Of a DNA stretch of 64,000 bases, positions 1 through 64,000 are shown in pieces. The number at the start of each line of letters is the position of its first letter. The first letter of the stretch is position 1. The notes below the pieces were generated by a model. It ran no database searches. It saw only the letters and a list, made by a program, of their open reading frames with translations, and had not been told where the DNA came from. The DNA is from Polyangium mundeleinium (GTDB lineage Bacteria; Myxococcota_A; Polyangia; Polyangiales; Polyangiaceae): contig NZ_JAQNDO010000001.1 in the NCBI RefSeq assembly GCF_028369105.1, positions 1,843,711 to 1,907,710 of the forward strand. The letters run 5' to 3'. Position numbers and translations under genes: made by a program.

Positions 1-2
1 TC

Positions 3-3000
3 ACCTGGGAGCGTCGGTCGAGCGTCATCAACAACCCCGACGGCTCCGTGGTCTTCAAGATGGAGGGGGCCGAGGTGCCGGCGGGCTGGTCGCAGCTCGC
101 GACGGACATCGTCGTCTCCAAGTACTTCCGCAAGGCCGGCCTTCACGGGAAGAAGGACATCGGCGAGACCAGCGTGCGTCAGGTGGTCGAGCGCCTGGCC
201 AAGACGATCCGCGAGGCGGGCGAGACCTTCGGCGGCTACTTCGCCAGCACCAAGGAAGCCGAGACCTTCGAGGCGGAGCTCACCTTCCTCCTCGTGAACC
301 AGTACGGCGCCTTCAACTCGCCCGTCTGGTTCAACTGCGGCCTCTGGCACCGCTACGGCATCGTCGGCGCGGGCGGCAACTACGCCTGGACCGAGACCAA
401 GCAGCCCTTTGATCGCGAAGAAGGCGACGGCTCCATCTGCGAGGTCTCGAACGCGTACGAAAAGCCGCAGTGCTCGGCGTGCTTCATCCAGTCGATCAAC
501 GACGACCTGATGAGCATCTACGACCTCGTGAAGAGCGAGGCGCGGCTCTTCAAGTACGGGTCGGGCACGGGCACGAACTTCAGCACCATCCGGGGCAAGC
601 AGGAGAAGCTCTCGGGCGGCGGTACGAGCTCGGGGCTCATGAGCTTCCTCGAGGTGTTCGACCGAGCGGCCGGGGCGACGAAGAGCGGCGGTACGACGCG
701 GCGCGCCGCGAAGATGGTCTGCCTCGACATGGACCACCCCGAGATCGTCGACTTCATCCAGTGGAAGGTCCGTGAGGAGCGCAAGGCGCAGATGCTCATC
801 GGCGCCGGCATGTCCTCCGACTTCAACGGCGAGGCCTACCACACGGTCAGCGGCCAGAACTCGAACAACTCCGTCCGCGTCACCGACGAATTCATGCGCG
901 CGGTTTCCACCGGAGGGGCTTGGGAGACGCGGGCGCGCACCACAAACGACGTCGTCGAGACGCACAACGCGAAGGATCTCTGGCGTTTGGTCGCCGACGC
1001 GGCGTGGGCCTGCGCCGACCCCGGCGTGCAGTACGACTCGACCATCAACCGCTGGCACACCTGCCCGAACTCGGGGCGCATCAACGCCTCGAACCCGTGC
1101 TCCGAGTACATGTTCCTCGACGACACGGCCTGTAACCTCGCGAGCCTGAACCTCACGAAGTTCCTCCGCGCCGACGGCTCCTTCGACATCGAGGGCTTCC
1201 GCCACGCGACGCGCGTCTTCTTCGTGGCGCAGGAGATCCTCGTGGACTTCTCGTCCTACCCGACGAAGCCCATCGCGCGGAACTCGCACGACTACAGGCC
1301 GCTCGGGCTCGGGTACGCGAACCTCGGCACGTTGCTCATGCTCCTCGGCATCCCGTACGACTCGGACCAGGGGCGCGCGGTGGCCGGCGCCATCACGGCG
1401 ATCATGTGCGGCCATGCGTACAAGGTCTCGGCCGAGATGGCCGGTTCACGCGGGCCGTTCCCGGGCTACGCGAAGAACCGCGAGCCGATGCTCCGGGTGA
1501 TGGGCCTGCACCGCGACGCGGCGTACGCCATCGATCGGGAGAAGTGCCCCGAGCCGCTCTGGCGCGCGGCGTGCGCGGACTGGGACGAGGCGGTGCGCAT
1601 CGGCCACCAGAACGGCTTCCGCAACGCGCAGGCGACGGTGCTCGCGCCGACCGGGACGATCGGCCTCCTCATGGACTGCGACACGACGGGCATCGAGCCC
1701 GACTTCGCGCTCGTGAAGTTCAAGAAGCTCGCGGGCGGCGGCTACTTCAAGATCGTGAACCAGTCCGTGCCGGAGGCGTTGCGCCGGCTCGGCTACAGCG
1801 AGCACGAGGTGCAGGAAATCGTCGCCTACGTGTCGGGCACGAACACCCTGCTCGCCGCGCCGAACGTGAACCGCGCGTCGCTCAAGCAGCGTGGCTTCAC
1901 GCATGACGACCTCGCGAAGGTCGAGGCGGCCATCCCGGGTGTCTTCGACCTCGGGCTCGCGTTCAGCCCGTGGGTGCTCGGCGAAGAGGCGTACGTGCGG
2001 CTCGGCATCACGCCCGAGCAGCGCCAGACGCCGGGCTTCTCGCTCCTCCGCGCGCTTGGCTTCTCGTCGTCGGAGATTGCCGAGGCGAACGAGGTCATCG
2101 TCGGTCGTATGACCGTCGAGGGCGCGCCGCACCTGCGCGAAGAGCACTACGCGGTGTTCGATTGCGCGAACCGTTGCGGCAAGATTGGCAAGCGGTTCCT
2201 CGCGCCGATGTCGCACGTGCGCATGATGGCGGCGGCCCAGCCGTTCCTCTCGGGTGCCATCTCGAAGACGGTGAACTTGCCGAACGAGGCGACCGTCGAG
2301 GAGGTGCAGAAGATCTACGAGGAGGGCTGGCGCCTCGGCTTGAAGGCGGTCGCGCTCTACCGCGACGGCTGCAAGGCGTCGCAGCCGCTCTCCGCGTCGG
2401 GTGATTCGAAGGAGGAGAAGGCGGAGAAGGCCGAGGCGAAGGCCGAGGTCGTGATGGCCACGCAGGCGCCTGCGGGGCTTGCGGTCCGCCCGACGGGTGC
2501 GCGGGTGCGTTTGCCGAAGAAGCGCACGGGCTTCACGCAGGAGGCGATCGTCGGCGGGCACAAGATCTTCCTCCGCACCGGCGAGTACGTCGATGGCACG
2601 CTCGGCGAGATCTTCATCGACATGCACAAGGAGGGCGCGGCCTTCCGTTCGCTCATGAACTGCTTTGCCATGAGCGTCTCGGTGGGCTTGCAGTACGGCG
2701 TGCCGCTCGAGACCTTCGTCGATCAGTTCACGTTCACGCGCTTCGAGCCGCAGGGCATGGTCGAGGGGCATGACTACGTGAGGCTGTCGACGTCGATCGT
2801 CGATTACATCTTCCGTGTACTCGGCATCGAGTACCTGCACCGCTACGACCTCGCGCACGTGCAGCCGCAGCCGACGGCGACGATCCAGGATCCGACGGAG
2901 ACGCGGGCGCAGGAGAGCTCGTCGGCCGCGCCGGTGCTGCCGGTTGCGCCGGCCCGCGTCGAGACGCAGGAGCGCGTCACGAGCGCCCTCGATGCGCAGC

Positions 3001-3113
3001 TCGAGGACATGATGGGCGACGCCCCCGTGTGCGACGGTTGTGGCCACATCACGGTCCGCAACGGCGCTTGCTACAAGTGCCTCAACTGCGGCAACAGCAT
3101 GGGTTGCAGCTAA
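3..3113 (+). CDS. nrdJ: Class II (adenosylcobalamin-dependent) ribonucleotide reductase, 5' partial
   Basis: The frame is open from the window edge, so the true start lies upstream. The N-terminal [16 protein letters not shown]...VVSKYFRK and C-terminal [27 protein letters not shown] zinc-ribbon tail are typical of NrdJ. Length exceeds 1000 aa. Confidence 0.9.
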
Positions 3114-3128
3114 AAAATCTAGATCCGA

Positions 3129-3155
3129 TGCATCGACCGCACTGCGGTCGATGCA
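3129..3155. terminator. Perfect 13-bp-arm palindrome (TGCATCGACCGCA c TGCGGTCGATGCA) 16 nt after the nrdJ stop, followed by further GC hairpins. Candidate terminator or operator.
   Basis: Inverted repeat read directly from the sequence. There is no T-tract, as expected in a high-GC genome. Confidence 0.35.
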
Positions 3156-3283
3156 CCCTCGGTCCAGGCCGTGCCTGGTCCGGGTCCAGGGGCGGACAGC
3201 CCCTGGTCGGGCCCGGGGTGAAACCCCGGCGCTACGCCGCCTCGAAAGTAGCCGCCGCCCCAAAACACGGGTAAACGGCGTCC

Positions 3284-3742
3284 ATGCTGACTTCCGCTCG
3301 CGCGTGCACTGCCCTGCTCACGTTTGCGCTTGGCGCGCTGCTCTTCACCGGCTGTAAGAAGGAGGAAGAGGCGCCTCAGGCTGTCCCGCTCCCGTCGGCG
3401 GCTCCTGCGCCGGTCAAGGCCACGGAGGATACGCCTCAGGCTGCACAAGGCTCGGCTGCGGGGAGCGCTGCGCCTGCGGAGGCTGCGCCTACGCCGTCGG
3501 CTGCGCCGACGGAGCCTCCGAAGGCTGTGGCGGCGCCGTCGATTGACGGGTGTTGCTCGGCGCTTCAGGCCTTGGCGAAGGACACGAAGGCGACTTCGAC
3601 GGTTCGGTCGAAGGCTGCCACGGCTGCGTCGATGTGCGCGGGCACGGCGAAGCTCGTCAAGGAAGGCAAGGCTCCGCGCTCGACGGCGCTCACGCAGATC
3701 CGCGCCACCATGGCCGGGAGTGCGCCGGCTGCCTGCAACTAG
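3284..3742 (+). CDS. Hypothetical Ala/Pro-rich lipoprotein
   Basis: Signal peptide with lipobox LLFTGC. The sequence is low-complexity AP-rich with a Cys-containing C-terminal segment. It is convergent with thiL. Confidence 0.5.
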   Translation: MLTSARACTALLTFALGALLFTGCKKEEEAPQAVPLPSAAPAPVKATEDTPQAAQGSAAGSAAPAEAAPTPSAAPTEPPKAVAAPSIDGCCSALQALAKDTKATSTVRSKAATAASMCAGTAKLVKEGKAPRSTALTQIRATMAGSAPAACN

Positions 3743-3757
3743 TTCGAGGTCGAACGA

Positions 3758-4717
3758 TCAGCCGAAGTGGTCGTAGCCGCGCTCGTCGAGCGGCGTGAGC
3801 GTGCCGTCGGTGTGCTCGACGGCGATGCCGATCTTCCCGCCCTGGGCTGGTACAACGCGCCCGATCCGCTTGAAACCCGCGGGGACACGGTCCTCCGGCA
3901 CTGTCACCACGACTGCGTAGTCCTCGCCGCCTTCGAGCGCGAGCTGGTACGGGTCTGCCTCGGCGAGTGCTGCGGCGCGCTCGAGCTCCGGTGTGAGGAG
4001 CGTCGACCGATCGAGCACCACGAGCACGCCGCTCGCTCGCGCCACGTGCCCCACGTCTCGCGTGAGCCCGTCCGACACGTCGATCGCCGCGCTCGCCACG
4101 TCCCGCGCGGCGAGCCCTGCCGCGATGCGCGCGATGGGCCTCCGGTAGGCGCGCACGGCCGGGGCTGCGTCCGCCTCCCGCTCGCGCCCTCGGCCGATCA
4201 GCACGAGACCCGCTGCCGAGAGCCCGAGGGGCCCTGCGATCGCCAGGACCTCCCCGGGTTTGGCGCCTGACCGACCGAGCGGACGCGGCGTCTCGCCGAG
4301 CACCGTCGTCGTGATCGAAATCTCTTGCCCGCGTGCGAGGTTTCCACCGATGATTTGTGTACCAACTTCCTCTGCTGCCTCGCGTTGTCCTTCGGCGATG
4401 GCGCAGAGGTCCTCGTCGGTGACGTCGGCCGGCAGTACGAGGCCCGCGAGGATGCCGAGCGGCGAGGCGCCCATGGCTGCGAGGTCGCTCGCTGCGGCCA
4501 TCGTCGCGCGGTAGCCGAGGTCTGCCATCGAGACGAGGTCGCGGCGGAAGTGGATGCCTTCGACCTGCGCGTCGACGGTCCACACGAGGGGCTCTTGGCC
4601 GGGCGCGATCACGGCCGCGTCGTCGCCGATGCCCACGATCGTCCGGCTTGAGCCGTTTGCGCCGAACACGCGCGAGAGCATGTCGATGCGCGCTCGCTCC
4701 GAGCTTCGAGCTGTCAT
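3758..4717 (-). CDS. thiL: Thiamine-monophosphate kinase
   Basis: AIR-synthase-related fold. Motifs GDDAAVI and VDAQVEGIHF are typical of ThiL. Confidence 0.85.
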   Translation of the reverse strand: MTARSSERARIDMLSRVFGANGSSRTIVGIGDDAAVIAPGQEPLVWTVDAQVEGIHFRRDLVSMADLGYRATMAAASDLAAMGASPLGILAGLVLPADVTDEDLCAIAEGQREAAEEVGTQIIGGNLARGQEISITTTVLGETPRPLGRSGAKPGEVLAIAGPLGLSAAGLVLIGRGREREADAAPAVRAYRRPIARIAAGLAARDVASAAIDVSDGLTRDVGHVARASGVLVVLDRSTLLTPELERAAALAEADPYQLALEGGEDYAVVVTVPEDRVPAGFKRIGRVVPAQGGKIGIAVEHTDGTLTPLDERGYDHFG

Positions 4718-4726
4718 GCCCCGACT

Positions 4727-6175
4727 TTACGCGAACCGGACCGAAATCGCTCCGTGCGAGGGCGGCGCGGAGGGGCGCGACGCGGGCAAACGCACGACGA
4801 AGACGGCGCCCGTCGGCTCGTTGCCCTCGATGTGCACGCTCCCGTGGTGCGCCTCGACGAGCCGCTTCACGATCGAGAGCCCGAGCCCCGTGCCGCCGTG
4901 CTCACGCGTCGAGGACTGATCCACCTGGTAAAACGGGTCGAAGACCTTGTCGCGCTCGGCGGCCGGGATGCCGATGCCCGTGTCGGTCACGCGCACCTCG
5001 ACCATCTGCCGGAGCGGCGCGAGCAGCACCATCCCGGGCTCGTCGCCGCCGTCCACCTCGGTGGCCATCTGCCGCGCGACGATCTGCACCGTGCCGCCCG
5101 GCGGCGTGAACTTGATGGCGTTCTCGCCGAGGTTCACGAACACCTGCCGCAGCCGCTCCGGATCGCCGAGCACGAGCGGCAAGTCCGCCGGCGCGTCCAC
5201 GGTGAGCGTGACGCCCTTTTTCGTGGCGACGGGCGCGACCGTCGAGGCCGCCTCGGCGAGCACCGCGCCGATCGCCACGTCGCTCCGGCGCATCATCACG
5301 GTGCCGCTCTCGAGCTTCGAGAGGTCGAGCAGGCTCATGATGAGCTTCAGGAGCTGATCACTCTTCGAGTGGATGATCTGCACGAAGTCGAGCTGCGGCC
5401 CCGTGAGCTCGCCGGCGATGCCGCCCACGAGCATCTCGCTGTAGCCGAGGATCGAGGTGAGCGGCGTCCGGAGCTCGTGCGAGATCGTTGCGAGGAAGTT
5501 CGACTTCAGCTTGTCGAGCTCTTGCTGCCGCTCGTAGGCCTGCTCGAGCGCCGCGTTTTTCTCGGAGAGCTCGCGGTAGCTCTCGCGGATCGACGCGATG
5601 TGCATCTTCGAGGTGAGCAGGGCCTTGTGCCCGCTCCAGAGGATCACGTCGAGCACGGCGACGAGGTGCTTCGCGACGGTCTCGGCCGTGGCCTCGGTCG
5701 CCCGCGCCATGTGCGGCAAAAGCTCCGCCGCGCGCGCCGGGTCGACACCCTCGATCGCGAGCAGCGTGTCGGGGACGCTCTCGACCTCCGGAGAAAGGTA
5801 GGGGCCGAGGATCGCGCGGCCGATGGTGCCGCCTTCGTATTCGATCGGGACGACGCGGTAGCGCGCGCCGGTGAAGCAGCCGTGCGTGGCGCCTTCGCTC
5901 GACGTGACGCGGAGGCGTTTGACCTCGGAGACGATGGCGCCGCAGGCGCGGCGGCCCACGGGCTCCTCGTTGATCATCGCGCAGAGCGGGGCCTCGCGGG
6001 ACGAGCTCGCCAGGCTCACGCCCGAGTTCGACACGATCCGGACGGGCATGCCGAAGACCTGCTCGATCGAGCCGACCATGCCACGCATCGCTTCGCGGTC
6101 GACGAGGTCTTCGAGTCGGAGCGGTCCGAGCCCGAGGCCAAGCGCGTCGACGTCGACCGAGCGCTCGTCGCTCAA
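4727..6175 (-). CDS. Sensor histidine kinase with N-terminal PocR-like sensory domain
   Basis: H-box FLATISHELRTPL and ATP-lid HGGTGLGLSIV are present. The N-terminal ~150 aa form a Cys-containing sensory domain, tentatively PocR-like. The start is uncertain: TTG at 6175 has a GGAGG SD and overlaps the upstream stop, while the first ATG is at 6088. Confidence 0.8.
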   Translation of the reverse strand: MSDERSVDVDALGLGLGPLRLEDLVDREAMRGMVGSIEQVFGMPVRIVSNSGVSLASSSREAPLCAMINEEPVGRRACGAIVSEVKRLRVTSSEGATHGCFTGARYRVVPIEYEGGTIGRAILGPYLSPEVESVPDTLLAIEGVDPARAAELLPHMARATEATAETVAKHLVAVLDVILWSGHKALLTSKMHIASIRESYRELSEKNAALEQAYERQQELDKLKSNFLATISHELRTPLTSILGYSEMLVGGIAGELTGPQLDFVQIIHSKSDQLLKLIMSLLDLSKLESGTVMMRRSDVAIGAVLAEAASTVAPVATKKGVTLTVDAPADLPLVLGDPERLRQVFVNLGENAIKFTPPGGTVQIVARQMATEVDGGDEPGMVLLAPLRQMVEVRVTDTGIGIPAAERDKVFDPFYQVDQSSTREHGGTGLGLSIVKRLVEAHHGSVHIEGNEPTGAVFVVRLPASRPSAPPSHGAISVRFA

Positions 6176-6903
6176 GGAGCGCCTCCGGGCGCAGCGCCGG
6201 CCATCCTCCCGCCCATTCGCGCGGCGATGAGCTCGCGGAATGGCGTCGTCACGCCGAGCTGCTGCGCCGCGGTCGAGACGAGGTCGTCGCCGTCGATCGA
6301 GAGCTTGCGCGAGAGCTGATGGCTCTGATCGAGCGAACGCCACGTGGACCAGAGCAGGCAAACGAACGTCTCGACGACGCCGATGCCCCTCGTCGCGACT
6401 GCGCGGAAGACCGGCTCCTTGCCGCGTGCTGCGAGCCGCGCGAGCTCTTCGTCGCTGCGGATGTCCGGCAGATCCCGTTTGTTGAACTGGATCACGAGCG
6501 GCATCTTCGAGATCTCGATGCCGTTGTCGCGCAGGTTCTGGCGCAGATCGAGGAAGGCGTCGGCGTTGCGTTGGGTCTCGGAGATGCGCGAGTCGGCGAT
6601 GAGCGCGACGCCGTCGGCGCCTTGCAGGACGAGCCTGCGGGTCGCGGCGTGGATCGGCTGGCCGGGGACCGTGAAGAGCTTGATGCGGAGCGAGACGTCG
6701 CCGTCCTTCGAACGGAACGTGAGCGGCAGGAGATCGAAGAAGAGCGTGCGATCGTCCTGCGTCTCGAGCGTCATGAGCCGCCCGCGCGCGTCGGCGCCGG
6801 CGCGGCTGTGCAGAGCGACCAGATTTGTGGTCTTTCCGCTCAGCGCAGGACCGTAATAGACGAGCTTGATCGAGATCTCGCGTGATGCGAAATCGAGCTG
6901 CAC
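6172..6903 (-). CDS. MglA-family small Ras-like GTPase paralog with ~50-aa C-terminal extension
   Basis: SREISIKLVYYGPALSGKTTNL (P-loop), DRTLFFDLLPL and TVPGQ align closely to M. xanthus MglA. GTG start. No MglB/roadblock gene is adjacent. Confidence 0.8.
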   Translation of the reverse strand: MQLDFASREISIKLVYYGPALSGKTTNLVALHSRAGADARGRLMTLETQDDRTLFFDLLPLTFRSKDGDVSLRIKLFTVPGQPIHAATRRLVLQGADGVALIADSRISETQRNADAFLDLRQNLRDNGIEISKMPLVIQFNKRDLPDIRSDEELARLAARGKEPVFRAVATRGIGVVETFVCLLWSTWRSLDQSHQLSRKLSIDGDDLVSTAAQQLGVTTPFRELIAARMGGRMAGAAPGGAP

Positions 6904-6948
6904 GCTTTTACTATCGCATGGGCCGAGGGCGCACGTCCCCCGGGATCG

Positions 6949-8718
6949 TCACTTCGCGGCCGCGTCCGTGGTCCAGAGCGAGCGGCGCATGGTTTCGAGC
7001 CGCTCGACCACGCCCGTGAGCTCGCGCGCCTCCGCGTCGCAGGCCTGCGTCGCGGCCTCCACGCCGGGCGCCTTGCCCGCTCGCTCGGTGCGCGCGGCTT
7101 CCAGCACCTCGATGACCTCGCGGTGCAGCTCTTCGCCCGCGGTCACGACCCACTGGTCGAGCCGCTGCGCGAACTCCTGGATCATCTCGTCGAGCTTCGG
7201 GCCGACGCGCGCGGCGGCCTCGCGCAGCGCGTTCGGGGCGAGCTCCTTGGCGCGCTTCCTCGTCTCGGCCTCGACCTTGTCCTTCACGTACACGGCGAGG
7301 ACGGGCGAGGCGAGCAGGAGCAGGCCGCCGAGCAGGACGTTCGTGAACATCACGCCGAGGCCGAGCGTGAAGAGCGCGAAAACGCCCACGTCGTAGCCGA
7401 GCGTGTCGACCTCCACGCTGGGCGAGCGGACGTCCGAGCCGAGCGCCTGCCCGACACGCTTGGCCACGTCGTGCGCGTCCTCGCGGACGAGCGCGATCGT
7501 CTTCTCGGCCAGCGCTTCGAGCGCGTTCGCGATCTCCTTCGTCTCGGCCTGCGCCCAGTCGGCGAACGTCTTCTCCAGGAAGGGGCCGAGCCAGACCTTG
7601 ATGTCTTCGGCCGAGTGGTTGTCGACGAGGTCCGGGATCTGCCGGGTCACGTCGTCGACGAAATGAGCGAGATCACGCTGCACCCAGGCGCGGATCGCGG
7701 CGACCTCCTCGCGGATGCCCACGCGACGCTCATCGATCGTGCGGGACTGGCCTGCGAGGTCCTTCTCCAGGAGGTCGATGCGGCGCGCGAGCTCCTCGCT
7801 CGACATTTGCGCGGCGCGCCTGCGCGCGTCGATGCCCTTCACCAGCATGCGCGCGGCTTCGAGGCCCTCGCCGAGCGCGTTGTCGAGCAGGATGCGGCCT
7901 CGCTCCTCGGCGAGGAACTTCGTCAGGTGCCCGAGCAGCTCGGGCATGCCGCTCTCCTCGGGGTGCCCCTCGGCCGCGCGCTTCGCGCTGACGGGGAAGA
8001 CCACGGGCGTGCGGATCAGCTTGGCGAGCTCGGTGCGGATGTAGGCGAGCGCCTCCTCCTCCTCGTCCTCGCTCCAGATGTCCTTCTTGGTGACGACGAA
8101 GATGATCTTGTCGCGCGACTGGCCGAGCAGCTTCTCGTTGAGGAAGACGCGCTCGCTCTCCTTGAGCGGCTGACCCGCGTCGATGAGGAAAAGCACGGCG
8201 TCCGAGCGCGGGATGTAGCTGTAGGTGATGTCCGCGCGCTGGAGCGAGAGGTCGTTCACGCCTGGCGTGTCGACGAGCACGATGCGCTCGCGGAGCAGCT
8301 CCGCCGGGTAGAAGACCTCGAGGTGCTTCACCTCGCTCGTCGCGCTCTCGGAGCCTTTTTCCTGACCGACGGCGAATTTGCGCACCTCCTCGAACGGCAT
8401 CGTCGTGCGCTCGCCCGAGGCCCGCACGAGCTCCGCGCGCGGCTCGGGCGCGTATTCGAGGTGGTGGATGACGGCCGTCGTCGGGGTCACGCCGACGGGC
8501 AGGACCTCGGCGCCGAGCAGCGCGTTCACGAACGTCGTCTTGCCGTGGTTGAACTCGCCGACGACGACGAGGTGGAAGCGGTCGGCGGAGAGTTTGTCGA
8601 CGACGTCGCTGCCGAGGCGGCCCGCGAGGGAGCGCGCGCCGACGCGGCCGGCGATCGAGAGCAGCTCGCGGAGCGTAGTGGTGATTTCGACCTGTCTCGT
8701 GCGGAATGTCTCGAGCAT
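6949..8718 (-). CDS. Bacterial dynamin-like GTPase (DLP)
   Basis: G1 VVVGEFNHGKTTFVNALLG and G3 DTPG are followed by a long helical stalk and two TM-like hydrophobic segments near the C-terminus. The start is set at MLETF, 4 nt after the upstream M48 stop. Confidence 0.8.
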   Translation of the reverse strand: MLETFRTRQVEITTTLRELLSIAGRVGARSLAGRLGSDVVDKLSADRFHLVVVGEFNHGKTTFVNALLGAEVLPVGVTPTTAVIHHLEYAPEPRAELVRASGERTTMPFEEVRKFAVGQEKGSESATSEVKHLEVFYPAELLRERIVLVDTPGVNDLSLQRADITYSYIPRSDAVLFLIDAGQPLKESERVFLNEKLLGQSRDKIIFVVTKKDIWSEDEEEEALAYIRTELAKLIRTPVVFPVSAKRAAEGHPEESGMPELLGHLTKFLAEERGRILLDNALGEGLEAARMLVKGIDARRRAAQMSSEELARRIDLLEKDLAGQSRTIDERRVGIREEVAAIRAWVQRDLAHFVDDVTRQIPDLVDNHSAEDIKVWLGPFLEKTFADWAQAETKEIANALEALAEKTIALVREDAHDVAKRVGQALGSDVRSPSVEVDTLGYDVGVFALFTLGLGVMFTNVLLGGLLLLASPVLAVYVKDKVEAETRKRAKELAPNALREAAARVGPKLDEMIQEFAQRLDQWVVTAGEELHREVIEVLEAARTERAGKAPGVEAATQACDAEARELTGVVERLETMRRSLWTTDAAAK

Positions 8719-8722
8719 CGTC

Positions 8723-9616
8723 CTACCCGACCACCTTGATGATGTCGTGCACCTTCTCGTCGACCTCTTCCATCGAGAGGCCGGGGCCTTCCTGGCCGAT
8801 GTGCTTCTTGTAAAGCTCACTCTCGGCGAACGTGCGCAGGGCCATCACGCGCTTCGGCAGGTAGGGGTGGCTCGCGAGCAGCTCGCGGTAGCGGCCCACG
8901 CCCTCCCGGCCCTCCTCGTACTGCGCGAGGAACGCGTCCATGTTGAGCTCGGCGTAGAGTTTTGCCGATCCGAGCGCGAGCTTGGCAAAGGTCCGCTGCG
9001 CGACCTCGAGGCTCCTGCAGCAGAGCAGCCCCGCGCGATCACACGTGACCTCGGCGCGGCGCGACCAGCTCGACAGCGCGACCACCGCGGGCTCGACCAG
9101 CGGGCCGAGCAAGCGCGAGGCCATGATCTTGAGGTAGTGCATCGCCGTCAGGTAGACGACGTGGCTGTTGTGGATGTGGCCGCACTCGTGGCCGATGACG
9201 TTTCGCAGGTCCTCGTCGGAGAAGTGATCGACGAGCGCGGAGTGGACCATGATGAACGAGTCATCGTTCGTCCCGTACGTCGCCGCGTTCATCTGCGGGT
9301 TGTTCAGGATGTAAACGGTCGGCGTCGCGATGCCGAGCGTCTGCGCGCATTCGGCGGCGATGCCATGCACGCGCGGGAACTGGTTCGTCCCGACCTTCAC
9401 TGCGTGGCCGAGGAGATCACTCTTGCCGACGGCCTTGAAGAACCGGACGGAGGCGGCGACCGCCAGCTCGACCGGCTTCATCTTGTCGAACGCGGCGCGC
9501 GTCGTCCGATCGGAGACGTACGCATACGCGTGTCCACCCCCGTCCACGCCGCCTGCGCGCTGTTCTTTGCGGTTCTCGATGAAGCCCTTGAAATCGAGCG
9601 TCCCGACTTGTGCCAT
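8723..9616 (-). CDS. M48-family zinc metalloprotease (HtpX-like)
   Basis: HECGHIHNSH contains the HExxH motif in an M48-like context. It is first in the minus-strand run M48, DLP, MglA-like, HK, thiL. Confidence 0.75.
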   Translation of the reverse strand: MAQVGTLDFKGFIENRKEQRAGGVDGGGHAYAYVSDRTTRAAFDKMKPVELAVAASVRFFKAVGKSDLLGHAVKVGTNQFPRVHGIAAECAQTLGIATPTVYILNNPQMNAATYGTNDDSFIMVHSALVDHFSDEDLRNVIGHECGHIHNSHVVYLTAMHYLKIMASRLLGPLVEPAVVALSSWSRRAEVTCDRAGLLCCRSLEVAQRTFAKLALGSAKLYAELNMDAFLAQYEEGREGVGRYRELLASHPYLPKRVMALRTFAESELYKKHIGQEGPGLSMEEVDEKVHDIIKVVG

Positions 9617-9702
9617 GGTCCTCGAAGGTAACGGCGTGCCTCCTACAGCGCAACCGTCGGCCCAGGATCCACCACGAAAATCAAAACTCCTTCACGCGCC
9701 CT

Positions 9703-10674
9703 TCACACGCCGAGCATTTCGGCGAGCTCGCGCGTCGAGAGCGCCTCGATGGCCGCGCCGCGCGCCACGAAGCGCCGGTAATCTTTGAAGGCGACCACGC
9801 CGCGCGGGCGCAATTCGTAGTCCGTGATGCGCGTGATCGTGAAGCGAAGCGTCGCGAAGAGCGCCGCATCGCGGAGCGCCGCTCGCTCGTCGTCCGCGAG
9901 GGCGCGGACCGTGGAATATCCGCGCGCGAGCGCCCGCGCGAGGCCTCGATCGAGCCCGTCCCCGAAGCACCACGCGAGCACCGTGACCATGAGGTCGAAC
10001 GCGGCCGCGCCGCTCGACGCGCTCTCGAAATCGAGGAGCGCGGTGAGCGCGCCGTCCCGGAACAGAACGTTGTCCCGAAAGAGATCGGCATGGATCACCG
10101 GGAGCGTCGGGCCGAGGCTCACACGGGAGAGGTGGTCGAGCCGCCGTTCGAGCGCGGGCAGGATTTGCTGCACGTGCTCCGGTGCGTCCGTCCGCTCGCG
10201 AAGGCCCGCGAGCCGCGCCGCGAGGTCCTCGGGGCCGAACCGCGTCATGAGCGGCTCGCCGAACGACGCGCCCGCGAGGTGGACACGGGCGAGCCCTTCC
10301 CCGACGGCGCGCGCGTGCGCCTCGGTCACCCCGCGCTGACAGCGGACGTCGCCTTCGATCCACGGGAAGACGACCGCGGGTTTGCCCGCGTGTTCGGCCA
10401 CGAACGAGCCGCCTCCGGAGGCGAGGAGCAGCGGCATGGGGGTGGGCACGCCGCGCTCGGCGAGGTGCGCGAGCAGGCGCGCCTCCCGCTCGGCCGAGGC
10501 CACATTCGCGCCCTCGTAGATCCGCAAAAAGACACGGCTCCCGCCTTCGATAGCGAGCTCGTAGCTCGTGTTTACGCTGCCCGCGTCGAGCCCGCGGGCG
10601 CCCGTGACGACGAGCCCGAAGCGCGCGCCGAGCGCCTGCGCATCATCCTGCGAGAGTGCCGTGAAGATGCCCAT
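9703..10674 (-). CDS. thrB: Homoserine kinase type II (APH-like phosphotransferase family)
   Basis: MGIFTALSQDDAQALGARFGL resembles the ThrB2 N-terminus, and the APH-fold catalytic region HADLFRDNVLF is present. Start chosen at the internal ATG at 10674. Confidence 0.75.
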   Translation of the reverse strand: MGIFTALSQDDAQALGARFGLVVTGARGLDAGSVNTSYELAIEGGSRVFLRIYEGANVASAEREARLLAHLAERGVPTPMPLLLASGGGSFVAEHAGKPAVVFPWIEGDVRCQRGVTEAHARAVGEGLARVHLAGASFGEPLMTRFGPEDLAARLAGLRERTDAPEHVQQILPALERRLDHLSRVSLGPTLPVIHADLFRDNVLFRDGALTALLDFESASSGAAAFDLMVTVLAWCFGDGLDRGLARALARGYSTVRALADDERAALRDAALFATLRFTITRITDYELRPRGVVAFKDYRRFVARGAAIEALSTRELAEMLGV

Positions 10675-10754
10675 GTCCGGCTGCACGGTACCAAGGCGTG
10701 GCCTCTCGCGCCCCGGGGATCCGTGCGTTATGAAAGGGGGGCACGAATCCATGC

Positions 10755-12635
10755 TTGGGGGAGACGCTCCGGCGAGCGGAGCTTGGCCCTCAAACCACCG
10801 TCCGAATGCAACAAATCTACGGAAACACCACGGGGCTGAGCCCCCACGCGGTTCGACTGCTCGAGCGTATCTATCGGCGCAAGGTCCCCCTCGATCACGT
10901 GGCCACGCCGGAGCTCGTCAAATCCCTCGCCGAGGCCTCGCACGTGACGGGGCGCCAGGTCGGCGCGCTCGTCCATCGATCGGGCGAGATCGACTACGTC
11001 GTCGTCGGTGACGCGACGAAGCTCATGCTCCCCGACATCGGCCGCCTGCGCGCCGCCGAGGGCCGCTTCCGCGCGCTCCGCCTCGTTCACACGCACCTCT
11101 ACAACGAGCAGCTCACGCGCGACGACATCGTCGACCTCGTGCGCCTGCGCCTCGACCTCGTGGCCGCGATCCAGCTCTCGCCCGAAGGCGAGGCGAAGAC
11201 GATGGATCTCGCGTACAACACGCCGCCATCCCCGGTTGCAGAGGGCGAGGATCCGCGAAATGGGTTGCCCTATCGGCGCGTGGGCCCGCTGCCCGTGGGC
11301 CGCATCGACATCCATTTCGGCGGGCTCATCAGCGCGCTCGAAGACGAGTTCGCCCGAAGGTCGCGCATCTTCACGCACGCGAAGGACGGCCGTGCGATCC
11401 TCGTGCACGTCGCGGAGAAGTCGAAGCAAGGCGCGTATGCGGAGGCCGAGGACAGCCTGCGCGAGCTCGCCGAGCTCTCGCGCACCGCGGGCGTCGAGGT
11501 CGTCGACAACGTCGTGCAGCTCCGCGAGAAGATCGACCCGCGCCTCGTCGTGGGGAAGGGCAAGCTCGACGACATCGTCTTGCGAGCGGCCGAGCTCGAC
11601 GCAGCGACCTTGGTCTTCGATCGCAACCTCACGCCTTCGCAGGCCTCCGCGATCTCCAAGCACGCCGACCTCAAGGTCATCGATCGGACGCAGCTCATCC
11701 TCGACATCTTCGCGCAGCGCGCCGAGTCCGCGGACGGCAAGCTCCAGGTCGAGCTCGCACAGCTCAAGTACGCCCTGCCGCGCCTCGCGTTGAAGGACGA
11801 CTCGCTCTCGCGCCTCACCGGCGGCATCGGCGGGCGTGGCCCCGGCGAAACCAAGCTCGAAATCGGGCGCCGCCGCGCCAAGGAGCGCGTCTCGTTCCTC
11901 GAAGCGCAGCTCAAAAAGCTCTCGCGTCAGCGCGAGCAGCGGCGCCGCAAGCGCGCGCGCAAGGACGTGCCGATCGTGAGCATCGTCGGCTACACGAACG
12001 CGGGCAAGAGCACGCTCCTGAACACGCTCACGGGCTCGGACACGATCGCGGAGAACAAGCTCTTCGCCACGCTCGACACGCGCTCGCGCCGGATCCGTTT
12101 TCCCGAAGAACGCGAGGTGATCATCACGGACACCGTGGGCTTCATCCGCGAGCTGCCGAAGGACCTGTTCGCCGCGTTCCGCGCCACGTTCGAGGAGGCC
12201 GCCGACGCGGACCTCATCCTGCACGTGGTCGACGCGAGCGACCCGGCCCACGACCAGCACATCGCGACGACCGAGGAGCTGCTCGGCGAGCTCGGGCTCT
12301 CGTCGATCCCGCGGATCCTGGTCTTCAACAAGGTCGACCTCGTCGAGAAGGGCGAGGCGCGGCGGCTGCTCTTCGGCAACAAGAGCGCGGTGCTCGTCTC
12401 CGCGACGAACCGCGAGACGACACGCGCGTTGCTCGCGACGATCGCCGATCGGCTGAAGGATCGGTGGGAGCAGGCGAGGACGGTGCCGGCCTACGACGTG
12501 GACGAGGACGAAGCGCAGGCAGGCGAGGGCGACGCCGCGGATGCGGCGCCTGCCGAGGAGGCGGAATCGTCGCTCACGACGCTCGCCGAGCTCACGGCGG
12601 GCAAGCGTTATCGGCGGACGACGTTGCGGGTTTGA
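10755..12635 (+). CDS. hflX: GTPase HflX with long N-terminal extension
   Basis: HflX N-domain and G-domain motifs VSIVGYTNAGKSTLLN and DTVGF are present. The ~190-aa N-terminal extension leaves the start uncertain (alternative ATG at 10806). Confidence 0.85.
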   Translation: MGETLRRAELGPQTTVRMQQIYGNTTGLSPHAVRLLERIYRRKVPLDHVATPELVKSLAEASHVTGRQVGALVHRSGEIDYVVVGDATKLMLPDIGRLRAAEGRFRALRLVHTHLYNEQLTRDDIVDLVRLRLDLVAAIQLSPEGEAKTMDLAYNTPPSPVAEGEDPRNGLPYRRVGPLPVGRIDIHFGGLISALEDEFARRSRIFTHAKDGRAILVHVAEKSKQGAYAEAEDSLRELAELSRTAGVEVVDNVVQLREKIDPRLVVGKGKLDDIVLRAAELDAATLVFDRNLTPSQASAISKHADLKVIDRTQLILDIFAQRAESADGKLQVELAQLKYALPRLALKDDSLSRLTGGIGGRGPGETKLEIGRRRAKERVSFLEAQLKKLSRQREQRRRKRARKDVPIVSIVGYTNAGKSTLLNTLTGSDTIAENKLFATLDTRSRRIRFPEEREVIITDTVGFIRELPKDLFAAFRATFEEAADADLILHVVDASDPAHDQHIATTEELLGELGLSSIPRILVFNKVDLVEKGEARRLLFGNKSAVLVSATNRETTRALLATIADRLKDRWEQARTVPAYDVDEDEAQAGEGDAADAAPAEEAESSLTTLAELTAGKRYRRTTLRV

Positions 12636-12642
12636 AAGGAAA

Positions 12643-12690
12643 AACGCGCGGGGGATTCGCTCCGTTTGCCGGAGCGGACCCCCGCGCGTT
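12643..12690. terminator. Bidirectional terminator hairpin between convergent hflX and the Cys-rich lipoprotein gene
   Basis: AACGCGCGGGGG...CCCCCGCGCGTT forms 12-bp arms with a nested GCTCCG/CGGAGC hairpin. Confidence 0.5.
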
Positions 12691-12697
12691 CATCACG

Positions 12698-13651
12698 TCA
12701 CGGCGCGCATTCGCCGGCCGTGCACACGTTGGAGATGCACTCGTCCGGCATATCGCAGGGCGTGCCGGCGAGCTTGAGGCAGGTCGTCGCGTCGCTGCAG
12801 GCTTCACCCGCACCGCACGCCGGATCGGGCGTGCCCGCCGGGACCGGCGTGCACATGCCGGCCGTGCCCGTGCCGTCGCACGCGAGGCAGAGCCCGTTGC
12901 ACGCGGTGTTGCAACAGACGCCGTCGGCGCAGAAGCCGCTCTGGCAAGCGTTCGCCGTCGCGCACGCCGCGCCGTTCGCGACCTTCGGCGCGCACGTGCC
13001 GCCGCCGTTGCAGTAGTTGCCGGCTGCGCAGTCCGCGTCGAGCGTGCAGGTCGTGCCGCAGGCGTTCCCGCTGCAGGCATAGGGCGCGCAGGCGACGTTG
13101 TCGTTCGCCTGGCACGTGCCTGTGCCGTCGCAGGTGTCGGGCTGGTTCGCGATGCCGTTCGCGCAGGACGCCGTGGCGTCTCCGCACGCCGTCCCGAGGG
13201 CCTCGTCCGTCACCTGCTCGCCGCCTGCGGCGTCGCACGTGTGCTGCTTGCAGTCGCCCGCCACCTCGTTCGACGACGGGCTACCTTGCGCCTTCGGCTC
13301 TTCGCCGCAGTTCTTGGTCGCGTCGCAGATCGCGATCACGCACGGGCCCGACGGCGGAGGGCAGTCGGCTGCAGGATCGACACACGTGCCGGTGCTGCCG
13401 CCTTGGCCACCTTGGCCACCTTGGCCGCCCTGACCACCTTGGCCGCCGACACCGCCAACGCCGCCTTGGCCACCGATGCCGCCTTGGCCACCGATGCCGC
13501 CCGTGCCGCCCGTGCCTCCCGTGCCGCCCTCGCCAATCGGGATCTTGTCGCGATCGACGGAAGCGACGAGCTCGCAGCCCGCGCCCACGGAGAGGGCGAC
13601 GCCCGTGCAGAACACGAGCGTTGCCCAGCTTCGAGTGCTCCGTGCTTTCAT
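12698..13651 (-). CDS. Secreted lipoprotein with Gly-rich (GGxGGxGG) tract and tandem Cys-rich repeats
   Basis: Signal plus lipobox SVGAGC. The GGTGGTGGIGGQGG tract is followed by more than 40 Cys in short CxxGxC spacings. Confidence 0.6.
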   Translation of the reverse strand: MKARSTRSWATLVFCTGVALSVGAGCELVASVDRDKIPIGEGGTGGTGGTGGIGGQGGIGGQGGVGGVGGQGGQGGQGGQGGQGGSTGTCVDPAADCPPPSGPCVIAICDATKNCGEEPKAQGSPSSNEVAGDCKQHTCDAAGGEQVTDEALGTACGDATASCANGIANQPDTCDGTGTCQANDNVACAPYACSGNACGTTCTLDADCAAGNYCNGGGTCAPKVANGAACATANACQSGFCADGVCCNTACNGLCLACDGTGTAGMCTPVPAGTPDPACGAGEACSDATTCLKLAGTPCDMPDECISNVCTAGECAP

Positions 13652-13658
13652 CGTGTGG

Positions 13659-14918
13659 TCAGAACTTGAACGACACGACGCCGCCGCCGCCCGTCGGACC
13701 GACGAAGGGCGCGACGACCGGCTTGTAGAGCTTGGTCGTGGCCGTCTGCTGGGCGGGCTTGTCATCGCCGCCGAACAGCAGCACGGCGCCGGTCACGCCG
13801 AACGTGAGCGCCACGGCGAACGACATGTCCGCGATGAGCGCGTTGCGATCGGTCTTGTCGGCGTTGTCGACCGTCGGGTTCGCTTCGAAGTCGCTCTTCG
13901 CGCCGAGCGCCGAGACGCCGAAGATCGTGCCGACGACTGCGCCCACACCCGCGAGGCCGAGCGTCACGTACGCGGGGACGTACGACTTCGGTGCGGCCGG
14001 CGGAGGCGGCGGGGGCGGCGGAGGCGGCGGGGGCGGCGGGGGCGGCGGAGGCGGCGGGGGCGGCGGAGGCTCGGCTTCGAGCGTCGGCGCCGGCAACTCC
14101 CTCGTCTCCCCGAAGGCGACCTCGACCTCTTGTGGCTGCGAGGTGATGAAGCCCTTCGCCGAGTAGACGAGCGTGTGCTTGCCCGGCTCGAGCTTCAGCT
14201 CGCCGGCGGGCGCGGGCTCCTTGCCGTCGACCGCGACCAGGAGGCCCGCGGCCGTCTCCGGCGTCGTGGCGATCTTGACCGTCGCAGGCGTCTTCTTGAG
14301 CGCCTCGATCTTGGCCTTCGCCTCGTTGACGCGGTCTTCCCACTTCTTGGGATCGAACTTCTTCTTCTTGTCGGCGGCCTGCTCGTCGATCGCCGCGAGG
14401 AAGCCCTGGTAGGCCGCGACGGCCTCCTGCACCTTGTTGAGCTTCTCGAGCGCGACAGCGACCTTGAACTTCGCGTTGAGGCCCGGGAGCGTCTCGTCGG
14501 CGGTCTTGTACGCGTCGAGCGCGGCCTGGAACTCGCCCTTCTCGAAGGCGGTGTCGCCGTCCTTCAGGGCCTGCGTCGCGATGTCCTTCTTCTGCTTGTC
14601 GGTGAGAGGCTTCGCCGGCTTCGCGGCGGCGGTCTTCTCGTCCTTCTTCGCAGGAGCGGCGGCGGCCTTGTCGTCCTTCTTCGCAGGAGCGGCGGCGGCC
14701 TTGTCGTCCTTCTTCGCGGGCGCCGCGGCAGCCGCGGCCTTGTCGTCCTTCTTGGCCGGCGCCGCCGCAGCAGGCTTCTTGTCCGCGGCGGGGGCGGCGG
14801 GCGCAGCGGCAGGAGCCTTCGCCTGCGCGTACGCCGCCGGAGACGCCGTGAGCGCCAACAGACTCGTGAGCACTGCTGCCGTGTGCAACGACGTCAGCCG
14901 GCCCGAACTCGATCGCAT
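13659..14918 (-). CDS. Secreted protein with AAPAKKDDK repeats, TPR-like segment, PEGA-like domain, 26-residue poly-Pro and C-terminal Phe
   Basis: Signal peptide ASPAAYA/QA. A run of 26 consecutive Pro codons lies at ~13997-14069. The C-terminus VVSFKF resembles an OM beta-barrel signature. Confidence 0.55.
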   Translation of the reverse strand: MRSSSGRLTSLHTAAVLTSLLALTASPAAYAQAKAPAAAPAAPAADKKPAAAAPAKKDDKAAAAAAPAKKDDKAAAAPAKKDDKAAAAPAKKDEKTAAAKPAKPLTDKQKKDIATQALKDGDTAFEKGEFQAALDAYKTADETLPGLNAKFKVAVALEKLNKVQEAVAAYQGFLAAIDEQAADKKKKFDPKKWEDRVNEAKAKIEALKKTPATVKIATTPETAAGLLVAVDGKEPAPAGELKLEPGKHTLVYSAKGFITSQPQEVEVAFGETRELPAPTLEAEPPPPPPPPPPPPPPPPPPPPPPPPAAPKSYVPAYVTLGLAGVGAVVGTIFGVSALGAKSDFEANPTVDNADKTDRNALIADMSFAVALTFGVTGAVLLFGGDDKPAQQTATTKLYKPVVAPFVGPTGGGGVVSFKF

Positions 14919-15053
14919 ATCTAAGCCCTCCTCACTCGTCTCTGCTCGACTCTCTGAGTTTCGCTGAATTAACTCGCGCTGCCTGCGCGACACAAGAGGT
15001 TTGAGCAGCGCGCGTCCTTGCACCCTCTCGGTGCCTCCCCCCTCCCGCGTGTG

Positions 15054-15659
15054 TCAGGGCTCCTCGCCCCGCTCCACCCACGCGGGAAAACGAAGCTTCG
15101 CGTCCAGAGCAAACCCCTTCACGGCCTCGGCCATCCGCCCCGCGCGCTCCCCCCGCGGCAGCCGGGCCCGCAGGCCTTCGAGCGCCCCGAGGAACCGCCC
15201 GAACCGCGGATCGCCGAAGAGCGCTTCCAGGTCCTCGCGGATGCGCCGCGCCACCCCCGGGCTCGTGCCGCCGGTCGCGAACGTCATTGTGAGGCCATGG
15301 GCCCGGGCGACTGCCGGGTTCACGAACGTCGACAGTTCCGGCCTGTCGAGCGTGCACACGAGCCGCCCCTCCGCGACCCCGCGGGCGTGAAATGGCGCTG
15401 CGCGGCCGTCCTCCGAGGTGGCCACGAAGACGATGGCCTTGCCGTCGACGTCGCCCGTTGACGGCTCCCTCCGCTGCAAGTCGAGCCGCCCTTCCGCCGA
15501 AAGCGCCTCGATCGCCGGATCGACCTCCCCCGGCGCGACGACCACGACCCGCGCTCCCGCGGCGAGCAGCCGCTCCACCTTGGGCACGATCTCCGCGCTC
15601 GCCCCGACCACGAGCGCCAGGCGCCCCTGCACATCCACTTCGACCGGCAAGTACCGCAC
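15054..15659 (-). CDS. Precorrin-2 dehydrogenase / sirohydrochlorin ferrochelatase (CysG N-terminal/Met8-like)
   Basis: Rossmann motif LALVVGAS and overall siroheme-synthase N-domain similarity. Confidence 0.7.
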   Translation of the reverse strand: MRYLPVEVDVQGRLALVVGASAEIVPKVERLLAAGARVVVVAPGEVDPAIEALSAEGRLDLQRREPSTGDVDGKAIVFVATSEDGRAAPFHARGVAEGRLVCTLDRPELSTFVNPAVARAHGLTMTFATGGTSPGVARRIREDLEALFGDPRFGRFLGALEGLRARLPRGERAGRMAEAVKGFALDAKLRFPAWVERGEEP

Positions 15660-15787
15660 GAATTCCGTTTACCACAAGTCCTTGTTGTAGATGCTTTGTA
15701 CAATGTTTGGTAATGTTGTACAAAATGTAACTTGACACGGGGGCTGGGAATCCATCAGTCTTTGTTCAATGTTGACGTGACGTTGCG
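15660..15787. promoter_or_regulatory. AT-rich divergent intergenic control region with two TTGTACAA palindromes, TGTT repeats and TTGACA/TTGAC boxes
   Basis: The sequence is ~45% GC in a 70% GC genome. Palindromes were read from the sequence. Confidence 0.4.
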
Positions 15788-18103
15788 ATGTTTGTCGAGT
15801 GTTGTGCGCGGCGACGATCGGCGCGTGGGGCGCCGGCGAGAGCACGGAGGTCGGTCGTGGAGATGAGCGTGACGATGCCGGCGGCGGGGATGGCAGGGAC
15901 GCCCGAACGGATCCCGGGCGCCGCGTTCCGAGCTGCGGCGGCCCTGCACCTGCAACGAAACACGCACCTCTCACGCGAAGCCCTCGCGCGGGACCTGCGC
16001 GATCGGCTCGCGCGGCGCGGGATTCGCTACCACCTGCGCACGCTGAAGCGGCAGCTCTCGGGGGCGGTCGCGACGGTGCCGCCCGAGGTCGACCGCGCGC
16101 TGCGAGAGGCGATCGCCGAGGTGGGAGGCGAGGACGCGATCGCCGCAGTCGAGCGTGCCCTCGTCGAGGCCGGGCTCGCGGGCGCGTCCTCGGCCACGGC
16201 GCCCACGTACATCGTCTGCGAGCGGATGCTGCCGCTCGCCCAGCTCTGGCTCTACCTGCACCCCGAGCGATCGAAGCGTGCGCTCGCTTTTCGCCTGCGC
16301 GAGGAGCTCGAGCGGAGCGGGATCCGCCTCAACGTCGACTCGCTCCAGAGCATCCTCGCCGGTAAGCAGAGGCTCGTGCGGCGCGAGATCCAGGACGCGC
16401 TCTTCGCGCTCCTGCGCCACGATGGCGTGACGTCGTCGGCCGACGCCGAGGCGCGCATCGACGCGATGTCGCGCGAGATCCTCGGCGCGCAGGAGGGCCG
16501 GGTCTTCGAGAGCGCGCGCCGGATCCACGAGCTCGCGAAGGCGTGGAAGGTCGAGCACAAGGAGCCGTCGTCACGCAGGCTCGCGCTCTTGCTCAAGGAG
16601 CGGCTCGCCGAGCGAGGGGTCGTGATCGGCCTGCCGCACGTGCAGAAGCTCGTCGACGGGCGCGCGCGTCGCGTGCGGCATGCAATGTCGAGGGCGATCG
16701 AGTCGATCCTGCGCGGAGACGCGGCGTCTGTGGTGATCGAGGCGCCCGCCACGAAGGACGGGCCGCCCACGGGCGTCGAGCTGGATCTCGCCTGGGTGAA
16801 GGCCGCGCCCATCGCCGAGCTCGCCCGCAAGCACGTGGCCGAGAACCCGGGCATGACGATGCGCAAGCTCGCGATCCGCATTTCGCGTGAGGTCGAGGCA
16901 TTCGGCTACGTCACGAGCCCGAACACGATCCAGCCGATCCTTGGGGGTCATAAGAAGAAGACGCGCGGCTTCATCTACCGCGCCATGCTCCACCTCGACG
17001 GCGTCGCGCCGACGCGCGTGCCCGAGGAGCACGTCTTCGGGGCGCCGCACGGCGAGCGCTCGACCGAGCCTCCACCCTCGGCGGATCCACCGCTCGACGC
17101 CGAGTCACGCCCGCGGAGTCATCTCGCCCCAAAAGCATCGAGCCCTGACGGGGCTGCCCGCAAGCCGCGCCCCGAGGGCCTCGGTTCGAGCCCGGCGGCG
17201 CAGTCCCCGTTCGGGGCGTATCGCGCGGCGATCCGGCGGTATCAGGTGCTCGATCGTGAGACCGAGCTCGATCTCGCCTGGCGGTACCGGCGCGAGGGCG
17301 ATCACGCGGCCGCGAACACGCTCGTGGAGAGCCACCTGCAATTCGTGGTGAAGGTGGCCGCGCAGTACCGAGGTTACGGCATGCAGCTCTCCGACCTCGT
17401 GGAGGAGGGCAACCTCGGCCTGCTCGAAGCGGTCCGACGGTTCGAGCCGTCGCGCAACCTGCGCTTCAAGACGTACGCGGTCTACTGGATCCGCGCCTAT
17501 ATCGTGGACCACTTGCTCCGCGAGTGGAGCATGGTCGGCGGCGGGACGGGGCCGCTCGTGTCGCGCACGTTTTTCCGGCTGCGGCGCGAGCGGGCCAAGC
17601 TCGAAATGCAGCTCGGCGAGGGCGACGCCTCGATCGACACGTTGCTCGCGACCCGGTTCCAGACGACGGAGGACGCGATCCGATCGATGTCGCAGCGGGT
17701 CGCGTCGCGCGACACCTCGCTCGACGCGCAGGCGCGAATGGAGGGCGGGCCGACGCTGCTGGAGATGCTGCGCGATCCGTCGTCGGATCCGGAGCACCTC
17801 ACGGCGAGCGCGGAGCGCGACGCGTTCGTCCGCGGCGTGGTGGGCCGCGTGTGGAAGGCGCTCGACCCACGCGAGCGGCTCATCGTGGAGGAGCGGCTGC
17901 TCTCGGACGACGACGAGGTGAGCCTCGCGGATCTCGGCCGTCGTCTCGGCGTCTCGCGCGAGCGCATGCGGCAGCTCGAAGCGCGTACGAAGTCGAAGCT
18001 TCGCAGCGCGTTCGAGGCCGTCGTGCGCGAAGGCAGCGAGGCTGCCGAGGTGCTGCTCGCGGCGACGCAACCCGAGCCCGAGATCGAAGCGCTCTGCGCT
18101 TGA
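15788..18103 (+). CDS. RpoH-like sigma-70 family factor with ~480-aa N-terminal extension built from four ~55-aa repeats
   Basis: The C-terminal 290 aa carry sigma regions 2-4 (VESHLQFVVKVAAQYRGYG...EEGNLGLLEAVRRFEP). The N-terminus shows four repeats of LAxRLREELERRGIR..L..L.G. Alternative start at 15863. Confidence 0.85.
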   Translation: MFVECCARRRSARGAPARARRSVVEMSVTMPAAGMAGTPERIPGAAFRAAAALHLQRNTHLSREALARDLRDRLARRGIRYHLRTLKRQLSGAVATVPPEVDRALREAIAEVGGEDAIAAVERALVEAGLAGASSATAPTYIVCERMLPLAQLWLYLHPERSKRALAFRLREELERSGIRLNVDSLQSILAGKQRLVRREIQDALFALLRHDGVTSSADAEARIDAMSREILGAQEGRVFESARRIHELAKAWKVEHKEPSSRRLALLLKERLAERGVVIGLPHVQKLVDGRARRVRHAMSRAIESILRGDAASVVIEAPATKDGPPTGVELDLAWVKAAPIAELARKHVAENPGMTMRKLAIRISREVEAFGYVTSPNTIQPILGGHKKKTRGFIYRAMLHLDGVAPTRVPEEHVFGAPHGERSTEPPPSADPPLDAESRPRSHLAPKASSPDGAARKPRPEGLGSSPAAQSPFGAYRAAIRRYQVLDRETELDLAWRYRREGDHAAANTLVESHLQFVVKVAAQYRGYGMQLSDLVEEGNLGLLEAVRRFEPSRNLRFKTYAVYWIRAYIVDHLLREWSMVGGGTGPLVSRTFFRLRRERAKLEMQLGEGDASIDTLLATRFQTTEDAIRSMSQRVASRDTSLDAQARMEGGPTLLEMLRDPSSDPEHLTASAERDAFVRGVVGRVWKALDPRERLIVEERLLSDDDEVSLADLGRRLGVSRERMRQLEARTKSKLRSAFEAVVREGSEAAEVLLAATQPEPEIEALCA

Positions 18104-18220
18104 GATCGCCTCACGTCGACGCAACGTGCCTCGCGCGTTGGGGCACGCAAAAAGAATCAATGGCACCGCCTATCGACCGAGAATGACCCACGGCGTCGAC
18201 GGGCCGCACCCGTGGCGCGC

Positions 18221-18904
18221 CTACGGCTTCTTCTCGGGCGGCGGCGGGTTCGGCGGGGCAAACACCTGCGTCCGGAACGCGAGCTTTCGATCCGCGTCGC
18301 CGATCCGCGCGACGAAGAGACCCACGAACGATCCGAAGAGCGAGTCGCCGGGCCCGATCGCGGCCGAGCCGTTCGGGCGCGTCACCCAGCGCTTGATGCG
18401 ATCCTGCGTCTCCTGGCTGATCGGGTTCACCTCGACGAGCCCGGCCACGAAATACCGGCCGTTGTCTTCGAGCTGCGAGCGCTCGATCATGCGTAGCTTC
18501 CGGGCCTCGGCGCACTGGCGCAAGACGCCCTCGATGTTGACGGCGACCGTATCGACGAGCCCGCCCGGCTGCGTGATCTGCAGGCGAAAGACCTCGTCCC
18601 AAAGATCGTAGACGACGCGGCACGTCTTCGCCGTGAGCGCGACGGGCTCGGTGCCCCCGTCACGGAAGATCCAGGCGCGGAGCACGATCACCGTGGGCAA
18701 GCCGCTCGAGAGCTTCTTCTCGATCTCCGCGTCGACCACGTCGCGGAAGGGCACGCTGAGGACGGCCTGCTTGCCCTCCAGCGCGACGACTGCGTTCCTC
18801 GTCGGCAGGGCCGCCGGGGTCTTCGGCGGCTCCGCGCGCACGGTCACGGCCGGTGCGGTCAGGGCGGCGAGGGCCAGCGCGAAGAGCGCCGCCCGCCGGG
18901 TCAT
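18221..18904 (-). CDS. Small secreted/periplasmic protein
   Basis: Signal peptide AVTVRA/EP. Its ATG abuts the Omp85 stop (stop 18901-18903, start 18902-18904), suggesting an operon. Confidence 0.5.
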   Translation of the reverse strand: MTRRAALFALALAALTAPAVTVRAEPPKTPAALPTRNAVVALEGKQAVLSVPFRDVVDAEIEKKLSSGLPTVIVLRAWIFRDGGTEPVALTAKTCRVVYDLWDEVFRLQITQPGGLVDTVAVNIEGVLRQCAEARKLRMIERSQLEDNGRYFVAGLVEVNPISQETQDRIKRWVTRPNGSAAIGPGDSLFGSFVGLFVARIGDADRKLAFRTQVFAPPNPPPPEKKP

Positions 18905-20394
18905 TTGCGTGCACCGTTGCGCGCGGCGACGAGCCCGAGCACGTTCGAAAACGCGACCGTCACGCCGCCGAGCTTCGTGTCGAGACGCAAGCCGAGGTTG
19001 CCCGTGACGTCGACCGGCAGGCGCGACCAACCACGGTACCCCGTTGGCGGATCCGTGAACTCGCGGCGCGTCGCCACCGAATAAATGCCCGCCGACGCGA
19101 AGAGGTCCACGCCGTAGACCGACTCGCGCCCCGTGTAGAGCGGGATCCGATACTCGCCCTCGATCTTCGCGGCGAAATTGCCGTAACGGACCTCGATGAT
19201 GTCCGTGCCGAGCAAGTTCGGCGGCTGCCTCCGATCCGGCGCGAGCGCGAGCAGGCGATCGGGCAGGAGGTCGGTGAAATCTCCGACGTAAAACTGTTCG
19301 AAGAAGGGCGCGTCGCCCGCGATCGCGCCCACGTACGCGTCGAACCTCACGACGTGCCGCCACGGCAGGCGCCACCAGCGCCGCAGCGTCCCCTCGAACT
19401 TCTGGAAGCTGTAATCGGTGCCCGGGATCCCGACGGTCACGGACGCCTGCGCGTGTGTCCCGCGCGCGGTCAGGAACGGCGCGTCGCGCGTGTCGTACGT
19501 CAGCGTGCCGCGCACCGTCGAGAGCACGCTGCGGCCGGGCCGGATGGAGAAATCGACCGGCTCGCGCGAGAGCCCGCGCATGTGCGAGGCCGCGACGGGC
19601 ACGGTCGCGTCGATCTGTTCGAGGTGGTAGTCGAGCGCGAAGGACGAGGAGACGCCGAGGTCGTGGCCGGTGCCGATCGTGGCGCCGAAGCGGCGGTAGG
19701 CGACGACCGCGTAGTCCGTCACCTCGCGCTGCGCGATGAGCGGCGCTTCGAAGAGGACGTCGCGGTTGCCGAAGAAGTCGCGCGCGTCGTTGTAGAGCAC
19801 GGTGATCGCGGCTGACCAGCCCGTCCCGACGAACGAGGGATCGACGAAGCTCGTGCGCAGCGCGAACTGATCAGCGGCGAGCGCGACGCCCGCGCCGAGC
19901 GTGATCCCCGTGCCCGCGAGGTTCGTCTCGGCCACCTGCACGCCGAGGAACGCCGAGAGCGGGCGCGCATTTCCGGCCGTGTCTTCATCCGCGGCGACGC
20001 CGGCCCAGAGGTTCTGCACGACGAGCGTGTTGCGCTCGACGACCTCGATGATGAGCACGGCGGCGCCGCGCCGCGACCCCTTGCGCAAGCTGAGATCCAC
20101 CTGCGCGAAAAAACCCGTGCCGAGGAGCCGGTAGCGCGTGAGCTCGAGCTCCGGGTCGTCGACGTCGAGCACATCCCCCGCGCGGAACTTCACGTAGCGA
20201 AGGACGACGCGCCCTGCGGTGCGGACGTTGCCGCGCAGCTCGATCCCTTCGAGCGTGTAGCGGAGGCGGGCCCGTTGCTGCGGCTCCGGCGGCGTGGTCG
20301 TGCTCGGCGACGGCGGATCGGCAGCCGCGGCGAGGGCCGGCGTCGCCACGACGGCGAGGGCGGAGAGCCAGACGAGCGATCGCGCGCCGATCAC
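18901..20394 (-). CDS. Omp85/BamA-family outer-membrane beta-barrel with one POTRA domain
   Basis: A signal peptide and a single POTRA-like domain precede a surface-antigen barrel. Confidence 0.8.
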   Translation of the reverse strand: MIGARSLVWLSALAVVATPALAAAADPPSPSTTTPPEPQQRARLRYTLEGIELRGNVRTAGRVVLRYVKFRAGDVLDVDDPELELTRYRLLGTGFFAQVDLSLRKGSRRGAAVLIIEVVERNTLVVQNLWAGVAADEDTAGNARPLSAFLGVQVAETNLAGTGITLGAGVALAADQFALRTSFVDPSFVGTGWSAAITVLYNDARDFFGNRDVLFEAPLIAQREVTDYAVVAYRRFGATIGTGHDLGVSSSFALDYHLEQIDATVPVAASHMRGLSREPVDFSIRPGRSVLSTVRGTLTYDTRDAPFLTARGTHAQASVTVGIPGTDYSFQKFEGTLRRWWRLPWRHVVRFDAYVGAIAGDAPFFEQFYVGDFTDLLPDRLLALAPDRRQPPNLLGTDIIEVRYGNFAAKIEGEYRIPLYTGRESVYGVDLFASAGIYSVATRREFTDPPTGYRGWSRLPVDVTGNLGLRLDTKLGGVTVAFSNVLGLVAARNGARK

Positions 20395-20434
20395 GTGCTT
20401 CGTCCGCTGCCCCGCGACATCGCCCGGCGTGCGC

Positions 20435-22372
20435 TCACTTGACCTTGGGGATGTACTGCGGGAGGACGAAGTACACGAGCTTGATCCCGTTCTTGCCGCC
20501 GAGGACCTGCCCGTCAGGCGTACGTACGCGGATCAAGGCGCGCATCACGAGCAAGGTCGCGGGCTTGATCGTGTTGTTCACGGCGTGCACGCGGAAGCTC
20601 ACGGGCGCGTCGCCCTGCAGGCCGAAGAACGTGGTCTCCGTGCGGCTCGCGTAGGGCAGGGGAGAGGCCGCGCTCTCGAGCGTCTCGATCTTCGTGATGA
20701 GCGTGCTCGCGTCGAACGGCGCCATCCCCTGATCGACCGGCGGGTTCTGGTATGCGAGGTCCGGCACGCCGTCGCCCGTGCAATCGATGCCGCCGTCGCA
20801 CGCGTAGTTCTCGCGCGCCGTGGTCACGTCGTGCAGGCCCGCGTCCGCGAGCCGGCCGAGCAGGCGCACGACCTCCTGCGACACCGAGCCGCTGCCGACG
20901 TCCGTCTTCGGCACGAGCGGGTGGTCTTTCCCGCCAAACGCGGGGTCGTGGTAGAGGCTGCCCGTCTGCGTGGCGAGGTCCGTGAGGTCGGCCCGCGCCG
21001 CGCCCGGGCTGCCCGTCGCGACGGGCACGCCGACGACCTTCGCGTTGATGTTGTTCAGCGCGGTCACGGCCTCGGCGTACGTCTTCACCGTCCCGCCGAC
21101 CTTCGCCCCGTCGTACTGGTGCGTGACGTTCGGCCCGTTGTGGAACGCGGCGTCCGTGATGAGCACGAAGATCGGCAGCGACTCGGGCCGGAAGCAGGGC
21201 GCGCCGATGCCGCCGGCGAGCGGACAGGTGTACTGCGGGTAGTTCCAGATCCCGCCGATCGTGAGCGCGTAGTTGTTCGGGTTCGTCGCGGCGAGCCAGA
21301 GCGCTTGGGATGTCCCCTCGGGCGCGTCACCGCCGCCCCCCGCCGTGAGCGTGCCGAGGATCTGCTTCGTCGCGATCGGCGCCGTGTACTTCTGCCCGTC
21401 GAACACCGGCGGCGCGAGGTCCCCGGCGATCGTTTGAGCACCAACCTGGAAGCGATACCGATAGAGCGCGTCCCCGTCCTGCCCGTACGGCAGCCACGGC
21501 ACGTCGCGCACCTCGCCCACGCCGATCCACGCGTCGCCGATCGCCGGGATCGGCGGGGTCGCCGTGGGATCGCCGTTCAGGATCGCCGGGATGATCTCCG
21601 TGTCGATCGACGCCTTCAGGTTGTCGATCGCGGGCTGCATCGAAGCCGTCGTGTCGATCAGGAAGTAGATGTCGGCCTTCGTGACGCCGGTCGAGAACGT
21701 AAAATCCTTCGTCTGCTCGCCGCCCTGGTACGGCAGGACGAAGTAGAGCCCCGCATCCACAGGAACCGAGCCCTTCTCCGTCGGGCTCGATCCAGCCGCG
21801 AGCTCGACGAGATCGATGACGCCGTCGTCGTCGCAATCGACGCGCACGCGGCAGCCCTTCGTGCCGTCCGCGTCGTACGTCGTCTCTTGCGTGTCCGACA
21901 CGCCGTCGTTGTCGCTGTCGAGATCGCGCACGTCCGGATCGCCGTCGCCGTCCGAGTCCGCGAGCGGATCGCAGCTATCGTCACGCGTTTGTCCGGGCTC
22001 GCCGTTCAGGAGGAAGGGGTTTGCCGCTTCGTCCGCGTCGAGCACGCCATCGCCGTCGCTGTCGTTGTCGAGCGCATCGGGCGTACCGTCGCCGTCCGTG
22101 TCCTTGTCTGGGCCGAGCTCGAGGAAATCGGCGATGAGGTCCTTGTCCTTGTCCGTCGGATCGCCGCACGTCCCGCCGGAGTCGAGGAACAGCGTGCCTC
22201 CCTCACCGCCCGCGCCCATGCCGGACGAGGACGAGTTGCCATCACCGCTCGCGCCAGCGCCCGATCCGCCGGGATTGATCCCGGAGTCGGGCGAGCAGGC
22301 CAGCGGGACCGAGGCGGCCGCCACGAGGAACGAGAGCCCGAGGCCAAACGAGCGCAAGCGATTCTGCTTCAT
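20435..22372 (-). CDS. Lipoprotein with thrombospondin type-3 Ca-binding (DxDxDGxxD) repeats and vWA-like domain
   Basis: Lipobox PLACS. Multiple DTDGDGTPDALDND / DSDGDGDPD repeats are followed by a vWA-like segment with IDTTASM (DxSxS-type). Confidence 0.7.
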   Translation of the reverse strand: MKQNRLRSFGLGLSFLVAAASVPLACSPDSGINPGGSGAGASGDGNSSSSGMGAGGEGGTLFLDSGGTCGDPTDKDKDLIADFLELGPDKDTDGDGTPDALDNDSDGDGVLDADEAANPFLLNGEPGQTRDDSCDPLADSDGDGDPDVRDLDSDNDGVSDTQETTYDADGTKGCRVRVDCDDDGVIDLVELAAGSSPTEKGSVPVDAGLYFVLPYQGGEQTKDFTFSTGVTKADIYFLIDTTASMQPAIDNLKASIDTEIIPAILNGDPTATPPIPAIGDAWIGVGEVRDVPWLPYGQDGDALYRYRFQVGAQTIAGDLAPPVFDGQKYTAPIATKQILGTLTAGGGGDAPEGTSQALWLAATNPNNYALTIGGIWNYPQYTCPLAGGIGAPCFRPESLPIFVLITDAAFHNGPNVTHQYDGAKVGGTVKTYAEAVTALNNINAKVVGVPVATGSPGAARADLTDLATQTGSLYHDPAFGGKDHPLVPKTDVGSGSVSQEVVRLLGRLADAGLHDVTTARENYACDGGIDCTGDGVPDLAYQNPPVDQGMAPFDASTLITKIETLESAASPLPYASRTETTFFGLQGDAPVSFRVHAVNNTIKPATLLVMRALIRVRTPDGQVLGGKNGIKLVYFVLPQYIPKVK

Positions 22373-22417
22373 CGTGCACCTGTGCCAGCAGAAGGAAGGC
22401 GACGCGAAAACGCCGGC

Positions 22418-23206
22418 TCAGGGTATCACGTTGGCCCGCCGTTCCCTCCGTCGCCTCGCGCGGGGCCGCATCTCTTCGTGCTGGGCCTCTTCCTCGGCCG
22501 CGGCCTCGTCCGCCGCCGAGCCAGGCTCGCTCGCAAACCGCTGCCGGAAGCGCTTCCGGAGCGGCTCCCGGCCGTGCGCGCCGGCCACGGCGTCCGCCGG
22601 CGGCAGCGGCGCCGCGTCGAGCCGCACGAGATCCGCCGCGGCCACGGCGGGCTCGTCGAGGTGCGTCGCCGCCCGCACGAGCAGCCCGCGCACCTCGGCG
22701 CGCACGGCCGCGTCACGTGTCCATCCGGGACGCGCGTGCGCCACGATCGCCCGCGCGAGCAGGAGCTCGGCGCGGCCCCGCACGTCGTCCGGGATCCACG
22801 TCGCGAGCGCGGGATCCGCGGCCGCCGAGAGCGCGCGCCGCAGCGCATTGATCCGCCTCGGGCCAAACCGCGCCGTGTCTTCGGCCGCGCACGTCGCGAG
22901 CCGCGCGAGCCGCTGCGCCACGAGCCGCGCCGCGTGCCCCACGGGCTCCGCCTCGCACGTGGGCAGAGGCCGCGCGCGATCGAGCGCGAGCAACACGGCC
23001 GCGAGGCACGCGCCGGCCACGATCACCGTGACCATCACGATCGCGACCTCGGCGTGGGATTGCGGCAACCACCCCGTCGTGATGGCGATGAACGCGGCGC
23101 TCGCGGCGAGCACGAGCCCCGTGCATCCGAGCGCGCCTTGCGTGTGCGCGATGCGCCGCGTCGGCCCTTGCCGGACGATGCGCCCTCCGCTCGGCAGGCG
23201 CTTCAT
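22418..23206 (-). CDS. Hypothetical membrane protein
   Basis: An ORF with two hydrophobic helices and no recognisable domain. Weak call in GC-rich background. Confidence 0.3.
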   Translation of the reverse strand: MKRLPSGGRIVRQGPTRRIAHTQGALGCTGLVLAASAAFIAITTGWLPQSHAEVAIVMVTVIVAGACLAAVLLALDRARPLPTCEAEPVGHAARLVAQRLARLATCAAEDTARFGPRRINALRRALSAAADPALATWIPDDVRGRAELLLARAIVAHARPGWTRDAAVRAEVRGLLVRAATHLDEPAVAAADLVRLDAAPLPPADAVAGAHGREPLRKRFRQRFASEPGSAADEAAAEEEAQHEEMRPRARRRRERRANVIP

Positions 23207-23379
23207 CGCGCGCGACGCGGCTTGATGCAGCCCGACCGACAGCGGGCCGAGCTCCAGCTTCGGTGGTTCGCGGAAGGGGGATTGCGGCGTCCCCGCGCGC
23301 CGAACGCCGGTCATCGTAGACCGACACTACCAGAGCATCGGCCTCTTCCGGAACGCGCCGCAGGACGTCGCCGCGGGTG

Positions 23380-24042
23380 TCAGCGAGGCCCGCGTCGGTT
23401 CGCTTTTTCCTCGTGCCCGCTCGTCCCTGCGCGCGCGGCGAGCACGTGCACCACCTCGCGCAGCGACACGCCACGCGACGCGAGCCCCACGAGCACGTGG
23501 TACACGAGATCCGCGGCCTCGTTCGCGACGCGCGTGTCGTCCTCGCCTTCGATCGCACGGACGAGCTCGTCCGCCTCTTCGCGGATCTTCGCGCCGATCT
23601 TCGCCGGGCCTCCGTCGAGCAGCGACCGCGTGTAGCTCTTCTCCGCGCTCGACGTGCGCCGCGCCTCGATCTCGCGCTCCAGCACGTCGAGGAACGCGGC
23701 TGCATCCACGCCGGACTCCGCGGCGATCCCGCGCTCGTCCACGCGGCGGAAGAAACACGCGGGTTTGCCCGTGTGGCACGTCGGCCCGACCGGATCCACG
23801 AGCAGGAGCAGCGCGTCGGCGTCGCAGTCCGCGACGATCGTCGCGACGGCGAGCGTGTTGCCACTCGTCTCGCCCTTCTCCCAAAGCGCGCCGCGGGATC
23901 GACTGAAGAACGTTGCTCGCCCCGTCTCGATCGTCCGTTCGAGCGACGCGCGGTTCATGTACGCGAGCATGCGCACCTGACCCGTCAGCCTGTCTTGAAC
24001 GATTGCGGGCAAGAGCCCCGCCTCGCCCCAGGCGAGCTCCAC
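23380..24042 (-). CDS. hisIE: Bifunctional phosphoribosyl-AMP cyclohydrolase / phosphoribosyl-ATP pyrophosphatase
   Basis: HisI cyclohydrolase and HisE MazG-like halves are both present. GTG start. Confidence 0.85.
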   Translation of the reverse strand: MELAWGEAGLLPAIVQDRLTGQVRMLAYMNRASLERTIETGRATFFSRSRGALWEKGETSGNTLAVATIVADCDADALLLLVDPVGPTCHTGKPACFFRRVDERGIAAESGVDAAAFLDVLEREIEARRTSSAEKSYTRSLLDGGPAKIGAKIREEADELVRAIEGEDDTRVANEAADLVYHVLVGLASRGVSLREVVHVLAARAGTSGHEEKANRRGPR

Positions 24043-25586
24043 GCTTCAGCTCTCCTCGGACGGGGGCGGCTCCGAGGTCCGCTCTTCCTCCACCGGCTTC
24101 TTCTTCGTCTTCTTCGTCGCGACGGCCTTCGGCGCCTCGTCCGACGCGTCGGCCTTCTGCGCCTTCTTCGCGGCTTCTTCTTCACGCGCGGCGCTTCGTC
24201 CTCATCCTCGTCCGCGTCTGCATCCGCGGCCTTCTTCGTCGCCGCGGCCGGCTCGCCGTCCTCGTCCTCGTCCTCGTCGGCGACGTTGCTCTCGGCCTTC
24301 TTTTCGGCCGCTTCGTCGTCGATGTAGGCAAGCTGCGGGATCGCCATCGCCGCTTCCGGGTGAGCGAGCGCGGCCTGGTGATAGACCGAGAACGCGAAGG
24401 CCGCTGCGACGCCCGTGCTGAGCGCCACGGCTTGTGATGTCGACAGCTCGATCGTCGCCGAGGTCCCGAACGACTCGGGCCGAAGCGCGAGGAAGAGCAC
24501 GACGGCCGGGACGAACGCGAGGATCTGCGACAGGCGCCGCATCGTCGGGTTCTCGACCATCTTCGAGATGCCGACCACGTAGCCGACCGCGAAGAGCGAG
24601 AGCGCGAGCGGCAGGAGGATGTGCTCGGGCAAGGACGGCGGGATCCAGCCGCGCTCGTCGTCCGCGCGCAGCATCTCCAGCAAGAAGCGTCCGACGCCGT
24701 AGGCGAACGTGAAGATCAAAAAGATTTGACCCCGAAACTTCTGATACCGCCGCGAGACCAGGAGCAGCACGAGGAGCGAAACGCCGACGAGCGACTCGTA
24801 GACCTGCGTCGGGTGCACCGGGAGCGATGCCGTCGCGTCGTCCTCGATGAGGTGCTTCTTCACGTGCTGGATCCAGGCCGGCGAGCCGGCAGGCGCGCCG
24901 CTCGGCGTCTCGATCACCGAGGGATCCCAGCGAGGGAACGTGCCGAGCTTCTGCAGCCACGCGGGCGCTGTCTTCGCGAGCGGCTGGCCGAAATCACAGC
25001 CGAACAGGTAGCAGCCGACGCGCGTGATCATGAGGCCCGACGCGAGGCTCGGCACCGCCACGTCCGCCCACGGCAGGAGCGGGATCCCGTGACGCCGCAG
25101 GAACACCAGCGATCCGATGAATCCGCCGAGAAAGCCGCCGTAGGCCACGAGCCCGCCCTTGCGGACGTCGAGCATCGCGCCGAACGACTCGAACTCGTTC
25201 AGGTTCGTAACGATGTACAGGATGCGCGAGCCCACCACCGCGGCCACGGCCGTGACCACGTAGTTGTTCGCCATCAGCTCTTTCGGCAGCCCATCCCGCT
25301 CCGCGAGCCCGAGCGTCAGATACCAGCCCACGACGAGCGACAGGCCGAGCATCACGCCGTAGCTGTAGATGGGCAGCGGGCCGACAGGCACCGTGCTCGC
25401 GCGGAACACGAACGCCGCGGCGCCGAGGGCCACTGTCGCGATGGCAGCGCCGATCGCGAAGGCCCTGTTCTTCGTCACGAACTGGTAGATCGCGACGATC
25501 GCCGCGATCCCCGCGAGCGCGCACAGGACCCAGAGCAGGGGTAGCGTCGTGCGCGGGAGCGGCACGCGGAACAGGATCGGATGCAT
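23985..25586 (-). CDS. lgt: Prolipoprotein diacylglyceryl transferase with Lys/Ala/acidic C-terminal tail (probable frameshift near 24170-24200)
   Basis: Lgt signature core YGFGCDFGQP. As printed, the frame runs into a poly-Arg stretch overlapping hisIE by 58 nt. The alternate frame gives a compositionally consistent KKAQKADASDEAPKAVATKKTKKKPVEEERTSEPPPSEES tail ending at TGA 24046-24048. Confidence 0.85.
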   Translation of the reverse strand: MHPILFRVPLPRTTLPLLWVLCALAGIAAIVAIYQFVTKNRAFAIGAAIATVALGAAAFVFRASTVPVGPLPIYSYGVMLGLSLVVGWYLTLGLAERDGLPKELMANNYVVTAVAAVVGSRILYIVTNLNEFESFGAMLDVRKGGLVAYGGFLGGFIGSLVFLRRHGIPLLPWADVAVPSLASGLMITRVGCYLFGCDFGQPLAKTAPAWLQKLGTFPRWDPSVIETPSGAPAGSPAWIQHVKKHLIEDDATASLPVHPTQVYESLVGVSLLVLLLVSRRYQKFRGQIFLIFTFAYGVGRFLLEMLRADDERGWIPPSLPEHILLPLALSLFAVGYVVGISKMVENPTMRRLSQILAFVPAVVLFLALRPESFGTSATIELSTSQAVALSTGVAAAFAFSVYHQAALAHPEAAMAIPQLAYIDDEAAEKKAESNVADEDEDEDGEPAAATKKAADADADEDEDEAPRVKKKPRRRRRRPTRRTRRRRPSRRRRRRRSRWRKSGPRSRPRPRRAEAWSSPGARRGSCPQSFKTG

Positions 25587-25682
25587 GGCCGCCCTTCCTT
25601 ACGCTTGCCCCAAGGGCCGGGCAAGCGTCGCCGATGCTCGCGGCCCTTTTGGTGGAGCCCCGCCTGCTGCTACGATGCCGGC

Positions 25683-26444
25683 GTGCTCAGACGAGCGACC
25701 ACGATCCGCGCGTGCGCCCTCCTCTCGCTCACGCTCGTTTCGTGTGTGCCCGAGGGACCGCCCACAGCAGACGCCGGCCCCGCGCAGGCCGCCCGCCCGG
25801 CGACCCCGCGCCCCCAAACCAAGGCCCCGGCCGTCCCTCTGGTCCCGCCCGGTCCGCCCATCACGGCGCCCTTCGAGGACACCTTCGACCGCGCCGCGCT
25901 CGGCGAGGACTGGAACGCGCTCTCCCCCGGCTGGCACATCGAGAACGGCCGCCTCTGCGGCAAGAGCGCGAAGAATCGCGGCATCTGGCTCCGCCGCCGG
26001 CTCCCCGTGAACGCACGTATCGAGTTCGACGCTTACGCCGAGAGCGCGATCGGCGACCTCAAGGTCGAGCTATGGGGCGACGGGCAGAGCGGCGCCACGA
26101 CGACGTCGTACACGAACGCCACGAGTTACATCGCCATTTTTGGCGGTTGGCGGAACTCGAAGCACGTCCTCGCGCGCCTCGACGAGCACGGCGACGACCG
26201 GCTCGAGATCGACGTCGATCCGAAGAGCGACGACGAGCGCGAGCGCCCCGTGTCTGCGGGCCAGGCTTATCGGTTCCGCGTCGAGCGCGCGGACGGCAAG
26301 ACGATTGTGTGGTCGATCAACGGCGTCGAGTACTTCACGCTCACCGACCCCGAGCCACTCGCGGGCCCTGGACACGAGCATGTCGGCTTCAACGACTGGG
26401 AGGTCCCGGTCTGCTTCGACAACCTGAAGGTCACGCCGCTCTGA
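25683..26444 (+). CDS. Lipoprotein with LamG/jelly-roll (DUF1080-like) domain
   Basis: GTG start and lipobox LVSC. A beta-rich domain follows, tentatively concanavalin-like. Confidence 0.55.
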   Translation: MLRRATTIRACALLSLTLVSCVPEGPPTADAGPAQAARPATPRPQTKAPAVPLVPPGPPITAPFEDTFDRAALGEDWNALSPGWHIENGRLCGKSAKNRGIWLRRRLPVNARIEFDAYAESAIGDLKVELWGDGQSGATTTSYTNATSYIAIFGGWRNSKHVLARLDEHGDDRLEIDVDPKSDDERERPVSAGQAYRFRVERADGKTIVWSINGVEYFTLTDPEPLAGPGHEHVGFNDWEVPVCFDNLKVTPL

Positions 26445-26448
26445 CCGC

Positions 26449-28203
26449 ATGGAACACGCCGAGGTCGAACGCGCCCTGGAGGATCTCGACAGCCGACTCG
26501 AACGGCTGCGAGCGCTCTACGAGCAGTACTTCCTCGGCATCGAGAAGCTCGAGCCGCTGGTCCCGCGCAAGGAGCTCGAGCGGCGCATCATGCTCCTGCG
26601 CCGCGAGCAGATCCGGAACACTGCGCTCCGCTTCAAGTTCCAGACGCTGATCCAGCGCTACAACACGTTCCAGCAGTACTGGGGCCGCGTCGCGCGCGAG
26701 ATCGAGAACGGCACCTACCAGCGCGACGTGCTCCGCGCGGCCGCGCGCTTCGGCACGAAGGACGCGCTGACGATCGTCGGCAAGAAGCAAAAAGAGAAGT
26801 ACGCGAAGCTCGCCGCCGCACAGGAAGAGCGACGCGCCCGCATCCGCAAGGAGGCGCTCACGCTCGACGAGGAGGTGCTCGCCGACGAGGATCTCCTGGC
26901 CGACGAGGTCGAGGATGTCGCGGACGAAGAGCTCGCCGACGACGCGCTCGAGTTCACGACCGCGGAGCCGCCGCCGGCAAAGGCCGCGCCGCCGCCGCCC
27001 CCGAAGCCCGCCGCGCCGCCGCCCCCGCCCGCGGCCTCGAAACCGGCCGCGCCGCCGCCCCCGCCTGCGGCCCCGAAACCGGCTGCGCCGCCACCGCCGC
27101 CTTCGAGCCCGGGACGAATCTCCGCGCTGCCTCCGCCGCCGCCCGCGATCGGAAAAGCGCCTCCACCGCCGCCCGCGCCGGGCAAACCTGCCGCGCCGCT
27201 GCCGCCTCCCGCGGGCAAACCCGCCGCGCCGCCGCCGCCTCCCGCGGGCAAACCTGCCGCGCCGCCTGCGCCTTCGCTCGCCGCGAAGGCCCCGCCGCCT
27301 CCGCGCCCGCCGCTCGCCTCGACGCCGCTCGATCGTCCTTCCGCGCCTCCGCCTGCGCCGCCGCCCGAGCCTCCGCCCGCGGCGAAGCCGGCCGAGCCCG
27401 CGCCGCCCGCCAAGCCGGAGCCGACGAAAAAGCCCGAGCCCGTGCCGCTGATGATGATGATGCGCCGGCCCGAGGCGTCGATCGCATCCAAAGCCGCGGA
27501 GCCGAAGCTCGCGGAAACGAAGCCTGCCGAGGCGCCTCCGCCGGCCGACGCGCCGGCCGCGCGACGCCCGCAGGCTTCCTCGCCCGACCTCGGCAAGCGC
27601 CGCGTCGCTGAGCTCGCGGCCCAGGCGAAACAAGGCAAAGCGGGTCTGAGCGGCCCTGCCTCGGCGCGCCCGCTGGACCTCGACCTCGACCTCGACGCAT
27701 CGAAGCAAGGGCCGCCCTCGCGACGCAGGCCTTCGAGCACACGCACGCGGGCCGCCGTCCACGTCCCGACCGTGTCCGATGAGCCCGTGCCGAGCGTGCC
27801 GGCGCCGTCCTCGCGCCGGAAGAGCAGCCGCAGCATACGCGCGGTCGTCGCGCCGCCGCCGCCCGATCCTCCGCCCGAAGCGCCGGCACCTCCTCCGGAT
27901 ACGGACACGCCCGCGCCCGAGGCGCGCCTTCAGCCTGGACCACGCCCCGCGCCAGCGCGACCTCGCCCGTCGCAGGGGTCGTCCGAGGACCTCTCGGACG
28001 CGCGGATCCGTCAGATTTACGCGCAGTACGTCGAGGCCAAGCGCGCCGCGAAGGAGTCGACCGCGGGCGTCACGTACGAGGCGCTCGCCAAGCAGCTCCG
28101 CCAGCAGGCCGAGAAGCTCAAGGCTTCCCACCCCCAAAAAACGGTCGACTACAACGTGGTGATGAAGGACGGCAAACCCACGCTCAAGCCGATCCTTCGC
28201 TAG
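26449..28203 (+). CDS. Proline-rich protein with conserved N- and C-terminal domains
   Basis: A ~130-aa helical N-domain is followed by a ~250-aa linker of KPAAPPPPP repeats and a conserved C-terminal domain (IRQIYAQYVEAKRAAKE...). No TM segment. Confidence 0.65.
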   Translation: MEHAEVERALEDLDSRLERLRALYEQYFLGIEKLEPLVPRKELERRIMLLRREQIRNTALRFKFQTLIQRYNTFQQYWGRVAREIENGTYQRDVLRAAARFGTKDALTIVGKKQKEKYAKLAAAQEERRARIRKEALTLDEEVLADEDLLADEVEDVADEELADDALEFTTAEPPPAKAAPPPPPKPAAPPPPPAASKPAAPPPPPAAPKPAAPPPPPSSPGRISALPPPPPAIGKAPPPPPAPGKPAAPLPPPAGKPAAPPPPPAGKPAAPPAPSLAAKAPPPPRPPLASTPLDRPSAPPPAPPPEPPPAAKPAEPAPPAKPEPTKKPEPVPLMMMMRRPEASIASKAAEPKLAETKPAEAPPPADAPAARRPQASSPDLGKRRVAELAAQAKQGKAGLSGPASARPLDLDLDLDASKQGPPSRRRPSSTRTRAAVHVPTVSDEPVPSVPAPSSRRKSSRSIRAVVAPPPPDPPPEAPAPPPDTDTPAPEARLQPGPRPAPARPRPSQGSSEDLSDARIRQIYAQYVEAKRAAKESTAGVTYEALAKQLRQQAEKLKASHPQKTVDYNVVMKDGKPTLKPILR

Positions 28204-28335
28204 GAGCTCCAAGCAACTTTGCGAGGAGCTCCAAGCATCGGCTCGGGCGCGTCTGATCTCGCGTCCGTCGTGACGGTTTGGTTGGTGGGGGGAAGAAAGA
28301 GCGGGGGAATCGAAGCGGGGGCTGCGCCGAGCTGG

Positions 28336-28629
28336 CTAGCGGTGCGCGGCACCTCGCGTCTGCATGGCGGCCCGCTTGGCGACAGGCGGCGCGAACGAAT
28401 CATCCTCGCAATACAGGATCGCGCATGCCGTTCTGTCGGACTCGCGCATCCTGCTGCATAACTCCCCGAGGTCCTCGTCGCTGTCGACGACATCCGCCTG
28501 CTGGGGTTGGGACGACCCGTCCTCGTAATCGATGTTGTCGAGTGCGACCCACCGCCCCCGATACTCGTCGGAGCGGCACATATCGAGCCACGTCATCCGG
28601 ATGGCTCCGCGACGTCTACTGCCCATTGC
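28336..28629 (-). CDS. Small hypothetical protein
   Basis: ORF with an acidic Cys-containing core (RGRWVALDNIDYEDG...CEDD). Weak. Confidence 0.25.
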   Translation of the reverse strand, partial: AMGSRRRGAIRMTWLDMCRSDEYRGRWVALDNIDYEDGSSQPQQADVVDSDEDLGELCSRMRESDRTACAILYCEDDSFAPPVAKRAAMQTRGAAHR

Positions 28630-28875
28630 CCGTGAACGACCTTCTCCTCTGCAATCTCCGGCATCGGCGCCGACGTGGGCTGCGAAGTGCAGCTCGTCGG
28701 CTTTGACACGCTGCGCCGAACCATCGAACAGAGGCTTCTGCGAACGAGCGTCATCGCTCGCAAGGTCCATCTAGCACCCGCGTCGAACGGGCGTCAAGCG
28801 CGTCAAAACGCGGTCACACACAGGCGAATTCCCATCTAGGGCCGCTGTACGACCCTGTCGAGGGGACGCGCTGCG

Positions 28876-30798
28876 TTACTTGCAGCGCGGAGGGAGCGCG
28901 GCCTTTGCACTGCTGGCGCCGATCGACGCCGCCGAGTCCGCGATGGGCTTGCCCGCGCACCCCTTGGACTTCACCTCACGCGCGGCCGAGGCGTCGATCG
29001 CCGAGAGCGCCTTGCTCCGCTTGGGCCCGGTGCACGAGCGGTACTGGCTGATCGCCATCGTCGTGTTGCCGCCATACGCATACGTGATCGCCGCGTCGCA
29101 GGCCTTGTCGCCCGCGGCGTCGACCTTCGGGCCGCTGCCCGAGCCCGAGGCCGTCGTCGCCGCGGAGCCGGAGCCCGCGTTTGATCCGGTGTTCGAGCCC
29201 GTGGTTTGTCCGGACTGCGCCGAACCACCCGCGGAGGAGGCCGTCCCCGCGACACCCGCGCTGTCCGCCGGATTCGCCGTCGGATCGGAGGCGACCACGA
29301 CAGTCGTGGGGGCCGCGGACGGCATCAGGATGACCTCGCCATCGCCGCCGCTCTTGCTGCTGCGGGTCGCGAAGATCGCGATCACGATCCCGATCACGAC
29401 GAGCGCGCCGATGCCCGCGATGATCGGCATCGGGCTGCTCTTTTGCTGCTGCCTACCGCCCATCGGCGGAGGCGGCGGCGCGGCGTAGGCCGGTCCGCCC
29501 ATCTGCATGGGCGCGTGGCCGTGCTGCGGCGGCATCGACACGACCGGCATCGGCCCCGGTGTCATCGCGGCCGCGCTGGGACCCGTGTCGACCATCGTTC
29601 GACCCCCCGGCGCGCTCGGCGCTCCTTGCGCGAAGAGCGGCTCACCGATCTGCGTGCCGCCGGGACGCGCGGGCATCGGGCCGCTCGGCATGCCTTGCAT
29701 CTGCCCGCTCGGCATCCCGTACTGTCCGCTTGGCATGCCGGGCATCTGTCCGCTCGGCATCCCGTACTGTCCGCTCGGCAGGCCTGGCATCGCCGCGGTG
29801 CCCGCGACTTGCTGCTGACCCGTCGCACCCCCAACCATCGACGCGCGCCCGGCTCCGATCGAGATCTCATCGTAGAACTCGCGCACGGACGACTGGCGCT
29901 TGTTCTTGTCCTTCTCGAGCGCGCGCATGATCGCGGTCTTCATCTTCGGCGGCACTTGCGCGCCGAGCGGCGTCACCTCGAAGGGCGAGGGCTGCGCCGT
30001 GAGGTGCTGCGTGGCCCAGGCCCACGGCGTGTCTGCGTCGAAGGGCAGCCGCCCGGTGAGCATCTCGTAGGCGACGATCGCGAGCGAGTAGACGTCGCTG
30101 CGCGCGTCGAGCTCCTGCCCGCGGAACTGCTCGGGGCTCATGTACGGCGGGGTGCCGAGCACCGTGCCTTGCTGCGTGAGCTTCTGCTCCTTCGAGTCGG
30201 GCCGCTCGCCGCGTTTGGCGATGCCGAAGTCGAGCACCTTCACGAAATCGTCGCCGTCGATCTTCGTGAGGAAGAGGTTCGCGGGCTTGAGATCGCGGTG
30301 CACGATCCCCTTGCTGTGCGCCTCTTGGAGCGAGCCTGCGGCCTGTCCGATGATCTTGTCGACGCGCTCGGGCGGCATCGGTCCCTTGTGCGCGAGCTCG
30401 TCCTCGAGCGGACTTCCTTCGAGCAGCTCCATCGCGATGTAGAGCTCGCCGGTGTTCGTCTGCCCGAAGTCCCAAACTTGGATCGTGTTCGGGTGCTTGA
30501 GCTCGGCGACGGTGCCGCACTCGCGGTTGAAGCGCGCGAGCACTTGCGGATCCTTCGCGTACTGCGCGAGGAGCGTCTTGACCGCGGCCTTTCGGACCGT
30601 CGTGCCCATCTGCTGCTCGGCGGTGTAGACGCGGCCCATGCCGCCTTCACCGAGCACGCCCGTGATGCGGTAGCGACCGCCCACGATCGACCCGATCAAC
30701 GGGTCTTCTTCGGAAGGCGCTGAGGGCAGCGGCGCTCCGCATTTGGCGCAGAAGCGCGCTCCATCGATGTTCGCGTGTTGACAGGCGGGACACTCCAT
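28876..30798 (-). CDS. Ser/Thr protein kinase with N-terminal zinc ribbon, Pro/Met/Gly-rich repeats, one TM and Cys-containing extracytoplasmic tail
   Basis: CPACQ...CAKCG zinc ribbon, then a Hanks kinase domain (HRDLKPANLF, DFGIAK). PSGQMPGM repeats and one TM helix follow. Confidence 0.85.
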   Translation of the reverse strand: MECPACQHANIDGARFCAKCGAPLPSAPSEEDPLIGSIVGGRYRITGVLGEGGMGRVYTAEQQMGTTVRKAAVKTLLAQYAKDPQVLARFNRECGTVAELKHPNTIQVWDFGQTNTGELYIAMELLEGSPLEDELAHKGPMPPERVDKIIGQAAGSLQEAHSKGIVHRDLKPANLFLTKIDGDDFVKVLDFGIAKRGERPDSKEQKLTQQGTVLGTPPYMSPEQFRGQELDARSDVYSLAIVAYEMLTGRLPFDADTPWAWATQHLTAQPSPFEVTPLGAQVPPKMKTAIMRALEKDKNKRQSSVREFYDEISIGAGRASMVGGATGQQQVAGTAAMPGLPSGQYGMPSGQMPGMPSGQYGMPSGQMQGMPSGPMPARPGGTQIGEPLFAQGAPSAPGGRTMVDTGPSAAAMTPGPMPVVSMPPQHGHAPMQMGGPAYAAPPPPPMGGRQQQKSSPMPIIAGIGALVVIGIVIAIFATRSSKSGGDGEVILMPSAAPTTVVVASDPTANPADSAGVAGTASSAGGSAQSGQTTGSNTGSNAGSGSAATTASGSGSGPKVDAAGDKACDAAITYAYGGNTTMAISQYRSCTGPKRSKALSAIDASAAREVKSKGCAGKPIADSAASIGASSAKAALPPRCK

Positions 30799-31006
30799 GA
30801 TGCGGCGCGAGCATCGCAAGAGGCGCGCGTGTGGTGCAAGAAGTTGCGGCAGGACGCGTCGCGAGGATCGTGCCTCGCCTGTCTGGTCTCACGCGGGTTC
30901 GCGATCCAGCGTGCCGGGGGAGGTGACCCTGCCGGGTCTCCCGTGGATTCCGGCCTCTCGAGCGCGGCTGGGGTCCCGCTCCAAACAACAAAACCTTCCA
31001 TCCGGC

Positions 31007-31035
31007 TTGACATGTCAAAAGCAAGGGGCTAAGAG
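31007..31035 (+). promoter_or_regulatory. Candidate sigma-70 promoter of the tRNA-tuf operon
   Basis: TTGACA (inside the palindrome TTGACATGTCAA), a 17-nt spacer, and TAAGAG lie ~45 nt upstream of the first tRNA. Confidence 0.4.
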
Positions 31036-31081
31036 CCTGCTCCCCTTTGACGGGACACGTCTGTCTTCGAGGGAGGAACTC

Positions 31082-31157
31082 GCTGGCGTAGCTCAACCGG
31101 TAGAGCACCTGCCTTGTAAGCAGGGGGTTAGGGGTTCAAGTCCCCTCGTCAGCTCCA
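31082..31157 (+). tRNA. tRNA-Thr (anticodon TGT)
   Basis: Cloverleaf folds with a 7-bp acceptor stem, anticodon loop CTTGTAA and encoded CCA. Confidence 0.9.
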
Positions 31158-31279
31158 CCGGACGTCAGAGGCGGAAGGCTCGGACGAACGAGATCTAAAA
31201 ATCTCAGGAGACGAACCGACCGAAACAGAGTAGAGAGGGGACCCGCGAGCCCTTGGATCTCGCGAGACGTTGAAAATCT

Positions 31280-31364
<85 letters not shown>

Positions 31365-31450
31365 GAGACGCCGATGAGGCGCCTCGACCCGCGGAGTCGG
31401 ACAGTCGGTACGTAGACGAGGCCGGGGGGACTCCTCCCCGTTCTCTATCT

Positions 31451-31525
31451 GCGGGCGTAGCTCAGTTGGTAGAGCGTCAGCCTTCCAAGCTGAACGTCGC
31501 CGGTTCGAACCCGGTCGCCCGCTCC
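31451..31525 (+). tRNA. tRNA-Gly (anticodon TCC)
   Basis: Acceptor stem GCGGGCG/CGCCCGC and anticodon loop CTTCCAA. Confidence 0.9.
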
Positions 31526-31541
31526 GCCGGACCGGCTCCAT

Positions 31542-31617
31542 GCCCACCTAGCTCAGTTGGTAGAGCACGTCCTTGGTAAGGACGAGGTCGTCGGTTCAAT
31601 CCCGATGGTGGGCTCCA
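31542..31617 (+). tRNA. tRNA-Thr (anticodon GGT)
   Basis: Acceptor stem GCCCACC/GGTGGGC, anticodon loop TTGGTAA, CCA encoded. Confidence 0.9.
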
Positions 31618-31681
31618 GCAAGCGCAAGGAAAGGACAGCGAGCGCGACCGTCTCGGTCGGCAACCGTCAGGAGCAAGAACG

Positions 31682-32872
<1,191 letters not shown>

Positions 32873-32878
32873 CGAGGC

Positions 32879-33079
32879 ATGATGTCGGTGCAGGGCGGCG
32901 GGTCCGGTGGCAGCGGTGGGGCCACGGGAGAACGAGGGACACGCATCCCGATCTCGCTGGCCTGCACCGAGTGTACGGCAAGAAACTACAAGACGACCAA
33001 AGCTCCCGGCGACTACGTGGAACTGAAGAAGTTCTGCAAGCAGTGCAAGAAGCACACGCTGCACCGGGAGACGAAGTAG
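32879..33079 (+). CDS. rpmG: 50S ribosomal protein L33 (C4 zinc type) with Gly-rich N-terminus
   Basis: [19 protein letters not shown]...CKQCKKHT. The start codon is uncertain. Confidence 0.8.
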
Positions 33080-33140
33080 TCAGATCCGAAGTAGACGAAC
33101 TGCTCGGCTCGTGGCATCAGTCCCGGGTCGAGCAGGTTGA

Positions 33141-33216
33141 AGGGGTATAGCTCAGCTGGTAGAGCAGCGGATTCCAAATCCGCAGGTCGGGAGTTCGAGC
33201 CTCTCTGCCCCTGCCC
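33141..33216 (+). tRNA. tRNA-Trp (anticodon CCA)
   Basis: Acceptor stem AGGGGTA/TGCCCCT and anticodon loop TTCCAAA. Confidence 0.9.
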
Positions 33217-33348
33217 ATGACGGCTCCTCCTTTCGCTGCCTGTTCAGCATCAGGTAGGGGCCACACGAAACGCCTCGCTCGGCCTCGCGGAAGCGAGCGG
33301 GCGAGGCGTAGATGTCGGTGACGCTGCTCGAAGCGGGATCCGACACGT

Positions 33349-34023
33349 TTGGGACGAACGGCGATGGCGACACGACGAGAGAAAGACGAGGCACGGAAGG
33401 CCCAGAAAAAGGGCTCTGCGCCGGAGTCTGCCCCGGACTCGGGTGCGGACGCCTCGCTTGCGGTGCGCAAGGGGAGCGATCTCGACGTGTCGCCGAGCGC
33501 GGACGAAGCCGGTGAAGAGCACGACGACGCTGCTGCGGAGGGCCCGGAGGGGCAAGCGCAGGACGAAGGGGCCGGCGAAGACGCCGAGGCCGCGGCGGCG
33601 CGGCCACTCGGGAGCGACCGCTACGTGATGGCGGGGTTCTTCGGAGCGGCGATCCTCGGCGCGTACGTGCTTGGCAAGGCCATCCACGGGATCTGGGGCA
33701 ACCTCTCGAACCGGGACTGGTTCAGCCGTGCGGTGCCTGCAGTCGCGGCAGTCGCGGACGAGGACAAGGCGACGTATGCGACCGTCATCGCGGGCGTCGT
33801 CGCGGTCATCGTCACGCTGCGGACCTATCGTCGTCCCGATGTGCGGGAGTGGACGGACGAGGTCGCTTCGGAGCTGATCAAGGTCAAGTGGCCGACCAAG
33901 AAGGACGTCACGAACTCAACCATGGTGGTCATTGCGGCGAGCGCCGTGGCCACCCTCTATCTCGCGCTGCTCGACCGGTTGTGGTCGTTCGTGACGGGCA
34001 TCGTCTACGGCACTGGGAGCTAG
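33349..34023 (+). CDS. secE: Preprotein translocase SecE with acidic N-terminal extension
   Basis: The C-terminal TM region WPTKKDVTNSTMVVI is SecE-like, and the gene has the conserved position upstream of nusG. Alternative start at 33364. Confidence 0.8.
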   Translation: MGRTAMATRREKDEARKAQKKGSAPESAPDSGADASLAVRKGSDLDVSPSADEAGEEHDDAAAEGPEGQAQDEGAGEDAEAAAARPLGSDRYVMAGFFGAAILGAYVLGKAIHGIWGNLSNRDWFSRAVPAVAAVADEDKATYATVIAGVVAVIVTLRTYRRPDVREWTDEVASELIKVKWPTKKDVTNSTMVVIAASAVATLYLALLDRLWSFVTGIVYGTGS

Positions 34024-34045
34024 AGCCGTTCGGGAGCCACGCGCC

Positions 34046-34576
34046 ATGGCGAAGAAGTGGTACGTCATTCATACCTACTCGGGCTACGAGGCGAAGGTGC
34101 GTGATGCGCTCCAACAGCGCGCGAAGCAGCACGGCCTCGAGGACAAGATTGGCGAGGTCCTGATCCCGAGTGAAACGGTCACGGAGAACCGCCCGGGGGG
34201 CAAGCAACGGGTTCGTCAGAAGCTCAGCTTGCCTGGCTACATCTTCGCCGAAATGGAGATGAGCGAGACGGTGTGGCACCTCGTGAAGGACACACCGAAG
34301 GTGACGGGCTTCATCGGCAACCAGACGCCGCAAGAGGTCCCGGCCCCGCAGATCGAGAGTCTGCGTCGAGGCATTGTGGAGGGCGCAGTCAAGCCGAAGC
34401 CCAAGCTCACGTTCGAGGTCGGCGAGGAGGTTCGCGTGCTCGACGGCGCGTTCGCCAACTTCACCGGGACCGTGGACGACGTGAAGATGGATAAGCAGAA
34501 GCTGAAGGTCAAGGTGTCGATCTTCGGCCGTCCGACCAGCGTGGAGCTCGATTTTTCGGCGGTAGAGAAGCGCTGA
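34046..34576 (+). CDS. nusG: Transcription antitermination factor NusG
   Basis: KWYVIHTYSGYE NGN domain and a C-terminal KOW domain. Confidence 0.95.
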   Translation: MAKKWYVIHTYSGYEAKVRDALQQRAKQHGLEDKIGEVLIPSETVTENRPGGKQRVRQKLSLPGYIFAEMEMSETVWHLVKDTPKVTGFIGNQTPQEVPAPQIESLRRGIVEGAVKPKPKLTFEVGEEVRVLDGAFANFTGTVDDVKMDKQKLKVKVSIFGRPTSVELDFSAVEKR

Positions 34577-34631
34577 GCGACGTTCCGGGTCGGAACGAAC
34601 AAGGTAGACGCAGCACAGAACGGGTAAAGCA

Positions 34632-35075
34632 ATGGCGAAGAAGGTCACCGGGTACGTCAAGCTTCAGCTCCCTGCGGGGAAGGCCAACCCCTCGCCGCCG
34701 GTCGGTCCTGCGCTCGGCCAGCACGGCGTGAACATCATGGCGTTCTGCAAGGACTTCAACTCGCGGACCGCCTCGCAGGGCGACATGATCATCCCGGTGG
34801 TGATCACGGTCTATTCGGACCGGTCGTTCACGTTCATCTTGAAGACGCCGCCCGCGTCGGTCCTTCTCAAGAAGGCTGCGGGGCTGGAGACCAAGAAGAA
34901 GCCTGGTTCGGGTTCGAAGGAGCCGAACAAGACGAAGGTCGGCCAGGTGACGCGCAAGCAGCTGCAGGAGCTTGCGCAGATGAAGATGCAGGACATGAAC
35001 ACGACGAACCTCGAGTCGGCGATGCGCAGCATGGCGGGCACGGCCCGCTCGATGGGTATCTCGATCGTCGACTGA
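34632..35075 (+). CDS. rplK: 50S ribosomal protein L11
   Basis: [25 protein letters not shown]. Confidence 0.95.
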
Positions 35076-35246
35076 GTCGTCCACCGCGCGCTCTGCTGCA
35101 TCTCCGTTTGGCGGAGAAGCCGGCAGCGGGCGCGCGGCCGCGTGAAAACGCGGCTCTACAAGAGCACCCCCCCACGTTGGGAGGAGAGCACCACGGTTAA
35201 AAACGGCGCACCGTGGGAGGCGTAAGCCGATAAAACAGGAGGGCAG

Positions 35247-35957
35247 ATGCCGAAAGTCGCCAAGAAACGCGCTGCGGCCCAGGCCATGGTGGACCGCACG
35301 CGCAAGTACACGCTGCAAGAAGCGTGTGCGCTCGTAAAACAGGCCGCATCGGCGAAGTTCGACGAGACCGTCGATATCGCTGTGCGGCTGGGCGTGAACC
35401 CGCGTCACGCGGACCAGATGGTTCGTGGCGCTGTGGTCATGCCGGCCGGAACGGGCCAGTCGGTCCGCGTCCTCGTCTTCGCCAAGGGCGAAAAGGCGAA
35501 GGAAGCGGAAGCGGCGGGCGCCGATTTCGTCGGTGAGGCCGACCTGGTGAACAAGATCCAGGAAGGCTTCATGGACTTCGACCGCGTGATCGCTACGCCC
35601 GACATGATGGGCTTGGTCGGTAAGCTCGGTCGTATCCTCGGTCCGCGAGGCCTCATGCCGAACCCGAAGGTCGGCACCGTCACCGTCGATGTGAAGACGG
35701 CGGTGTCCGAAGCGAAGGCCGGCAAGGTGGAGTACCGAGTCGAGAAGGCGGGCATCGTGCACGCTCGGATCGGCAAGGTCTCCTTCAAGGAGGACGCGCT
35801 CGCCAAGAACGCGGAGGCCTTGATCCAGGCTCTCATCCGCGCGAAGCCGTCGACGGCGAAGGGGATTTATCTCCGGAGCATCACGATGTCTTCGACGATG
35901 GGGCCGGGCGTCCGGATCGACCCTGTGCACCTCAGCGACAAGGGTGAGGAGGGCTGA
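35247..35957 (+). CDS. rplA: 50S ribosomal protein L1
   Basis: L1 family. It is preceded by a 170-nt structured leader that may be an L1 autoregulatory site. Confidence 0.95.
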
Positions 35958-35959
35958 TC

Positions 35960-36496
35960 ATGGAGCGCACGGAGAAAGAGGCTCTGGTCGGCGAGGTCAA
36001 GCAGCGCTTCGATCGCATGACCTCGGCGGTCTTCCTCGACTTCACGGGTCTCAACGTCGCCGTGGTCACGAAGCTGCGCGACGAGTTCCGGAAGGCGGGC
36101 GTCGAGTATCGAGTCGTGAAAAACACGCTCGTTCGTCACGCGATCAAGCATCACGCGTGGTCAAAGAAGCTCGACGATACGCTGGTCGGGATGACCGGGA
36201 TTGCCTGGAGTTACGAAGATCCCAGCGCGGCCGCGAAGGTCGTCAAGGCCTTCCGCAAGGAAAAGGAACACGAGAAGCTGAAGATCAAGGCGGGTCTCAT
36301 CGAGGGTCAGATTCTCGACGCCGAGGGCGTGGAGAATCAGCTCGCGACGATGCCCGGCAAGGACGAGCTCAGGGCGACGCTGCTTGCCACGTTGCAGGCG
36401 CCTCTCCAGCAGTTCTTGCAGCAGCTCAATGCGCCTCTTCAGAACTTCGCGTACCTGTTGAAGGCCAAGGAGGACGCGGCGGGCGGGGCGGGCTGA
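35960..36496 (+). CDS. rplJ: 50S ribosomal protein L10
   Basis: L10 family. It starts 2 nt after the rplA stop, so there is no separate L10 leader. Confidence 0.9.
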   Translation: MERTEKEALVGEVKQRFDRMTSAVFLDFTGLNVAVVTKLRDEFRKAGVEYRVVKNTLVRHAIKHHAWSKKLDDTLVGMTGIAWSYEDPSAAAKVVKAFRKEKEHEKLKIKAGLIEGQILDAEGVENQLATMPGKDELRATLLATLQAPLQQFLQQLNAPLQNFAYLLKAKEDAAGGAG

Positions 36497-36577
36497 GCCC
36501 ACGTTCCGAGTCCGATCGTGGTCGGGGCGATGGGGGAACGGACTTGGTCCGGAGCTCCAAACGCTCGACCAGTGAGA

Positions 36578-36604
36578 AAGGGCATTGCGCCCTTCGGGTT
36601 TTGA
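36578..36604 (+). terminator. Hairpin plus T-run (AAGGGCattgcGCCCTTcgggTTTT) between rplJ and rplL; candidate attenuator
   Basis: Read from the sequence. Confidence 0.4.
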
Positions 36605-36669
36605 TCTACAGACGCGCCCCGGGGTACTCATCCCACCGCGGCGCGCAGACGGTTTGAAGGAGTCTCGTC

Positions 36670-37056
36670 ATGGCTGAGATCACGCGGGAGCAGGTCGTCG
36701 ATTACCTTTCCAACCTGCCGGTCATCCAGATCGCCGAGCTCATCAAGGAGCTCGAGAACAAGTGGGGCGTGAAGGCTGCGCCGGCGGCGGTGGCGGTTGC
36801 TGCTGGCCCGGCGGCTGCGGCCGAGGCGCCGAAGGCCGAGGAGAAGACCGAGTTCGACGTTGTCCTGGCGAACGCCGGTGGCAACAAGATCGCGGTCATC
36901 AAGGCGGTCCGTGAGATCACGGGCCTTGGCCTCAAGGAGGCGAAGGACCTGGTCGAGGGCGCGCCCAAGAACGTGAAGGAAGCGGTCTCCAAGGCCGACG
37001 CCGAGGAGATGAAGAAGAAGCTCGCCGAGGCAGGTGCAACGGTCGAGCTCAAGTAA
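36670..37056 (+). CDS. rplL: 50S ribosomal protein L7/L12
   Basis: [23 protein letters not shown]...[13 protein letters not shown]. Confidence 0.95.
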
Positions 37057-37105
37057 GGATCCGAGCTTCCCGTTCAGGGACAGCGCGATCCGCCATGCGA
37101 CGGCG

Positions 37106-37146
37106 GCAGGGGCGAACGTCCCTGCCGCGCGTCGAGTTTTGTCTTT
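37106..37146 (+). terminator. rplL-rpoB intergenic attenuator-like hairpin (GGCAGGG...CCCTGCC) followed by GAGTTTTGTCTTT
   Basis: Read from the sequence. It is analogous to the known rplL-rpoB attenuator position in other bacteria. Confidence 0.4.
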
Positions 37147-37328
37147 GGGGGGTTTGCTGCTGCGTCTGTCGCGTGATTCGAGCGCGTCTTCCAGGTCGCG
37201 GTAGCGCAGCCGAGTTTGTCCGTCGCCGGGACCTTTGATGGCTGTTTCGTAGCTTCGAGGCTGATGCTCGGTTCGTGGAGCGCGCGGGGATCGAGCCCTG
37301 TGCACCCGTAGGAGCCGGAGGAATATCG

Positions 37329-41456
<4,128 letters not shown>

Positions 41457-41462
41457 TGCCGA

Positions 41463-45794
<4,332 letters not shown>

Positions 45795-45846
45795 GGTGCA
45801 GGGGAGGGGGGTCGTCGTCGCCGACGGCCTCCTGACCCCTTCGATG

Positions 45847-45888
45847 CACGCCCGCCCTGTCTTCAGGCGCGGGCGTGTGTTTTTTGTT
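45847..45888 (+). terminator. Rho-independent terminator after rpoC
   Basis: 9-bp GC stem CACGCCCGC/GCGGGCGTG with a 13-nt loop, followed by TGTTTTTTGTT. Confidence 0.7.
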
Positions 45889-45992
45889 CGGCCAGGTACG
45901 CGCCGTCCCGTGCTGATCCGCCGGATGACTGCTGTTTCGGCGGGTCTTGGGATACCCCGTCCTTGCGGACATGTACTATCTCTGCACTCGCG

Positions 45993-48170
45993 ATGTCCGT
46001 GCACGGCACCAACCAGCGTGTCGCTGATCGCCTGCTCTCCGAGGGCCGGATCGGGGCCGAAGAGCATCGGCGCGCCGTGGAGCACGCGAGCCGTCAGCGC
46101 GGCCGGATCGAGGACTCTCTCGTCGAGCTCGACATCATGCCCGAGGGAGATCTCCTCAAGTACGTCGCGACGCTGCACAACACGCGGTTCGTCTCGACCG
46201 AAAAGCTCGCGAAGGCCGCGATCGAGCCGCGCGTGCTCGGGCGCGTGCTGCCGAAGACCGCGAAGATGCACGGCGTCTTCCCGGTGCTGCTCGACGAGGC
46301 GAAGTCCGTGCTCTCGGTCGTCACCGCGGATCCCGACAACGACGCTGCGATCCACGAGGTGAAGCTCGCGGCGGGCGTGCGCGAGGTGCGCGCGCTCGTG
46401 GCCCGGCCGGCGGCGGTGCGCGCTGCGATCGCGCGGCACTACTTCAAGGATCCTTCGGCCTTCGAGGCGCTCCTCCGTCCGGTCACGACAAACGTCACGA
46501 CCGGCGATTTCATCGACATCGACCTCGGCCCTGCGCCCGCGCGACCTGCGACGGGGCCCATCCCGACGCCTGCCGCTTCGCCGCGCAATACGGCCGTGCA
46601 AGCGCCGCCGCCGCCGCGCGGGCCGATGCCGACGTCTCCCTCGGCGACCGGACAAACCAGCCCGTCTGGCGCGCGCGAGCAGACGCAGCCTTCGCCGAAC
46701 GCGGGCAGCACGCAGCCCTCGGCGAACGGCGGGCATGCGCCGAACGCGGCGAACGCGCAGACGTCGCCGACGGGAGGACACCCGCCGCCCCCGCAGGCGC
46801 GCTCGCTGACGGCGACCACGCCTTCGCCCACGCCGCCGCCTCCGCCCGTCCCGGTCCTCACGCCGATCGAGACCCACGAGTACATCGAGACGCTCAACGT
46901 CCTCGTGAGCTTGCTCGAAGCGAACCGCCAGGATCTTCGCGGCCACTCGGCCGTCGTCGCGCGCCTCTGCCGCCGCACGTGCGAGCGCATCGGCCTCGCG
47001 CCTGCCCACGTCGCGGCGTTCGTCGTCGCGGCCTACCTGCACGATCTCGGCAAGATGGGCGCGTATCACCTCACCGCGCTGAACGTCGCGGAGTACGAGG
47101 GCCACCGCGTCGCGGGCCTCAAGGCCGTCGCGCTCCCGGCGCAGCTCATGGGATCGGTCGGCTTGCCCGCGGAGACCGTGGCTGCGCTTCAGGCCATGTA
47201 CGAGCGGTACGACGGCCGCGGCTTGCCGCATGGCCTCGCGGGCAAGGAGATCCCGCTTGGCGCGCGGATCCTCGCCGTCGCGGACACCTACGCCGACCTC
47301 ACGCAGAACCCGCGCAACCCGTTCCGCAAGATCCTCCGCCCGGCCGAGGCGTGTGACGTGCTCGCTGGGTATCGCGGCACCGTCTTCGATCCGAACATCG
47401 TCGACCTCTTCCGGCACGAGGTCACGGGCGACGACATGCGCGCGCGGCTTTTGTCCGAGCGGTACACCGTGCTCGTCATCGATCCGGATCCCGAGGAGAC
47501 CACGGTGCTCGAACTCCGGCTCATCGAGCAGGGCTTCGAGGTGCGCGTCGCGCGGACCGTGGCGCAGGCGTGGCGCGAGCTCGAGGGCGGCGAGATCGCG
47601 GCCGTCGTCAGCGAGATCGACCTCGAAGAGCCGGAGATGGGCCTCGCGCTTCGTGCCGATGCGCAGAAGGAATCGTGGGGACGCGAGATCACGTGGGTGA
47701 TCCTCACGCGCAAGAACGACCGCCACAGCGCGCAGAAGGCCTTTGATCTCGGCGTCGACGATTTCGTCGCGAAGCCGACGTCCGCGGACATCTTTGCCGC
47801 GAAGTTACGTCAGCTCGTGGAGCGCCGCGTCGCGCGTGGCGGCGGGCGTGGCGTGGCGGGATCGCTCGCGGAGATGAGCATTCCGGACATGGTCCAGGTC
47901 CTCTGGCATGGCCGCAAGACGTGCGCGCTCCGGATCCAGACGGGCAAGAGCACGGGCGAGATCCACTTCGCCGAGGGGCAGATCGTGGACGCGCGCTGGG
48001 AGCAGGTCTTCGGTGAAGAAGCCTTCTACCGGATGCTCGCGCTGCACGAGGGCGAGTTCCGGCTCGAACCGGGCGTCGAGCCCTCGGGCCGCACGATCGC
48101 CGTCTCGCCCGAGGCGCTCTTGCTCGAAGGCATGCGCCGCCTCGACGAGGGCATGCTCCACGCTCCGTAA
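45993..48170 (+). CDS. Multidomain c-di-GMP-type signalling protein: MshEN(T2SSE_N)-like, Pro-rich linker, degenerate HD-GYP, REC, DUF4388
   Basis: Two MshEN-like RxxxxLxxxGxIxxxxLxxAL motifs. HD motif AAYLHDLGKMG is present, but the HHExxDGxGYP region reads MYERYDGRGLP. A receiver-like domain and C-terminal DUF4388 (MSIPDMVQVLWHGRKTCALRIQ...) follow. Alternative TTG start at 45963. Confidence 0.8.
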   Translation: MSVHGTNQRVADRLLSEGRIGAEEHRRAVEHASRQRGRIEDSLVELDIMPEGDLLKYVATLHNTRFVSTEKLAKAAIEPRVLGRVLPKTAKMHGVFPVLLDEAKSVLSVVTADPDNDAAIHEVKLAAGVREVRALVARPAAVRAAIARHYFKDPSAFEALLRPVTTNVTTGDFIDIDLGPAPARPATGPIPTPAASPRNTAVQAPPPPRGPMPTSPSATGQTSPSGAREQTQPSPNAGSTQPSANGGHAPNAANAQTSPTGGHPPPPQARSLTATTPSPTPPPPPVPVLTPIETHEYIETLNVLVSLLEANRQDLRGHSAVVARLCRRTCERIGLAPAHVAAFVVAAYLHDLGKMGAYHLTALNVAEYEGHRVAGLKAVALPAQLMGSVGLPAETVAALQAMYERYDGRGLPHGLAGKEIPLGARILAVADTYADLTQNPRNPFRKILRPAEACDVLAGYRGTVFDPNIVDLFRHEVTGDDMRARLLSERYTVLVIDPDPEETTVLELRLIEQGFEVRVARTVAQAWRELEGGEIAAVVSEIDLEEPEMGLALRADAQKESWGREITWVILTRKNDRHSAQKAFDLGVDDFVAKPTSADIFAAKLRQLVERRVARGGGRGVAGSLAEMSIPDMVQVLWHGRKTCALRIQTGKSTGEIHFAEGQIVDARWEQVFGEEAFYRMLALHEGEFRLEPGVEPSGRTIAVSPEALLLEGMRRLDEGMLHAP

Positions 48171-48331
48171 CGGGCGTTCCATCTCCGAGCTCGTTCTCGT
48201 GTTCTCCCGCCATCACCCGATCCGGGCGCGTGGCGACGCGTAGAATCGAGGAACCACGCGCTTTCATGGGGTCGCGCGTGGCGAAGCATCCTCGCTCGGC
48301 GCTGCCGGGCACTTGCCCTCGGAGAACCGCG

Positions 48332-49708
48332 ATGAAGCTCCTTCGCGCCCTCGCCTTGTCGTTGCCTTTCCTCGTGGTGCCCGCCCTGTACGCGACCGAT
48401 TCGAATGCGTGCGGCGGCTGTTTCATCAGCCAGCAGGAAACCACGCAGGTCACGGGCCACCGCATGGTCCTTTCGATCTCGAACGATCGCACGACCCTTT
48501 GGGATCAAATTACCTACGCGGGTGATCCCGCCTCGTTCGCCTGGCTCTTGCCGATCAAGGGGCAGGTCGACATCGGACTCTCGTCCGACGCCGTCTTCAA
48601 CGCGCTCGAACAGGGCACCCAGGTCTCGGTCCTCTCGCCCTCGATCAACTGCCTCCCGTCGGACTGCGTGGGCGCGCCGAACGCTGGCGGGGACGGCAGC
48701 GGCGGCACCGGCGGCGGGACTGGGGGCGTCGAGGTCATCGCCGAGGAGGTCGTCGGCCCGTACGCGACCGTGCAGCTCTCGTCGCAGGATCCCAATGCGC
48801 TCGCGAACTGGCTGCTCACGAACGGCTACAACATCCCGCCCGACATCAAGCCGATCGTCGACGCGTACGTGAACGAGGGCTTCGACTTCCTGGCCCTCAA
48901 GCTCGTGCCCGGCCAGGGCATCAACTCGATGCGCCCCGTGCGTGTCACCTCGCTGGGCGCGCTCCCGGTCCTGCCGCTGCGCATGGTCGCCGCGGGCACG
49001 GGCGCGATCACGCCGATCACGTTGTGGGTCCTCGCCGAGGGCCGCTACGAGCCGACGAACTTCCCGAGCTTCCAGATCAAGGCCGCGGATCTCGTGTGGA
49101 ACTGGGACACGCAGTCGAGCAACTACAAGGACATCAAGCAGCAGAGCTTCGACGCGTCGGGCGGCAAGGCGTGGCTCGTCGAGGCGGGCGAGCCGCTCTC
49201 GCGGTACTGGATCGAGGACAGCCTGAAGTACACGGCCGAGTTCGACCCGGAAAACAGCGGCTACGGCGGCGATCCGATGGGCCCGAGCGCGCTCGACGAG
49301 TGCATCGAGGACCTCGACGCGCTCTTCGGCTCGATCCCCGAGAACAGCCTCTGGGTGACCCGCATCCACGCCGAGCTCTCGCGGGCGGCGCTCGCGGCTG
49401 ACCTCACGCTGGGCGCGTCGAACGACCAGTCGTACGTCGAGCGATGGCTCCAGGTCTCGAACGCCGTGGGCACGCCGCCCGCGTGCCCGCCGCCGCCGGA
49501 CTGGTGCGTCGACCCGGGCACCGAGCCGGGCACCGACCCCGACCTGAACCCCTGGGACAACGGCTTCGGCGTGGGCAACGACGACCCGAACCTGGGCCAG
49601 GGCAGCGGGAGCTGCGCTGTCGGCGGCGCGGCGAGCATGCCCGCGGCGCTCGGGCTCCTCGGCGGCGCGATGCTCCTGTCCGTCGCGCGTCGCCGTCGAC
49701 GTCGTTAG
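48332..49708 (+). CDS. DUF2330-like secreted protein with MYXO-CTERM-type C-terminal sorting signal
   Basis: Signal peptide. C-terminus GSCAVGG...LLGGAMLLSVARRRRRR (Cys, hydrophobic helix, poly-Arg). Confidence 0.7.
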   Translation: MKLLRALALSLPFLVVPALYATDSNACGGCFISQQETTQVTGHRMVLSISNDRTTLWDQITYAGDPASFAWLLPIKGQVDIGLSSDAVFNALEQGTQVSVLSPSINCLPSDCVGAPNAGGDGSGGTGGGTGGVEVIAEEVVGPYATVQLSSQDPNALANWLLTNGYNIPPDIKPIVDAYVNEGFDFLALKLVPGQGINSMRPVRVTSLGALPVLPLRMVAAGTGAITPITLWVLAEGRYEPTNFPSFQIKAADLVWNWDTQSSNYKDIKQQSFDASGGKAWLVEAGEPLSRYWIEDSLKYTAEFDPENSGYGGDPMGPSALDECIEDLDALFGSIPENSLWVTRIHAELSRAALAADLTLGASNDQSYVERWLQVSNAVGTPPACPPPPDWCVDPGTEPGTDPDLNPWDNGFGVGNDDPNLGQGSGSCAVGGAASMPAALGLLGGAMLLSVARRRRRR

Positions 49709-49933
49709 TCCCGAGGGGAACGCCTCGCGTCCCCCTCTCGTCCGGGCAAAGCCCGGCCGATTCACCCCCTAGAGGCGAGCTCGCTTCGCGACCTCGTGTG
49801 GTTTTCCTGGTCGTCTTCCACCGCCGCCCGCGCGATTTTTTCGCGGATCACGCGTCTTGTCGTTTCGTTCGGGTCGCCCTAGCCTCTTTTGCAGGCGTGG
49901 ACCGCGACCCAGCGGCCGCGACCCGGAGGAAAC

Positions 49934-50869
49934 ATGTACGGTCCCAAAGGTCAGAGCAGCGGCGCTGGTCGTCCGCCTGCAGCCCCGAAGAAGGTCACCG
50001 TTCCGGACATTCGCGCACGGAAGGCAAGTGGGCCGCCGATCGCGATGGTGACGGCCTACGACTTCACGATGGCGCGCCTCCTCGACGAGGGCGGCGCGGA
50101 CATGCTGCTCGTCGGTGATTCGCTCGGCATGGTCGTGCAAGGGCACCCGACGACGTTGCCCGTGACGGTCGAGGAGATCTGCTACCACGGCCGCGCGGTC
50201 GCGCGCGGGGCGCGGCGGGCGCACGTGGTCGGGGACATGCCGTTCATGAGCTTCCAGGTCTCGTCCATGCAGGCCCTGGAGAACGCGGGCCGCATGATGA
50301 AGGACGGCGCGTTCGAGAGCGTGAAGCTCGAAGGCGGCGAGGAGATCGCCGAGCACGTGCGCCGCATCGTCGCGGCGGGCATCCCGGTGTGCGGGCACAT
50401 CGGGCTCACGCCGCAGTCCGTGCACGCGATGGGCGGCTTCAAGGTGCAGGGCAAGGGCGAAGAGAACGCGGCGCGGCTCGTGCGCGACGCGCAGGCGCTC
50501 GACGAGGCCGGCGCCTACGCGATCGTGCTCGAAGCGATCCCGCCGGATCTCGCGGAGGAGATCACGGCGGCCGTGTCGGTCCCGACGATCGGCATCGGCG
50601 CGGGCGCGGGGTGTGATGGGCAGGTGCTCGTCTGTTACGACATGCTCGGCATGTACCCGGATCTGCGCCCGCGCTTCGCGAAGCGCTTCTCCGAGGTGGG
50701 CGAGCAGATCATGGCGGCGACGCGGGCGTACGTGGACGAGGTGCAAGCGCGCACGTTCCCGGGCGCCGAGCACAGCTTCAAGCCGAACGGCCCGCGCCGC
50801 ATCACGCCGCCGGCCGAGCCTGCGGCGGCGGCGCTGGAAGAGATTCCTCCGCACTGGCAGACGCATTGA
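49934..50869 (+). CDS. panB: 3-methyl-2-oxobutanoate hydroxymethyltransferase
   Basis: MVTAYDFTMARLLDEGGADMLLVGDSLGMV... SD GGAGGA. Confidence 0.9.
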   Translation: MYGPKGQSSGAGRPPAAPKKVTVPDIRARKASGPPIAMVTAYDFTMARLLDEGGADMLLVGDSLGMVVQGHPTTLPVTVEEICYHGRAVARGARRAHVVGDMPFMSFQVSSMQALENAGRMMKDGAFESVKLEGGEEIAEHVRRIVAAGIPVCGHIGLTPQSVHAMGGFKVQGKGEENAARLVRDAQALDEAGAYAIVLEAIPPDLAEEITAAVSVPTIGIGAGAGCDGQVLVCYDMLGMYPDLRPRFAKRFSEVGEQIMAATRAYVDEVQARTFPGAEHSFKPNGPRRITPPAEPAAAALEEIPPHWQTH

Positions 50870-50917
50870 GGTTGGGTCGCGAGGGCGGGCCTGCGCGCCC
50901 GCCCCGCGCGTCCGGCA

Positions 50918-51928
<1,011 letters not shown>

Positions 51929-51970
51929 GTCCCCACTCCTCCGAAGCAAGGAGCGCGATGCTACCGCGGT

Positions 51971-54004
51971 TCAGGCTGGCGTGGACGCCGAACCCTCGCG
52001 CTTTTGCCCCACCGCGCGCAGGAACAGCTCCAGCACGGCGAGGACGAGCAGCCCGAGCGCAACATAAGGCGACGCGTCAATCGAGGGCACGACCCCGCCG
52101 AGCTCCTCGGCGCGCGCCGCGTCGATCACGCGCCGCGGCCGCAGATCGATCTCGCGCTCCGGCACGGTCGCGACCCGCACCGCGCGCTCGCCGTCGAGCC
52201 GCACCTCGTACCGGCCCTGCAGCGGCGCCACGGCGCGACGGCGGCCGTCCTGCTCCACGACCGGGATCGGCCGCCGCGCCTCGCCCGCGCGCACCGGCAA
52301 TCGCTCGATGGCCACGTCCTTGAACCCGTCGAACGTGAACGCGTCGCCCACGTCGATCTGCCGCGCCCCGCCCCGCGCTCGCGCCGTGCCCACGAACCGG
52401 TCCAGCAGCGCCAGGAAGGCCGGCCGGAGCACGAAATCGCTCTCGTCCACGGTGAGCGGCAGCGAGAGCGCGAAGACGGCGCCCCGGCCGAGCGAGCGGC
52501 GCAGCAGCAGCGGCGCGCCGTCGTCCCAGCGCGCGAGCACGTCCGCGTTCGTCGCGGCGGCCGGATCGAAGGACGCGCGCCCATCGGGCGAGAGCTTCGC
52601 CAGGCCTTCCGCGCTCGGGCCGAAAAACACCGCGCTCGTGGCATCGGCGCCCTGCGACGGGCTCGGCCCCCAGCGCACCACGCCCGGCATGAGCGGGTCG
52701 AACCCTGCGCCGAGCGGGGCCGTCGCCGCGCGCGGCCCGAACGTCAAGAGCAGCACGCCCCCGCGCTCCACCCACGCGGCGAGCGAACGCCGCCCTTCCG
52801 GCGTGAAGCCCGGCACGTCGTCCACGATGAGCCCCGCGAACGCCGCGAGCTCGTCCGCGTGGTCCGGCACCGCGGGCAGGGGACGCACCTCCGCGTCGAG
52901 GTGCATCGCCGCGAGCGCCTGCTCGATCGGCGGCGGCCCGCCTGTCGCCACGTGGGTCGAGGCCACGTCCACCACGACCGCGATCGGCAGCGCTCCGCCG
53001 GCCGGCACGACCGGCGCCTCGTCGTCCTCCAGGATCGCGTCGCCCGGCGTCAGCCCGACCGTCAGCTCCTCCGGCGCGCCTTCCGGCACGTCGAGCGCGA
53101 CCTCCTCGGCGCGGACCGCGGCCCCGAGCGGCGCCGACGTCAGCACCTTGCCCCCGGCGCGCAGCTCCACCGCCCGACCTGCCGAGGCCGAGATCCCCGC
53201 CGCGCCCTCGCCCGCCGCCCGCGTGTCGGGGCTGCACACGACACGCGCCCGCACCTTGCCCGCGCGCAGATCCGCCCGCGTCACCGCGCAATCGCTGCCC
53301 GAGGCCACGAGCTCCGGCAGCGGCGCCCAGAGCGTCGTATCCGAGCCGCCGCCGAGGGGCAGCGCGTTCGGCGCCCCGTCCGCGAGATCGCTCAGCAGCA
53401 CCACGCGCCGATCGGCGTGCGGCACGCTGCGCAAAAGCTCCCGCGCCAGGGCCAGCGCGCCTTCCAGATCGGTCGCGCGATCGGACGGCTCGATCCCCTC
53501 GAGCGCGCCCGTCACGGCCGCCATGTTCGTCGTCGACGCGAGTGCCACCCGCGCGGGCGCGCCCCCGAGGACCACGGCCACCGCATCGCCGCTGCGCAAA
53601 CCCGTCGTGAGCTCGCGCGCCGACGCGAGTGCCCGCTCGAACTTCGTCCGTTTCCCCGGCCCGCCTGCCCCGCCTTCCAGCGGCGCGCGCATGCTCAGCG
53701 AATCGTCGATCACGATCGCGAGCGCCACCGACGCCCCGTCCCTCCGCGCTAGCCCGAGCCGTGAGCACCGCACGAACGGCGTCGCGCCGAGCACCGCGAG
53801 CATCAGCACGCTGAGCGCCCGCACCACGAAGAGCGAGCGATCCTCCAGCATGCTCCGCCGCCGGGCCATCGGCTTCGTCGCCGGCACGAGCTTCGCGGGC
53901 GGGAAGGGTTGCTCCTCGGCTTGCCTTCGCCGGAGCAGGTGCGCCGCGACCGGCGCGCCGACGAGGAGCGCCACGAGCAGCGCGGCGATCGTCGCGAAGC
54001 TCAT
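51971..54004 (-). CDS. BatA-like protein: N-terminal double-TM domain plus vWA domain
   Basis: MSFATIAALLVALLVGAPVAAHLLRRR (TIGR02226-like) and vWA VALAIVIDDSLSM. ATGA overlap with the upstream DUF58 gene. Confidence 0.7.
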   Translation of the reverse strand: MSFATIAALLVALLVGAPVAAHLLRRRQAEEQPFPPAKLVPATKPMARRRSMLEDRSLFVVRALSVLMLAVLGATPFVRCSRLGLARRDGASVALAIVIDDSLSMRAPLEGGAGGPGKRTKFERALASARELTTGLRSGDAVAVVLGGAPARVALASTTNMAAVTGALEGIEPSDRATDLEGALALARELLRSVPHADRRVVLLSDLADGAPNALPLGGGSDTTLWAPLPELVASGSDCAVTRADLRAGKVRARVVCSPDTRAAGEGAAGISASAGRAVELRAGGKVLTSAPLGAAVRAEEVALDVPEGAPEELTVGLTPGDAILEDDEAPVVPAGGALPIAVVVDVASTHVATGGPPPIEQALAAMHLDAEVRPLPAVPDHADELAAFAGLIVDDVPGFTPEGRRSLAAWVERGGVLLLTFGPRAATAPLGAGFDPLMPGVVRWGPSPSQGADATSAVFFGPSAEGLAKLSPDGRASFDPAAATNADVLARWDDGAPLLLRRSLGRGAVFALSLPLTVDESDFVLRPAFLALLDRFVGTARARGGARQIDVGDAFTFDGFKDVAIERLPVRAGEARRPIPVVEQDGRRRAVAPLQGRYEVRLDGERAVRVATVPEREIDLRPRRVIDAARAEELGGVVPSIDASPYVALGLLVLAVLELFLRAVGQKREGSASTPA

Positions 54005-54936
54005 GCGCGCGCCTCGGCCACGGCGCGCACCACCTCGCGCACCACGTCGGCGGGAGGCTTGTCCGTCGTTGCCTCGACCCAGCGACCGCCCCGCGCGGAC
54101 AGCTCCTTCGACCAGTGCTCGGCGATCCCCGCGATCCGCTCGCGATACACCGCGCGCACCTCCTCGGCGTCCGTCTCGACGACCACGTCGCCCTCGCTCG
54201 CGCGGAGCCGCACGTGCCCGGAGAAGCCGAGATCTGCCTCGTTGGGATCGAGCACCCGCACCGCGACGAGCGAGCGCCCGCCGGCCCCGAGCGCCGTGAA
54301 CGCCGAGAGCGCCCGCTCCGGCAGGTCCACGAAATCGCTCACCAGCACGATCACCGCGCCGCGCCGCGCGCGCCGCGCCACGGGGGCGAGGGCGCGCTCC
54401 ATGGCCGCCTCGTCCGCGCTCGCGTCGCCTGCCGCCGCGGCCCCTTCGAGCGCCCCTGCGACCCGGTCGAACGCCTCGCGCCCGCTCGACGCCGGCAGCG
54501 GCATGGTCCCCCGCCCGCCGATCCACGCGAGCCCCACGGGATCCCCCGTCGACAGCGCCACGCGCGCCAGCGCTGCGGCCACGAGCGCCCCGTAGGCGAG
54601 CTTCGCGCCCGGGGCCCGGCTGCTCCGGTAGGCCATCGACGCCGTCGCGTCCACGCACAGCCAGAGCGCGCGATCCGTCTCCGTCTCGAACTCGCGCACC
54701 ATCATCCGGTCGTGCCGCAGCAGCGCGCGCCGGTCGAAGAACCGGAGATCGTCGCCGGGCACGTAAGGCCGGTGCCCGCCGAACTCCACGCCTGGCCCTT
54801 TGCGCACGCTCCGGTGCCCGCCGGCGTAGACGCCTTCGGCCAGCGTTCGGGCCCGCAGGCGCAGCGGCGCGAGGCTACCCCAGTCGATGGGGATCCCGTC
54901 CGTTCCGGAGCGCTGCGAGGGGCGAAGCTCGGCCAT
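54001..54936 (-). CDS. DUF58-family protein (MoxR/Bat-operon associated)
   Basis: DUF58 core FGGHRPYVPGDDLRFFDRRA...VSDF. No MoxR ATPase gene lies upstream. Confidence 0.75.
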   Translation of the reverse strand: MAELRPSQRSGTDGIPIDWGSLAPLRLRARTLAEGVYAGGHRSVRKGPGVEFGGHRPYVPGDDLRFFDRRALLRHDRMMVREFETETDRALWLCVDATASMAYRSSRAPGAKLAYGALVAAALARVALSTGDPVGLAWIGGRGTMPLPASSGREAFDRVAGALEGAAAAGDASADEAAMERALAPVARRARRGAVIVLVSDFVDLPERALSAFTALGAGGRSLVAVRVLDPNEADLGFSGHVRLRASEGDVVVETDAEEVRAVYRERIAGIAEHWSKELSARGGRWVEATTDKPPADVVREVVRAVAEARA

Positions 54937-55004
54937 GAGGGGATCGATGCATTACCCCAACGGGAAAGGCCCGCCACGACAAAACTTGTGGCAAGGAGAG
55001 GACC

Positions 55005-55904
55005 GTGCGCGTGTTCTTCTGCGATCACGTGGAGGTCCCGCTTCCGCCTGGGCATCGCTTCCCGATGGCGAAGTACGCACGCCTGCGCGAGCGCCTGCTT
55101 TCAGCGCTCCTGCTCGATCCGACGGACCTCCAGCCTTCCACGCCCGCCTCGATCACCGACCTCGCGCGTGTCCACGCGCCGCACTACCTCGAAGGCTTGC
55201 TCTCGGGCACGCTCGACCCCCGCATCTTGCGCGCCATTGGGTTTCCCTGGTCCGACGCCCTCGTGCGCAGGTCGCGCGCCAGCGTCTCGGGCACCCTCTG
55301 CGCCGGCCGCGCGGCCCTGGAAGACGGCATTTCGGGAAACCTCGCCGGCGGCACGCACCACGCCTTCGCGGATCGCGGCGCTGGATTCTGTGTCTTCAAC
55401 GACATCGCCGTTGCCTGCCGCACCTTGCTCGACGCGGGCGACGTCCGCCGTGTGCTCGTCCTCGACCTCGACGTCCACCAGGGCGACGGCACCGCCTCCC
55501 TTTTCGGAAACGAGCCCCGCGTGTATACGGCCTCGATCCACGGCGAAAAGAATTTCCCTTTTCACAAGCAGCAGAGCGACCTCGACCTCGCGCTCCCGGA
55601 CCAGACGGGCGACGACGAATACCTCGCCGCGCTCGAACCTTTTCTCGCCCGCGCCTTCGCCGAATCGAACCCCGATTTGGTTTTTTTCCAGGGCGGCGTG
55701 GACGCCCTCGCGGCGGACAAACTGGGCCGGCTCGGCATGACGGCGGCGGGCATGCGCAGGCGGGACGAGCGTGTCCTCGGCGAGGCGCGCCGCCGCGGCA
55801 TTCCGATCGCGCTCACCCTGGGCGGTGGATATACCGATCCCATCGACGCGACCCTCGCCGCGCACGTCGGGACGTATGCGGTCGCCCGTGAGGTCTTCGG
55901 ATGA
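55005..55904 (+). CDS. Histone deacetylase-family Zn-dependent deacetylase (AcuC/AphA-like)
   Basis: GGTHHAF...GFCVFNDIA...LDLDVHQGDG...GGGY motifs. GTG start with SD AAGGAGAGG. Confidence 0.85.
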   Translation: MRVFFCDHVEVPLPPGHRFPMAKYARLRERLLSALLLDPTDLQPSTPASITDLARVHAPHYLEGLLSGTLDPRILRAIGFPWSDALVRRSRASVSGTLCAGRAALEDGISGNLAGGTHHAFADRGAGFCVFNDIAVACRTLLDAGDVRRVLVLDLDVHQGDGTASLFGNEPRVYTASIHGEKNFPFHKQQSDLDLALPDQTGDDEYLAALEPFLARAFAESNPDLVFFQGGVDALAADKLGRLGMTAAGMRRRDERVLGEARRRGIPIALTLGGGYTDPIDATLAAHVGTYAVAREVFG

Positions 55905-56257
55905 CGCCCGGACGCATCACGCTGCTCCTCCTCGCGACGTTGCTTTCGGCCTGCCGTGGCGGCGAATCGGCCGACGCGACGCCGACACCGCCCGAGACCA
56001 CGCCGTCGGCCGCGCCCTCGCCCTCGCCCTCACCCTCCATGCCGCGCCGCCCGACGATCCGCCATTACCTCGCGCGCACGGCGGAGCGATGCGAGGTGTA
56101 TTCGGTCGACCGGGACGCCGTCTCCCCGGCCACGCGCACCCCGTGCCCGCCGGATTTGCAGATCGGCGAGCGCATTCGTGTCATGGGGAAATCGTGCATG
56201 CGGGAGGGGAGCACCGAACGGACGCAGCCGGTGGTGTGTCCGGGGGCGCTCTTGTAA
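55901..56257 (+). CDS. Small hypothetical lipoprotein
   Basis: Lipobox LLSAC. ATGA overlap with the deacetylase stop. Confidence 0.45.
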   Translation: MTPGRITLLLLATLLSACRGGESADATPTPPETTPSAAPSPSPSPSMPRRPTIRHYLARTAERCEVYSVDRDAVSPATRTPCPPDLQIGERIRVMGKSCMREGSTERTQPVVCPGALL

Positions 56258-56836
56258 GTAGGCGGCGCGGGCCGCCGACGGTGGATGGCGGGGGCTCCCC
56301 GAATCGAATCGTCGAAACGGTCATGTTTCGCGCGTCCGCCTCTTGTTCTGCCGCCGAACGAGCTTCGCCTCCCCTGGGGGCCCGCCGGCTCTCGTCCCCG
56401 AACGCTTCCCGGTTCCCCGGCCGCCCCCTGTTTCGCGGCAAGCTGTGACCGTCGTCGCGTCCGCCTCCTGTTTTGCTCCGTGAGCCTGTCGGCTCGACCT
56501 CCGGACGGGGATTTTTTCGCGAAACAGCCCCGGGCTTGTCTCGCCGGCCGGCCGTTGTTTCCCGCAACCACGCCGGGACGCGGCCGCAATCCATTGTTGT
56601 TTGCGCCTGAAGCGAGGCGGACCCGCGGACCAATCCTGTCCTGTCGCAAAACGAGTCCCGGCCCGCCGCGCACCTCCTTGTTCGGCAGCCGAACAGGACC
56701 CGTCTCCGGAGGGCGGAGCCAGTCGGGGTTGCTTCGAATGAGGTGTTCGGCGTGGCTTGGCTGTATCGTGAAGATGCGAGCGCCTCATGGGCTCGCTGGT
56801 GGATGTCCTTGGGGCTTTGGGCGTGGGAGGGTGCGC
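56258..56836. promoter_or_regulatory. 579-nt noncoding region with five TGTTT(C/G)(C/G)CG boxes, a TTTCGCGAAA palindrome and three ~32-nt direct repeats (CGCGTCCGCCTCYTGTTYTGC...)
   Basis: Boxes at 56324, 56429, 56515, 56556 and 56598. Long repeats at 56331-56363, 56452-56484 and 56667-56697. No convincing ORF. Confidence 0.35.
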
Positions 56837-57358
56837 ATGAAACGGATCGTCATCGGGGTGCTGCTCGTTTCGATCGCTCTGCCTGCGCCTGGGTGCACGG
56901 AGGACAAGTGCAAGAATCCGGCAAAGAGCAGCGACCGGATCAGAAACATCTGGAGGGATGGGGATGCGATCAAGTGCAACGCGGTCGTGACCTGCCCCGG
57001 TCATGGCGGGCGCCCGGACAACAGGTTTGCGCTTCAGGGCCTTGAGGATCCCACCACCATCGACCAGCATCGCGATGACTGGAACGAGGGCCATTGCAAG
57101 CAGAAGGTCTGGGACCAGCCGTGGTGGAACCCCGAGTGCACGGTCGTGGTGTCTCCGGCGATCAGTTGCCTCGATGTGGATGGGGGATCAGGTGCGCCTG
57201 GGCCCACGCCCACGGGAGGGACCCTGGTCACGGTCGGCGTCGGAGCGGGAAGCGGGGACTACTGGATCACCGAGCAGGGGGTGGGTGGCGCGGGGGGCGT
57301 GGGCGGCGCTGGAGGGTTCAGCGAAGAGCCCGGGGAGGCTGGGCACGGCGGAGAGTAA
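56837..57358 (+). CDS. Small lipoprotein with Cys/Trp-rich core and Gly-rich C-terminus
   Basis: MKRIVIGVLLVSIALPAPGC lipobox. SD GGGAGGG. It lies within the conserved ~47-nt leader also found at 60713. Confidence 0.55.
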   Translation: MKRIVIGVLLVSIALPAPGCTEDKCKNPAKSSDRIRNIWRDGDAIKCNAVVTCPGHGGRPDNRFALQGLEDPTTIDQHRDDWNEGHCKQKVWDQPWWNPECTVVVSPAISCLDVDGGSGAPGPTPTGGTLVTVGVGAGSGDYWITEQGVGGAGGVGGAGGFSEEPGEAGHGGE

Positions 57359-57880
57359 TCACCGCTCAGGAACCGCGCCGGACGAGCCTGAAAGTGGCGA
57401 TTGTCCCGTGGCCTCCCGCAACCTGGCGTACCAATCCGTGCCCGTGAGCGCGGGGCAAAGCGACTCCGTCTTGGTACGAAAACAAGCCAGGAATTCCTGC
57501 TGGTCGATGTTCCTCGACTGGTGCTTTTGTTGCAGCGAATCCTGGCAGCGAGTCCCGGCGATATCGGTGTCGCGCCAGAAGCGAGCCCCCTGCATGTCTT
57601 CGCACGAGGCGCAAAAGACCGGGTCAAGCCCCGTGCAAGGCACCTTCTCCGGGCAGAACGACAGGACGCAGCTCGCCAGGCATGCGTCCATGTACTCTTC
57701 GGTGACGACACGACAATCAACGTGCGTGCAGTACCCCTCGGTCAGCTCTGCGAGGTCCTCGCAAATCTCTTCACGGGTTTGGCCCGTGCCCCTGGGCTCC
57801 CCCCGATACGCCCCCAGCCCCACGGTGACCAGCGCGACGGCAGCGACGGCGATGGCGATGTACGATCCGCGGCGTTTCAT
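57359..57880 (-). CDS. Secreted/membrane-anchored Cys-rich protein, paralog 1
   Basis: N-terminal TM/signal IAIAVAAVALVTVGLGAYRGE. 11 Cys. Shared motifs GARFWRD, TRC, CFRTKTE..CPALTGTDW. The ~60-nt conserved upstream leader is duplicated in the paralog. Confidence 0.6.
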   Translation of the reverse strand: MKRRGSYIAIAVAAVALVTVGLGAYRGEPRGTGQTREEICEDLAELTEGYCTHVDCRVVTEEYMDACLASCVLSFCPEKVPCTGLDPVFCASCEDMQGARFWRDTDIAGTRCQDSLQQKHQSRNIDQQEFLACFRTKTESLCPALTGTDWYARLREATGQSPLSGSSGAVPER

Positions 57881-57960
57881 GGCTGTCTCCCCTGGGCCCC
57901 GACGAGCCTACACCAATCCACCGGGAAAGACGAGCATCTTGCCGCGAAGCACGGGAGAGC

Positions 57961-58461
57961 TCATTGCCCCAGCGCAGTCAGCATCCGCGCGTGCCAGTCG
58001 GTACCGGCGAGCGCCGGACAACGCCGCTCGGTCTCAGTCTTGAAACAGGTGACCCATGCCTCTCGGCTGGGGGCCGGGACCTTCTCGTGAGCGACGGGCG
58101 CTTTGAGCTCGTTGCTACACCGCGTTTCTGCGTTGTTCGCGTCGCGCCAGAAGCGGGCGCCGTGCAGGTCCTCGCACGGCGCTCGCCAGATCGGGTCGGC
58201 GTTGCGGGGTAGCAATGGGGCGTAGTCCGGGCAGTACGTCATCAAGCAACCCGCCTCGCAAGCGTCGGCGAAGTCTTCCGTAATCGCCATACAATGGCCA
58301 AGATGAGCACCCTGCTCGCACATCTCGATGGCGGTATCGAGGTCCGAGAGGCAACTCTCTTCCCCCGTGTAGGGCACTTCCCCCCGATACGCCCCCAGCC
58401 CTACGGCGACGAGCGCGACGGCGGCGACGGCAACGGATAGCATCGATCGGCGGCGTTTCAT
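57961..58461 (-). CDS. Secreted/membrane-anchored Cys-rich protein, paralog 2
   Basis: About 45% identical to paralog 1 with the same N-terminal anchor, conserved Cys pattern and duplicated leader. Confidence 0.6.
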   Translation of the reverse strand: MKRRRSMLSVAVAAVALVAVGLGAYRGEVPYTGEESCLSDLDTAIEMCEQGAHLGHCMAITEDFADACEAGCLMTYCPDYAPLLPRNADPIWRAPCEDLHGARFWRDANNAETRCSNELKAPVAHEKVPAPSREAWVTCFKTETERRCPALAGTDWHARMLTALGQ

Positions 58462-58608
58462 GGCTGTCTCCCCTGGGCCCGGTGAGCCTACACGCGCCCG
58501 CCGGGAAAAACGAGCGCGCTTCGGGGCGGATCGCGTGGCACGGGCACGGGGGGCGTTCCCTGGAAAAACCGTGTCACCCTCCTGCCCCCTGCGGCAAAGA
58601 TCCCGAGC

Positions 58609-59226
58609 ATGACGCCTCGTTCGCAGTCGACCGACTTCCCCGCGGCCATTGCGGCCCTCGTCCCGGACATTCGCCAGCTCGTCATGGGTGCATTGCGGCG
58701 CCAGGGGGCGGATCCGGACCTCGCCGAGGAGCTGATTCAGGAGATCGTCATCACGCTCCTCGGTAGCGCGTCGACCTATCGTCCCGAGCTCGGCGCGCTC
58801 CGGCCGTGGGCGCATGGCGTCGCGATGAATGTGGTGAAGAACCGCCGCCGGAGCCGCGTCGGCTTCAAGGGTGGCGAACGCTCCACGAGCACACGTGCCG
58901 CTGGGCCCTTCCAAGCACCGCCCTATGGGCGTTTCTCCTCGCCGGCGCGCGCCCGGTGCCGCCTTCCCTGGCGCGCGCTGGCCTTCACGTTCCTGCGGTC
59001 CACGTGGCGGCGCAGGCGGAGACGCCGCACGCAGAGGCCCTCGCCCTTCCGGCGCTCTCCCTTGCCACCGAACGCCGCACGCCGACGCCTCCTTCGCCTC
59101 GCCGCGAGGCCCGGCCTCGGCTCCTTTTTCACATCCAGGGCATTACGCCCGGAGACGAAGGGGGTTCGTCCCGGTAATGGACGGCCTTGCAGCATGCGTC
59201 GCGCCGCGTGTACCATGCGGGGATGA
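58609..59226 (+). CDS. ECF-type sigma factor (clear region 2; Arg-rich atypical region 4)
   Basis: DPDLAEELIQEIVITLL...WAHGVAMNVVKNRRR matches Sigma70_r2. The C-terminal LPPNAARRRLLRLAARPGLGS only loosely resembles region 4.2. It is divergent from the Cys-rich paralogs. Confidence 0.5.
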   Translation: MTPRSQSTDFPAAIAALVPDIRQLVMGALRRQGADPDLAEELIQEIVITLLGSASTYRPELGALRPWAHGVAMNVVKNRRRSRVGFKGGERSTSTRAAGPFQAPPYGRFSSPARARCRLPWRALAFTFLRSTWRRRRRRRTQRPSPFRRSPLPPNAARRRLLRLAARPGLGSFFTSRALRPETKGVRPGNGRPCSMRRAACTMRG

Positions 59227-59579
59227 TTCGAGCGTTCGGGGGCCTTTCGTTGTTGGTGGCGCTCGGCGGCGTTGCGAGGGCGGAGACCGGCACCGACGCG
59301 GACGCTGCCGCGGCCGTGCGATTCGAGGCCCTCGCGACGATGGGGGACCGCGCGCGCGCCGCAGGGCGGCTCCGGGAAGCTGCCATCGCGTATGGGCAGG
59401 CGCTGGAGGTGCGGAACGATCCGCTCGTCGCGGGCCGGCTCGGCGTGCTGCTCGTGGAGATGGGCACGCCCGGGCAAAGCCGTTCGGTCTCAGAAGGTGG
59501 GAGACCTCCGGCCCCGCGGACGCGCGGAGCGAGCGAAGAGCGTGTCGGGTCTACAGGCTGGGAAAGCCGAGGAATTTGA
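59223..59579 (+). CDS. Small secreted protein, ATGA-coupled to the ECF sigma gene
   Basis: Signal peptide LVALGGVARA/ETG. It has no cytoplasmic anti-sigma-like domain. Confidence 0.4.
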   Translation: MIRAFGGLSLLVALGGVARAETGTDADAAAAVRFEALATMGDRARAAGRLREAAIAYGQALEVRNDPLVAGRLGVLLVEMGTPGQSRSVSEGGRPPAPRTRGASEERVGSTGWESRGI

Positions 59580-59625
59580 CGAGAGACGTTGTGGACCTGT
59601 ATGTCGGAGTGCGGAGGGAGGACCT

Positions 59626-59997
59626 ATGAAGCTGCTCGCAGGTCTCGGAGCGCTTTTTCTGTACGGTTCGCTCGGTGTCGCGTCGGGCGTGGGTGACATC
59701 CAGCAAGAACCGCCGCCGCCCATGTCGTTGACAACGATGGGAGCCGCGCCCACAGGAGTTGTGCCCGAAGGGGGCGCGGCGGTGCAGGCGGCGGGCTCGA
59801 CAGGACGGCGGCCCGTAATGCTCCAGGAAATGAGCGATGAGGAGAAGGAGCGACGGAGAGAGGAATGCGCAACGTTGTACGAGCACTGCTACGATTGGTG
59901 CGGGAAGGCGCACAAGCGCGGCAGTGCTGCGCTGCGGCGTTGCAATCAGGAGTGCTCGGACAAGAATACAGAGTGCATGAAAAAGATTCCGAACTGA
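59626..59997 (+). CDS. Small secreted protein with C-terminal 6-Cys module
   Basis: SD GGAGGGAGG. Signal peptide, then CATLYEHCYDWCGKAHKRGSAALRRCNQECSDKNTEC. Confidence 0.5.
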   Translation: MKLLAGLGALFLYGSLGVASGVGDIQQEPPPPMSLTTMGAAPTGVVPEGGAAVQAAGSTGRRPVMLQEMSDEEKERRREECATLYEHCYDWCGKAHKRGSAALRRCNQECSDKNTECMKKIPN

Positions 59998-60013
59998 AGC
60001 CACGGCGCACCTG

Positions 60014-60691
60014 ATGGACATCCTGACGACACGAACCCTGCGGTACACCGACGAGGGCGGCGGGACCGAGGAGGATGTGGTTCTCACCATCTTCGTGCCC
60101 TTCGAACAAGACGATGGGCAATGGTTGTGCGTGTTCGATTTCGAACCGCCCATCAAGCCAAGGTTCATGAAGGGGTGCGGCGTCGACATCATCCAGGCAT
60201 TCGTCCACTGCCTGATCTTTGCGCGCCTCTCCTTCGAAACCACACGCTGGTCGAGGACCGGCCATTGGCAAGGATTACGCGACTGCGGCTTGCCCATGAA
60301 CAAGGGTCCCTGGCCGGATCAGCCGCCCGAAATCCCACCACCCGAAGACAACCCCGGAACCCTCGAGGTCTTTGCGACCCGGAGGCTCGGCTGTCCTGAC
60401 GAAACCGGCGCAGCCACGGAGCTTCTCCTCACCGTTTTCAAGCCCTACCAGGCAGAGGGCGACACGTGGAAATGCGCCTTCGCCTTCGGTCCATCCGAGA
60501 CCGCGCCCATTCGCCATGGCACCGGAGCGGACTTCATCGAGGCCGCTCTCGACGGGCTCGCCCTGGCGCGAGCGACCTACGAAAGCATGCTGCCGAAGGG
60601 CTGGGCTCCGGCGTCGGAAAACCTCCTCGATTGTGATGACCTGCCCTTCAAAATCGGGCGGTCGTTCTGGACGGGTGGGCCGACGTCGTAG
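60014..60691 (+). CDS. Cytoplasmic protein composed of two tandem ~85-aa homologous domains
   Basis: Internal repeat VVLTIFVPFEQDDGQWLCVFDF... versus LLLTVFKPYQAEGDTWKCAFAF... No signal peptide. It starts 17 nt after the preceding gene. Confidence 0.55.
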   Translation: MDILTTRTLRYTDEGGGTEEDVVLTIFVPFEQDDGQWLCVFDFEPPIKPRFMKGCGVDIIQAFVHCLIFARLSFETTRWSRTGHWQGLRDCGLPMNKGPWPDQPPEIPPPEDNPGTLEVFATRRLGCPDETGAATELLLTVFKPYQAEGDTWKCAFAFGPSETAPIRHGTGADFIEAALDGLALARATYESMLPKGWAPASENLLDCDDLPFKIGRSFWTGGPTS

Positions 60692-60742
60692 CGCCGAGGA
60701 ACACCGCTTCGTCTCGCCGGTGGATGTCCTTGGGCTTCGGGC

Positions 60743-61641
60743 GTGGGAGGGGGCGCATGCTCGGCGCCAGACGGCTTCTGGCGCGGGGAGTGCGATCCGG
60801 ACCCGTTTTCCCCGAGCGAGCTGTGCCCGGAGCCGCAAGATGCTGGCACCGACGCCGATGCCGATAGCGACGCTGGCCTTGGCACCCCTGGTGCGGATCC
60901 CCAGTCGACGAGCTGTGAGCACGGTGGCGGTCGTTGCGTCCCGGTGCCGAGCGGCGGGGAACATGCGGGATTGTGGAGCAAGGAGCCGATCGCGTTATGG
61001 GTGGGTCCGACGCCCAAGGAAGGGGATCCGCCGCTCGTGTGTCCGAAGGGCACATCGAGCGAGCAATTCCGCCTCTACAGATGGAGGAGCCGTGCCAGCC
61101 CGTGAAGGCGGTGCCGGATTTCACGACGAAGACCGAATGGCAGACGGCAGCGCTCGGGTGTACGGCCAACCTGGACGATGATTCATGCGGTTCGCGCGAG
61201 AAGTCTTGCGTCGCGGATCCGGGGTTCGAGTACCTGCAATGTGTGCACCGGGAAGGGAAGTTCACGCTGGAGGATTGCCCGATGAACTACCGCTATGCGT
61301 GGTATGTGGGGTATCCAGAGAAAGCAGTGGACGATCGCGGGTGCGAGGCGTGCGCGTGCGGGCCCGTCGCGGGGAGTGGTTGTGTGGCTTCGGTCCGGCT
61401 CTACAACGACGCCGCTTGCGCGTCGCAGTTCGAGCAGGGCGGCCTCGCCTCCGGCTACGAGAAGTGCATCAACATCGTCGCGCCCGGCCGGGCCCTCGGA
61501 GCCAAAGCGATCACGGATCTCGCCTACGTGCCTGGCGAATGCGCGAGCAGCGGCGGCACGCCCACCGGGGCGGCGACGCGGGACGCCACCGGCGCGGTGA
61601 CGTTCTGCTGCCTCGGGCCGTTTTACCTCGACATCAACTGA
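60743..61641 (+). pseudogene. Frameshifted/decayed Cys-rich secreted-protein gene sharing the leader of the 56837 lipoprotein
   Basis: The conserved leader ATG at 60757 opens only a 36-aa frame. A protein-like reading needs the GTG frame 60743-61105 plus a +1 shift near 61040-61060 into the 60934-61641 frame (Cys/Trp/Tyr-rich, ending FCCLGPFYLDIN). Confidence 0.4.
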
Positions 61642-61746
61642 ACACGGCCCCGCGCACCTCGTGCCCGCCGGATTTGCAGATGAGCGCCTCGCTGGCCTGG
61701 GGTGCAGTATGGGGCAACGCCCGAGCTCCGCGCCTGCACGAAGCCG

Positions 61747-62060
61747 CGTGTGCATTCATGGGGCGGCCTTGTGCCTTCGTGACGGCGACGTCTGCCGCGG
61801 CGGAGCGAGTGTGTGCATTTTCACGTCGGCGCGCTGCATTCCTGCGGTCGGCGCGTGCCTCCATGGCAGCGACGTGTGCCGCCACACGTCGAGGGCCTGC
61901 CTTGGGGTGGGGCGAGCGTGCCTTCGCGGGGAGAGGGTGTGCCGTCCCACGTGGACGGCGTGCCTTGGCGGGGTGGGGGGATGCATCCGTGGGGGAGGGG
62001 GTTGCCGCGCGGGGGCGGGGGCGTGCAATCACGCGCCGGATCACGCATTCCTGGGCCGCC
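61747..62060. repeat. Degenerate ~22-nt G-rich tandem repeat array (~13 units, consensus GTGCCTTSGCGGGGWGGGG)
   Basis: Units read directly, e.g. GTGCCTTGGGGTGGGGCGAGC, GTGCCTTCGCGGGGAGAGGGT and GTGCCTTGGCGGGGTGGGGGG. There are multiple G4-capable GGGG runs and no convincing ORF. Confidence 0.5.
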
Positions 62061-62168
62061 GGGCTCGAGGCGAAGGCCAGGAGATAACGCTCCGGTCACC
62101 CCGCCCCTCCGCCCCGCAACGCCGCCTCCCCCTCCGACATCGAAACCACGATCGAGGAGGATCTTCCA

Positions 62169-63821
62169 ATGGAGCGCTGGGACACGGTCGTCGTTGGATC
62201 GGGTTCGGGGGGACTCACGGCCGCGGTCGCGCTCGCGCGGGCGGGGCAGCGCGTCCTCGTCCTCGAACAGCATTATTTGCCGGGCGGCTGGACGCACAGC
62301 TTCGCGCTCGACGGATATCGGTTCAGCCCGGGCGTCCATTACATCGGCGAACTCGGCCCAGGCCAGTCCGTCCGGGCGTTGTACGAGGGCCTCGGCCTCT
62401 CCTCGGACCTCGTCTTCCACGAACTCAACCCAGACGGCTTCGACCATTTCGTCATCGGCGGCGAGCGCTTCGACGTCCCGCGTGGCTTCGATCGCTACTT
62501 CGAGCGCCTCGTCTCCCGCTTCCCCCACGAGCGCAAAGGGCTCGAACGATACTTCGACGTCGTCGGCCGTATCGTCTCCGACACGCTCCGCTGCGAGGAT
62601 CTCCTCGCCTCGCCACAAGGCGCGCTCGCGCTCCCGTTTCGCGGAAAAAGCCTCGTCACCTGGGGCCTCCGCACCCAGCGCGCCCTCCTCGACGGCACTG
62701 TTCGCGACCCGCTCCTCCGGGGCATCCTCGCCGCGCAATCGGGCAACCATGGGTTGCCTCCCTCGCGCGTCTCGCTCCCCCTCCATGCCCGCATGATCAC
62801 CCATTACTACGACGGCGGGTATTATCCGCGCGGCGGCGCCAAGCGCATTCCGTCGGCCATGATCAAGGCCCTCCGCAAGCGCGGCGGCGAGATCCGCCTC
62901 CGCACCCGCGTCCGCCGCATCCTCGTCGAATCCGGCCGCGCGGCCGGCGTCGAGCTCGCCTCGGGCGAGCGTATCCTCGCCCGCGCCGTCGTCTCCAATG
63001 CCGACCCCGCGATCACCTTCGGCGCGCTCCTCGAATCGCCGCACGGCGAGCGCGAGCGCCGGAAGATCCGCCGCATGGAATACTCCGTCGGCCTGCTCAG
63101 CGTCTTCTGCGCCACCGACCTCGACCTCTCCGCGATGGGCCTCGATTCGGGCAATTGCTGGTGTTATCGCACCCTCGACGTGAACGGCGTCTACGAACGC
63201 GCCCTCCACGCGCTCCCCCACGGAATCGTCGAGGGCCTCTTCCTCACGGTCACCACCTTGAAGGACCCCGGCCACGCGCCGAAGGGCCACCATACCCTGG
63301 AGCTCTTCACGTTCGTCCCCTACGAACCCTTCGAACGCTGGGCCGGCAACGCCGCGGCGCGGCCCGCGGGATACCACGACCTCAAGGAGCGGCTCGGCGA
63401 CGCCATGATCGCCGCGGCCGAGCGCGTGATTCCGGGGCTCGGCAAGAACCTCACCTTCCGCGCCGTGGGCACGCCCCTCACGAACGATTTTTATTGCGAG
63501 ACCCACCGCGGCGCGAGTTATGGCACGGCGAAGATCCCCGCCCAGCTCGGCCCCTTTTCGTTCCCCATTCGATCGAGCGTCCCCGGGCTCTACAGCGTCG
63601 GCGCGAGCACGCTCAGCCACGGCGTCGCGGGCGCGGCCACGTCCGGCCTCTTCGCGGCGCGGGACATCCTCGGCCTCCGGCGCATCGAGGACCTCCTCGC
63701 CCCGTCCGACGGCTCGCTCCAGGTCGTCCTGGCCAGCGACGTCGCGCCCGCCTCCGGGCCCCGCAGGCCCGCACATGCCGCGCCTCCCGAGGACGACGCC
63801 GAGGACGCGCTCGCCTCCTGA
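62169..63821 (+). CDS. FAD-dependent oxidoreductase of the phytoene desaturase (CrtI/COG1233) family
   Basis: N-terminal Rossmann DTVVVGSGSGGLTAAVALARAGQRVLVLE and CrtI-like length. SD GAGGAGG. Confidence 0.8.
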   Translation: MERWDTVVVGSGSGGLTAAVALARAGQRVLVLEQHYLPGGWTHSFALDGYRFSPGVHYIGELGPGQSVRALYEGLGLSSDLVFHELNPDGFDHFVIGGERFDVPRGFDRYFERLVSRFPHERKGLERYFDVVGRIVSDTLRCEDLLASPQGALALPFRGKSLVTWGLRTQRALLDGTVRDPLLRGILAAQSGNHGLPPSRVSLPLHARMITHYYDGGYYPRGGAKRIPSAMIKALRKRGGEIRLRTRVRRILVESGRAAGVELASGERILARAVVSNADPAITFGALLESPHGERERRKIRRMEYSVGLLSVFCATDLDLSAMGLDSGNCWCYRTLDVNGVYERALHALPHGIVEGLFLTVTTLKDPGHAPKGHHTLELFTFVPYEPFERWAGNAAARPAGYHDLKERLGDAMIAAAERVIPGLGKNLTFRAVGTPLTNDFYCETHRGASYGTAKIPAQLGPFSFPIRSSVPGLYSVGASTLSHGVAGAATSGLFAARDILGLRRIEDLLAPSDGSLQVVLASDVAPASGPRRPAHAAPPEDDAEDALAS

Positions 63822-64000
63822 TCGACGCGGGCCCTTTCCCCCGCCCACCCTTTCCGCTATCGCATGGGCGTCGTGCCCGATTCACGCCCTGCCTGGTCGC
63901 TTTTCCTCGACGTCCTCCGTGGACCCCGCGCCGCGATGGCCGGCGTCGCGGCGCGCGCGGACGCGCGGGAAGGGCGGGCGGCCATGCTCGTGCTCGGCGC

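Follow-up and report, generated by a model that had tools for sequence, protein, structure and literature searches.

Does the closely packed minus-strand gene run in this stretch of Polyangium mundeleinium DNA, which encodes an M48 peptidase, a dynamin-like protein (DLP), an MglA-family GTPase, a PocR-type histidine kinase, and a thiamine-phosphate kinase (thiL), constitute one functional unit? A sequence-only reading of the window (the whole 64-kb stretch analyzed here) had proposed as much for the DLP, the GTPase, and the kinase. We address this question by analyzing the genes themselves and the arrangement of related loci in other myxobacteria, in metagenomes, and in other phyla.

All five minus-strand genes are present with the domains that had been claimed, on the basis of Pfam, TIGR, or PDB matches for M48, DLP, GTPase, kinase, and thiL (Table 1). 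Only thiL (3758-4717) falls outside the interval in which the run had been placed. An APH-family phosphotransferase gene lies upstream of the M48 gene on the same strand, 86 nt away. The tight spacing that had been described is likewise confirmed by the sequence: 4 nt separate the M48 TAG from the DLP ATG, 45 nt separate the DLP TGA from the GTPase GTG, and the GTPase stop overlaps the kinase start within a TTGA that is preceded by GGAGG. A further 9 nt lie between the kinase TAA and the thiL ATG. We interpret the TTGA overlap as translational coupling of the GTPase and kinase. A pattern scan, which is weak evidence, found the five-gene run (3758-9616) free of coding-strand intrinsic terminators and showed no promoter-like site between 3500 and 11000. 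The locus has a core-chromosome setting, between a class II ribonucleotide reductase, thiL, and HflX.

Table 1. Features of the gene run and its upstream neighbor, with positions counted from the first nucleotide of the window.
Feature	Position	Strand	Basis
APH-family phosphotransferase (first gene of the block)	9703..10752	-	PF01636, E 5e-33
M48 zinc metallopeptidase, 297 aa	8723-9616	-	PF01435, E 2.5e-25, 89.8 bits (cutoff 20.3)
Bacterial DLP, 589 aa	6949-8718, from ATG	-	Dynamin_N PF00350, 111.6 bits (cutoff 27)
Hydrophobic hairpin of DLP, residues 443-480	7279..7392	-	Kyte-Doolittle 19-residue maximum 2.08
SofG-type MglA-family small GTPase, 243 aa	6172-6903	-	M. xanthus MglA, E 8e-48 (phmmer against PDB)
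C-terminal extension of GTPase, residues 185-243	6175..6351	-	Three short helices, then a disordered tail (AF2 prediction)
TTGA, GTPase stop/kinase start overlap (-4 nt)	6172..6175	-	Sequence; GGAGG 7 nt upstream of TTG
Cytoplasmic sensor histidine kinase, 482 aa	4727-6175	-	PocR 3e-17, HisKA 1e-19, HATPase_c 2e-28
PocR sensory domain of kinase, residues 23-179	5639..6109	-	PF10114, 63.3 bits (cutoff 23.9)
thiL, thiamine-phosphate kinase (last gene of the run)	3758-4717	-	TIGR01379, 244.9 bits (exceeds equivalog cutoff, 184.15)

The GTPase has no match in Pfam or NCBIfam. Its GTPase motifs, including the catalytic Arg and Gln that had been proposed as a check, are all kept: GPALSGKT at residue 18, Arg52 in DDRTLFF (the equivalent of MglA R53), TVPGQ82 (the equivalent of MglA Q82), and NKRD at 141. 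The AF2 model (pLDDT 81.5, pTM 0.84) has MglA as each of its best 14 Foldseek matches in the PDB (target-normalised TM 0.81-0.90, with 0.85-0.90 for the leading ones). The protein shares the G-domain fold and catalytic residues of MglA, but differs from it in having no mglB beside its gene or elsewhere in the window, in carrying a structured C-terminal extension, and in belonging to a separate clade. The extension, which had been noticed from the sequence, follows the G domain in the model, where the helices at residues 176-195, 197-201, 205-215, and 222-230 have block pLDDT values of 77-93 and residues 232-243 fall below 50. Forty-three family members, drawn from several phyla, have in this region a signature that MglA lacks, [WY]xxLDxx[HYF]x[LF]xx[KR][FLH]G[VLI][DST]x[ED]xF[LIV].

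Comparison with the SofG and MglA clades places the GTPase with SofG, a characterized Myxococcus xanthus protein. The SofG family is split from MglA with 99.2% bootstrap support in a neighbor-joining tree, and the window GTPase shares 56% identity over the G domain with the protein of the Myxococcus sofG locus, against 42% with MglA. We took one Myxococcus locus (L083, also included in the 43-sequence signature alignment) as the sofG locus from its flanking GNAT gene (MXAN_6704; PMC4048283) and two PilT paralogs (MXAN_6705/6706; PMC13584747). Resolution within the family is poor, with only 6% bootstrap support for monophyly of the kinase-linked myxobacterial subclade; the case for orthology with SofG is built on the clade at family level together with synteny. 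We identify the window GTPase by sequence as the ortholog of SofG (MXAN_6703). In addition to the clade (99% bootstrap against MglA), the two proteins share similar length (243 vs 239 aa), a C-terminal helical extension, the intrinsic Arg and catalytic Gln, and the lack of an adjacent mglB. Each is also followed by a PocR histidine kinase gene with a 4-nt overlap.

A tblastn search of the 64-kb window with three MglB queries (E<=1e-4) gave no MglB homolog, in line with the sequence-only reading. In the same survey, the MglB query matched no SofG-family locus, while it matched 24 loci in the MglA-side clade. An MglA counts as “coupled” when its cognate MglB (Roadblock) gene is no more than four genes away (PMC4316618); the window GTPase has no such neighbor, and the MglA family accepts orphan members. 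Table S2 of PMC4316618 places the Sorangium ortholog, sce0386, among the orphan Group 1 MglA proteins, and SofG-type lengths of 239 and 242 aa agree with orphan Group 1 entries in the same table.

The partner kinase carries the H-box histidine (SHELRTP at 232) and the N, G1, and G2 boxes (NLGENAIKF at 348, DTGIG at 398, and GTGLGL at 428) that define the HisKA class. Its PDB matches are of the HK853 type (1e-37 to 6e-40), and no transmembrane segment is predicted. The order GTPase then histidine kinase occurs in 26/26 SofG-centered myxobacterial loci, spanning all sampled suborders and including sofG itself, whose adjacent kinase gene is MXAN_6702. Sequences or gene calls give the 4-nt overlap in four genera (Polyangium, Sorangium, Chondromyces, and Myxococcus). 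In the Myxococcus locus, for example, the gene for a 239-aa GTPase overlaps a PocR-HisKA-HATPase gene and is flanked on one side by a GNAT gene and two T2SSE genes. The partner kinase includes PocR in the Sorangium, Myxococcus sp. CA040A, L008, and L013 loci; the Enhygromyxa, Plesiocystis, and Kofleriaceae partner kinases lack it. The literature that we searched contains no description of this pairing, an absence that does not prove novelty.

SofG is one of the few experimentally characterized bacterial Ras-like GTPases, and its regulation is only partly understood. The kinase encoded beside it is a concrete candidate for the input or the output of SofG signaling. We considered whether the GTPase could instead be an ordinary orphan MglA paralog, next to a kinase through inherited gene order that has no functional meaning. 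Group 1 MglA neighborhoods do vary widely, with no kinase partner named (PMC4316618), and thiL shows that passengers can persist in this block. Nevertheless, the pairing is found in every one of the 26 loci across the sampled suborders, includes a stop-start overlap, stays in place whether the kinase sensor has or lacks PocR, and returns in distant phyla where all other neighbors have changed. This makes a meaningless adjacency very unlikely.

In those other phyla, the same GTPase family occurs in operons of receiver, GTPase, kinase, and, in some cases, a receiver-PilB-like ATPase. We found 15 loci from Gamma- and Betaproteobacteria, Desulfobacterota, and Nitrospirota in which a full-length receiver-MshEN-T2SSE ATPase is next to the GTPase-kinase pair, mostly directly downstream of the kinase. 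The complete receiver-GTPase-kinase-ATPase architecture is Pfam-confirmed in 3 of the 15. The GTPase and kinase reading frames in several other-phylum loci overlap by 4-8 nt or are a few nt apart. These relatives suggest a connection to pili. In Myxococcus and Cystobacter, sofG adjoins two PilT paralogs, and M. xanthus SofG is reported to bind the bactofilin BacP and to place PilB and PilT at the pole (Bulyha 2013, as summarized in PMC4085708). Such interactions are known for M. xanthus SofG alone. The surroundings of the two genes also differ: upstream of sofG in Myxococcus and Cystobacter are a GNAT gene and the PilT paralogs, in place of the M48 and DLP genes of Polyangium, and the 64-kb Polyangium window has no detected pilus ATPase.

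Based on the operons of other phyla and the PilT paralogs beside sofG, we infer that the SofG-type GTPase and its kinase act as a single signaling unit that joins a Ras-like switch to a two-component kinase. In this scheme, PocR would serve as the sensor of a cytoplasmic ligand, kinase autophosphorylation and the GTPase nucleotide state would affect each other, and the output would pass to receiver-domain proteins controlling pilus-type ATPases. Both the physical coupling of GTPase and kinase and the pilus output in Polyangium are putative. A tblastn search of the 64-kb window with one receiver-domain query found no receiver domain, and so, with no pilus ATPase there either, the proposed output is not visible within the window. 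MglB is reported as a GAP for SofG (Kanade 2021, as cited in PMC13408092), and so GTP hydrolysis can be accounted for without the kinase.

In actinobacterial conservons, too, a histidine kinase is coupled to an MglA-family GTPase. They comprise the kinase CvnA, the Roadblock protein CvnB, CvnC, and the Group 2 GTPase CvnD, which has a deviant G4 motif (PMC4316618, PMC13343842). Conservons and the Polyangium pair both lack an adjacent response regulator, an arrangement taken to suggest a G-protein-coupled kinase (PMC4316618, PMC13343842). However, the Polyangium pair has no Roadblock/MglB or CvnC gene and a different gene order. Its kinase is cytoplasmic with PocR, whereas the conservon kinase is membrane-bound with HAMP. 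Its GTPase differs from the conservon Group 2 GTPases in its canonical G4, NKRD, and in its intrinsic Arg. With only the kinase and GTPase of the four genes, no Roadblock, and a canonical G4, we reject membership in the conservons. The distribution of the pair suggests a widespread small-GTPase-plus-kinase cassette, simpler than the conservon, that would control type IV pilus motors.

The other two genes form a second invariant pair. The M48 peptidase has the zinc site HExxH (HECGH at residue 143). It scores 54 against an HtpX equivalog cutoff of 245, far under that threshold, and thus is not HtpX itself. In the DLP, a single GTPase domain with G1 (GEFNHGKT at 54), G3 (DTPG at 150), and G4 (TKKD at 210) motifs precedes a long C-terminal region. 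Its sequence matches in the PDB include Nostoc BDLP (2e-21), Campylobacter DLP1/2, and IniA. No segment of the M48 protein reaches 1.6 on the Kyte-Doolittle 19-residue scale (maximum 1.39), and the DLP hairpin is the only segment at or above that value among the M48, DLP, GTPase, and kinase proteins. This hairpin is probably a membrane-inserting paddle. Dynamin_N, G1-G4, a long C-terminal region, and a hydrophobic hairpin are all shared with Nostoc BDLP, Campylobacter DLP1/2, IniA, DynA, and LeoA. The Polyangium DLP differs in being a single gene, not a tandem pair or a fused double, and in having M48 always ahead of it. M48 is immediately upstream of DLP in 61/61 testable dynamin-centered loci. 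We found no description of this invariant pairing in the literature searched, which again does not establish that it is novel.

The M48-DLP pair might also be read as an anti-phage system of the Eleos/LeoA dynamin type. The DLP does match PADLOC profiles for LeoA (4e-25, residues 125-563) and LeoBC (2e-15). However, there is one DLP gene only and no LeoBC-type partner, neither M48 nor the other neighbors have a PADLOC match, and the pair occupies a core-chromosome locus of 54-98% identity with a fixed neighborhood, not a variable island. We consequently reject Eleos (LeoA/LeoBC) membership and regard a defense role of this type as extremely unlikely.

The pair is most likely, by analogy, a membrane remodeling or repair system. 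Mitochondrial OMA1, an M48 peptidase, cleaves OPA1, a membrane-anchored dynamin-like GTPase (PMC2806285). In both cases, an M48-family zinc peptidase is tied to a dynamin-like GTPase; here, the tie is genetic (61/61 loci). OMA1, HtpX, and Ste24 are membrane-anchored, whereas the Polyangium M48 protein has no predicted anchor; the likeness is one of analogy only. The soluble M48 protease, by this analogy, would process or turn over the dynamin or its membrane clients, and the membrane-inserting DLP would be its constant partner. The M48-dynamin pair offers a tractable bacterial system for asking whether the proteolytic control of dynamins known from mitochondria exists in bacteria.

Are the two pairs, then, parts of one unit? 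The order APH-M48-DLP-GTPase-kinase-thiL is collinear in Polyangium, Sorangium, Chondromyces, and seven metagenomic loci, with the APH gene in the same position in Sorangium and Chondromyces. One possibility is a single co-transcribed M48/DLP/GTPase/kinase module, in which the GTPase and kinase set where and when the dynamin remodels membrane. The collinear order, the gaps of 4, 45, and -4 nt, and the lack of a terminator-like site on the coding strand inside the run would fit such a module. There is also precedent for a dynamin-like GTPase feeding a signaling enzyme, in RdcA acting on DgcE (PMC6510439).

Gene order elsewhere argues against it. DLP is within 10 kb of the GTPase in only 5/20 species-level SofG-centered myxobacterial loci and is missing from its vicinity in the other 15. 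Myxococcus, Cystobacter, Enhygromyxa, Plesiocystis, and Kofleriaceae all keep the GTPase and kinase without DLP. The co-conservation that had been expected for DLP and the MglA-like GTPase therefore fails outside one lineage; within the proposed three-gene module, the GTPase-kinase link holds and the DLP link does not. The M48-DLP pair runs in the opposite orientation to the GTPase-kinase pair in 28 loci, an arrangement explained by one inversion of the M48-DLP segment. With M48-DLP on the opposite strand, co-transcription with the GTPase and kinase is impossible in these loci. Housekeeping argH and a hydrolase gene are found between the pairs in three to four others (L004, L110, L116, and L130), and the corresponding site in two loci (L005 and L006) has no M48-DLP. 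Adjacency of the two pairs is confined to part of Polyangiales.

Functionally unrelated neighbors persist as much as DLP does, or more. The kinase is followed by thiL, a housekeeping passenger, in 14/23 myxobacterial loci, more often than DLP is near the GTPase (5/20), and APH is beside the M48-DLP pair in 26/34 dynamin-centered loci with enough flanking DNA. Thus, synteny in this lineage is not an indicator of function. These counts must also be read with the sampling in mind: the 80 metagenomic loci were gathered with two peptide patterns and are phylogenetically non-independent, and so they reflect few events. We consider a single module unlikely. The deep invariant pairings are GTPase with kinase (26/26, continuing in other phyla) and M48 with DLP (61/61), and not a three-part unit. 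The run is therefore probably made up of two evolutionarily independent two-gene cassettes, the SofG ortholog with its translationally coupled cytoplasmic kinase and the M48 peptidase with its DLP, along with two passengers (APH and thiL), all collinear and tightly packed in Polyangiaceae. Co-transcription of all five genes from M48 to thiL may occur in this family, which would give co-expression without the need for a shared mechanism.

Viewed from the dynamin, the association of the two cassettes is closer. A SofG-type gene lies within about 6 kb of the dynamin in 38/41 determinable dynamin-centered loci, an adjacency that has outlasted both inversion and insertion and that also counts in favor of the single module. 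In some of the inverted loci, only about 590 nt of intergenic DNA is common to both pairs. In that lineage, the two pairs may thus be co-regulated or functionally linked. By analogy, the four genes in Polyangiaceae and related lineages could even act as a eukaryote-like membrane-polarity device, in which the SofG-type switch and kinase would steer the DLP to a site on the membrane and M48 would tune it by cleavage, as OMA1 does OPA1; we consider this quite improbable, with the persistence of co-location through inversion and insertion as the observation that keeps it in view.

The window is best read as holding a SofG-type GTPase/histidine kinase signalling cassette beside an M48/dynamin membrane cassette. 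ORF listing and translation, combined with Pfam and NCBIfam scans, resolve six minus-strand genes at this position. The sequence-only reading had described five of them, from M48 to thiL, and proposed that the dynamin-like protein (DLP), MglA-like GTPase and histidine kinase (HK) form a single module. The run itself is confirmed, with thiL falling just beyond the coordinates that the reading assigned to the run. The spacings noted there also agree with the sequence: a 4-nt gap between the M48 and DLP genes, a 45-nt gap between the DLP and GTPase genes, and a TTGA stop/start overlap, with GGAGG upstream, between the GTPase and kinase genes. The last junction of the run, between kinase and thiL, is a 9-nt gap.

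Features of the gene run and its surroundings (positions within the window)
Feature	Position	Strand	Basis or remark
Class II ribonucleotide reductase gene	48-3113		One flank of run
152-aa ORF	3284-3742	+	No Pfam match
thiL	3758-4717	-	ORF + Pfam/NCBIfam
PocR-HisKA-HATPase histidine kinase gene	4727-6175	-	ORF + Pfam/NCBIfam
GTPase gene (243 aa)	6172-6903	-	ORF
DLP gene	6949-8718	-	ORF + Pfam/NCBIfam
M48 peptidase gene	8723-9616	-	ORF + Pfam/NCBIfam
APH-family kinase gene	9703-10752	-	ORF + Pfam/NCBIfam
HflX gene	10755-12635	+	Other flank of run
Sigma-70-family protein ORF	15788-18103		
tRNA-Ser(cga) call	17393-17483	+	ARAGORN; not reported by Rfam
tRNA cluster (Thr, Tyr, Gly and Thr, then Trp)	31082-33215	+	

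The setting of the run is core chromosome, and the tRNA cluster is consistent with that. Pattern scans of positions 3500-11000, which carry little weight, detected no promoter-like sites, and terminator-like sites there were no different from shuffle expectation. An Rfam scan of the whole window returned tRNAs only; it reported no riboswitch close to thiL or to the reductase gene. The additional tRNA-Ser(cga) falls within the coding region of the sigma-70-family protein and is probably a false positive. Where the window carries the 152-aa ORF, between the reductase gene and thiL, Sorangium and Chondromyces have genes of 168 and 153 aa, also without a Pfam match.

The window GTPase has no match in Pfam or NCBIfam. 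Its assignment as an MglA-like GTPase nevertheless holds at the level of motifs, as the protein retains its P-loop, intrinsic arginine (R52), catalytic glutamine (Q82) and NKRD motif, and it aligns with the MglA structures of M. xanthus and T. thermophilus (E 8e-48). An AlphaFold2 model built from 41 homologs (pLDDT 81.5, pTM 0.84) has the MglA fold, and its 14 best PDB matches are MglA throughout (target-normalised TM 0.81-0.90). Past the G domain, the model continues with three short helices, predicted with confidence, and ends in a disordered tail. A C-terminal signature, [WY]xxLDxx[HYF]x[LF]xx[KR][FLH]G[VLI][DST]x[ED]xF[LIV], is common to 43 SofG-family members and is not present in MglA. 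In hundreds of further proteins from a representative search (P0139-P0270; total lengths 300-800 aa), an MglA-like G domain, 42-50% identical to the query, forms the N-terminus and precedes a long C-terminal region.

The survey of Wuichet and Søgaard-Andersen (PMC4316618, Table S2) includes, among Group 1 MglA without coupled MglB, Sorangium sce0386 (242 aa), M. fulvus LILAB_12945 (239 aa) and MXAN_6703, that is SofG (239 aa after start correction). The Cystobacter ortholog (locus L014) led to a 239-aa Myxococcus protein (P0355, locus L083), whose gene is flanked on one side by a GNAT gene and two genes for T2SSE ATPases. These are the counterparts of MXAN_6706, MXAN_6705 and MXAN_6704 as described (PMC13584747, PMC4048283), and the L083 GTPase gene is thus sofG. 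In both Myxococcus (L083:4111-7713) and Cystobacter (L014:6440-8460), sofG is divergent from the GNAT gene and the two PilT-paralog genes equivalent to MXAN_6704-6706; the Polyangium window contains none of these neighbors.

Comparison with the SofG and MglA clades (neighbour-joining tree of 79 sequences, numpy NJ bootstrap) places the window GTPase and the L083 protein together in a SofG family with 99% bootstrap, split from canonical MglA and from long-tailed MglA-like proteins; the order of branches within that family is poorly resolved. The window GTPase is 56% identical to Myxococcus SofG versus 42% to MglA. Of the loci on the MglA side of the tree, 24 have an MglB homolog adjoining the GTPase gene; no SofG-family locus has one, and none occurs anywhere in the window. 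The window GTPase is a further member of the already known SofG kind.

We find that the GTPase and the kinase are constant partners across the myxobacterial loci examined. GTDB species representatives were scanned with a SofG-family alignment, and tblastn was run with the window proteins. A histidine kinase lies directly downstream of the GTPase in all 26 testable myxobacterial loci, among them Polyangium, Sorangium, Chondromyces, Cystobacter, Myxococcus, Enhygromyxa, Plesiocystis and Kofleriaceae. thiL follows the kinase in 14 of 23 testable loci, and a DLP occurs within 10 kb of the GTPase in 5 of 20. The proposed three-part module survives in part: its GTPase-kinase pairing is upheld, but its link to the DLP does not hold outside one lineage. 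Sorangium, Chondromyces and Myxococcus share the 4-nt overlap of the GTPase and kinase genes. PocR is found in the kinases paired with the GTPase at the Sorangium, Myxococcus, L008 and L013 loci and was undetected in those of Enhygromyxa, Plesiocystis and Kofleriaceae. Because the kinase sensor varies in this way, the constant element is the GTPase and kinase core.

The DLP has a partner of its own. Scanning metagenome contigs with a DLP alignment gave 80 loci (54-98% identity), and M48 lies directly upstream of the DLP in all 61 that were testable. Arrangement could be judged in 41 dynamin-centred loci of sufficient length: M48-DLP on the strand opposite to thiL, HK and GTPase (28 loci); collinear in the window order (7); collinear with 2.5-2.7 kb inserted between DLP and GTPase (3); and no SofG-type gene nearby (3). 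The opposite-strand arrangement (type B) is the outcome that a single M48-DLP inversion within APH-M48-DLP-GTPase-HK-thiL would give. In type B loci, a peroxiredoxin (AhpC/TSA) gene and a gene for a conserved 335-347-aa protein without a Pfam match often precede M48 on the same strand (e.g., L120:3355-3873 and L121:3928-4944). The insertion between DLP and GTPase codes for argininosuccinate lyase (argH), with a recognisable hydrolase too in L006. The order in L005 and L006 is APH-argH-hydrolase-GTPase-HK-thiL, without M48-DLP; a divergent M48-DLP hidden in these loci was rejected, since the 2.7-2.8 kb between APH and GTPase is argH plus the hydrolase.

As M48-DLP is invertible, displaceable or absent among loci, we regard it as a discrete, separately transcribable cassette. 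The persistent neighborhood around it takes in plainly unrelated genes (thiL, APH and argH). One locus (L122:3410-7740) lacks the GTPase and kinase genes and has thiL, on the opposite strand, immediately upstream of M48-DLP; the block has apparently lost its SofG cassette here. At another (L004:5530-7270), the DLP frame is broken by in-frame stops and shifts near residue 433, which points to a pseudogene or else to an assembly error of the MAG; the stops kept this DLP from use in an alignment.

The window DLP, encoded by a single gene with no tandem pair, contains the G1-G4 motifs together with a single hydrophobic hairpin (residues 443-480). By sequence it is related to Nostoc BDLP, Campylobacter DLP1/2 and IniA, and to the LeoA profiles. 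It is unlikely that M48-DLP is a defence system: the LeoBC partner is absent beside the DLP, M48 has no PADLOC match, and the pair is set in the core genome. The M48 protein of this membrane cassette contains HECGH, scores far under the HtpX equivalog thresholds, and has no predicted membrane segment. The sole M48-dynamin relationship that we found in the literature is the cleavage of OPA1 by mitochondrial OMA1 (PMC2806285), to which the window pair is likened by analogy and not as evidence of homology.

SofG-family relatives beyond Myxococcota occur in a conserved operon (L027, L034, L036-L041, L043, L046, L048, L050, L051, L060 and L076; e.g., L041:9453-14039). A receiver or receiver-HD protein gene comes first, followed by the genes for the GTPase, for a histidine kinase and for an ATPase of PilB/MshE type with receiver, MshEN and T2SSE domains (743-803 aa). 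The lineages bearing it include Marinobacter, Pseudomonas zhanjiangensis, Sulfuricella, Geobacterales, Desulfoluna and Thermodesulfovibrionales. The ATPase is full-length in 15 loci, and the whole architecture was Pfam-confirmed in three. Some of these operons have extra parts, either a C-terminal zinc ribbon or a PAS kinase. This operon form fits what SofG is known to do, namely position PilB and PilT, and it fits the PilT paralogs that adjoin sofG in Myxococcus and Cystobacter. A SofG-like subgroup (L023-L030) shares the C-terminal signature and has neither kinase partner nor pilus link. Pilus genes had been guessed for its loci; Pfam instead places the GTPase (e.g., L025:6655-13180) between methylmalonyl-CoA mutase/MeaB and ribBA, an AAA ATPase and a VWA protein.

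Gene context suggests that the GTPase/kinase cassette might be a G-protein-coupled two-component sensor, in which each partner would regulate the other, and that it could signal to receiver proteins controlling pilus-type ATPases. On the same grounds, the kinase is more likely to be an effector or input than a GAP. The nearest described system is the conservon, which requires a Roadblock protein and CvnC, whereas the window cassette has neither. In the literature searched, we found no description of the invariant GTPase-kinase cassette (the original SofG paper, Bulyha 2013, not being covered), of the receiver/PilB-like operon form in other phyla, or of the invariant M48-dynamin pair. In M. xanthus, the kinase gene that follows sofG, MXAN_6702, offers a clear lead for experiments.

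Follow-up and report, generated by a model that had tools for sequence, protein, structure and literature searches.

Sigma-70-family factors choose promoters through their own regions 2 and 4, aided by separate activators. Several carry an extra domain attached covalently to the sigma-70-family core, where it is likely to modulate activity. Examples are the C-terminal extensions of ECF41, ECF42 and ECF44, the N-terminal pro-sequences of pro-sigma-E/K and BldN, and region 1.1 of sigma-70. These extensions serve in sensing or autoinhibition or are short pro-peptides, and to our knowledge none is an array of HTH domains. SigB, SigC and SigE of Myxococcus are RpoH-like group 3 factors; we know of no RpoH described with a 450-aa N-terminal domain array. 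A literature search for sigma factors extended N-terminally by HTH or XRE domains returned nothing relevant.

Here we describe a gene within the window (the 64-kb stretch of Polyangium DNA that was analyzed) that encodes four HTH-like repeats, hereafter the HTH4 module, followed by a linker and an alternative sigma factor of the heat-shock (RpoH-like) type. The fusion suggests a transcription factor built into a sigma factor, with an HTH domain that was previously unclassified. The reading that we favor, with a probability of roughly 45%, is that the module binds DNA as an array and is tethered to a sigma factor of its own, so that one protein would be transcription factor and sigma factor at once.

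The fusion is encoded by a single reading frame

The features of the gene are listed in Table 1. A GGAGG sequence ends 6 nt before GTG 15857, which is probably the true start and would give a 748-aa product. The 16-nt block GGAGGTCGGTCGTGGA showed no difference across 10/10 orthologous loci, some with merely 55-59% protein identity. Counted from this start, the extension N-terminal to the sigma part is ~450 aa; the initial annotation was right that it is large and bears repeats but had put its length at 480 aa.

GC3 is 0.83-0.97 from codon 31 through the end of the ORF, and dN/dS is 0.18-0.30 in the repeat region and 0.08-0.26 in the sigma part. In 8 Polyangium genomes the fusion is one continuous ORF, with identities of 58-95%. 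Together, the GC3 of ~0.9, the dN/dS of the repeat region and the intact fusion in these genomes show that the N-terminal part is translated and that selection acts on the fusion. A true start near residue ~480, an outcome that the initial annotation had raised, is contradicted by the GC3 and dN/dS values, and residues 411-487 contain no start codon that is in frame and preceded by a ribosome-binding site. The cultured strain P. fumosum DSM 14668 has an ortholog with 94% identity. The neighboring genes encode NAD_binding_7, DUF4390 and Omp85 proteins; the NAD_binding_7 gene is divergent and has its promoter region in common with the fusion gene.

An error in sequencing or assembly, or a stop codon lost recently, could make two separate genes look fused, with no function attached to the result. 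A metagenomic relative (P0001) has a frameshift within the linker, its tail being the sigma region read in +1, and module-only and sigma-only variants occur, as such an accident would allow. Against this, 8 Polyangium genomes, each sequenced independently, and several metagenome contigs have the uninterrupted frame, with identity as low as 58%, and the frame is always preserved among orthologs even though the length of the linker varies. The sigma part also lacks a preceding start codon or ribosome-binding site of its own, and the module has been joined to sigma factors of other types ~30 times independently. An artifact or neutral accident is already contradicted by these comparative sequence data, and we regard it as extremely improbable.

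Table 1. Coordinates of the fusion gene, its domains and its upstream region (positions in the window)
Feature	Position	Strand	Remarks
Mechanical ORF	15788-18103	+	771 aa, from ATG 15788
HTH4-sigma fusion, complete CDS (probable start)	15857..18103	+	Conserved GGAGG-N6-GTG; GC3 ~0.9; uninterrupted in 8 Polyangium genomes
Shine-Dalgarno GGAGG	15846-15850	+	Inside the invariant 16-nt block, which includes the start codon
Candidate operator cluster	15695..15803	.	Four copies of TTTGT-N2-A-N2-GTT; divergent promoter region
Site S1	15695-15707	+	
Site S2	15712-15724	-	
Site S3	15761-15773	+	
Site S4	15791-15803	+	Degenerate, conserved
Sigma-32-like -35, CTTGACA (candidate)	15731-15737		Between TTTGT sites
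Sigma-32-like -10, CCATCAGT (candidate)	15752-15759		Between TTTGT sites
HTH-like repeat R1	15902..16114	+	ORF residues 39-109; pI 11.2
HTH-like repeat R2	16202..16420	+	ORF residues 139-211; pI 9.1
HTH-like repeat R3	16499..16717	+	ORF residues 238-310; pI 11.1
HTH-like repeat R4	16787..17005	+	ORF residues 334-406; pI 10.4
Pro/Ser/Ala-rich disordered linker	17006..17212	+	~65-70 aa; pLDDT < 50
Sigma-32-like sigma domain	17213..18022	+	Region 1.2-like start; regions 2 and 4; RpoH-box-like SRTFFRLRR
Sigma region 2	17321-17527	+	PF04542 (Sigma70_r2), E 2.3e-18; residues 512-580
Sigma region 4	17858-18004	+	PF04545 (Sigma70_r4), E 2.7e-9; residues 691-739
Acidic C-terminal tail	18023..18103	+	Ends ...EALCA, then stop codon

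The C-terminal half is an RpoH-like sigma factor

The sigma part spans ORF residues 476-744 and has both region 2, for core binding and recognition of the -10 element, and region 4, for recognition of the -35 element, placing it in the Sigma-70 family. Its top NCBIfam matches were RpoH models, aligned end to end over the C-terminal 270 aa, in agreement with the initial annotation of an RpoH-like factor. The scores were 238.5 bits for TIGR02392 (cut-off, 323.1), 236.3 bits for NF005143 (cut-off, 241) and 206 bits for NF005693 (cut-off, 315). Because these models match best and over their full length but under their cut-offs, the sequence identifies the sigma part as RpoH-like, not as a certified RpoH ortholog. 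Ordinary sigma-32 proteins of Polyangia and other Myxococcota, which are 282-290 aa long, are 52-60% identical to it. The RpoH box of Escherichia coli, Q[RK][RK]LFFNLR, lies between regions 2 and 3; the window protein has the RpoH-box-like VSRTFFRLRRERAKL, which does not vary among the orthologs.

The linker opens with a conserved short motif, VPEEHVF, and evolves with a dN/dS of 0.31-0.51. Identity in distant orthologs is 23-37% in the linker, 58-65% in the repeats and 75% in the sigma part. In a full-length AlphaFold2 (AF2) model, built from few paired sequences, the two halves are predicted to have no fixed arrangement (pTM 0.40), and the linker has pLDDT values of <50.

The N-terminal half consists of four basic HTH-like repeats

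The extension contains four copies of a repeat, the number first annotated, but the unit is ~73 aa rather than ~55 aa. It recurs with a period of ~95-100 aa (~97 aa). Linkers or extra helices lie between the units, and the arrangement is therefore not strictly head to tail. Five of the six pairwise local alignments scored above 500 shuffles (z 4.4-14.1, with 0-3 shuffles matching the observed score), the alignment of R1 with R4 being not significant taken alone. When 51 repeat sequences sampled from family members were aligned, all four repeat types matched over 73 columns, with just one single-residue gap column. R4 is the most conserved repeat, and its NTIQPILGGHKKKTRGFIYRAM is almost invariant across phyla. 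The R4 pattern NTIQPILGG.KKKTRGF.YRAM is nearly invariant across phyla, as is the putative recognition helix of R4.

AF2 modeling of the N-terminal region predicted the same HTH-like pattern, strand-H14-H14-H8-strand-H12, in each of the four repeats. The modeled fold is an XRE/POU-like HTH and agrees with the XRE/lambda-repressor-like superfamily, in which four or five helices are present and helices 2 and 3 make up the HTH; in a fold search the nearest structural neighbors of the repeat were nearly all DNA-binding XRE, POU or EspR domains. The four-domain array is predicted to be partly rigid (pTM 0.73), and the four-domain arrangement had no counterpart in the PDB (every Foldseek E-value was >0.1). 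Neither the window protein nor any of the 52 relatives scanned reached the threshold of a Pfam HTH family (HTH_3, HTH_31 and related families); scattered sub-threshold matches were to HTH_32, HTH_20 and HTH_31 (E 3e-4 to 0.1). No Cys or His was conserved among the invariant columns of the module. All four repeats are strongly basic (pI 9.1-11.2), and judged by the model they are basic HTH domains and candidate DNA binders.

The repeat profile also resembled DEP domains, which are winged helices of protein and membrane interaction with an alpha/beta fold of ~80 aa (E 9e-7 over the full chain; best stretch, 29 aa, with E 0.005). Membership in the DEP family was rejected, the similarity being local (29 aa) and unsupported by the fold search.

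These observations also bear on whether the repeats have lost DNA binding and instead bind a conserved protein, for instance a subunit of RNA polymerase, a chaperone, a protease, or a factor for the delivery or status of Fe-S. How stable or active the attached sigma factor is would then be coupled to that partner. The near invariance of the putative R4 recognition helix across phyla would fit a universally conserved partner such as RNA polymerase, and the failure of the repeats to reach any Pfam HTH threshold, the local DEP similarity and the link to suf operons described below, which points to a signal from metabolism and not from DNA, all lean the same way. The DNA-binding character of nearly all the structural neighbors and the strong basicity of all four repeats argue the other way, and we consider a protein adaptor unlikely.

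The HTH4 module is a domain family of its own

The HTH4 family is small, with 181 clusters among 1.84 billion representatives, and a profile search with a single repeat recovered only fragments of the same family. The initial annotation was right to call the architecture rare. It is an unclassified domain family without a Pfam or NCBIfam model. Most members are standalone proteins, mostly without a sigma gene nearby, and the module is an autonomous evolutionary unit. Of the long members, ~33 are sigma fusions, mainly of the RpoD type with regions 1.2, 2, 3 and 4. Two clusters are fusions to WhiB, a family of sigma-binding Fe-S proteins, and a C-x4-C-x10-C-x2-C tail is present in at least 12 clusters. 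Those partners with a link to RNA polymerase (sigma domains and WhiB) are C-terminal of the module. Standalone members have a conserved C-terminal "motif A," L..YL.EAR.YLP.ARSP.F...RA.K.YG. By eye this motif resembled sigma region 1.2, an identification that was rejected when hhalign, run against a sigma N-terminal profile, gave a probability of 0.2% with nothing aligned.

Within relatives of Polyangium, the sigma part has been deleted at least twice with the module kept. At two loci (L010 and L001) it is cleanly absent, with the module intact and synteny identical, while the tails of P0002 and P0004 retain remnants of the sigma C terminus; sigma-less P0002 still has the tail end, ...IPSMCA. 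P. aurulentum has an annotated sigma-only protein (P0056), 326 aa long and 79% identical, whose start lies within the linker; judged by a genome pattern scan, the module appears to be absent there. Module-only and, by annotation, sigma-only natural variants are thus usable as controls.

The initial annotation had suggested that the N-terminal domain might act as an intramolecular anti-sigma factor. In an autoinhibitory or pro-sigma arrangement, the module would mask the sigma part or block core binding until a signal, or proteolysis of the linker, freed a ~33-kDa sigma factor, with pro-sigma-E/K, BldN and sigma-70 region 1.1 as analogues. The N-terminal location is that of pro-sequences and of region 1.1, the long disordered linker could serve as a protease site, and the sigma-only annotation in P. 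aurulentum implies that the sigma factor may work without the module. Anti-sigma domains (ASD/ZAS), however, are helical, contact sigma regions 2 and 4 and often contain H-x3-C-x2-C; the module has neither such a domain nor a zinc-binding motif, and profile searches of the window protein and its relatives matched no anti-sigma family. AF2 predicts no confident docking between the halves, and the module is basic, whereas region 1.1 is acidic and DNA mimicking. A conserved, independently occurring folded module is also unlike known pro-peptides. Furthermore, the module is retained under selection once the sigma part is lost and stands alone in most taxa, and its fusions to several sigma groups and to WhiB are left unexplained by a dedicated inhibitor of one sigma factor. 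An intramolecular anti-sigma role is thus unsupported, and autoinhibition in general appears distinctly improbable.

The promoter region contains a candidate operator

Four copies of a TTTGT motif in the divergent promoter region (Table 1) are candidate binding sites, and on sequence grounds the gene's own promoter is likely to be a target of the fusion protein. The 13-bp motif occurs three times in the window, all at this promoter, compared with 0.08 expected. It is kept in six Polyangium species, and the top weight-matrix matches lie upstream of the gene at every locus of the Polyangium clade. The same weight matrix gave no enrichment near family genes of other phyla. Because the motif is limited to the Polyangium clade, we do not propose it as an operator for the whole family. 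The equality of four sites and four HTH domains may be a coincidence. Since the promoter is shared with the divergent NAD_binding_7 gene, another regulator may bind the TTTGT motif.

A scan for sigma-70 promoters upstream of the gene found no canonical promoter. The -35 and -10 elements in Table 1 form a candidate sigma-32-like promoter, read from the E. coli consensus and a single sigma-less comparison: at L010 the CTTGACA/CCATCAG pair has decayed and the TTTGT sites are retained. At two other loci (L019 and L024), upstream inverted repeats flank a TTGACA box beside a divergent ORF that by eye has a MarR-like N terminus; these repeats may be the operator of that ORF's product.

Relatives of the gene are associated with iron-sulfur assembly operons

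The suf operon of Myxococcus xanthus is risR-sufBCDSUT, and its regulator in myxobacteria is the Rrf2 protein RisR (PMC9973013). Half of the non-Polyangium loci of the HTH4 family lie within or adjoin suf Fe-S operons, the HTH4 gene often being the last of risR-sufBCDSUT-type assembly operons or adjoining Fe-S genes. The standalone gene follows sufT at L002-4, L016, L017, L018 and L027, is close to suf genes at L020 and L021, and comes after what we read as a ferredoxin-like ORF at L026. An RpoD-type fusion (P0186) comes after an Rrf2 gene. The family is linked to Fe-S assembly operons in Myxococcota and Acidobacteriota. We know of no regulator of the myxobacterial suf operon besides RisR.

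This genomic association in relatives points toward Fe-S or redox stress as a physiological input. The 4-Cys tail of relatives, with putative Fe-S binding, is a possible sensing element. A sensing role, as initially annotated, is therefore possible indirectly, but it is in relatives that the WhiB domain and the 4-Cys tail take the C-terminal position as alternative partners, and the window protein has neither.

Comparison with known regulatory systems

Among the three roles initially proposed (tethering, sensing and anti-sigma activity), tethering fits best, given XRE/POU-like basic repeats whose DNA binding we infer. In the reading that we favor, the HTH4 module would supply DNA binding to a bipartite regulator, and the part C-terminal of it would provide the link to RNA polymerase; in Polyangium, the sigma factor would be this link. 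Bound to operator DNA, the array would keep the tethered sigma factor and core polymerase at, or draw them to, a limited number of promoters, with the disordered, fast-evolving ~65-aa linker as the tether. A broader proposal is tentative and, in our estimate, possible but doubtful: sequence-specific four-HTH arrays joined to sigma-32- or RpoD-type factors would form an undescribed class of "self-targeting" sigma factors, and the standalone relatives in Myxococcota and Acidobacteriota (those with a 4-Cys tail, WhiB or a motif A tail) would make up a new family of suf-attached regulators of Fe-S or redox status. If this is true, operator recognition and promoter melting would reside in one polypeptide, and a separate activator would be unneeded.

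A similar layout is that of MzaA, the sigma-70 family protein of the MZA antiphage system (NF041931, PDLC02203), which is ~700 aa long with an uncharacterized N terminus of ~450 aa and a C-terminal sigma domain. Identity with MzaA was rejected: only the sigma part matches (104.9 bits versus a cut-off of 800; 75 bits in PADLOC), the N-terminal region gave no match even at E-values up to 10, and no MZA genes adjoin the fusion gene.

XRE domains of the POU-specific type occur in restriction-modification controller proteins, ClgR, CI, SinR, the Oct POU-specific domain, HNF1 and EspR. The window repeats differ from XRE/lambda-repressor-like HTH domains in lacking a significant Pfam match and in being present as four copies in one chain, and from canonical XRE domains in having a longer helix 2 and turn; POU-specific domains likewise have a longer helix 2 and turn, yet they bind DNA.

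WhiB7-type activators and SufR, IscR and RisR resemble the relatives in combining a DNA-binding part with a sigma-contacting or Fe-S-sensing part. Unlike these, the window protein lacks a Cys motif and has no suf genes beside it, and the HTH4 module is unrelated to the AT-hooks, ArsR or Rrf2 domains of those regulators. In contrast to the appended-domain sigma factors, its extension is also found as a separate protein family. The natural joining of a multi-HTH array to a sigma factor, evolved repeatedly, would represent a different design, with activator and sigma factor in one chain.

Coding status of the fusion gene and its sigma domain

The fusion gene encodes an array of four helix-turn-helix (HTH)-like repeats (R1 to R4, together the module), a linker and a C-terminal RpoH-like sigma domain (see the table). 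The G+C content of the window is ~70%. Third-position G+C in the ORF runs at 0.83-0.97 between codon 31 and the stop codon and drops sharply further upstream, so the entire ORF is coding in this frame. From the sequence, GTG 15857 is very likely the real start, which gives a product of 748 aa. A gene caller picked the same start (VEMSVTM...) in P0001, a metagenomic relative. The 16-nt block GGAGGTCGGTCGTGGA (15846-15861), comprising the ribosome-binding site, spacer, GTG start and next codon, was the same in all ten orthologous loci, even where the proteins are only 55-59% identical. Since this conservation exceeds the needs of a ribosome-binding site alone, the block may be a translational control element.

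Coordinates of the fusion gene, its domains and nearby features
Feature	Position	Strand	Remark
Fusion ORF	15788-18103	+	771 aa
GGAGG ribosome-binding site	15846-15850		6 nt before GTG 15857
R1	ORF residues 39-109		
R2	ORF residues 139-211		
R3	ORF residues 238-310		
R4	ORF residues 334-406		
Sigma70_r2 and Sigma70_r4	within ORF residues 476-744		E 2.3e-18 and E 2.7e-9
CTTGACA	15731-15737		directly downstream of inverted pair S1/S2
CCATCAGT	15752-15759		14 nt downstream of CTTGACA
S4, degenerate motif copy TTTGTCGAGTGTT	15791-15803		conserved in six species
454-aa ORF	13659-15023	-	no Pfam match

As its refuting case, the initial annotation named a translation start at about residue 480. Residues 411-487 offer no ATG, GTG or TTG that is both in frame and preceded by a ribosome-binding site, so a sigma-only product would be possible solely via proteolysis. 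This result, the conservation of the module and its dN/dS of 0.18-0.30 (sigma, 0.08-0.26; linker, 0.31-0.51) argue against such a late start. Judged by these sequence measures, the N-terminal half is a genuine protein under selection, and it is very improbable that the gene is an artefact or a neutral fusion.

The description of the C-terminal half as RpoH-like proved correct: its best NCBIfam matches were RpoH models, aligned end to end, and it is 52-60% identical to ordinary 282-290-aa sigma-32 proteins of Polyangia and other Myxococcota. All of these model scores were under the cut-offs (TIGR02392, 238.5 versus 323.1; NF005143, 236.3 versus 241) and stop short of certifying RpoH orthology.

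The 454-aa ORF contains a run of ~30 prolines that is a 9-nt tandem repeat (13998-14070), a 33-nt tandem repeat (14610-14773) encoding AAAPAKKDDK units, and a hydrophobic C-terminal segment.

Structure of the repeats

Four repeats are present, as the initial annotation had it, but they are not 55-aa units placed head to tail: the unit is ~73 aa and the period ~97 aa, with short linkers or extra helices between units. Five of the six pairwise repeat alignments were above shuffled controls (z 4.4-14.1); R1 against R4 was not. An alignment of 51 repeats of all four types, drawn from a sample of family members, was near-gapless over 73 columns, with one single-residue gap column (consensus, ...LA.LWL...P..S.R.LA..L...L...G.......LQ..L.G....VR..V..A....L). 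No Pfam or NCBIfam model spans the repeat region, and a scan of all 52 aligned relatives returned only scattered sub-threshold matches to assorted HTH families.

With an alignment of 52 sequences, AlphaFold2 modeled the module confidently (mean pLDDT, 86.6; pTM, 0.73), and drops in pLDDT were confined to the R1/R2 and R3/R4 junctions. The predicted layout of a repeat is a strand, two 14-residue helices, an 8-residue helix, a strand and a helix of at least 12 residues. Fold-search neighbors included C.EcoT38IS, ClgR, phage CI, SinR and DdrO, as well as the POU-specific domains of Oct4 and Brn-5, HNF1 and EspR; in the length of its second helix and turn, the repeat resembles the POU-specific variant of the fold. 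R1 to R4 are all basic (pI 9.1-11.2). That the module is instead a protein-binding adaptor we regard as unlikely. The repeat profile also matched the DEP domains of DEPTOR, locally and over 29 residues; membership in that family was unsupported by the fold search and was rejected.

Distribution and conservation in Polyangium

The module turned up in 24 loci when 185,579 species genomes were scanned by pattern, and the locus nearest to the window is that of Polyangium fumosum DSM 14668 (94%). Module and sigma form one unbroken ORF of 732-749 aa in eight Polyangium genomes, and all ten Polyangium-clade loci share the order NAD_binding_7 (-), module with or without sigma (+), DUF4390 (-) and Omp85 (-). 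Among 11 aligned full-length proteins, identity was 58-95% in the module, 75-95% in sigma and 23-88% in the linker, which varies in length and always keeps the frame. Directly after R4, at the start of this otherwise variable linker, stands VPEEHVF (17012-17032); the pattern [IV]P.EH[VIL] follows R4 family-wide, in fused and free-standing members, and could serve as a short linear motif for interactions.

Two loci, L010 (Polyangium sp. 6x1) and L001 (a metagenomic relative), show a clean loss of the sigma part and an intact module. Because these sit in different subclades, there were at least two losses of sigma. In P0002 (...IPSMCA) and P0004 (...NRPFDLAAE), the tail keeps the extreme C terminus of the fusion (...EALCA and ...NRSFDFGS..., respectively), the outcome expected if deletions had occurred inside the sigma domain. 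In Polyangium aurulentum, the orthologous sigma (P0056; 79% identity, same ...EALCA end) is annotated as a 326-aa protein beginning inside the linker, and the genome pattern scan did not find the module in that species; by annotation, P0056 may be a natural sigma-only variant. The module-only loci and this annotated sigma-only protein indicate that each half can exist alone, and the module has a function independent of sigma.

In P0001, which is 85% identical, the C-terminal 100 aa correspond to the sigma region read in the +1 frame (compare window ORF 16887-17351). That contig is therefore frameshifted in the linker, through either a sequencing error or a pseudogene.

Promoter region and candidate sites

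The 200-bp divergent intergenic region is the sole AT-rich stretch nearby. It contains a 13-bp motif, TTTGT-N2-A-N2-GTT, with four copies (S1 to S4) in 15695-15803, none elsewhere in the window, and retention across Polyangium species. TTTGTNCAANGTT has three matches in the 64-kb window, each of them in 15695-15773, against 0.08 expected. In P. fumosum, matching compensatory changes preserve the symmetry of S1/S2 (TTTGTCCAA...TTGGACAAA). In all Polyangium-clade loci, the top weight-matrix matches lie 5' of the gene; upstream of module genes in other phyla, the matrix gave no top matches. A sigma-32-like promoter, CTTGACA-N14-CCATCAGT (15731-15759), lies between the motif copies, with S3 adjoining CCATCAGT and S4 ~30 nt beyond.

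At the sigma-less L010, CTTGACA/CCATCAG has decayed and the TTTGT sites are kept. This single comparison is compatible with the fused sigma reading its own promoter and the module reading the TTTGT candidate sites, which could instead serve the divergent gene.

In two Woeseiaceae-like loci (L019, 3897-3967; L024, 446-514), a 22- to 23-nt inverted repeat flanks TTGACA upstream of a standalone module gene. These repeats adjoin a divergent ORF whose N terminus reads as MarR-like.

Module family and its C-terminal partners

The four-HTH array is an autonomous family, and a rare one: among 1.84 billion representative proteins, searched exhaustively by profile, it accounts for only 181 clusters. The majority of members are free-standing (400-560 aa), from uncultured Myxococcota, Acidobacteriota (including Bryobacteraceae), Woeseiaceae and a Planctomycetales bin. 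Sigma fusions make up some 33 of the long members, and most of these carry an RpoD-type sigma (regions 1.2, 2, 3 and 4; 780-917 aa; e.g., P0177, P0186 and P0204). The Polyangium form is a sigma-32-type fusion (P0181 and P0006), and in a few shorter forms a group-3-like sigma is joined to fewer repeats. Two metagenomic clusters (P0029 and P0178) carry WhiB, a protein otherwise typical of Actinobacteria and their phages. Other C-terminal partners are a C-x4-C-x10-C-x2-C tail (at least 12 clusters), which could bind zinc or an Fe-S cluster, and a conserved helical "motif A" (~45 clusters), whose identification as sigma region 1.2 was rejected (hhalign probability, 0.2%). Leaving these two tails aside, the partners with a recognizable function are sigma domains or sigma-binding WhiB.

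The initial annotation had suggested an intramolecular anti-sigma. An autoinhibitory or pro-sigma domain is possible but not favored, and we consider it somewhat less likely still than an adaptor. A full-length AlphaFold2 model, a weak test given its few paired sequences, folded both halves well without a confident fixed arrangement (pTM, 0.40; pLDDT <50 at residues 394-443). No anti-sigma motif is present; unlike the acidic region 1.1, the module is basic, and it persists without sigma and has diverse partners.

The gene product is a conserved single-chain protein in which a disordered tether connects a four-HTH array to a sigma-32-like domain. We propose that the array binds DNA and that its C-terminal partner would couple it to RNA polymerase. 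The coupling would be direct in Polyangium, making the protein a transcription factor with its own sigma attached, probably autoregulated through the candidate sites S1 to S4. We assign this reading as a whole a probability of about 0.45.

Association with suf genes and comparison with known systems

Standalone module genes lie in or beside suf genes at 7 of 14 distinct non-Polyangium loci. In L002-4, L016, L017, L018 and L027 they close Rrf2-sufBCDSUT-type operons, directly 3' of sufT (FeS_assembly_P), and in L020 and L021 they are beside suf genes; at one further locus, L026, the gene follows an ORF read as a 4Fe-4S ferredoxin by its Cys motifs. Several suf-linked members have the 4-Cys tail, and the RpoD-type fusion P0186 is directly 3' of an Rrf2 gene. 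This context suggests a role for the family in Fe-S or redox physiology. The window contains no suf genes; the siroheme-synthase-type NAD_binding_7 gene next to the fusion gene is at most a loose thematic connection.

Both the sigma factor and the HTH fold belong to known kinds. We found no description of the repeat family, its four-domain arrangement or the recurrent repeat-sigma fusion in Pfam, NCBIfam, PADLOC or the searchable literature. M. xanthus has a risR-sufBCDSUT operon (PMC9973013); the loci with a module gene directly 3' of sufT share its gene order, with one gene added.

Follow-up and report, generated by a model that had tools for sequence, protein, structure and literature searches.

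We identified a conserved two-gene cassette in the genome of Polyangium mundeleinium, in which the gene for an Omp85-superfamily outer-membrane protein is followed by the gene for a small secreted protein of the DUF4390 type. This pair is undescribed, and in the literature that we searched there is no mention of a DUF4390-type partner for any of the myxobacterial BamA-paralog groups. The two genes, and not three, form the real unit at this locus. A gene for a TSP3/vWA lipoprotein that stands directly upstream of the pair in the window (the whole stretch of 64,000 nucleotides that we analyzed) is a facultative neighbor and probably a lineage-specific add-on.

Gene calls and junctions at the locus

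The first-pass annotation reported three minus-strand genes, and all three are present at the coordinates it gave and with the features it predicted; their open reading frames were all confirmed. The lipoprotein gene (20435..22372, minus strand, 645 aa) is separated from the Omp85 gene (18901..20394, minus strand, 497 aa) by a spacer that runs from the lipoprotein stop codon to the GTG start codon of the Omp85 gene (20395..20434, minus strand). Its length of 40 nt had been given exactly, and a terminator scan found no terminator-like hairpin within it. The small-protein gene (18221..18904, minus strand, 227 aa) had been described as abutting the Omp85 gene. The tight spacing is real, but the junction is a 4-nt overlap (caaATGAccc), in which ATGA holds both the start codon of the small gene and the TGA that ends the Omp85 gene (18901..18904, minus strand). 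Such a stop/start overlap is, at the sequence level, a signature of translational coupling of the two genes.

Conservation of the Omp85/DUF4390 pair

To describe the conservation of the pair we distinguish two sets of loci: clade A comprises 80 species genomes of Polyangiales, and clade B comprises deeply diverged, metagenome-derived loci. The proteins of the two clades share only ~30% identity, and their pairs may be orthologs or co-resident paralogs. In 79 out of 80 clade-A genomes the small gene directly follows the Omp85 gene, and the same order is kept in 77 out of 80 clade-B loci. The four linkage exceptions across both clades correspond to three truncated contigs and one further locus (L122). 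An overlap of 4 nt is available in 142 out of 156 loci (73 of 79 in clade A and 69 of 77 in clade B). Because the same overlap is available in two deeply diverged clades, it is more than chance would provide. The pair is also retained where all of its flanks differ, for instance in Labilithrix. Between Polyangium and Sorangium the pair shows 74% and 70% identity, which is the level of hisIE and lgt; these two genes lie nearby, as does the rpoBC cluster, and the region is part of the chromosome core. Genes of the skp, surA or bamD type are not linked to the pair.

The Omp85 protein is a BamA-like paralog

The Omp85 protein of the window scores 64.9 bits with the Omp85 family profile (PF01103; cut-off 24). 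A signal peptide and a Pro/Thr linker of ~20 residues precede a single POTRA domain, which is detected below threshold (17.3 bits, residues ~45-120). An AF2 model shows this one POTRA and a barrel of ~16 strands (pLDDT 75, pTM 0.74), and the clade-B proteins have the same single-POTRA architecture. The model matches BamA chains in Foldseek with E=4e-22 and superposes on POTRA5 and the barrel of BamA. Nevertheless, the protein scores 111.4 bits against the BamA equivalog model TIGR03303, whose cut-off is 297.15, and the match spans just positions 321-680 of the 741 in the model. It carries one POTRA where BamA carries five or more. The (V/I)RG(F/Y) motif of loop 6 is missing from the Omp85 alignments of both clades: the BamA segment 'FYAGGFNSVRGF' stands opposite 'FYVGDFTDLLPDR' in the window protein and 'IHIADVNRMLTPR' in clade B. 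The replacements read DFTDLLPDR (window) and DVNRMLTPR (clade B), with a nearby Arg alone retained, and the C-terminus of the protein is non-aromatic. The protein is a BamA-like paralog without VRGF/Y, and it is no BamA equivalog.

The arrangement of POTRA followed by an Omp85 barrel is shared with BamA and with the 'BamA-like' groups. The latter have 1-3 POTRA domains and always occur alongside BamA (Heinz & Lithgow 2014, PMC4104836); the window protein falls within this loose class. The same study described several groups of BamA paralogs in myxobacteria and hypothesized that they function in assembly (PMC4104836). The partners of BamA are the lipoproteins BamB-E, whereas the partner of the window barrel is a soluble DUF4390-type protein. 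Mitochondrial Sam50 likewise combines a single POTRA with a 16-stranded barrel, but there is no specific sequence relationship, and the Sam50 partners Sam35 and Sam37 are unrelated.

Two other identities were considered and rejected. TamA-TamB and TpsB-TpsA resemble the locus in that the gene for an Omp85-family barrel lies beside the gene for a dedicated partner or substrate. However, TamA has three POTRA domains and a large DUF490 protein, TamB, as its partner, neither of which was detected here; this barrel has a single POTRA, and its gene is flanked by those for a vWA lipoprotein and for a DUF4390-like protein of 227 aa, with no match to the TamA or TamB families. TpsB, for its part, combines POTRA_2 domains with a substrate that bears a TPS domain at its N-terminus. 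The window barrel lacks POTRA_2, and neither the lipoprotein nor the small protein showed a TPS/hemagglutination domain. A Pfam and NCBIfam profile search of the Omp85 protein gave no TamA, TpsB, POTRA_2 or ShlB match.

The small protein is probably related to DUF4390

The small protein has a predicted cleavable signal peptide (cleavage between ...TVRA and EPPKT), a beta-sandwich core and a Pro-rich tail, and its two cysteines are invariant within its own clade. The core is Ig/FN3-like and its fold matches are to generic Ig/FN3 domains, in a predicted model of moderate confidence (pLDDT 66). The C-terminal segment is highly conserved (GPGDSLFGSFVGLFV...FRTQxF) and is modeled as disordered. Residues 172-203 are the most conserved stretch of the protein and have a pLDDT <50 in the monomer model, as would be expected if the segment folds on a partner.

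The domain assignments made in the first pass hold, tentatively so for vWA, and a search with the small protein itself adds DUF4390 (PF14334), which the window copy matches below the gathering threshold (22.7 bits, GA 27). DUF4390 is the sole Pfam family matched by 29 out of 40 diverse family members (E<0.01; best 1.6e-9). Some homologs carry a precomputed PF14334 match, and one source annotation reads DUF4390. By these profile matches, the small protein is probably a distant, PlrP-like member of the DUF4390 family, with the window copy sub-GA. The barrel has one strictly linked partner, which is this small periplasmic protein and not the lipoprotein.

In Bordetella, PlrP acts in the periplasm as a partner of PlrS, a sensor kinase of the NtrY type, and modulates it (PMC13001219). 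The genetics of plrP have been described, and the plrP and plrS genes overlap by 4 bp (PMC13001219). Like the window protein, PlrP is a small secreted protein with a proline-rich region, but the gene upstream of plrP is rsmB, and here it is the gene for the Omp85 barrel. The resemblance extends to the kinase in clade B, where a gene for a HAMP-HisKA-HATPase sensor histidine kinase immediately follows the small gene in 52 out of 53 informative loci, so that a small gene and a membrane sensor kinase gene follow one another as plrP and plrS do. It is incomplete in two respects. In clade A, the window included, no kinase gene lies downstream of the pair (0 out of 76 loci), and the small gene is not upstream of an NtrY-type kinase; the clade-B kinase gave generic histidine kinase matches only, with no detectable NtrY_N or PAS.

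The TSP3/vWA lipoprotein is a facultative neighbor

The 645-aa protein is predicted to be a lipoprotein, with putative acylation and surface exposure. Its signal peptide has a hydrophobic h-region and ends in ...VPLA-C26; Cys26 is invariant in 30 homologs, with A/G at -1. The Pro at -3 departs from the strict PROSITE lipobox rule. Six Ca-binding DxDxDGxxDxxD/E motifs of the TSP3 type lie between residues 74 and 190, within an acidic N-terminal region (residues 66-195) that is 32% Asp or Glu. The motif Asp residues are invariant across the homologs, many of which match TSP3_bac (PF18884). The match to VWA_4 (23.4 bits) is under the Pfam cut-off of 27, and D240-T-T242-A-S244 together with T406-D407 are conserved among the homologs and fit a variant of the MIDAS site. 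Eight further cysteines are invariant or nearly so, and the C-terminal region is Cys-containing.

Co-conservation of the three genes as one unit was not borne out. The lipoprotein gene adjoins the Omp85 gene in 19 out of 69 informative Polyangiales loci and is absent there in the other 50; beside the clade-B pair it was found in 0 out of 15 loci. For instance, it is missing at the locus in Sorangium, Minicystis, Byssovorax and Labilithrix, and its distribution over the tree of the Omp85 and small proteins is patchy. The proposal that the lipoprotein is the cognate substrate of the barrel also lacks support in this form: one Byssovorax metagenome-assembled genome (MAG) encodes a 63%-identical homolog on a different contig from its Omp85 pair, and lipoprotein paralogs stand in tandem pairs that have no Omp85 gene in their vicinity. 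Nevertheless, the trio is kept in MAG GCA_016218915 and in a JGI contig where both flanks have changed, and it is found in Chondromyces and on branches whose Omp85 is 58-60% identical to that of the window. Because the trio survives a change of flanks and recurs at this level of identity, a lineage-specific client relationship of the lipoprotein to the Omp85 protein is possible.

A possible outer-membrane complex and its alternatives

The explanation that we favor, at a little under an even chance, is that the Omp85 and DUF4390 proteins form an outer-membrane complex, probably with a role in envelope sensing, to which the lipoprotein is an accessory. The two proteins would associate at ~1:1, with the small protein docking on the POTRA domain or on the barrel (at the periplasmic mouth or along the lateral seam), by means of its invariant, intrinsically unstructured FGSFV...FR(T/S)QxF segment. 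By analogy with BamA-RcsF and PlrP-PlrS, the complex may report the state of the outer membrane or of OMP assembly to a signaling partner in the inner membrane. Polyangium, Chondromyces and a few further branches would have acquired or retained the lipoprotein gene, whose product may serve as a client or as a ligand-binding arm at the surface. The signaling part of this explanation is suggested by the kinase adjacency in clade B and by the weak, sub-GA homology to PlrP, while the window clade itself has no adjacent kinase.

A more specific version is tentative and, in our estimation, rather unlikely: a dedicated BamA paralog would have been co-opted to serve at the outer membrane in a signaling relay that spans the envelope, with the single-POTRA Omp85 protein holding the PlrP-like protein. 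Binding or release of the DUF4390 protein would inform the kinase of the state of the outer membrane or of OMP assembly. In clade B the kinase gene would belong to the operon of the pair; in Polyangiales it would lie at another place or have a substitute. Some lineages would have added the Ca-binding vWA surface lipoprotein as an extracellular input. BamA-RcsF and NlpE-CpxA offer a conceptual likeness, a protein at an outer-membrane Omp85 barrel that informs an inner-membrane phosphorelay, and the BamA-RcsF structure 6t1w is among the fold matches of the Omp85 model. We note that this comparison is an analogy and claims no membership. RcsF and NlpE, both lipoproteins, bear no relation to DUF4390 and use the housekeeping BamA and no dedicated paralog.

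By precedent, POTRA-bearing Omp85 barrels are insertases or translocases, which favors the alternatives to a sensing complex. The pair could be an auxiliary BAM-like insertase, a BamA paralog with a non-lipoprotein subunit that folds a subset of myxobacterial OMPs, the clade-B kinase being regulatory or coincidental. BamA is both the fold match and the best family match of the barrel, an assembly role has been hypothesized for the myxobacterial paralogs and the 1-3-POTRA 'BamA-like' class (PMC4104836), and the conservation of the pair is at a housekeeping level, in a core chromosome position. We consider this unlikely: neither clade has the canonical loop-6 motif, although an Arg is kept nearby; the one studied member of the partner's family modulates a sensor kinase (PMC13001219); kinase adjacency in 52 of 53 loci is hard to call coincidence; and skp, surA and bamD-type genes are not linked. 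That the barrel is simply the organism's own housekeeping BamA (or TamA), with unrelated neighbors, we regard as very improbable. The BamA equivalog model is its best NCBIfam match and source annotations read 'BamA/TamA family', but the partial match at 111 bits against 297, the single POTRA, the missing VRGF motif and the lack of TamA or TpsB matches set it apart, as the first pass had supposed. The barrel gene keeps its stop/start overlap with the small gene across loci, and no bamA-skp arrangement surrounds it; MXAN4728, the canonical Omp85 of M. xanthus, adjoins OmpH MXAN4727 (PMC3222651).

The two-partner or TamA-like export originally envisaged, taken to include a Slam-style route, with the Omp85 protein as a dedicated exporter or assembly factor that brings the Ca-binding vWA lipoprotein to the cell surface and the small protein as a chaperone or adaptor in the periplasm, now seems quite unlikely. 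It would account for the terminator-free 40-nt gap, for the persistence of the trio in GCA_016218915, the JGI contig and Chondromyces and on the 58-60% branches, and for the adhesin-like hallmarks of the lipoprotein (lipobox, disulfide cysteines, TSP3 motifs and MIDAS-like site). It does not account for a pair that is still strongly constrained in the 50 clade-A loci and all clade-B loci where the lipoprotein is missing, for the unlinked homolog in a Byssovorax MAG that also carries the pair, or for tandem lipoprotein paralogs without any Omp85, and no TPS domain, POTRA_2 or TamB/DUF490 partner was found.

Significance and a frequent neighbor of the pair

To our knowledge, the extra BamA-type paralogs of myxobacteria have been known since 2014 without partners or functions, and a first genetic function for DUF4390 (PlrP) came only in 2025-26. 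The 4-nt overlap across clades of ~30% identity and the clade-B kinase link these two poorly understood families, and they provide a testable hypothesis for both, that of an Omp85-anchored periplasmic modulator. If the relay reading is true, it would describe a hard-wired Omp85-to-kinase sensing system and hint at how DUF4390 proteins work in general. For studies of surface export, the corrected unit of analysis matters because the linkage of the vWA lipoprotein to the barrel is lineage specific.

Downstream of the pair, the window encodes a TPR/PEGA-type secreted protein (13659..15023, minus strand), which carries a poly-Pro tract and, toward the C-terminus, hydrophobic segments. The window protein has no Pfam match at E<0.001, and PEGA/TPR matches were obtained in its homologs. 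These homologs are encoded <=4.5 kb downstream of the pair in 42 out of 68 informative clade-A loci, including loci without any other common flank. This protein is a frequent clade-A neighbor and may be counted as a candidate member only of the pair's system.

A conserved gene pair and a facultative lipoprotein

The three minus-strand open reading frames described by the first-pass annotation were confirmed. They encode a predicted lipoprotein (20435-22372, 645 aa), an Omp85 protein (18901-20394, 497 aa) and a small protein (18221-18904, 227 aa), and the 40-nt spacer reported between the lipoprotein and Omp85 genes is exact in sequence. The Omp85 and small genes adjoin as tightly as had been claimed, except that their stop and start codons overlap by 4 nt (ATGA) instead of abutting. 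A scan for promoters and terminators was uninformative, with counts at chance level and nothing in the 40-nt gap.

We analyzed 80 Polyangiales loci from species-representative genomes (clade A, which includes the window), anchored on the small protein and searched by tblastn with the window proteins. The set covers Polyangium, Sorangium, Chondromyces, Minicystis, Byssovorax and Labilithrix as well as many metagenome-assembled genomes (MAGs). For 79 out of 80, the Omp85 gene lies directly upstream of the small gene on the same strand; in the one exception the sequence extends only 74 nt upstream. Of these 79 loci, 73 offer the small gene a start codon in 4-nt overlap with the Omp85 stop. The three genes had been expected to be conserved together as a module, which is not what we found: the lipoprotein gene adjoins the pair in 19 of the 69 clade A loci with sufficient upstream sequence, and no vWA lipoprotein was found in the distant metagenome loci that carry the same pair (clade B). 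All ~20 Sorangium genomes share the arrangement lgt-hisIE-orf298-Omp85-small-sirC, and the lipoprotein is missing from the locus. In Labilithrix, GST and YkuD genes flank the pair, and a search for a conserved third gene in Labilithrix-type loci returned just GST, YkuD, UvrC and helicase-type housekeeping neighbours.

On a neighbour-joining tree of Omp85 plus the small protein, lipoprotein linkage is patchy. Polyangium and Chondromyces show it, as do several MAG branches and two deep branches (loci L056 and L077); Sorangium, Minicystis, Byssovorax and the entire Labilithrix-type half do not. Look-ups anchored on the lipoprotein found it linked to the Omp85 pair in Chondromyces crocatus, MAG GCA_016218915 and one JGI contig, the latter two with flanks unlike those of the window. 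Because the clade A counts, the tree and these look-ups agree, we consider the pair to be the conserved unit; the lipoprotein is a facultative but long-lived neighbour.

Downstream of the trio lie a SirC-like NAD_binding_7 gene and a gene for a TPR/PEGA-type secreted protein (13659-15023, minus strand) with a run of ~25 prolines and C-terminal hydrophobic segments. TPR/PEGA homologues occur just downstream of the pair in 42 of 68 clade A loci, some of which have no other flank in common. This protein is a possible additional component of the pair system.

A distant clade with a sensor kinase

An exhaustive profile-free search returned 484 clusters related to the small protein, with identities down to ~27% and common motifs (VVYDLWDE and NPxS...RRWLxRP...FFGSFVSxFVN...FRSQxF). 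A scan of metagenome contigs with an alignment of distant members only yielded the 80 loci of clade B (L085-L164), on high-GC contigs from soil and wetland. A single-POTRA Omp85 gene, whose product is 27-36% identical to that of the window, is directly upstream of the small gene in 77 of the 80, and 69 of these 77 loci allow the 4-nt overlap. The exceptions to the pairing are two truncated contigs and L122; there (1-1075) a Zn-ribbon kinase gene lies 190 nt upstream of the small gene on the opposite strand, leaving no space for an Omp85 gene.

Directly after the small gene, 52 of 53 informative clade B loci carry a gene for a membrane sensor histidine kinase of ~490 aa with HAMP, HisKA and HATPase domains, its periplasmic domain lying at residues ~36-185. 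No such HAMP kinase gene directly follows the small gene in any of 76 clade A loci. In the clade B cluster (for instance L134, 973-8127), a 144-aa lipoprotein, a Zn-ribbon Ser/Thr kinase and a SelD-like AIRS protein are encoded divergently, ahead of the Omp85 gene, and the sensor kinase gene is followed by a ~160-aa lipoprotein-like gene. When we looked for an NtrY-type identity for this kinase, the matches in Pfam and NCBIfam were limited to generic HAMP/HisKA/HATPase domains and partial HK equivalogs; its PDB matches are of ZraS, FixL and CpxA type, and a literature search with its H-box string returned nothing.

The histidine kinase of the window (4727-6361) was considered as the missing partner and rejected because it is a PocR-HisKA-HATPase protein with no HAMP domain. 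The window also encodes a Zn-ribbon Ser/Thr protein kinase (28876-30819, minus strand) that is 40% identical to one divergently linked in clade B. In Chondromyces and several further clade A loci a similar kinase is encoded 5-8 kb from the pair, and its proximity to the pair in both clades may be a remnant of a common ancestral context.

Properties of the encoded proteins

In the small protein, a cleavable signal peptide precedes a beta-sandwich core. DUF4390 is the sole Pfam family that the protein touches, the window copy reaching 22.7 bits (gathering threshold 27). When 40 diverse members drawn from the two clades were searched, 29 matched DUF4390 and no other family at E<0.01 (best 1.6e-9). 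The only studied DUF4390 protein is PlrP of Bordetella, which is secreted and proline-rich; plrP and plrS overlap by 4 bp and, according to genetic evidence, PlrP curbs PlrS phosphatase activity via the periplasmic domain of this NtrY-family kinase (PMC13001219). The order of small gene then kinase gene is repeated in clade B.

The Omp85 protein has a clear Omp85 match (64.9 bits) and a weak match to one POTRA domain. Its AF2 model (pLDDT 75, pTM 0.74) comprises one POTRA and a ~16-strand barrel, and aligns to POTRA5 plus the barrel of BamA with E=4e-22 at 17-19% identity. Despite its BamA-like fold, the barrel is not BamA, because it scores low against the BamA equivalog (111 bits, cut-off 297), has one POTRA, has the loop-6 VRGF/Y signature replaced (in both clades) and lacks the skp-type gene context. 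In Myxococcus, the canonical Omp85 gene adjoins OmpH (PMC3222651). Heinz & Lithgow (2014) reported that myxobacteria have several groups of BamA paralogues, and described a 'BamA-like' subfamily that carries 1-3 POTRA domains and is always found together with BamA; they gave neither partners nor functions for those groups (PMC4104836).

The lipoprotein signal peptide ends at Cys26, which is invariant across 30 homologues, with Ala or Gly at -1. Six DxDxDGxxDxxD/E motifs span residues 74-190, eight additional Cys are conserved, and the conserved D240-x-T-x-S244 and T406-D407 are compatible with a MIDAS variant. The vWA Pfam score is sub-threshold (23.4 bits, cut-off 27); many homologues match TSP3_bac or VWA_4 and are labelled as VWA or TSP3 proteins by their sources. 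P0347 and P0346 are found in tandem pairs of TSP3/vWA lipoprotein paralogues unlinked to the pair, and P0309, 63% identical to the window lipoprotein, is likewise unlinked, being on contig JANYGI010000061 of a Byssovorax MAG that has its Omp85 pair on contig JANYGI010000160. A 786-aa neighbour of an unlinked paralogue was considered as another barrel and rejected, as it is a second TSP3/vWA lipoprotein. Such tandem paralogues (~615 and 786 aa, 4-nt overlap, no nearby Omp85) occur at L002 8001-12205 and L166 5001-9202; the family has multiple copies in these bacteria. The window encodes a second vWA protein, unrelated to the lipoprotein: an 895-aa BatA_N, VWA_2 and DUF4350-like protein (51971-54658, minus strand) whose gene falls where the window reaches its highest GC content (0.76).

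Possible roles of the pair

The Omp85 and DUF4390 genes remain inseparable and overlap even between very deeply diverged lineages; their pair shows conservation at the housekeeping level and, in clade B, is wired to a sensor kinase gene. It appears to combine a BamA-like paralogue and a PlrP-like partner, both of known kinds; we found no description in the searchable literature of an Omp85-DUF4390 association or of Omp85 paralogues linked to kinases. We predict that the two proteins would form a ~1:1 outer-membrane complex that may act in envelope sensing, by a logic resembling that of BamA-RcsF or PlrP-PlrS. The Polyangium lipoprotein could be a lineage-specific client or input.

The BamA-like fold of the barrel could also suit an auxiliary BAM-like insertase with the small protein as its own accessory subunit, which we consider unlikely. 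The first-pass annotation had read the Omp85 protein as a dedicated exporter of the lipoprotein. The genes, domains and tight spacing behind that reading stand, but the conservation of all three genes does not, and the exporter model cannot account for the pair staying under strong constraint in most lineages without a linked lipoprotein; we regard it as slightly less likely than the insertase.

Genomic setting

The trio locus is in a core chromosomal region. The window has a G+C content of ~70%, the trio proteins are 96-98% identical to counterparts on Polyangium fumosum DSM 14668 scaffold NZ_SSMQ01000084, and the tuf-rpoBC cluster starts ~9 kb from the locus. Upstream on the same strand are lgt, hisIE and an ORF for a 298-aa protein with no family match, a block that is syntenic throughout Polyangiaceae. 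The prolipoprotein diacylglyceryl transferase Lgt (PF01790; 23985-25586, minus strand, 533 aa) is encoded two genes upstream of the lipoprotein and has a long C-terminal tail, acidic then Arg-rich; its ORF overlaps that of hisIE by ~58 nt.

Downstream, on the opposite strand and convergent on the small gene, is the gene for a 771-aa sigma factor (15788-18103), found at that position only in loci of the genus Polyangium (L005-L014 and L017). This protein resembles RpoH/sigma-32 over its C-terminal 270 residues (TIGR02392, sub-threshold at 238 bits, cut-off 323), and its N-terminal extension of ~470 aa has no family match. Elsewhere in the window, a 584-aa protein (26449-28203, plus strand) has a very long Pro/Ala-rich middle and a C-terminal MXAN_5187 domain (NF041621, 87.6 bits), and a gene directly after rpoC (45963-48170, plus strand) combines MshEN, HD_5 (HD-GYP-like), response-regulator receiver and DUF4388 domains in one protein.

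Follow-up and report, generated by a model that had tools for sequence, protein, structure and literature searches.

A single base missing from the deposited lgt gene of Polyangium mundeleinium RJM3 puts the conserved C-terminal tail out of frame

The deposited lgt gene of Polyangium mundeleinium RJM3 raises the question of whether the arginine-rich C-terminus of its product and the overlap with the adjacent hisIE gene are evolved features or reflect a broken reading frame. The window, i.e. the whole stretch of DNA that was analysed, comprises 64,000 nucleotides with a GC content of 68.5%. The printed lgt ORF extends from 25586 to 23985 on the minus strand and encodes 533 residues with the C-terminus ...DEDEDEAPRVKKKPRRRRRRPTRRTRRRRPSRRRRRRRSRWRK...FKTG; as read from the ORF, the protein ends with ...DEDEDEAPRVKKKPRRRRRRPTRRTRRRRPSRRRRRRRSRWRKSGPRSRPRPRRAEAWSSPGARRGSCPQSFKTG. 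Its stop codon (TGA 23987-23985) is located 58 nt inside hisIE. An earlier note on this DNA had drawn attention to the poly-Arg tail and to the extent of the overlap, and coordinates and translation all check out. The note had also described an alternate frame ending 3 nt before hisIE, which is readily read in the sequence: from 24201 onwards the -1 frame is free of stop codons and gives ...EEEAAKKAQKADASDEAPKAVATKKTKKKPVEEERTSEPPPSEES until it terminates at TGA 24048-24046, after which come the spacer AGC (24045-24043) and the GTG start codon of hisIE at 24042. The features of the locus are as follows.

25586 (ATG) to 24171 (CCG 24173-24171), minus strand: 5' part of lgt in the printed frame, residues 1-472
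24172..24173, minus strand: frame break, CC (GG on the plus strand) where 5/5 orthologous DNAs have CCC
24171..24046, minus strand: true 3' part of lgt in the -1 frame, from GCG 24171-24169 to TGA 24048-24046, encoding AKKAQKADASDEAPKAVATKKTKKKPVEEERTSEPPPSEES (41 aa)
24170..23985, minus strand: continuation of the printed ORF out of frame, 61 codons coding for the Arg-rich tail RRRRRRPTRRTRRRRPSRRRRRRRSRWRKSGPRSRPRPRRAEAWSSPGARRGSCPQSFKTG
24057..24049, minus strand: 3' end of the true lgt frame before its stop codon, GAG GAG AGC (EES)
23380..24042, minus strand: hisIE, GTG start at 24042, 220 aa, public as WP_271916439.1 (exact protein)

The coding signal in the lgt tail changes frame far beyond chance. 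Third-position GC was scored over 16-codon windows, for which real coding frames in this genome give values of 0.8-1.0. The printed frame remains at 0.81-1.00 down to about 24190 and then falls to 0.44; within the lgt tail the alternate frame climbs to 0.94-1.00, and a four-state phase HMM run on the whole window places the switch at 24173/24174. With a codon log-odds table trained on 8,941 codons from the window, the 41 codons common to both frames score -65.6 bits in the printed frame and +37.5 bits in the alternate one. Over these 41 positions the printed frame uses 7 AGA, 6 AGG and 5 CGA codons, and over all 61 codons of the printed tail 7 AGA, 7 AGG and 5 CGA, although the shares of these triplets among the arginine codons of the window genes are only 0.9%, 2.6% and 5.2%, respectively. 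The score of the complete printed tail (-76.3 bits) and its rare arginine codons agree with the earlier suggestion that an AAG/GAA-rich sequence is being read out of frame. The last 60 residues of the printed protein contain 27 arginines, compared with a median of 2 among 120 Polyangiaceae homologues. The alternate frame was also considered as an independent small gene, an idea rejected because from TGA 24204-24202 to the GTG that encodes the valine of ...KKPVEEE it is free of start codons.

The missing base was located by comparison with five orthologous DNAs, originating from P. jinanense SDU13 (L001), Polyangium sp. 6x1 (L002), a Logan contig (L003), Polyangium sp. 15x6 (L004) and a soil-metagenome contig (L007). 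The latter, the closest metagenome relative, was found via its protein cluster and is 96.0% identical to the window across 2,480 nt. At codon 472/473 of lgt the orthologues read AAG CCC GCG AAG and the window AAG CC GCG AAG. In the DNA alignments the window thus contains GAAGAAGAAG-CCGCGAAGA versus GAAGAAGAAGCCCGCGAAGA in the orthologues, with Polyangium sp. 6x1 alone having AAGCAGAAG before CCC. This gap is the sole one in lgt whose length is not a multiple of three, the other gaps in the tail measuring 3, 6, 9 and 30 nt. The deposited lgt is therefore short of one C/G base pair (CCC to CC at 24172-24173), and the frame that evolved under selection downstream of 24173 is the -1 frame. The earlier note had suggested, as one of two possibilities, a sequencing indel within the repeat; a single-base indel was indeed found, but it is situated outside the GAA/AAG repeat GAAGAAGAAG, in the C-run immediately 3' of it.

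Restoration of one C yields a 513-residue Lgt which is collinear with its orthologues and whose identities, calculated end to end, amount to 97.9% with the closest relative (P0158), 96.7% without gaps with P. sorediatum (P0155), 95.7% with P. fumosum (P0156) and 93.6% with Polyangium sp. 6x1 (P0002). Its last 49 residues are exactly those of P0158, including 41/41 residues encoded 3' of the break. All nine Polyangium orthologues inspected (P0001-P0004, P0155, P0156, P0158, P0159 and the L001 translation) carry a Lys/Ala/acidic tail ending with ...EPPPSEES, ...EERTSEPPPSEES or a near variant, and a poly-Arg tail occurs in 0/9. The comparison of orthologue tails proposed in the earlier note, together with codon usage and third-position GC, hence bears out its view that the Lys/Ala/acidic tail of lgt is frameshifted and that the alternate frame is the true one. 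Among the 120 homologues, other Arg-rich Lgt tails were detected only in P0092 and P0094, both from MAG contigs in which lgt has two frame breaks and hisIE further ones, and because of these several breaks we regard their Arg-rich tails as assembly errors. As an exact sequence the corrected 513-residue protein is absent from the protein collection searched, which thus contains no second assembly of this strain for comparison. Metagenome contigs scanned for either version of the site, CC or CCC (GTGAAGAAGAAGCCN{0,1}GCGAAGAAGGCGCAGAAGGCCG), gave 0 matches.

The junction with hisIE points in the same direction. The product of hisIE contains both expected domains, PF01502 at residues 25-98 (E=3.8e-32) and PF01503 at residues 121-204 (E=1.1e-17), and the arrangement of TGA, 3 nt and GTG between lgt and hisIE is kept in 5/5 orthologous DNAs, as seen in four loci and in the gene table of the soil-metagenome contig. 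In the true frame the end of lgt encompasses the hexamer GAGGAG (24057-24052), which is positioned 9 nt upstream of the hisIE GTG, occupies invariant columns in the five-sequence alignment and probably represents the Shine-Dalgarno sequence of hisIE, judged by its motif and spacing. HisIE, the products of the three genes downstream of it, EF-Tu, an upstream DUF6250-like protein and the printed Lgt of 533 residues each match P. mundeleinium records exactly, all on one contig of 13,235,919 bp.

The protein encoded upstream of the break is well defined. Its residues 67-323 match the Pfam family LGT (PF01790) with E=2.9e-46 and 158.2 bits, compared with a gathering cut-off of 24.9, and the experimentally determined structure of E. 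coli Lgt (5AZB_A, chain residues 18-252) is matched by residues 67-312 with E=1.3e-07. The lgt product thus belongs to the Lgt family, and transferase activity is predicted from the sequence. Beyond residue 323 it continues with more hydrophobic segments and then with an acidic and Lys-rich tail. Up to the break, the part translated in the printed frame shares 92-98% identity with Lgt proteins of Polyangium. Both termini of Lgt are commonly extended in Polyangiaceae, a C-terminal tail of this type being present in 120/120 of the homologues listed.

Where, then, was the base lost? Residual errors of PacBio-type consensus sequences are mainly single-base indels and accumulate in short G/C runs of high-GC genomes. 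The RJM3 genome (13,254,631 bp in 2 contigs, N50 13,235,919) belongs to a set of novel strains that were sequenced with PacBio Sequel/Sequel II and assembled by HGAP; short-read polishing is not described and Illumina is not mentioned in the corresponding paper (PMC10435759). The break in lgt corresponds to what is expected of a long-read artefact, namely a single-base indel in a homopolymer (CCC to CC) within a long-read-only assembly. The absence of the base, its position, the true frame, the source of the DNA and the sequencing method are shown; an origin of the loss in the consensus rather than in the cell is what we infer from them. We consider it probable that the deletion is an uncorrected error in the PacBio (Sequel, HGAP) consensus of P. 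mundeleinium RJM3. Upstream of the CC run lgt is read correctly. Downstream of it the true -1 frame encodes the conserved Lys/Ala/acidic tail ...PAKKAQKADASDEAPKAVATKKTKKKPVEEERTSEPPPSEES with its stop codon 3 nt before hisIE, and the 61 Arg-rich residues and the 58-nt overlap with hisIE are an unevolved by-product of AAG/GAA/GCG-rich sequence read out of frame. If the consensus is in error, the organism itself makes a normal Lgt of 513 residues. In line with this proposal, the DNA alignments with the orthologues reveal no further damage to the alternate frame downstream of the break, and a tail undamaged 3' of the break implies that the loss, if biological at all, is very recent. Two observations argue against an artefact: a run of three bases falls below the usual length of homopolymers hit by long-read errors, and the rest of the assembly looks clean.

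The latter statement is based on two surveys. In 15.7 kb aligned to orthologues no other frame-breaking indel was found inside a gene, and the CC site of lgt is the only gap with a length other than a multiple of three that is both common to all orthologue comparisons and inside a gene. Further gaps of such lengths (15013-15835, 22237-22243, 22407, 23372, 27027-27128 and 28223-28302) were dismissed as frameshifts, as they reflect differences from single orthologues; according to the ORF map they are intergenic, or cancel within a few bases or within a Pro-rich low-complexity stretch. A phase scan of third-position GC over the 64 kb left no further frame switch unexplained at the junctions examined, the switches at 6194/6195 and 54005/54006 turning out on hand inspection to be TTGA/ATGA start-stop overlaps. 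A 6.4-kb stretch without codon periodicity (55824-62214) was considered as an rRNA operon and rejected after zero Rfam matches. A frequency of one break per 64 kb is compatible with few residual errors as well as with a normal rate of pseudogene formation.

The same survey also feeds the principal alternative, a recent strain- or lineage-specific frameshift that really exists in P. mundeleinium RJM3, which we regard as possible but clearly the less likely explanation. According to this reading, the cell would produce the 533-residue Lgt with its last 41 conserved residues swapped for 61 Arg-rich ones, and lgt translation would stop not 3 nt ahead of hisIE but 58 nt within it. Loss of a single base in a short run is a common spontaneous mutation, and without another frameshift in the 64 kb examined the assembly is not obviously error-ridden. 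Moreover, the break affects the low-complexity tail far from the PF01790 domain (67-323), where a frameshift is most tolerable and where the length already varies among relatives by in-frame indels of 3 to 30 nt. With about 150 residues between the end of the catalytic fold and the break, the enzyme would probably still work, and the C-terminal extension of M. tuberculosis Lgt likewise indicates that such tails lie outside the core enzyme (PMC13251419). However, the end of the tail, ...EERTSEPPPSEES, is identical or near-identical in nine Polyangium orthologues, and the true tail also encodes the GAGGAG before hisIE, so that its loss would probably be costly. In addition, the alignments show no secondary changes downstream of the break, the printed tail requires 19 rare AGA, AGG or CGA codons, and the RJM3 assembly was built from long reads only (PMC10435759).

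If the deletion were real, an essential enzyme of lipoprotein maturation would be working with a new poly-arginine tail of 61 residues, and ribosomes would presumably cross the probable ribosome-binding site and start codon of hisIE, thereby altering any translational coupling between the two genes. The strain would then be an experiment of nature on the importance of the conserved tail and of the coupling between lgt and hisIE. On the other hand, the only lesson would be that a long and poorly understood Lgt extension can dispense with its last 41 residues, and no open question would be touched.

All explanations other than a consensus error or a real mutation share, even when taken together, a barely appreciable probability. 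The first of them is programmed recoding of a gene that is truly split, in which transcriptional slippage or a -1 shift of the ribosome at AAG AAG AAG CCG generates the conserved tail, with the Arg-rich product possibly made alongside. The conserved tail can indeed be reached by a -1 shift, the site is preceded by three AAG lysine codons, and the rare codons CGA AGA AGG that come next in the printed frame could stall ribosomes. Against this, between 24140 and 24240 there is neither a slippery heptamer of the type X XXY YYZ nor a homopolymer of at least four bases, and the 89 nt downstream have a minimum free energy of -23.9 kcal/mol versus a shuffle mean of -24.4 (z = 0.20). As read from the sequence, slipping by -1 would place the P-site tRNA of CCG or AAG on GCC or GAA, with which it cannot pair again. 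Furthermore, in each of the five orthologous DNAs CCC keeps the tail in frame, so that the split lacks conservation. A transcriptional-slippage site or phase-variable tract was rejected separately; a long homopolymer (about 7 or more) is missing, the (AAG)3 block does not differ in length between the orthologues and the indel is outside this block. Without heptamer, homopolymer of at least four or stimulatory structure, programmed recoding is rejected as very improbable and close to refuted, and nothing in the sequence points to the genuine slippage-prone site that the earlier note had put forward as an alternative. That the printed frame is correct and evolved, with a real poly-Arg tail and hisIE overlap and an incidental similarity in the alternate frame, has a negligible chance and is already refuted, as its one credential, the acceptance of the 533-residue product by the NCBI pipeline (MDC0741220.1 / WP_271916440.1), is opposed by codon log-odds of -76 bits, by the lack of an Arg-rich tail in any close (Polyangium) orthologue and by the agreement of the alternate frame with the tail of the closest relative at 41/41 residues, which cannot be chance.

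The frame break belongs to a familiar class of single-base indels and is biologically ordinary. The main value of the analysis is the correction of an annotation: the C-terminus of the public Lgt (WP_271916440.1 / MDC0741220.1, 533 aa) is almost certainly wrong, and the true product has 513 residues and ends with ...KKPVEEERTSEPPPSEES. The NCBI pipeline raised no flag and consequently the extended Lgt sits in RefSeq. In this way uncaught frameshifts introduce false low-complexity, Arg-rich tails into protein databases, and the case illustrates that long-read-only assemblies of myxobacteria need polishing.

In a broader comparison, the Lgt of E. coli has 291 residues and the Polyangium enzyme with one C restored 513. 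Relative to the E. coli structures (5AZB/5AZC) the latter carries about 65 extra N-terminal and about 190 extra C-terminal residues, the additional C-terminal part consisting of hydrophobic segments and a charged low-complexity tail. In M. tuberculosis, too, Lgt is extended at its C-terminus by a large uncharacterised segment (PMC13251419), to which the extension in Polyangium may be comparable. With dnaX-type -1 frameshifting and transcriptional slippage the lgt site has only the -1 direction and the context of lysine codons in common, and it differs from dnaX-type frameshifting by the lack of a heptamer, a long homopolymer, a stimulatory structure and conservation among orthologues. From typical indels in long-read consensus sequences it deviates in that the run comprises only three bases and that it is the sole such break found in 64 kb. 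In its other properties it resembles the indels of PacBio CLR/HGAP and Nanopore consensus sequences: one base is lost from a short G/C run in a genome of 68.5% GC, the gene is intact in all relatives, and the out-of-frame tail is rich in rare codons.

The codons GAG GAG AGC (24049–24057, minus strand) encode the conserved EES at the C-terminus of Lgt, and a terminal [DE]E[SAGT] is found in 31 of the 120 Polyangiaceae homologues. Because the GAGGAG stretch sits 9 nt before the GTG start codon of hisIE, as read directly from the sequence, the conserved end of Lgt may be constrained partly by its role as a putative hisIE ribosome-binding site.

The false Arg-rich stretches in the homologous Lgt proteins P0094 and P0092 originate from two public MAG contigs, L005 (GCA_037720395.1, 1501–3900) and L006 (GCA_024708825.1, 1501–3700), each of which carries two frame breaks in the lgt tail and more in hisIE. 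A further homologue, P0157, deposited in ENA from a 1786-nt contig, corresponds to the Lgt type of the window until ...GEPAAA and then continues with an unrelated hydrophobic tail; its source contig is probably a chimera.

The tRNA-Ser(cga) of 91 nt reported by ARAGORN at 17393–17483 (plus strand) is probably a false call; it falls within the long ORF 15788–18103, a sigma-70-family gene with high third-position GC. A further ORF is:

26449–28203, plus strand, 584-aa protein with a long Pro/Ala-rich centre (APPPPP repeats)

In this centre all six frames are open, including long antisense ORFs. An exact look-up of the 584-aa product in the protein collection gave no match, and the public annotation therefore probably contains a different gene model or another start.

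The 6.4-kb stretch 55824–62214 (62–72% GC) lacks the third-position GC periodicity present elsewhere in the window, and an Rfam search of it returned no match. Its ORFs include:

57359–57880, minus strand, small Cys-rich protein, paralogue 1
inside 57961–58914, minus strand, small Cys-rich protein, paralogue 2
58609–59226, plus strand, ECF-sigma-like fragment

The two Cys-rich paralogues share similar N-terminal anchors (MKRR.S...AVAAVALV.VGLGAYRGE). The stretch may represent a foreign or fast-evolving island.

The region 31082–45794 (plus strand), in which gene names other than tuf are based solely on position and length, includes:

31682–32872, plus strand, tuf
37275–41456, plus strand, rpoB (named from position and length)
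41463–45794, plus strand, rpoC (named from position and length)

The short ORFs between tRNA-Trp and rpoB are, by position, probably secE, nusG, rplK, rplA, rplJ and rplL. The order tRNA-Thr, -Tyr, -Gly, -Thr, tuf, tRNA-Trp, short ORFs, rpoB and rpoC is that of a conserved cluster of the ordinary kind.

Follow-up and report, generated by a model that had tools for sequence, protein, structure and literature searches.

The described systems closest to the locus considered here are of several kinds. Bacterial plasticity zones, or hypervariable accessory loci, combine conserved flanks with content that varies among close relatives, a reduced GC fraction, pseudogenes, and the traces of duplication and deletion, and this locus resembles them in all these respects. 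Extracytoplasmic function (ECF; group IV) sigma factors with a C-terminal extension form a fused sigma/anti-sigma-like type. Toxin–immunity and bacteriocin–immunity pairs join an exported protein to a small cytoplasmic one. Plant alpha-hairpinins are C-X3-C-Xn-C-X3-C helix-loop-helix defence peptides, such as the vicilin-buried peptides (PMC11591084). Finally, DUF6968 (PF22302) is an uncharacterised protein family of which we found no mention in the literature searched.

Variability and composition of the locus

How variable is this locus among close relatives? We analyzed a 64,000-nucleotide stretch of the Polyangium mundeleinium genome (hereafter the window) and compared it with the two other genomes of the syntenic set, Polyangium sp. 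y55x31 (L001) and P. sorediatum (L081). An interval of ∼6 kb (positions 56258–62160) differs in gene content across all three. To its left, the window is colinear with both relatives at 89–96% nucleotide identity. This conserved flank ends in gene B (55901–56257, plus strand; called from its ORF and GC3 frame), which encodes a 118-aa lipoprotein and lies just outside the interval; its start overlaps the stop of the deacetylase gene by 4 nt, its orthologs come after the deacetylase gene in both relatives, and its dN/dS is 0.35–0.39. To the right lies gene K (62169–63821, plus strand), encoding an FAD-dependent amine-oxidase/phytoene-desaturase-like oxidoreductase (Pfam Amino_oxidase, E 1.8e-30). 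A counterpart of K was not matched in L001 or L081, and the right flank is not syntenic with either relative.

Between these flanks, y55x31 has a single D gene, is without C and H-I, and retains sigma (interrupted by a stop), G, and J. P. sorediatum still has C, D, and the repeat array, together with 71 nt left from the 3' end of I, and is missing E, sigma, G, H, and J. GC content falls to 0.585–0.64 near C and the H-I cassette and to 0.62–0.68 over C–E, against 0.69–0.79 in the flanks. Profile and protein database searches returned no housekeeping homolog for any intact protein of the interval. A sequence-only reading of this DNA had called the interval accessory-looking and had proposed looking for its presence or absence in relatives; with content that varies in three of three Polyangium genomes, a dip in GC, and intact proteins lacking housekeeping homologs, that description holds. 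The same reading had counted one pseudogene, where we find three (sigma, G, and J).

The dN/dS values of C, D, E, H, and I (0.24–0.68) exceed those of flanking housekeeping genes (0.05–0.19) and indicate that all five are under purifying selection. Open frames and dN/dS are likewise what lead us to regard the C-D/E and H-I cassettes as putatively intact and functional. Taken together, the interval would consist of three kinds of material: the wreck of an envelope-signalling cluster; two autonomous, mainly Polyangium gene pairs; and edges marked by scars and repeats. Because the sigma gene is broken and the cassettes recur without it, we read the interval as an assemblage of wreckage and mutually independent cassettes rather than as a single regulon, an interpretation that only partly supports the earlier one.

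Remnants of a sigma factor, G, and J

The earlier claim of an ECF sigma factor stands for one domain. A remnant at 58609–58845 (plus strand) contains sigma region 2, which serves core binding and −10 recognition, and nothing more of the regulator in frame: residues 22–83 match PF04542 (Sigma70_r2) at 42.4 bits (cut-off 24), while the score against TIGR02937, 28.6 bits, is under its cut-off of 42.9. Region 4, which recognises the −35 element, was not matched at E up to 1 in three forward-frame ORFs and one reverse-strand ORF over 58609–59629, so what had been read as a sigma factor is a fragment with no region 4 in any of these frames. Relative to L001, a clean 346-nt deletion with its junction at ∼58839–58845 took region 4 and shifted the frame; the equivalent L001 segment scores Sigma70_r4_2 at E 4e-15. 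The mechanical ORF reads on out of frame to 59226, and an out-of-frame remnant of the C-terminal membrane-spanning extension, which aligns to the end of the sigma ORF in L001, lies at 58806–59177 (plus strand) and has no Pfam match. On this alignment the sigma gene of the window is a pseudogene, and since region 4 is deleted and the frame shifted, the remnant cannot direct transcription. The ortholog in y55x31 has an in-frame stop after region 2.

The remnant nevertheless has the clear sigma-70 region 2 of ECF sigma factors with a C-terminal extension, and in its y55x31 ortholog a hydrophobic, membrane-type extension comes after regions 2 and 4. P. spumosum has a paralog of 317 aa that is built in this way. 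The window copy departs from this type in that it lacks region 4 and has its tail out of frame.

Could a working ECF sigma factor still drive a toxin or signalling regulon in which the secreted Cys-rich proteins are expressed together, as the earlier reading proposed? The Sigma70_r2 match speaks for it, as does gene order: in the window the remnant and E are divergent neighbours, as are sigma and D in L001, and this divergent placement in two species may reflect an ancestral regulatory link between sigma and D/E. However, region 4 is gone and the frame shifted here, and the y55x31 ortholog carries its stop codon. Nor does sigma co-occur with its proposed targets across genomes. P. sorediatum lacks the sigma gene and yet keeps C and D; C-D is found without this sigma gene in L081, L082, and L084, and H-I in L087, L088, L089, L090, L092, L213, and L214. 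In addition, H appears to have its own sigma-70-like sequence upstream, within its mobile block, by our reading of the DNA (a promoter scanner did not call it). We therefore consider such a regulon very improbable, and for this genome the earlier proposal of a sigma-controlled toxin or signalling island is largely refuted.

Downstream of the sigma remnant, gene G survives at 59223–59480 (plus strand) as a signal peptide and the first TPR-like segment, 86 of 408 codons, in an ORF that reads on to 59579. In tblastn, residues 1–86 of L001 G match at 88% and homology then stops. The full-length gene lies at 13477–14703 in L001, and its product ends in F, with a C terminus that looks outer-membrane-barrel-like. 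The third pseudogene, J (60764–61641, plus strand), derives from a Cys-rich lipoprotein gene. It has lost codons 1–23 (signal peptide and lipobox) and, internally, 257 nt; because of the internal loss it is split over two frames, with residues 24–132 of the 403-aa L001 J matching by tblastn in one frame and residues 196–403 in another, and the gap in blastn agrees. J had earlier been taken for a decayed paralog. The decay of a Cys-rich gene is borne out, and the gene is an ortholog of an intact sister-species gene, not a paralog.

Sigma, G, and J would be the wreck of one envelope-signalling cluster, whose ancestor may have comprised an ECF sigma factor with a membrane-spanning extension, a secreted TPR protein (G) with an outer-membrane-like C terminus, and a Cys-rich lipoprotein (J). 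The cluster appears largely preserved in Polyangium sp. y55x31, where G and J are intact and sigma has its in-frame stop; in the window, deletions have inactivated all three genes. Might the pseudogenes instead be sequencing or assembly artefacts, with an ECF-G-J cluster that is really intact? Indel errors are possible in high-GC myxobacterial assemblies, and one of these might explain the single stop in the L001 sigma gene. What the window shows is of another order, however: a 346-nt and a 257-nt deletion, 322 lost G codons, and a J 5' end replaced by foreign sequence, none of them a single-base change. Our reading of the alignment also finds GAA microhomology at the sigma junction, and the public P. 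mundeleinium genome encodes D and H proteins that match those of the window exactly. An artefact is thus barely credible, and we retain the wrecked cluster as our explanation.

Two autonomous cassettes

The C-D/E cassette would be an autonomous pair in which a lipoprotein gene is convergent with one or two genes for a disulfide-rich helical protein, N-terminally anchored or secreted. C (56837–57358, plus strand) encodes a 173-aa lipoprotein; its alignment shows six invariant Cys besides that of the lipobox, ALPAPGC, and a tail rich in Gly. Its signal peptide, as read from the sequence, ends in MKRIVIGVLLVSIALPAPG-C, with the Cys invariant in five homologs. The C family has 37 representatives among 1.84 billion proteins. 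C had no match in Pfam, NCBIfam, PADLOC, or PHROG and nothing significant among PDB sequences (best E 0.37); it is absent from L001, and its dN/dS is 0.34–0.37. D (57359–57880, minus strand), also 173 aa, is convergent with C, their stop codons abutting, and combines a conserved N-terminal hydrophobic segment (MKRR...GLGAYRGE) with a 12-Cys all-helical domain. Its tandem paralog E (57961–58461, minus strand; 166 aa) is 50% identical to D, and the 5' ends and upstream DNA of the two genes are duplicated (57798–57935 versus 58379–58515, 76–87%). E-type proteins have lost two Cys together, and since the E-type homologs P0007 and P0008 occur in metagenomes, the D/E duplication is old. The dN/dS of E is 0.35 against L084.

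Cys counts in the mature proteins are all even (C 6, D 12, E 10, H 6), and C, D, E, and H probably work outside the cytoplasm as disulfide-bonded proteins. Tandem secreted Cys-rich paralogs and small secreted proteins had both been proposed, and both descriptions fit: D and E are the paralogs, C and H the small proteins, all of them probably exported. The C-D/E pair was found in four neighbourhoods (the window, L081, L082, and L084). Searches bearing on the function of C and D gave no PADLOC, PHROG, or significant PDB sequence match, and a fold search with the D structure model gave no informative or convincing one. Each pair, C-D/E and H-I, would retain its own upstream DNA wherever it is found, and both families are small and largely confined to Polyangium.

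The H-I cassette (59545–60700, plus strand) is delimited by 84% blastn identity to 7924–9081 of P. spumosum L087. H (59626–59997, plus strand) has a Sec-type leader and a GGAGG ribosome-binding site; its linker is variable and its C-x6-C-x3-C-x13-C-x3-C-x6-C hairpin conserved. I (60014–60691, plus strand) has no signal peptide and matches DUF6968 in two stretches at 76.6 bits (cut-off 27), in line with the earlier description of a repeat-domain cytoplasmic protein. Its structure model (pLDDT 91.6) has two domains, each a beta-sheet packed on a helix. Against the earlier statement that no component belongs to a nameable family, I is thus a member of a named, uncharacterised one. NCBI names the P. 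spumosum and P. sorediatum relatives of I "DUF6968 family protein". I differs from the family at large as a tandem two-domain protein of ∼225 aa, mainly from Polyangium and nearly always with an H-family gene in front. The families comprise 26 proteins (H) and 36 proteins or clusters (I), and dN/dS across H-I is 0.24–0.37.

The order H-then-I, with the genes 0–20 nt apart, recurs in eight neighbourhoods (the window, L087, L088, L089, L090, L092, L213, and L214–217) whose neighbouring genes are unrelated, and the cassettes often adjoin restriction-modification or defence-type genes. L091 has one I-like gene without H, a single-domain DUF6968 gene behind a protein with a variable Cys-rich C terminus. 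The H-I cassette would be a bicistron—not in L091, but wherever both genes occur—whose first gene specifies a Sec-exported helical-hairpin mini-protein with three disulfides and whose second specifies a cytoplasmic protein with tandem DUF6968 domains.

What might H resemble? Its core C-x3-C-x13-C-x3-C, invariant or almost so in 24 family members, conforms to the alpha-hairpinin motif C-X3-C-X(4–20)-C-X3-C, and the best PDB sequence match of the H profile is the plant alpha-hairpinin VBP-10 (6wqj_A) at a borderline E of 0.0063. From the symmetric Cys spacing and this borderline alignment, H may have a helix-loop-helix fold pinned by disulfides. H differs from the plant peptides in being bacterial and, by prediction, Sec-exported, with a long variable linker; in an extra outer Cys pair at x6, versus the x3 spacing of plant six-Cys forms; and in being roughly charge-neutral by residue count on the translation. 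The likeness is borderline and probably convergent.

H-I most likely encodes an effector or peptide for export along with an intracellular protein dedicated to it, either an immunity protein or a pre-export handler, and H may be a secreted effector. A narrower version makes H a secreted alpha-hairpinin-like toxin for predation or competition and I the immunity protein of the producer, i.e., a bacteriocin-like antimicrobial system. The tight linkage in eight neighbourhoods, the conserved six-Cys hairpin with VBP-10 as its top PDB match, the frequent proximity of defence-type genes, and the "immunity" position of the L091 gene all favour it. As in toxin–immunity pairs, an exported and a small cytoplasmic protein are encoded side by side, move as a unit, and stay adjacent in unrelated neighbourhoods, often with restriction-modification genes. 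Unlike such pairs, H-I has no toxin domain, delivery domain, or known immunity fold recognisable by PADLOC or fold searches, and for I the PADLOC, PHROG, PDB sequence, and fold searches gave no significant or convincing match. Because I lacks a signal peptide and H is exported, a direct interaction after export is not obvious. We hold the bacteriocin-like version to be rather unlikely and keep the broader effector-and-partner reading, the functional part of which is weak, as the D and I structure models match nothing informative.

Edges, repeats, and comparison with plasticity zones

The edges of the interval appear to carry rearrangement scars and repeat DNA: a copy of the region upstream of C, a fragment of gene B, and a 21-bp array. 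At the left, the 579-nt B-C intergenic region (56258–56836) contains the previously claimed array of transcription-factor boxes as a cluster at 56324–56751, which holds 9 of the 27 TGTTYBSC matches in the whole window; the pattern was drawn from the region itself, after inspection. A near-perfect palindrome, TTGTTCGGCAGCCGAACAG, lies within the cluster at 56677–56695 and is kept in L001, and ∼270 nt of the spacer is missing from P. sorediatum. The cluster has no GC3 periodicity and no Rfam match. Duplicated leaders had also been noted, and we recover them: the DNA that immediately precedes C, along with the ATG of C (56778–56839), has a second copy at 60699–60759 (plus strand; repeats D6/D7; blastn 91% over 45 nt, E 1.8e-11), which bridges the H-I cassette and the J remnant and lies outside the H-I homology block.

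A 37–42-nt fragment of gene B (56127–56168) recurs 90–95% identical at 61645–61686 (plus strand; repeat D5), 4 nt past the J stop. Are these direct repeats the ends of a mobile genomic island integrated site-specifically into the 3' end of B? They almost exactly bracket the variable interval, and GC is lower inside. However, the candidate ORFs scanned in the interval matched no integrase, recombinase, or transposase family, and no tRNA was found. Neither L001 nor L081 has the second copy, although both share parts of the content at the same site, so that attachment repeats do not flank the content wherever it occurs; the repeat belongs to the window only. The content is moreover a mosaic of cassettes with separate histories. 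Site-specific integration is accordingly a poor candidate that we give little credence, and a composite origin remains our preference.

The right edge is formed by 14 phased 21-nt units at 61750–62043 (plus strand; consensus GTGCCTTCgcGgGGcGGggGt), with TGC invariant at unit positions 2–4 and a 63-nt super-period. The autocorrelation reaches 0.50 at lag 21 and 0.58 at lag 63 (shuffle maximum 0.445), and six phased TGC units give 9 matches versus 0.00 expected, which bears out the G-rich tandem array reported earlier; its units are too degenerate for TRF, which missed it. G-runs of the G-quadruplex type lie at 61970–62001. RNA folding z-scores are −1.7 and +0.65, and there is no Rfam match. The block common with P. 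sorediatum (∼61683–62094, ∼96% identical) is upstream of a Ser/Thr kinase gene there, not of an oxidoreductase gene, and synteny breaks at this point. One could suppose that the array encodes a protein with Cys (or Arg-His) at every seventh residue, since its period is a multiple of three and the TGC-as-Cys frame has the highest third-position GC (0.78–0.84). Yet the 14 substitutions relative to P. sorediatum split 5/3/6 over the three coordinate phases and thus carry no coding signal, in none of the frames do the two species have a plausible start and stop in common, the Cys frame would enter gene K, and the downstream gene is not the same in the two species. A coding array is therefore most unlikely, and we treat it as a DNA-level element.

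Overall, the locus is probably a fast-changing accessory site—a plasticity zone of ordinary type that holds unusual orphan content—rather than a single functional unit. It departs from other plasticity zones in two ways: integrase, transposase, and tRNA landmarks were not found among the candidate ORFs scanned, and an unusual array of phased 21-bp units lies at its right edge.

Gene content and rearrangement at the locus

How stable is the interval between the deacetylase and the FAD oxidoreductase? We mapped it by combining an ORF list with third-position GC. The deacetylase gene (55005–55904, + strand) and the lipoprotein gene B (55901–56257, +), both placed on ORF and GC3, overlap by 4 nt (start of B and stop of the deacetylase, 55901–55904), an arrangement kept in both relatives compared below. 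It is probable that B shares a transcript with the "housekeeping" deacetylase and belongs to the conserved flank and not to the variable section. Beyond a 579-nt spacer lie the lipoprotein gene C (56837–57358, +), the cysteine-rich paralogs D (57359–57880, −) and E (57961–58461, −), a sigma-like ORF starting at 58609 (+), G' (from 59223 onward, +), H (59626–59997, +), I (60014–60691, +), J' (60764–61641, in two frames), a repeat block, and the FAD oxidoreductase K (62169–63821, +; Pfam Amino_oxidase, E 1.8e-30). The D and H proteins are 100% identical to NCBI-named Polyangium mundeleinium proteins.

We compared this locus across three genomes: P. mundeleinium, Polyangium sp. y55x31 (the nearest genome in a species-representative scan, with 95% deacetylase identity), and P. 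sorediatum. The left flank is colinear at 89–96% nucleotide identity up to 56373–56770. The order then runs C, D, E, sigma remnant, G', H-I, a copy of C-upstream DNA, J', a B fragment, array, and K in P. mundeleinium; D (without C and without E), a sigma gene with a stop codon, G, J, a coiled-coil gene, a Ser/Thr kinase, and a sigma-54 activator in y55x31; and C, D, short scars, the array, and the same kinase and activator in P. sorediatum. Past the conserved array comes K in P. mundeleinium, but the kinase and activator in P. sorediatum and y55x31; because orthologs of neither gene were found anywhere in the 64-kb window, synteny ends at ~62094. GC falls to 0.585–0.64 around the H-I cassette and C, against 0.69–0.79 in the flanks. 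Falling GC together with differing gene content marks the interval as a plasticity zone. The sequence-only reading had called the interval accessory-looking and named comparative genomics as a check; locus content indeed differs among the three genomes, GC is low, and synteny is not invariant.

Several scars record this rearrangement. The 62 nt immediately 5' of C, ATG included, recur at 60699–60759, which bears out an earlier claim of a duplicated leader. A 37- to 42-nt piece of B coding sequence (56127–56168) is duplicated at 61645–61686, 4 nt past the J stop and exactly where y55x31 homology ceases; this copy occurs in P. mundeleinium only and is probably a rearrangement footprint. The P. 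sorediatum scars comprise a C-tail fragment and the 71 nt at the 3' end of I. There (L081, reverse complement 10813–10922), 32 nt of the Gly-rich tail of C abut the 71-nt 3' remnant of I. Taken with the C-upstream copy beside I in our window, these scars hint that a second copy of C once adjoined the H-I cassette.

Two noncoding elements noticed in the sequence-only reading are also present. TGTTYBSC boxes, a pattern picked after inspection of the region, are concentrated in the B–C spacer (9 of 27 window matches); since the cluster, partly retained in y55x31, is mostly deleted in P. sorediatum, it is not needed for C. In the G-rich tandem array, each of the 14 units measures exactly 21 nt and carries an invariant TGC (autocorrelation 0.50 at lag 21 and 0.58 at lag 63, vs. 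a shuffle maximum of 0.445); runs of six phased TGC units were matched 9 times vs. 0.00 expected. P. mundeleinium and P. sorediatum share ~96% identity across the array, about as much as in the genes that flank it, and the array lies upstream of a different gene in each. A coding reading is unsupported: of the 14 array substitutions, the three coordinate-mod-3 phases carry 5, 3, and 6. Folded as RNA, the array showed no excess stability; a permissive Rfam search of 55800–62300 gave no match, and a metagenome search for eight TGC units in phase returned unrelated tandem repeats alone, none homologous to the array. Within it, a G-quadruplex-type run (GGGG-T-GGGGGG-N10-GGGGG-A-GGGGG; + strand, 61970–62001) lies 170 nt 5' of the K start codon. 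Twenty-one base pairs equal two helical turns, and the array may be a protein-binding or recombination-prone element.

A sigma pseudogene with decayed neighbors

Is the island controlled by its sigma factor, as the sequence-only reading proposed? The sigma-like ORF retains a detectable region 2 (Pfam, NCBIfam), in keeping with the ECF sigma then recognized. Region 2 is all that was detected, and region 4 had no match in the three forward-frame ORFs and one reverse-strand ORF scanned. Nucleotide alignment against the y55x31 ortholog reveals a clean 346-nt gap, and the y55x31 segment that fills it scores Sigma70_r4_2 (E 4e-15). As 346 is not divisible by 3, the deletion also throws the membrane-type C-terminal tail out of frame. 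The window's ECF sigma gene is, by its nucleotide sequence, a pseudogene, and its remnant cannot work as a sigma factor. The y55x31 ortholog carries an in-frame TGA directly past region 2 (L001:12742–12750); unless this is a sequencing error, the gene was disrupted independently in two species. The P. sorediatum locus has no copy.

Decay extends to two further genes, both intact downstream of sigma in y55x31: G encodes a secreted TPR protein of 408 aa whose C-terminal domain is barrel-like, and J a Cys-rich lipoprotein of 403 aa. In the window, G keeps codons 1–86 alone, and J lacks codons 1–23 plus an internal 257 nt and is split between two reading frames. The single "decayed paralog" of the sequence-only reading is indeed decayed; because J is intact in y55x31, it is a decayed ortholog instead, and, read from these alignments, it is one of three pseudogenes (sigma, G, and J) in the interval. 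The sequence-only reading thus holds for most of what it observed, but its unifying idea of a sigma-controlled island is not tenable, as the sigma gene is dead and the cassettes described below recur without dependence on it. The tempting annotation of an "ECF sigma regulon" is therefore corrected to a dead sigma gene beside unrelated cassettes.

Two recurrent gene cassettes

The tandem Cys-rich paralogs reported earlier are D and E, 50% identical, with duplicated 5' ends and upstream DNA. Since E-type proteins are present in other organisms, the split between them is old. D has 12 cysteines and E 10, and the two lost together in E-type proteins would be disulfide partners of each other. The small secreted Cys-rich proteins likewise hold up: C carries a lipobox plus six other invariant cysteines, and H a Sec-type leader plus six conserved cysteines. 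C, D, E, and H are all predicted to be exported and disulfide-bonded. Both families of the first cassette are rare (11 clusters only for D/E among 5.8 billion proteins; 37 representatives for C among 1.84 billion). The convergent pair of C with D or E occurs in the window, in P. sorediatum, on a Polyangium-like contig with an adjacent type I restriction system (L082), and on a metagenome contig where its neighbors are VWA-CHAT genes (L084). PDB sequence searches with the C and D/E profiles, and with J of y55x31, gave nothing significant. We can only say that C-D/E is a putative envelope protein pair, and claim nothing more specific.

The second cassette pairs H with I, in which DUF6968 is matched in two stretches (76.6 bits), confirming the repeat-domain protein of the sequence-only reading. 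Relatives of H (26) and I (36) come mainly from Polyangium or Polyangium-like contigs. H is followed by I at a gap of 0–20 nt in eight neighborhoods (the window, L087, L088, L089, L090, L092, L213, and L214–217), and no neighboring gene other than H and I is common to these eight. Window block 59545–60700 has a counterpart in P. spumosum, 84% identical, whose neighborhood is wholly different. A further locus, L091, has one I-like gene without H. For the five intact genes (C, D, E, H, and I), dN/dS is 0.24–0.68, vs. 0.05–0.19 for flanking housekeeping genes; as far as such substitution patterns indicate, they are real, fast-evolving genes. Judged by their genomic distribution, both cassettes are independent of the sigma remnant.

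Both cassettes, as found elsewhere in genomes and metagenomes, repeatedly adjoin restriction-modification or conflict-type genes (L082:1966–7939, L089:5217–12328, L213:1–2739, and L084:1833–5115), namely type I R-M, Cas6/HNH, N6_Mtase/Eco57I, and VWA-CHAT. This adjacency may be a mere clustering of accessory genes in variable islands.

The locus is of an ordinary kind, a decaying, rearranging accessory region with orphan content. It shows that locus turnover is quick in these 13-Mb predator genomes and holds two compact gene pairs known mainly from Polyangium, C-D/E and H-I, each of which moves as a unit and is under selection. Should none of these points hold, what is left is a plain accessory region.

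The H-I pair and known systems

The most promising lead at the locus is H-I. Its transcription would start from its own upstream sequence (TTGACG-N18-TATGTC, then a GGAGG site, read by eye); a promoter scanner made no call on this motif, and a scan for sigma-70 promoters and terminators performed at or below chance. The profile searches named as a check in the sequence-only reading identified DUF6968 in I; none of the island proteins matched an entry in PADLOC or PHROG, nor did the cassette proteins match NCBIfam. Structure prediction, also named there, yielded a confident model of I (pLDDT 91.6, pTM 0.90) with two similar domains, each a beta-sheet packed on a helix. Neither the PDB nor the viral models (Foldseek against viral structures, no match at E 0.001 or better) offered a convincing structural relative. 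The I profile had no significant match among PDB sequences, and the literature searched makes no mention of DUF6968.

Our preferred guess, though with the odds against it, is that H may be an exported effector or peptide and I its intracellular partner (an immunity protein or pre-export handler). A broader and quite improbable reading would make H-I an undescribed bacterial system (H a Sec-exported, triple-disulfide, alpha-hairpinin-like effector for predation or competition, or a signal; I a dedicated intracellular immunity protein or chaperone, a role that would supply the first function for DUF6968), C-D/E a second undescribed mobile two-protein envelope module, and the phased 21-bp TGC array an element that binds protein or is prone to recombination, and so a marker, perhaps even the cause, of the hypervariable edge.

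How does H-I compare with known systems? The P. spumosum locus L091 (WJIE01000003; L091:212–3757) holds an operon led by a 317-aa ECF sigma factor that is extended at its C-terminus and shares 36% identity with the y55x31 sigma. Two paralogous signal/TM proteins follow, with ~175 N-terminal residues in common and differing ~55-aa Cys-rich C-termini, each succeeded by a distinct small cytoplasmic gene, one of them a single-domain DUF6968. The H profile had no significant match to these variable C-termini. The arrangement is reminiscent of polymorphic toxin-immunity loci, DUF6968 occupying the place of the immunity gene. For H itself, the top PDB sequence match of its profile was the plant alpha-hairpinin VBP-10 (E 0.0063), a borderline value and the sole such hit. 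Plant alpha-hairpinins are defined by C-X3-C-Xn-C-X3-C (PMC11591084), and H has the symmetric pattern C-x6-C-x3-C-x13-C-x3-C-x6-C. We take this likeness as analogy and not as membership, and H-I offers a concrete, testable handle on the uncharacterized DUF6968 family and on what may be a bacterial counterpart to the plant peptides.
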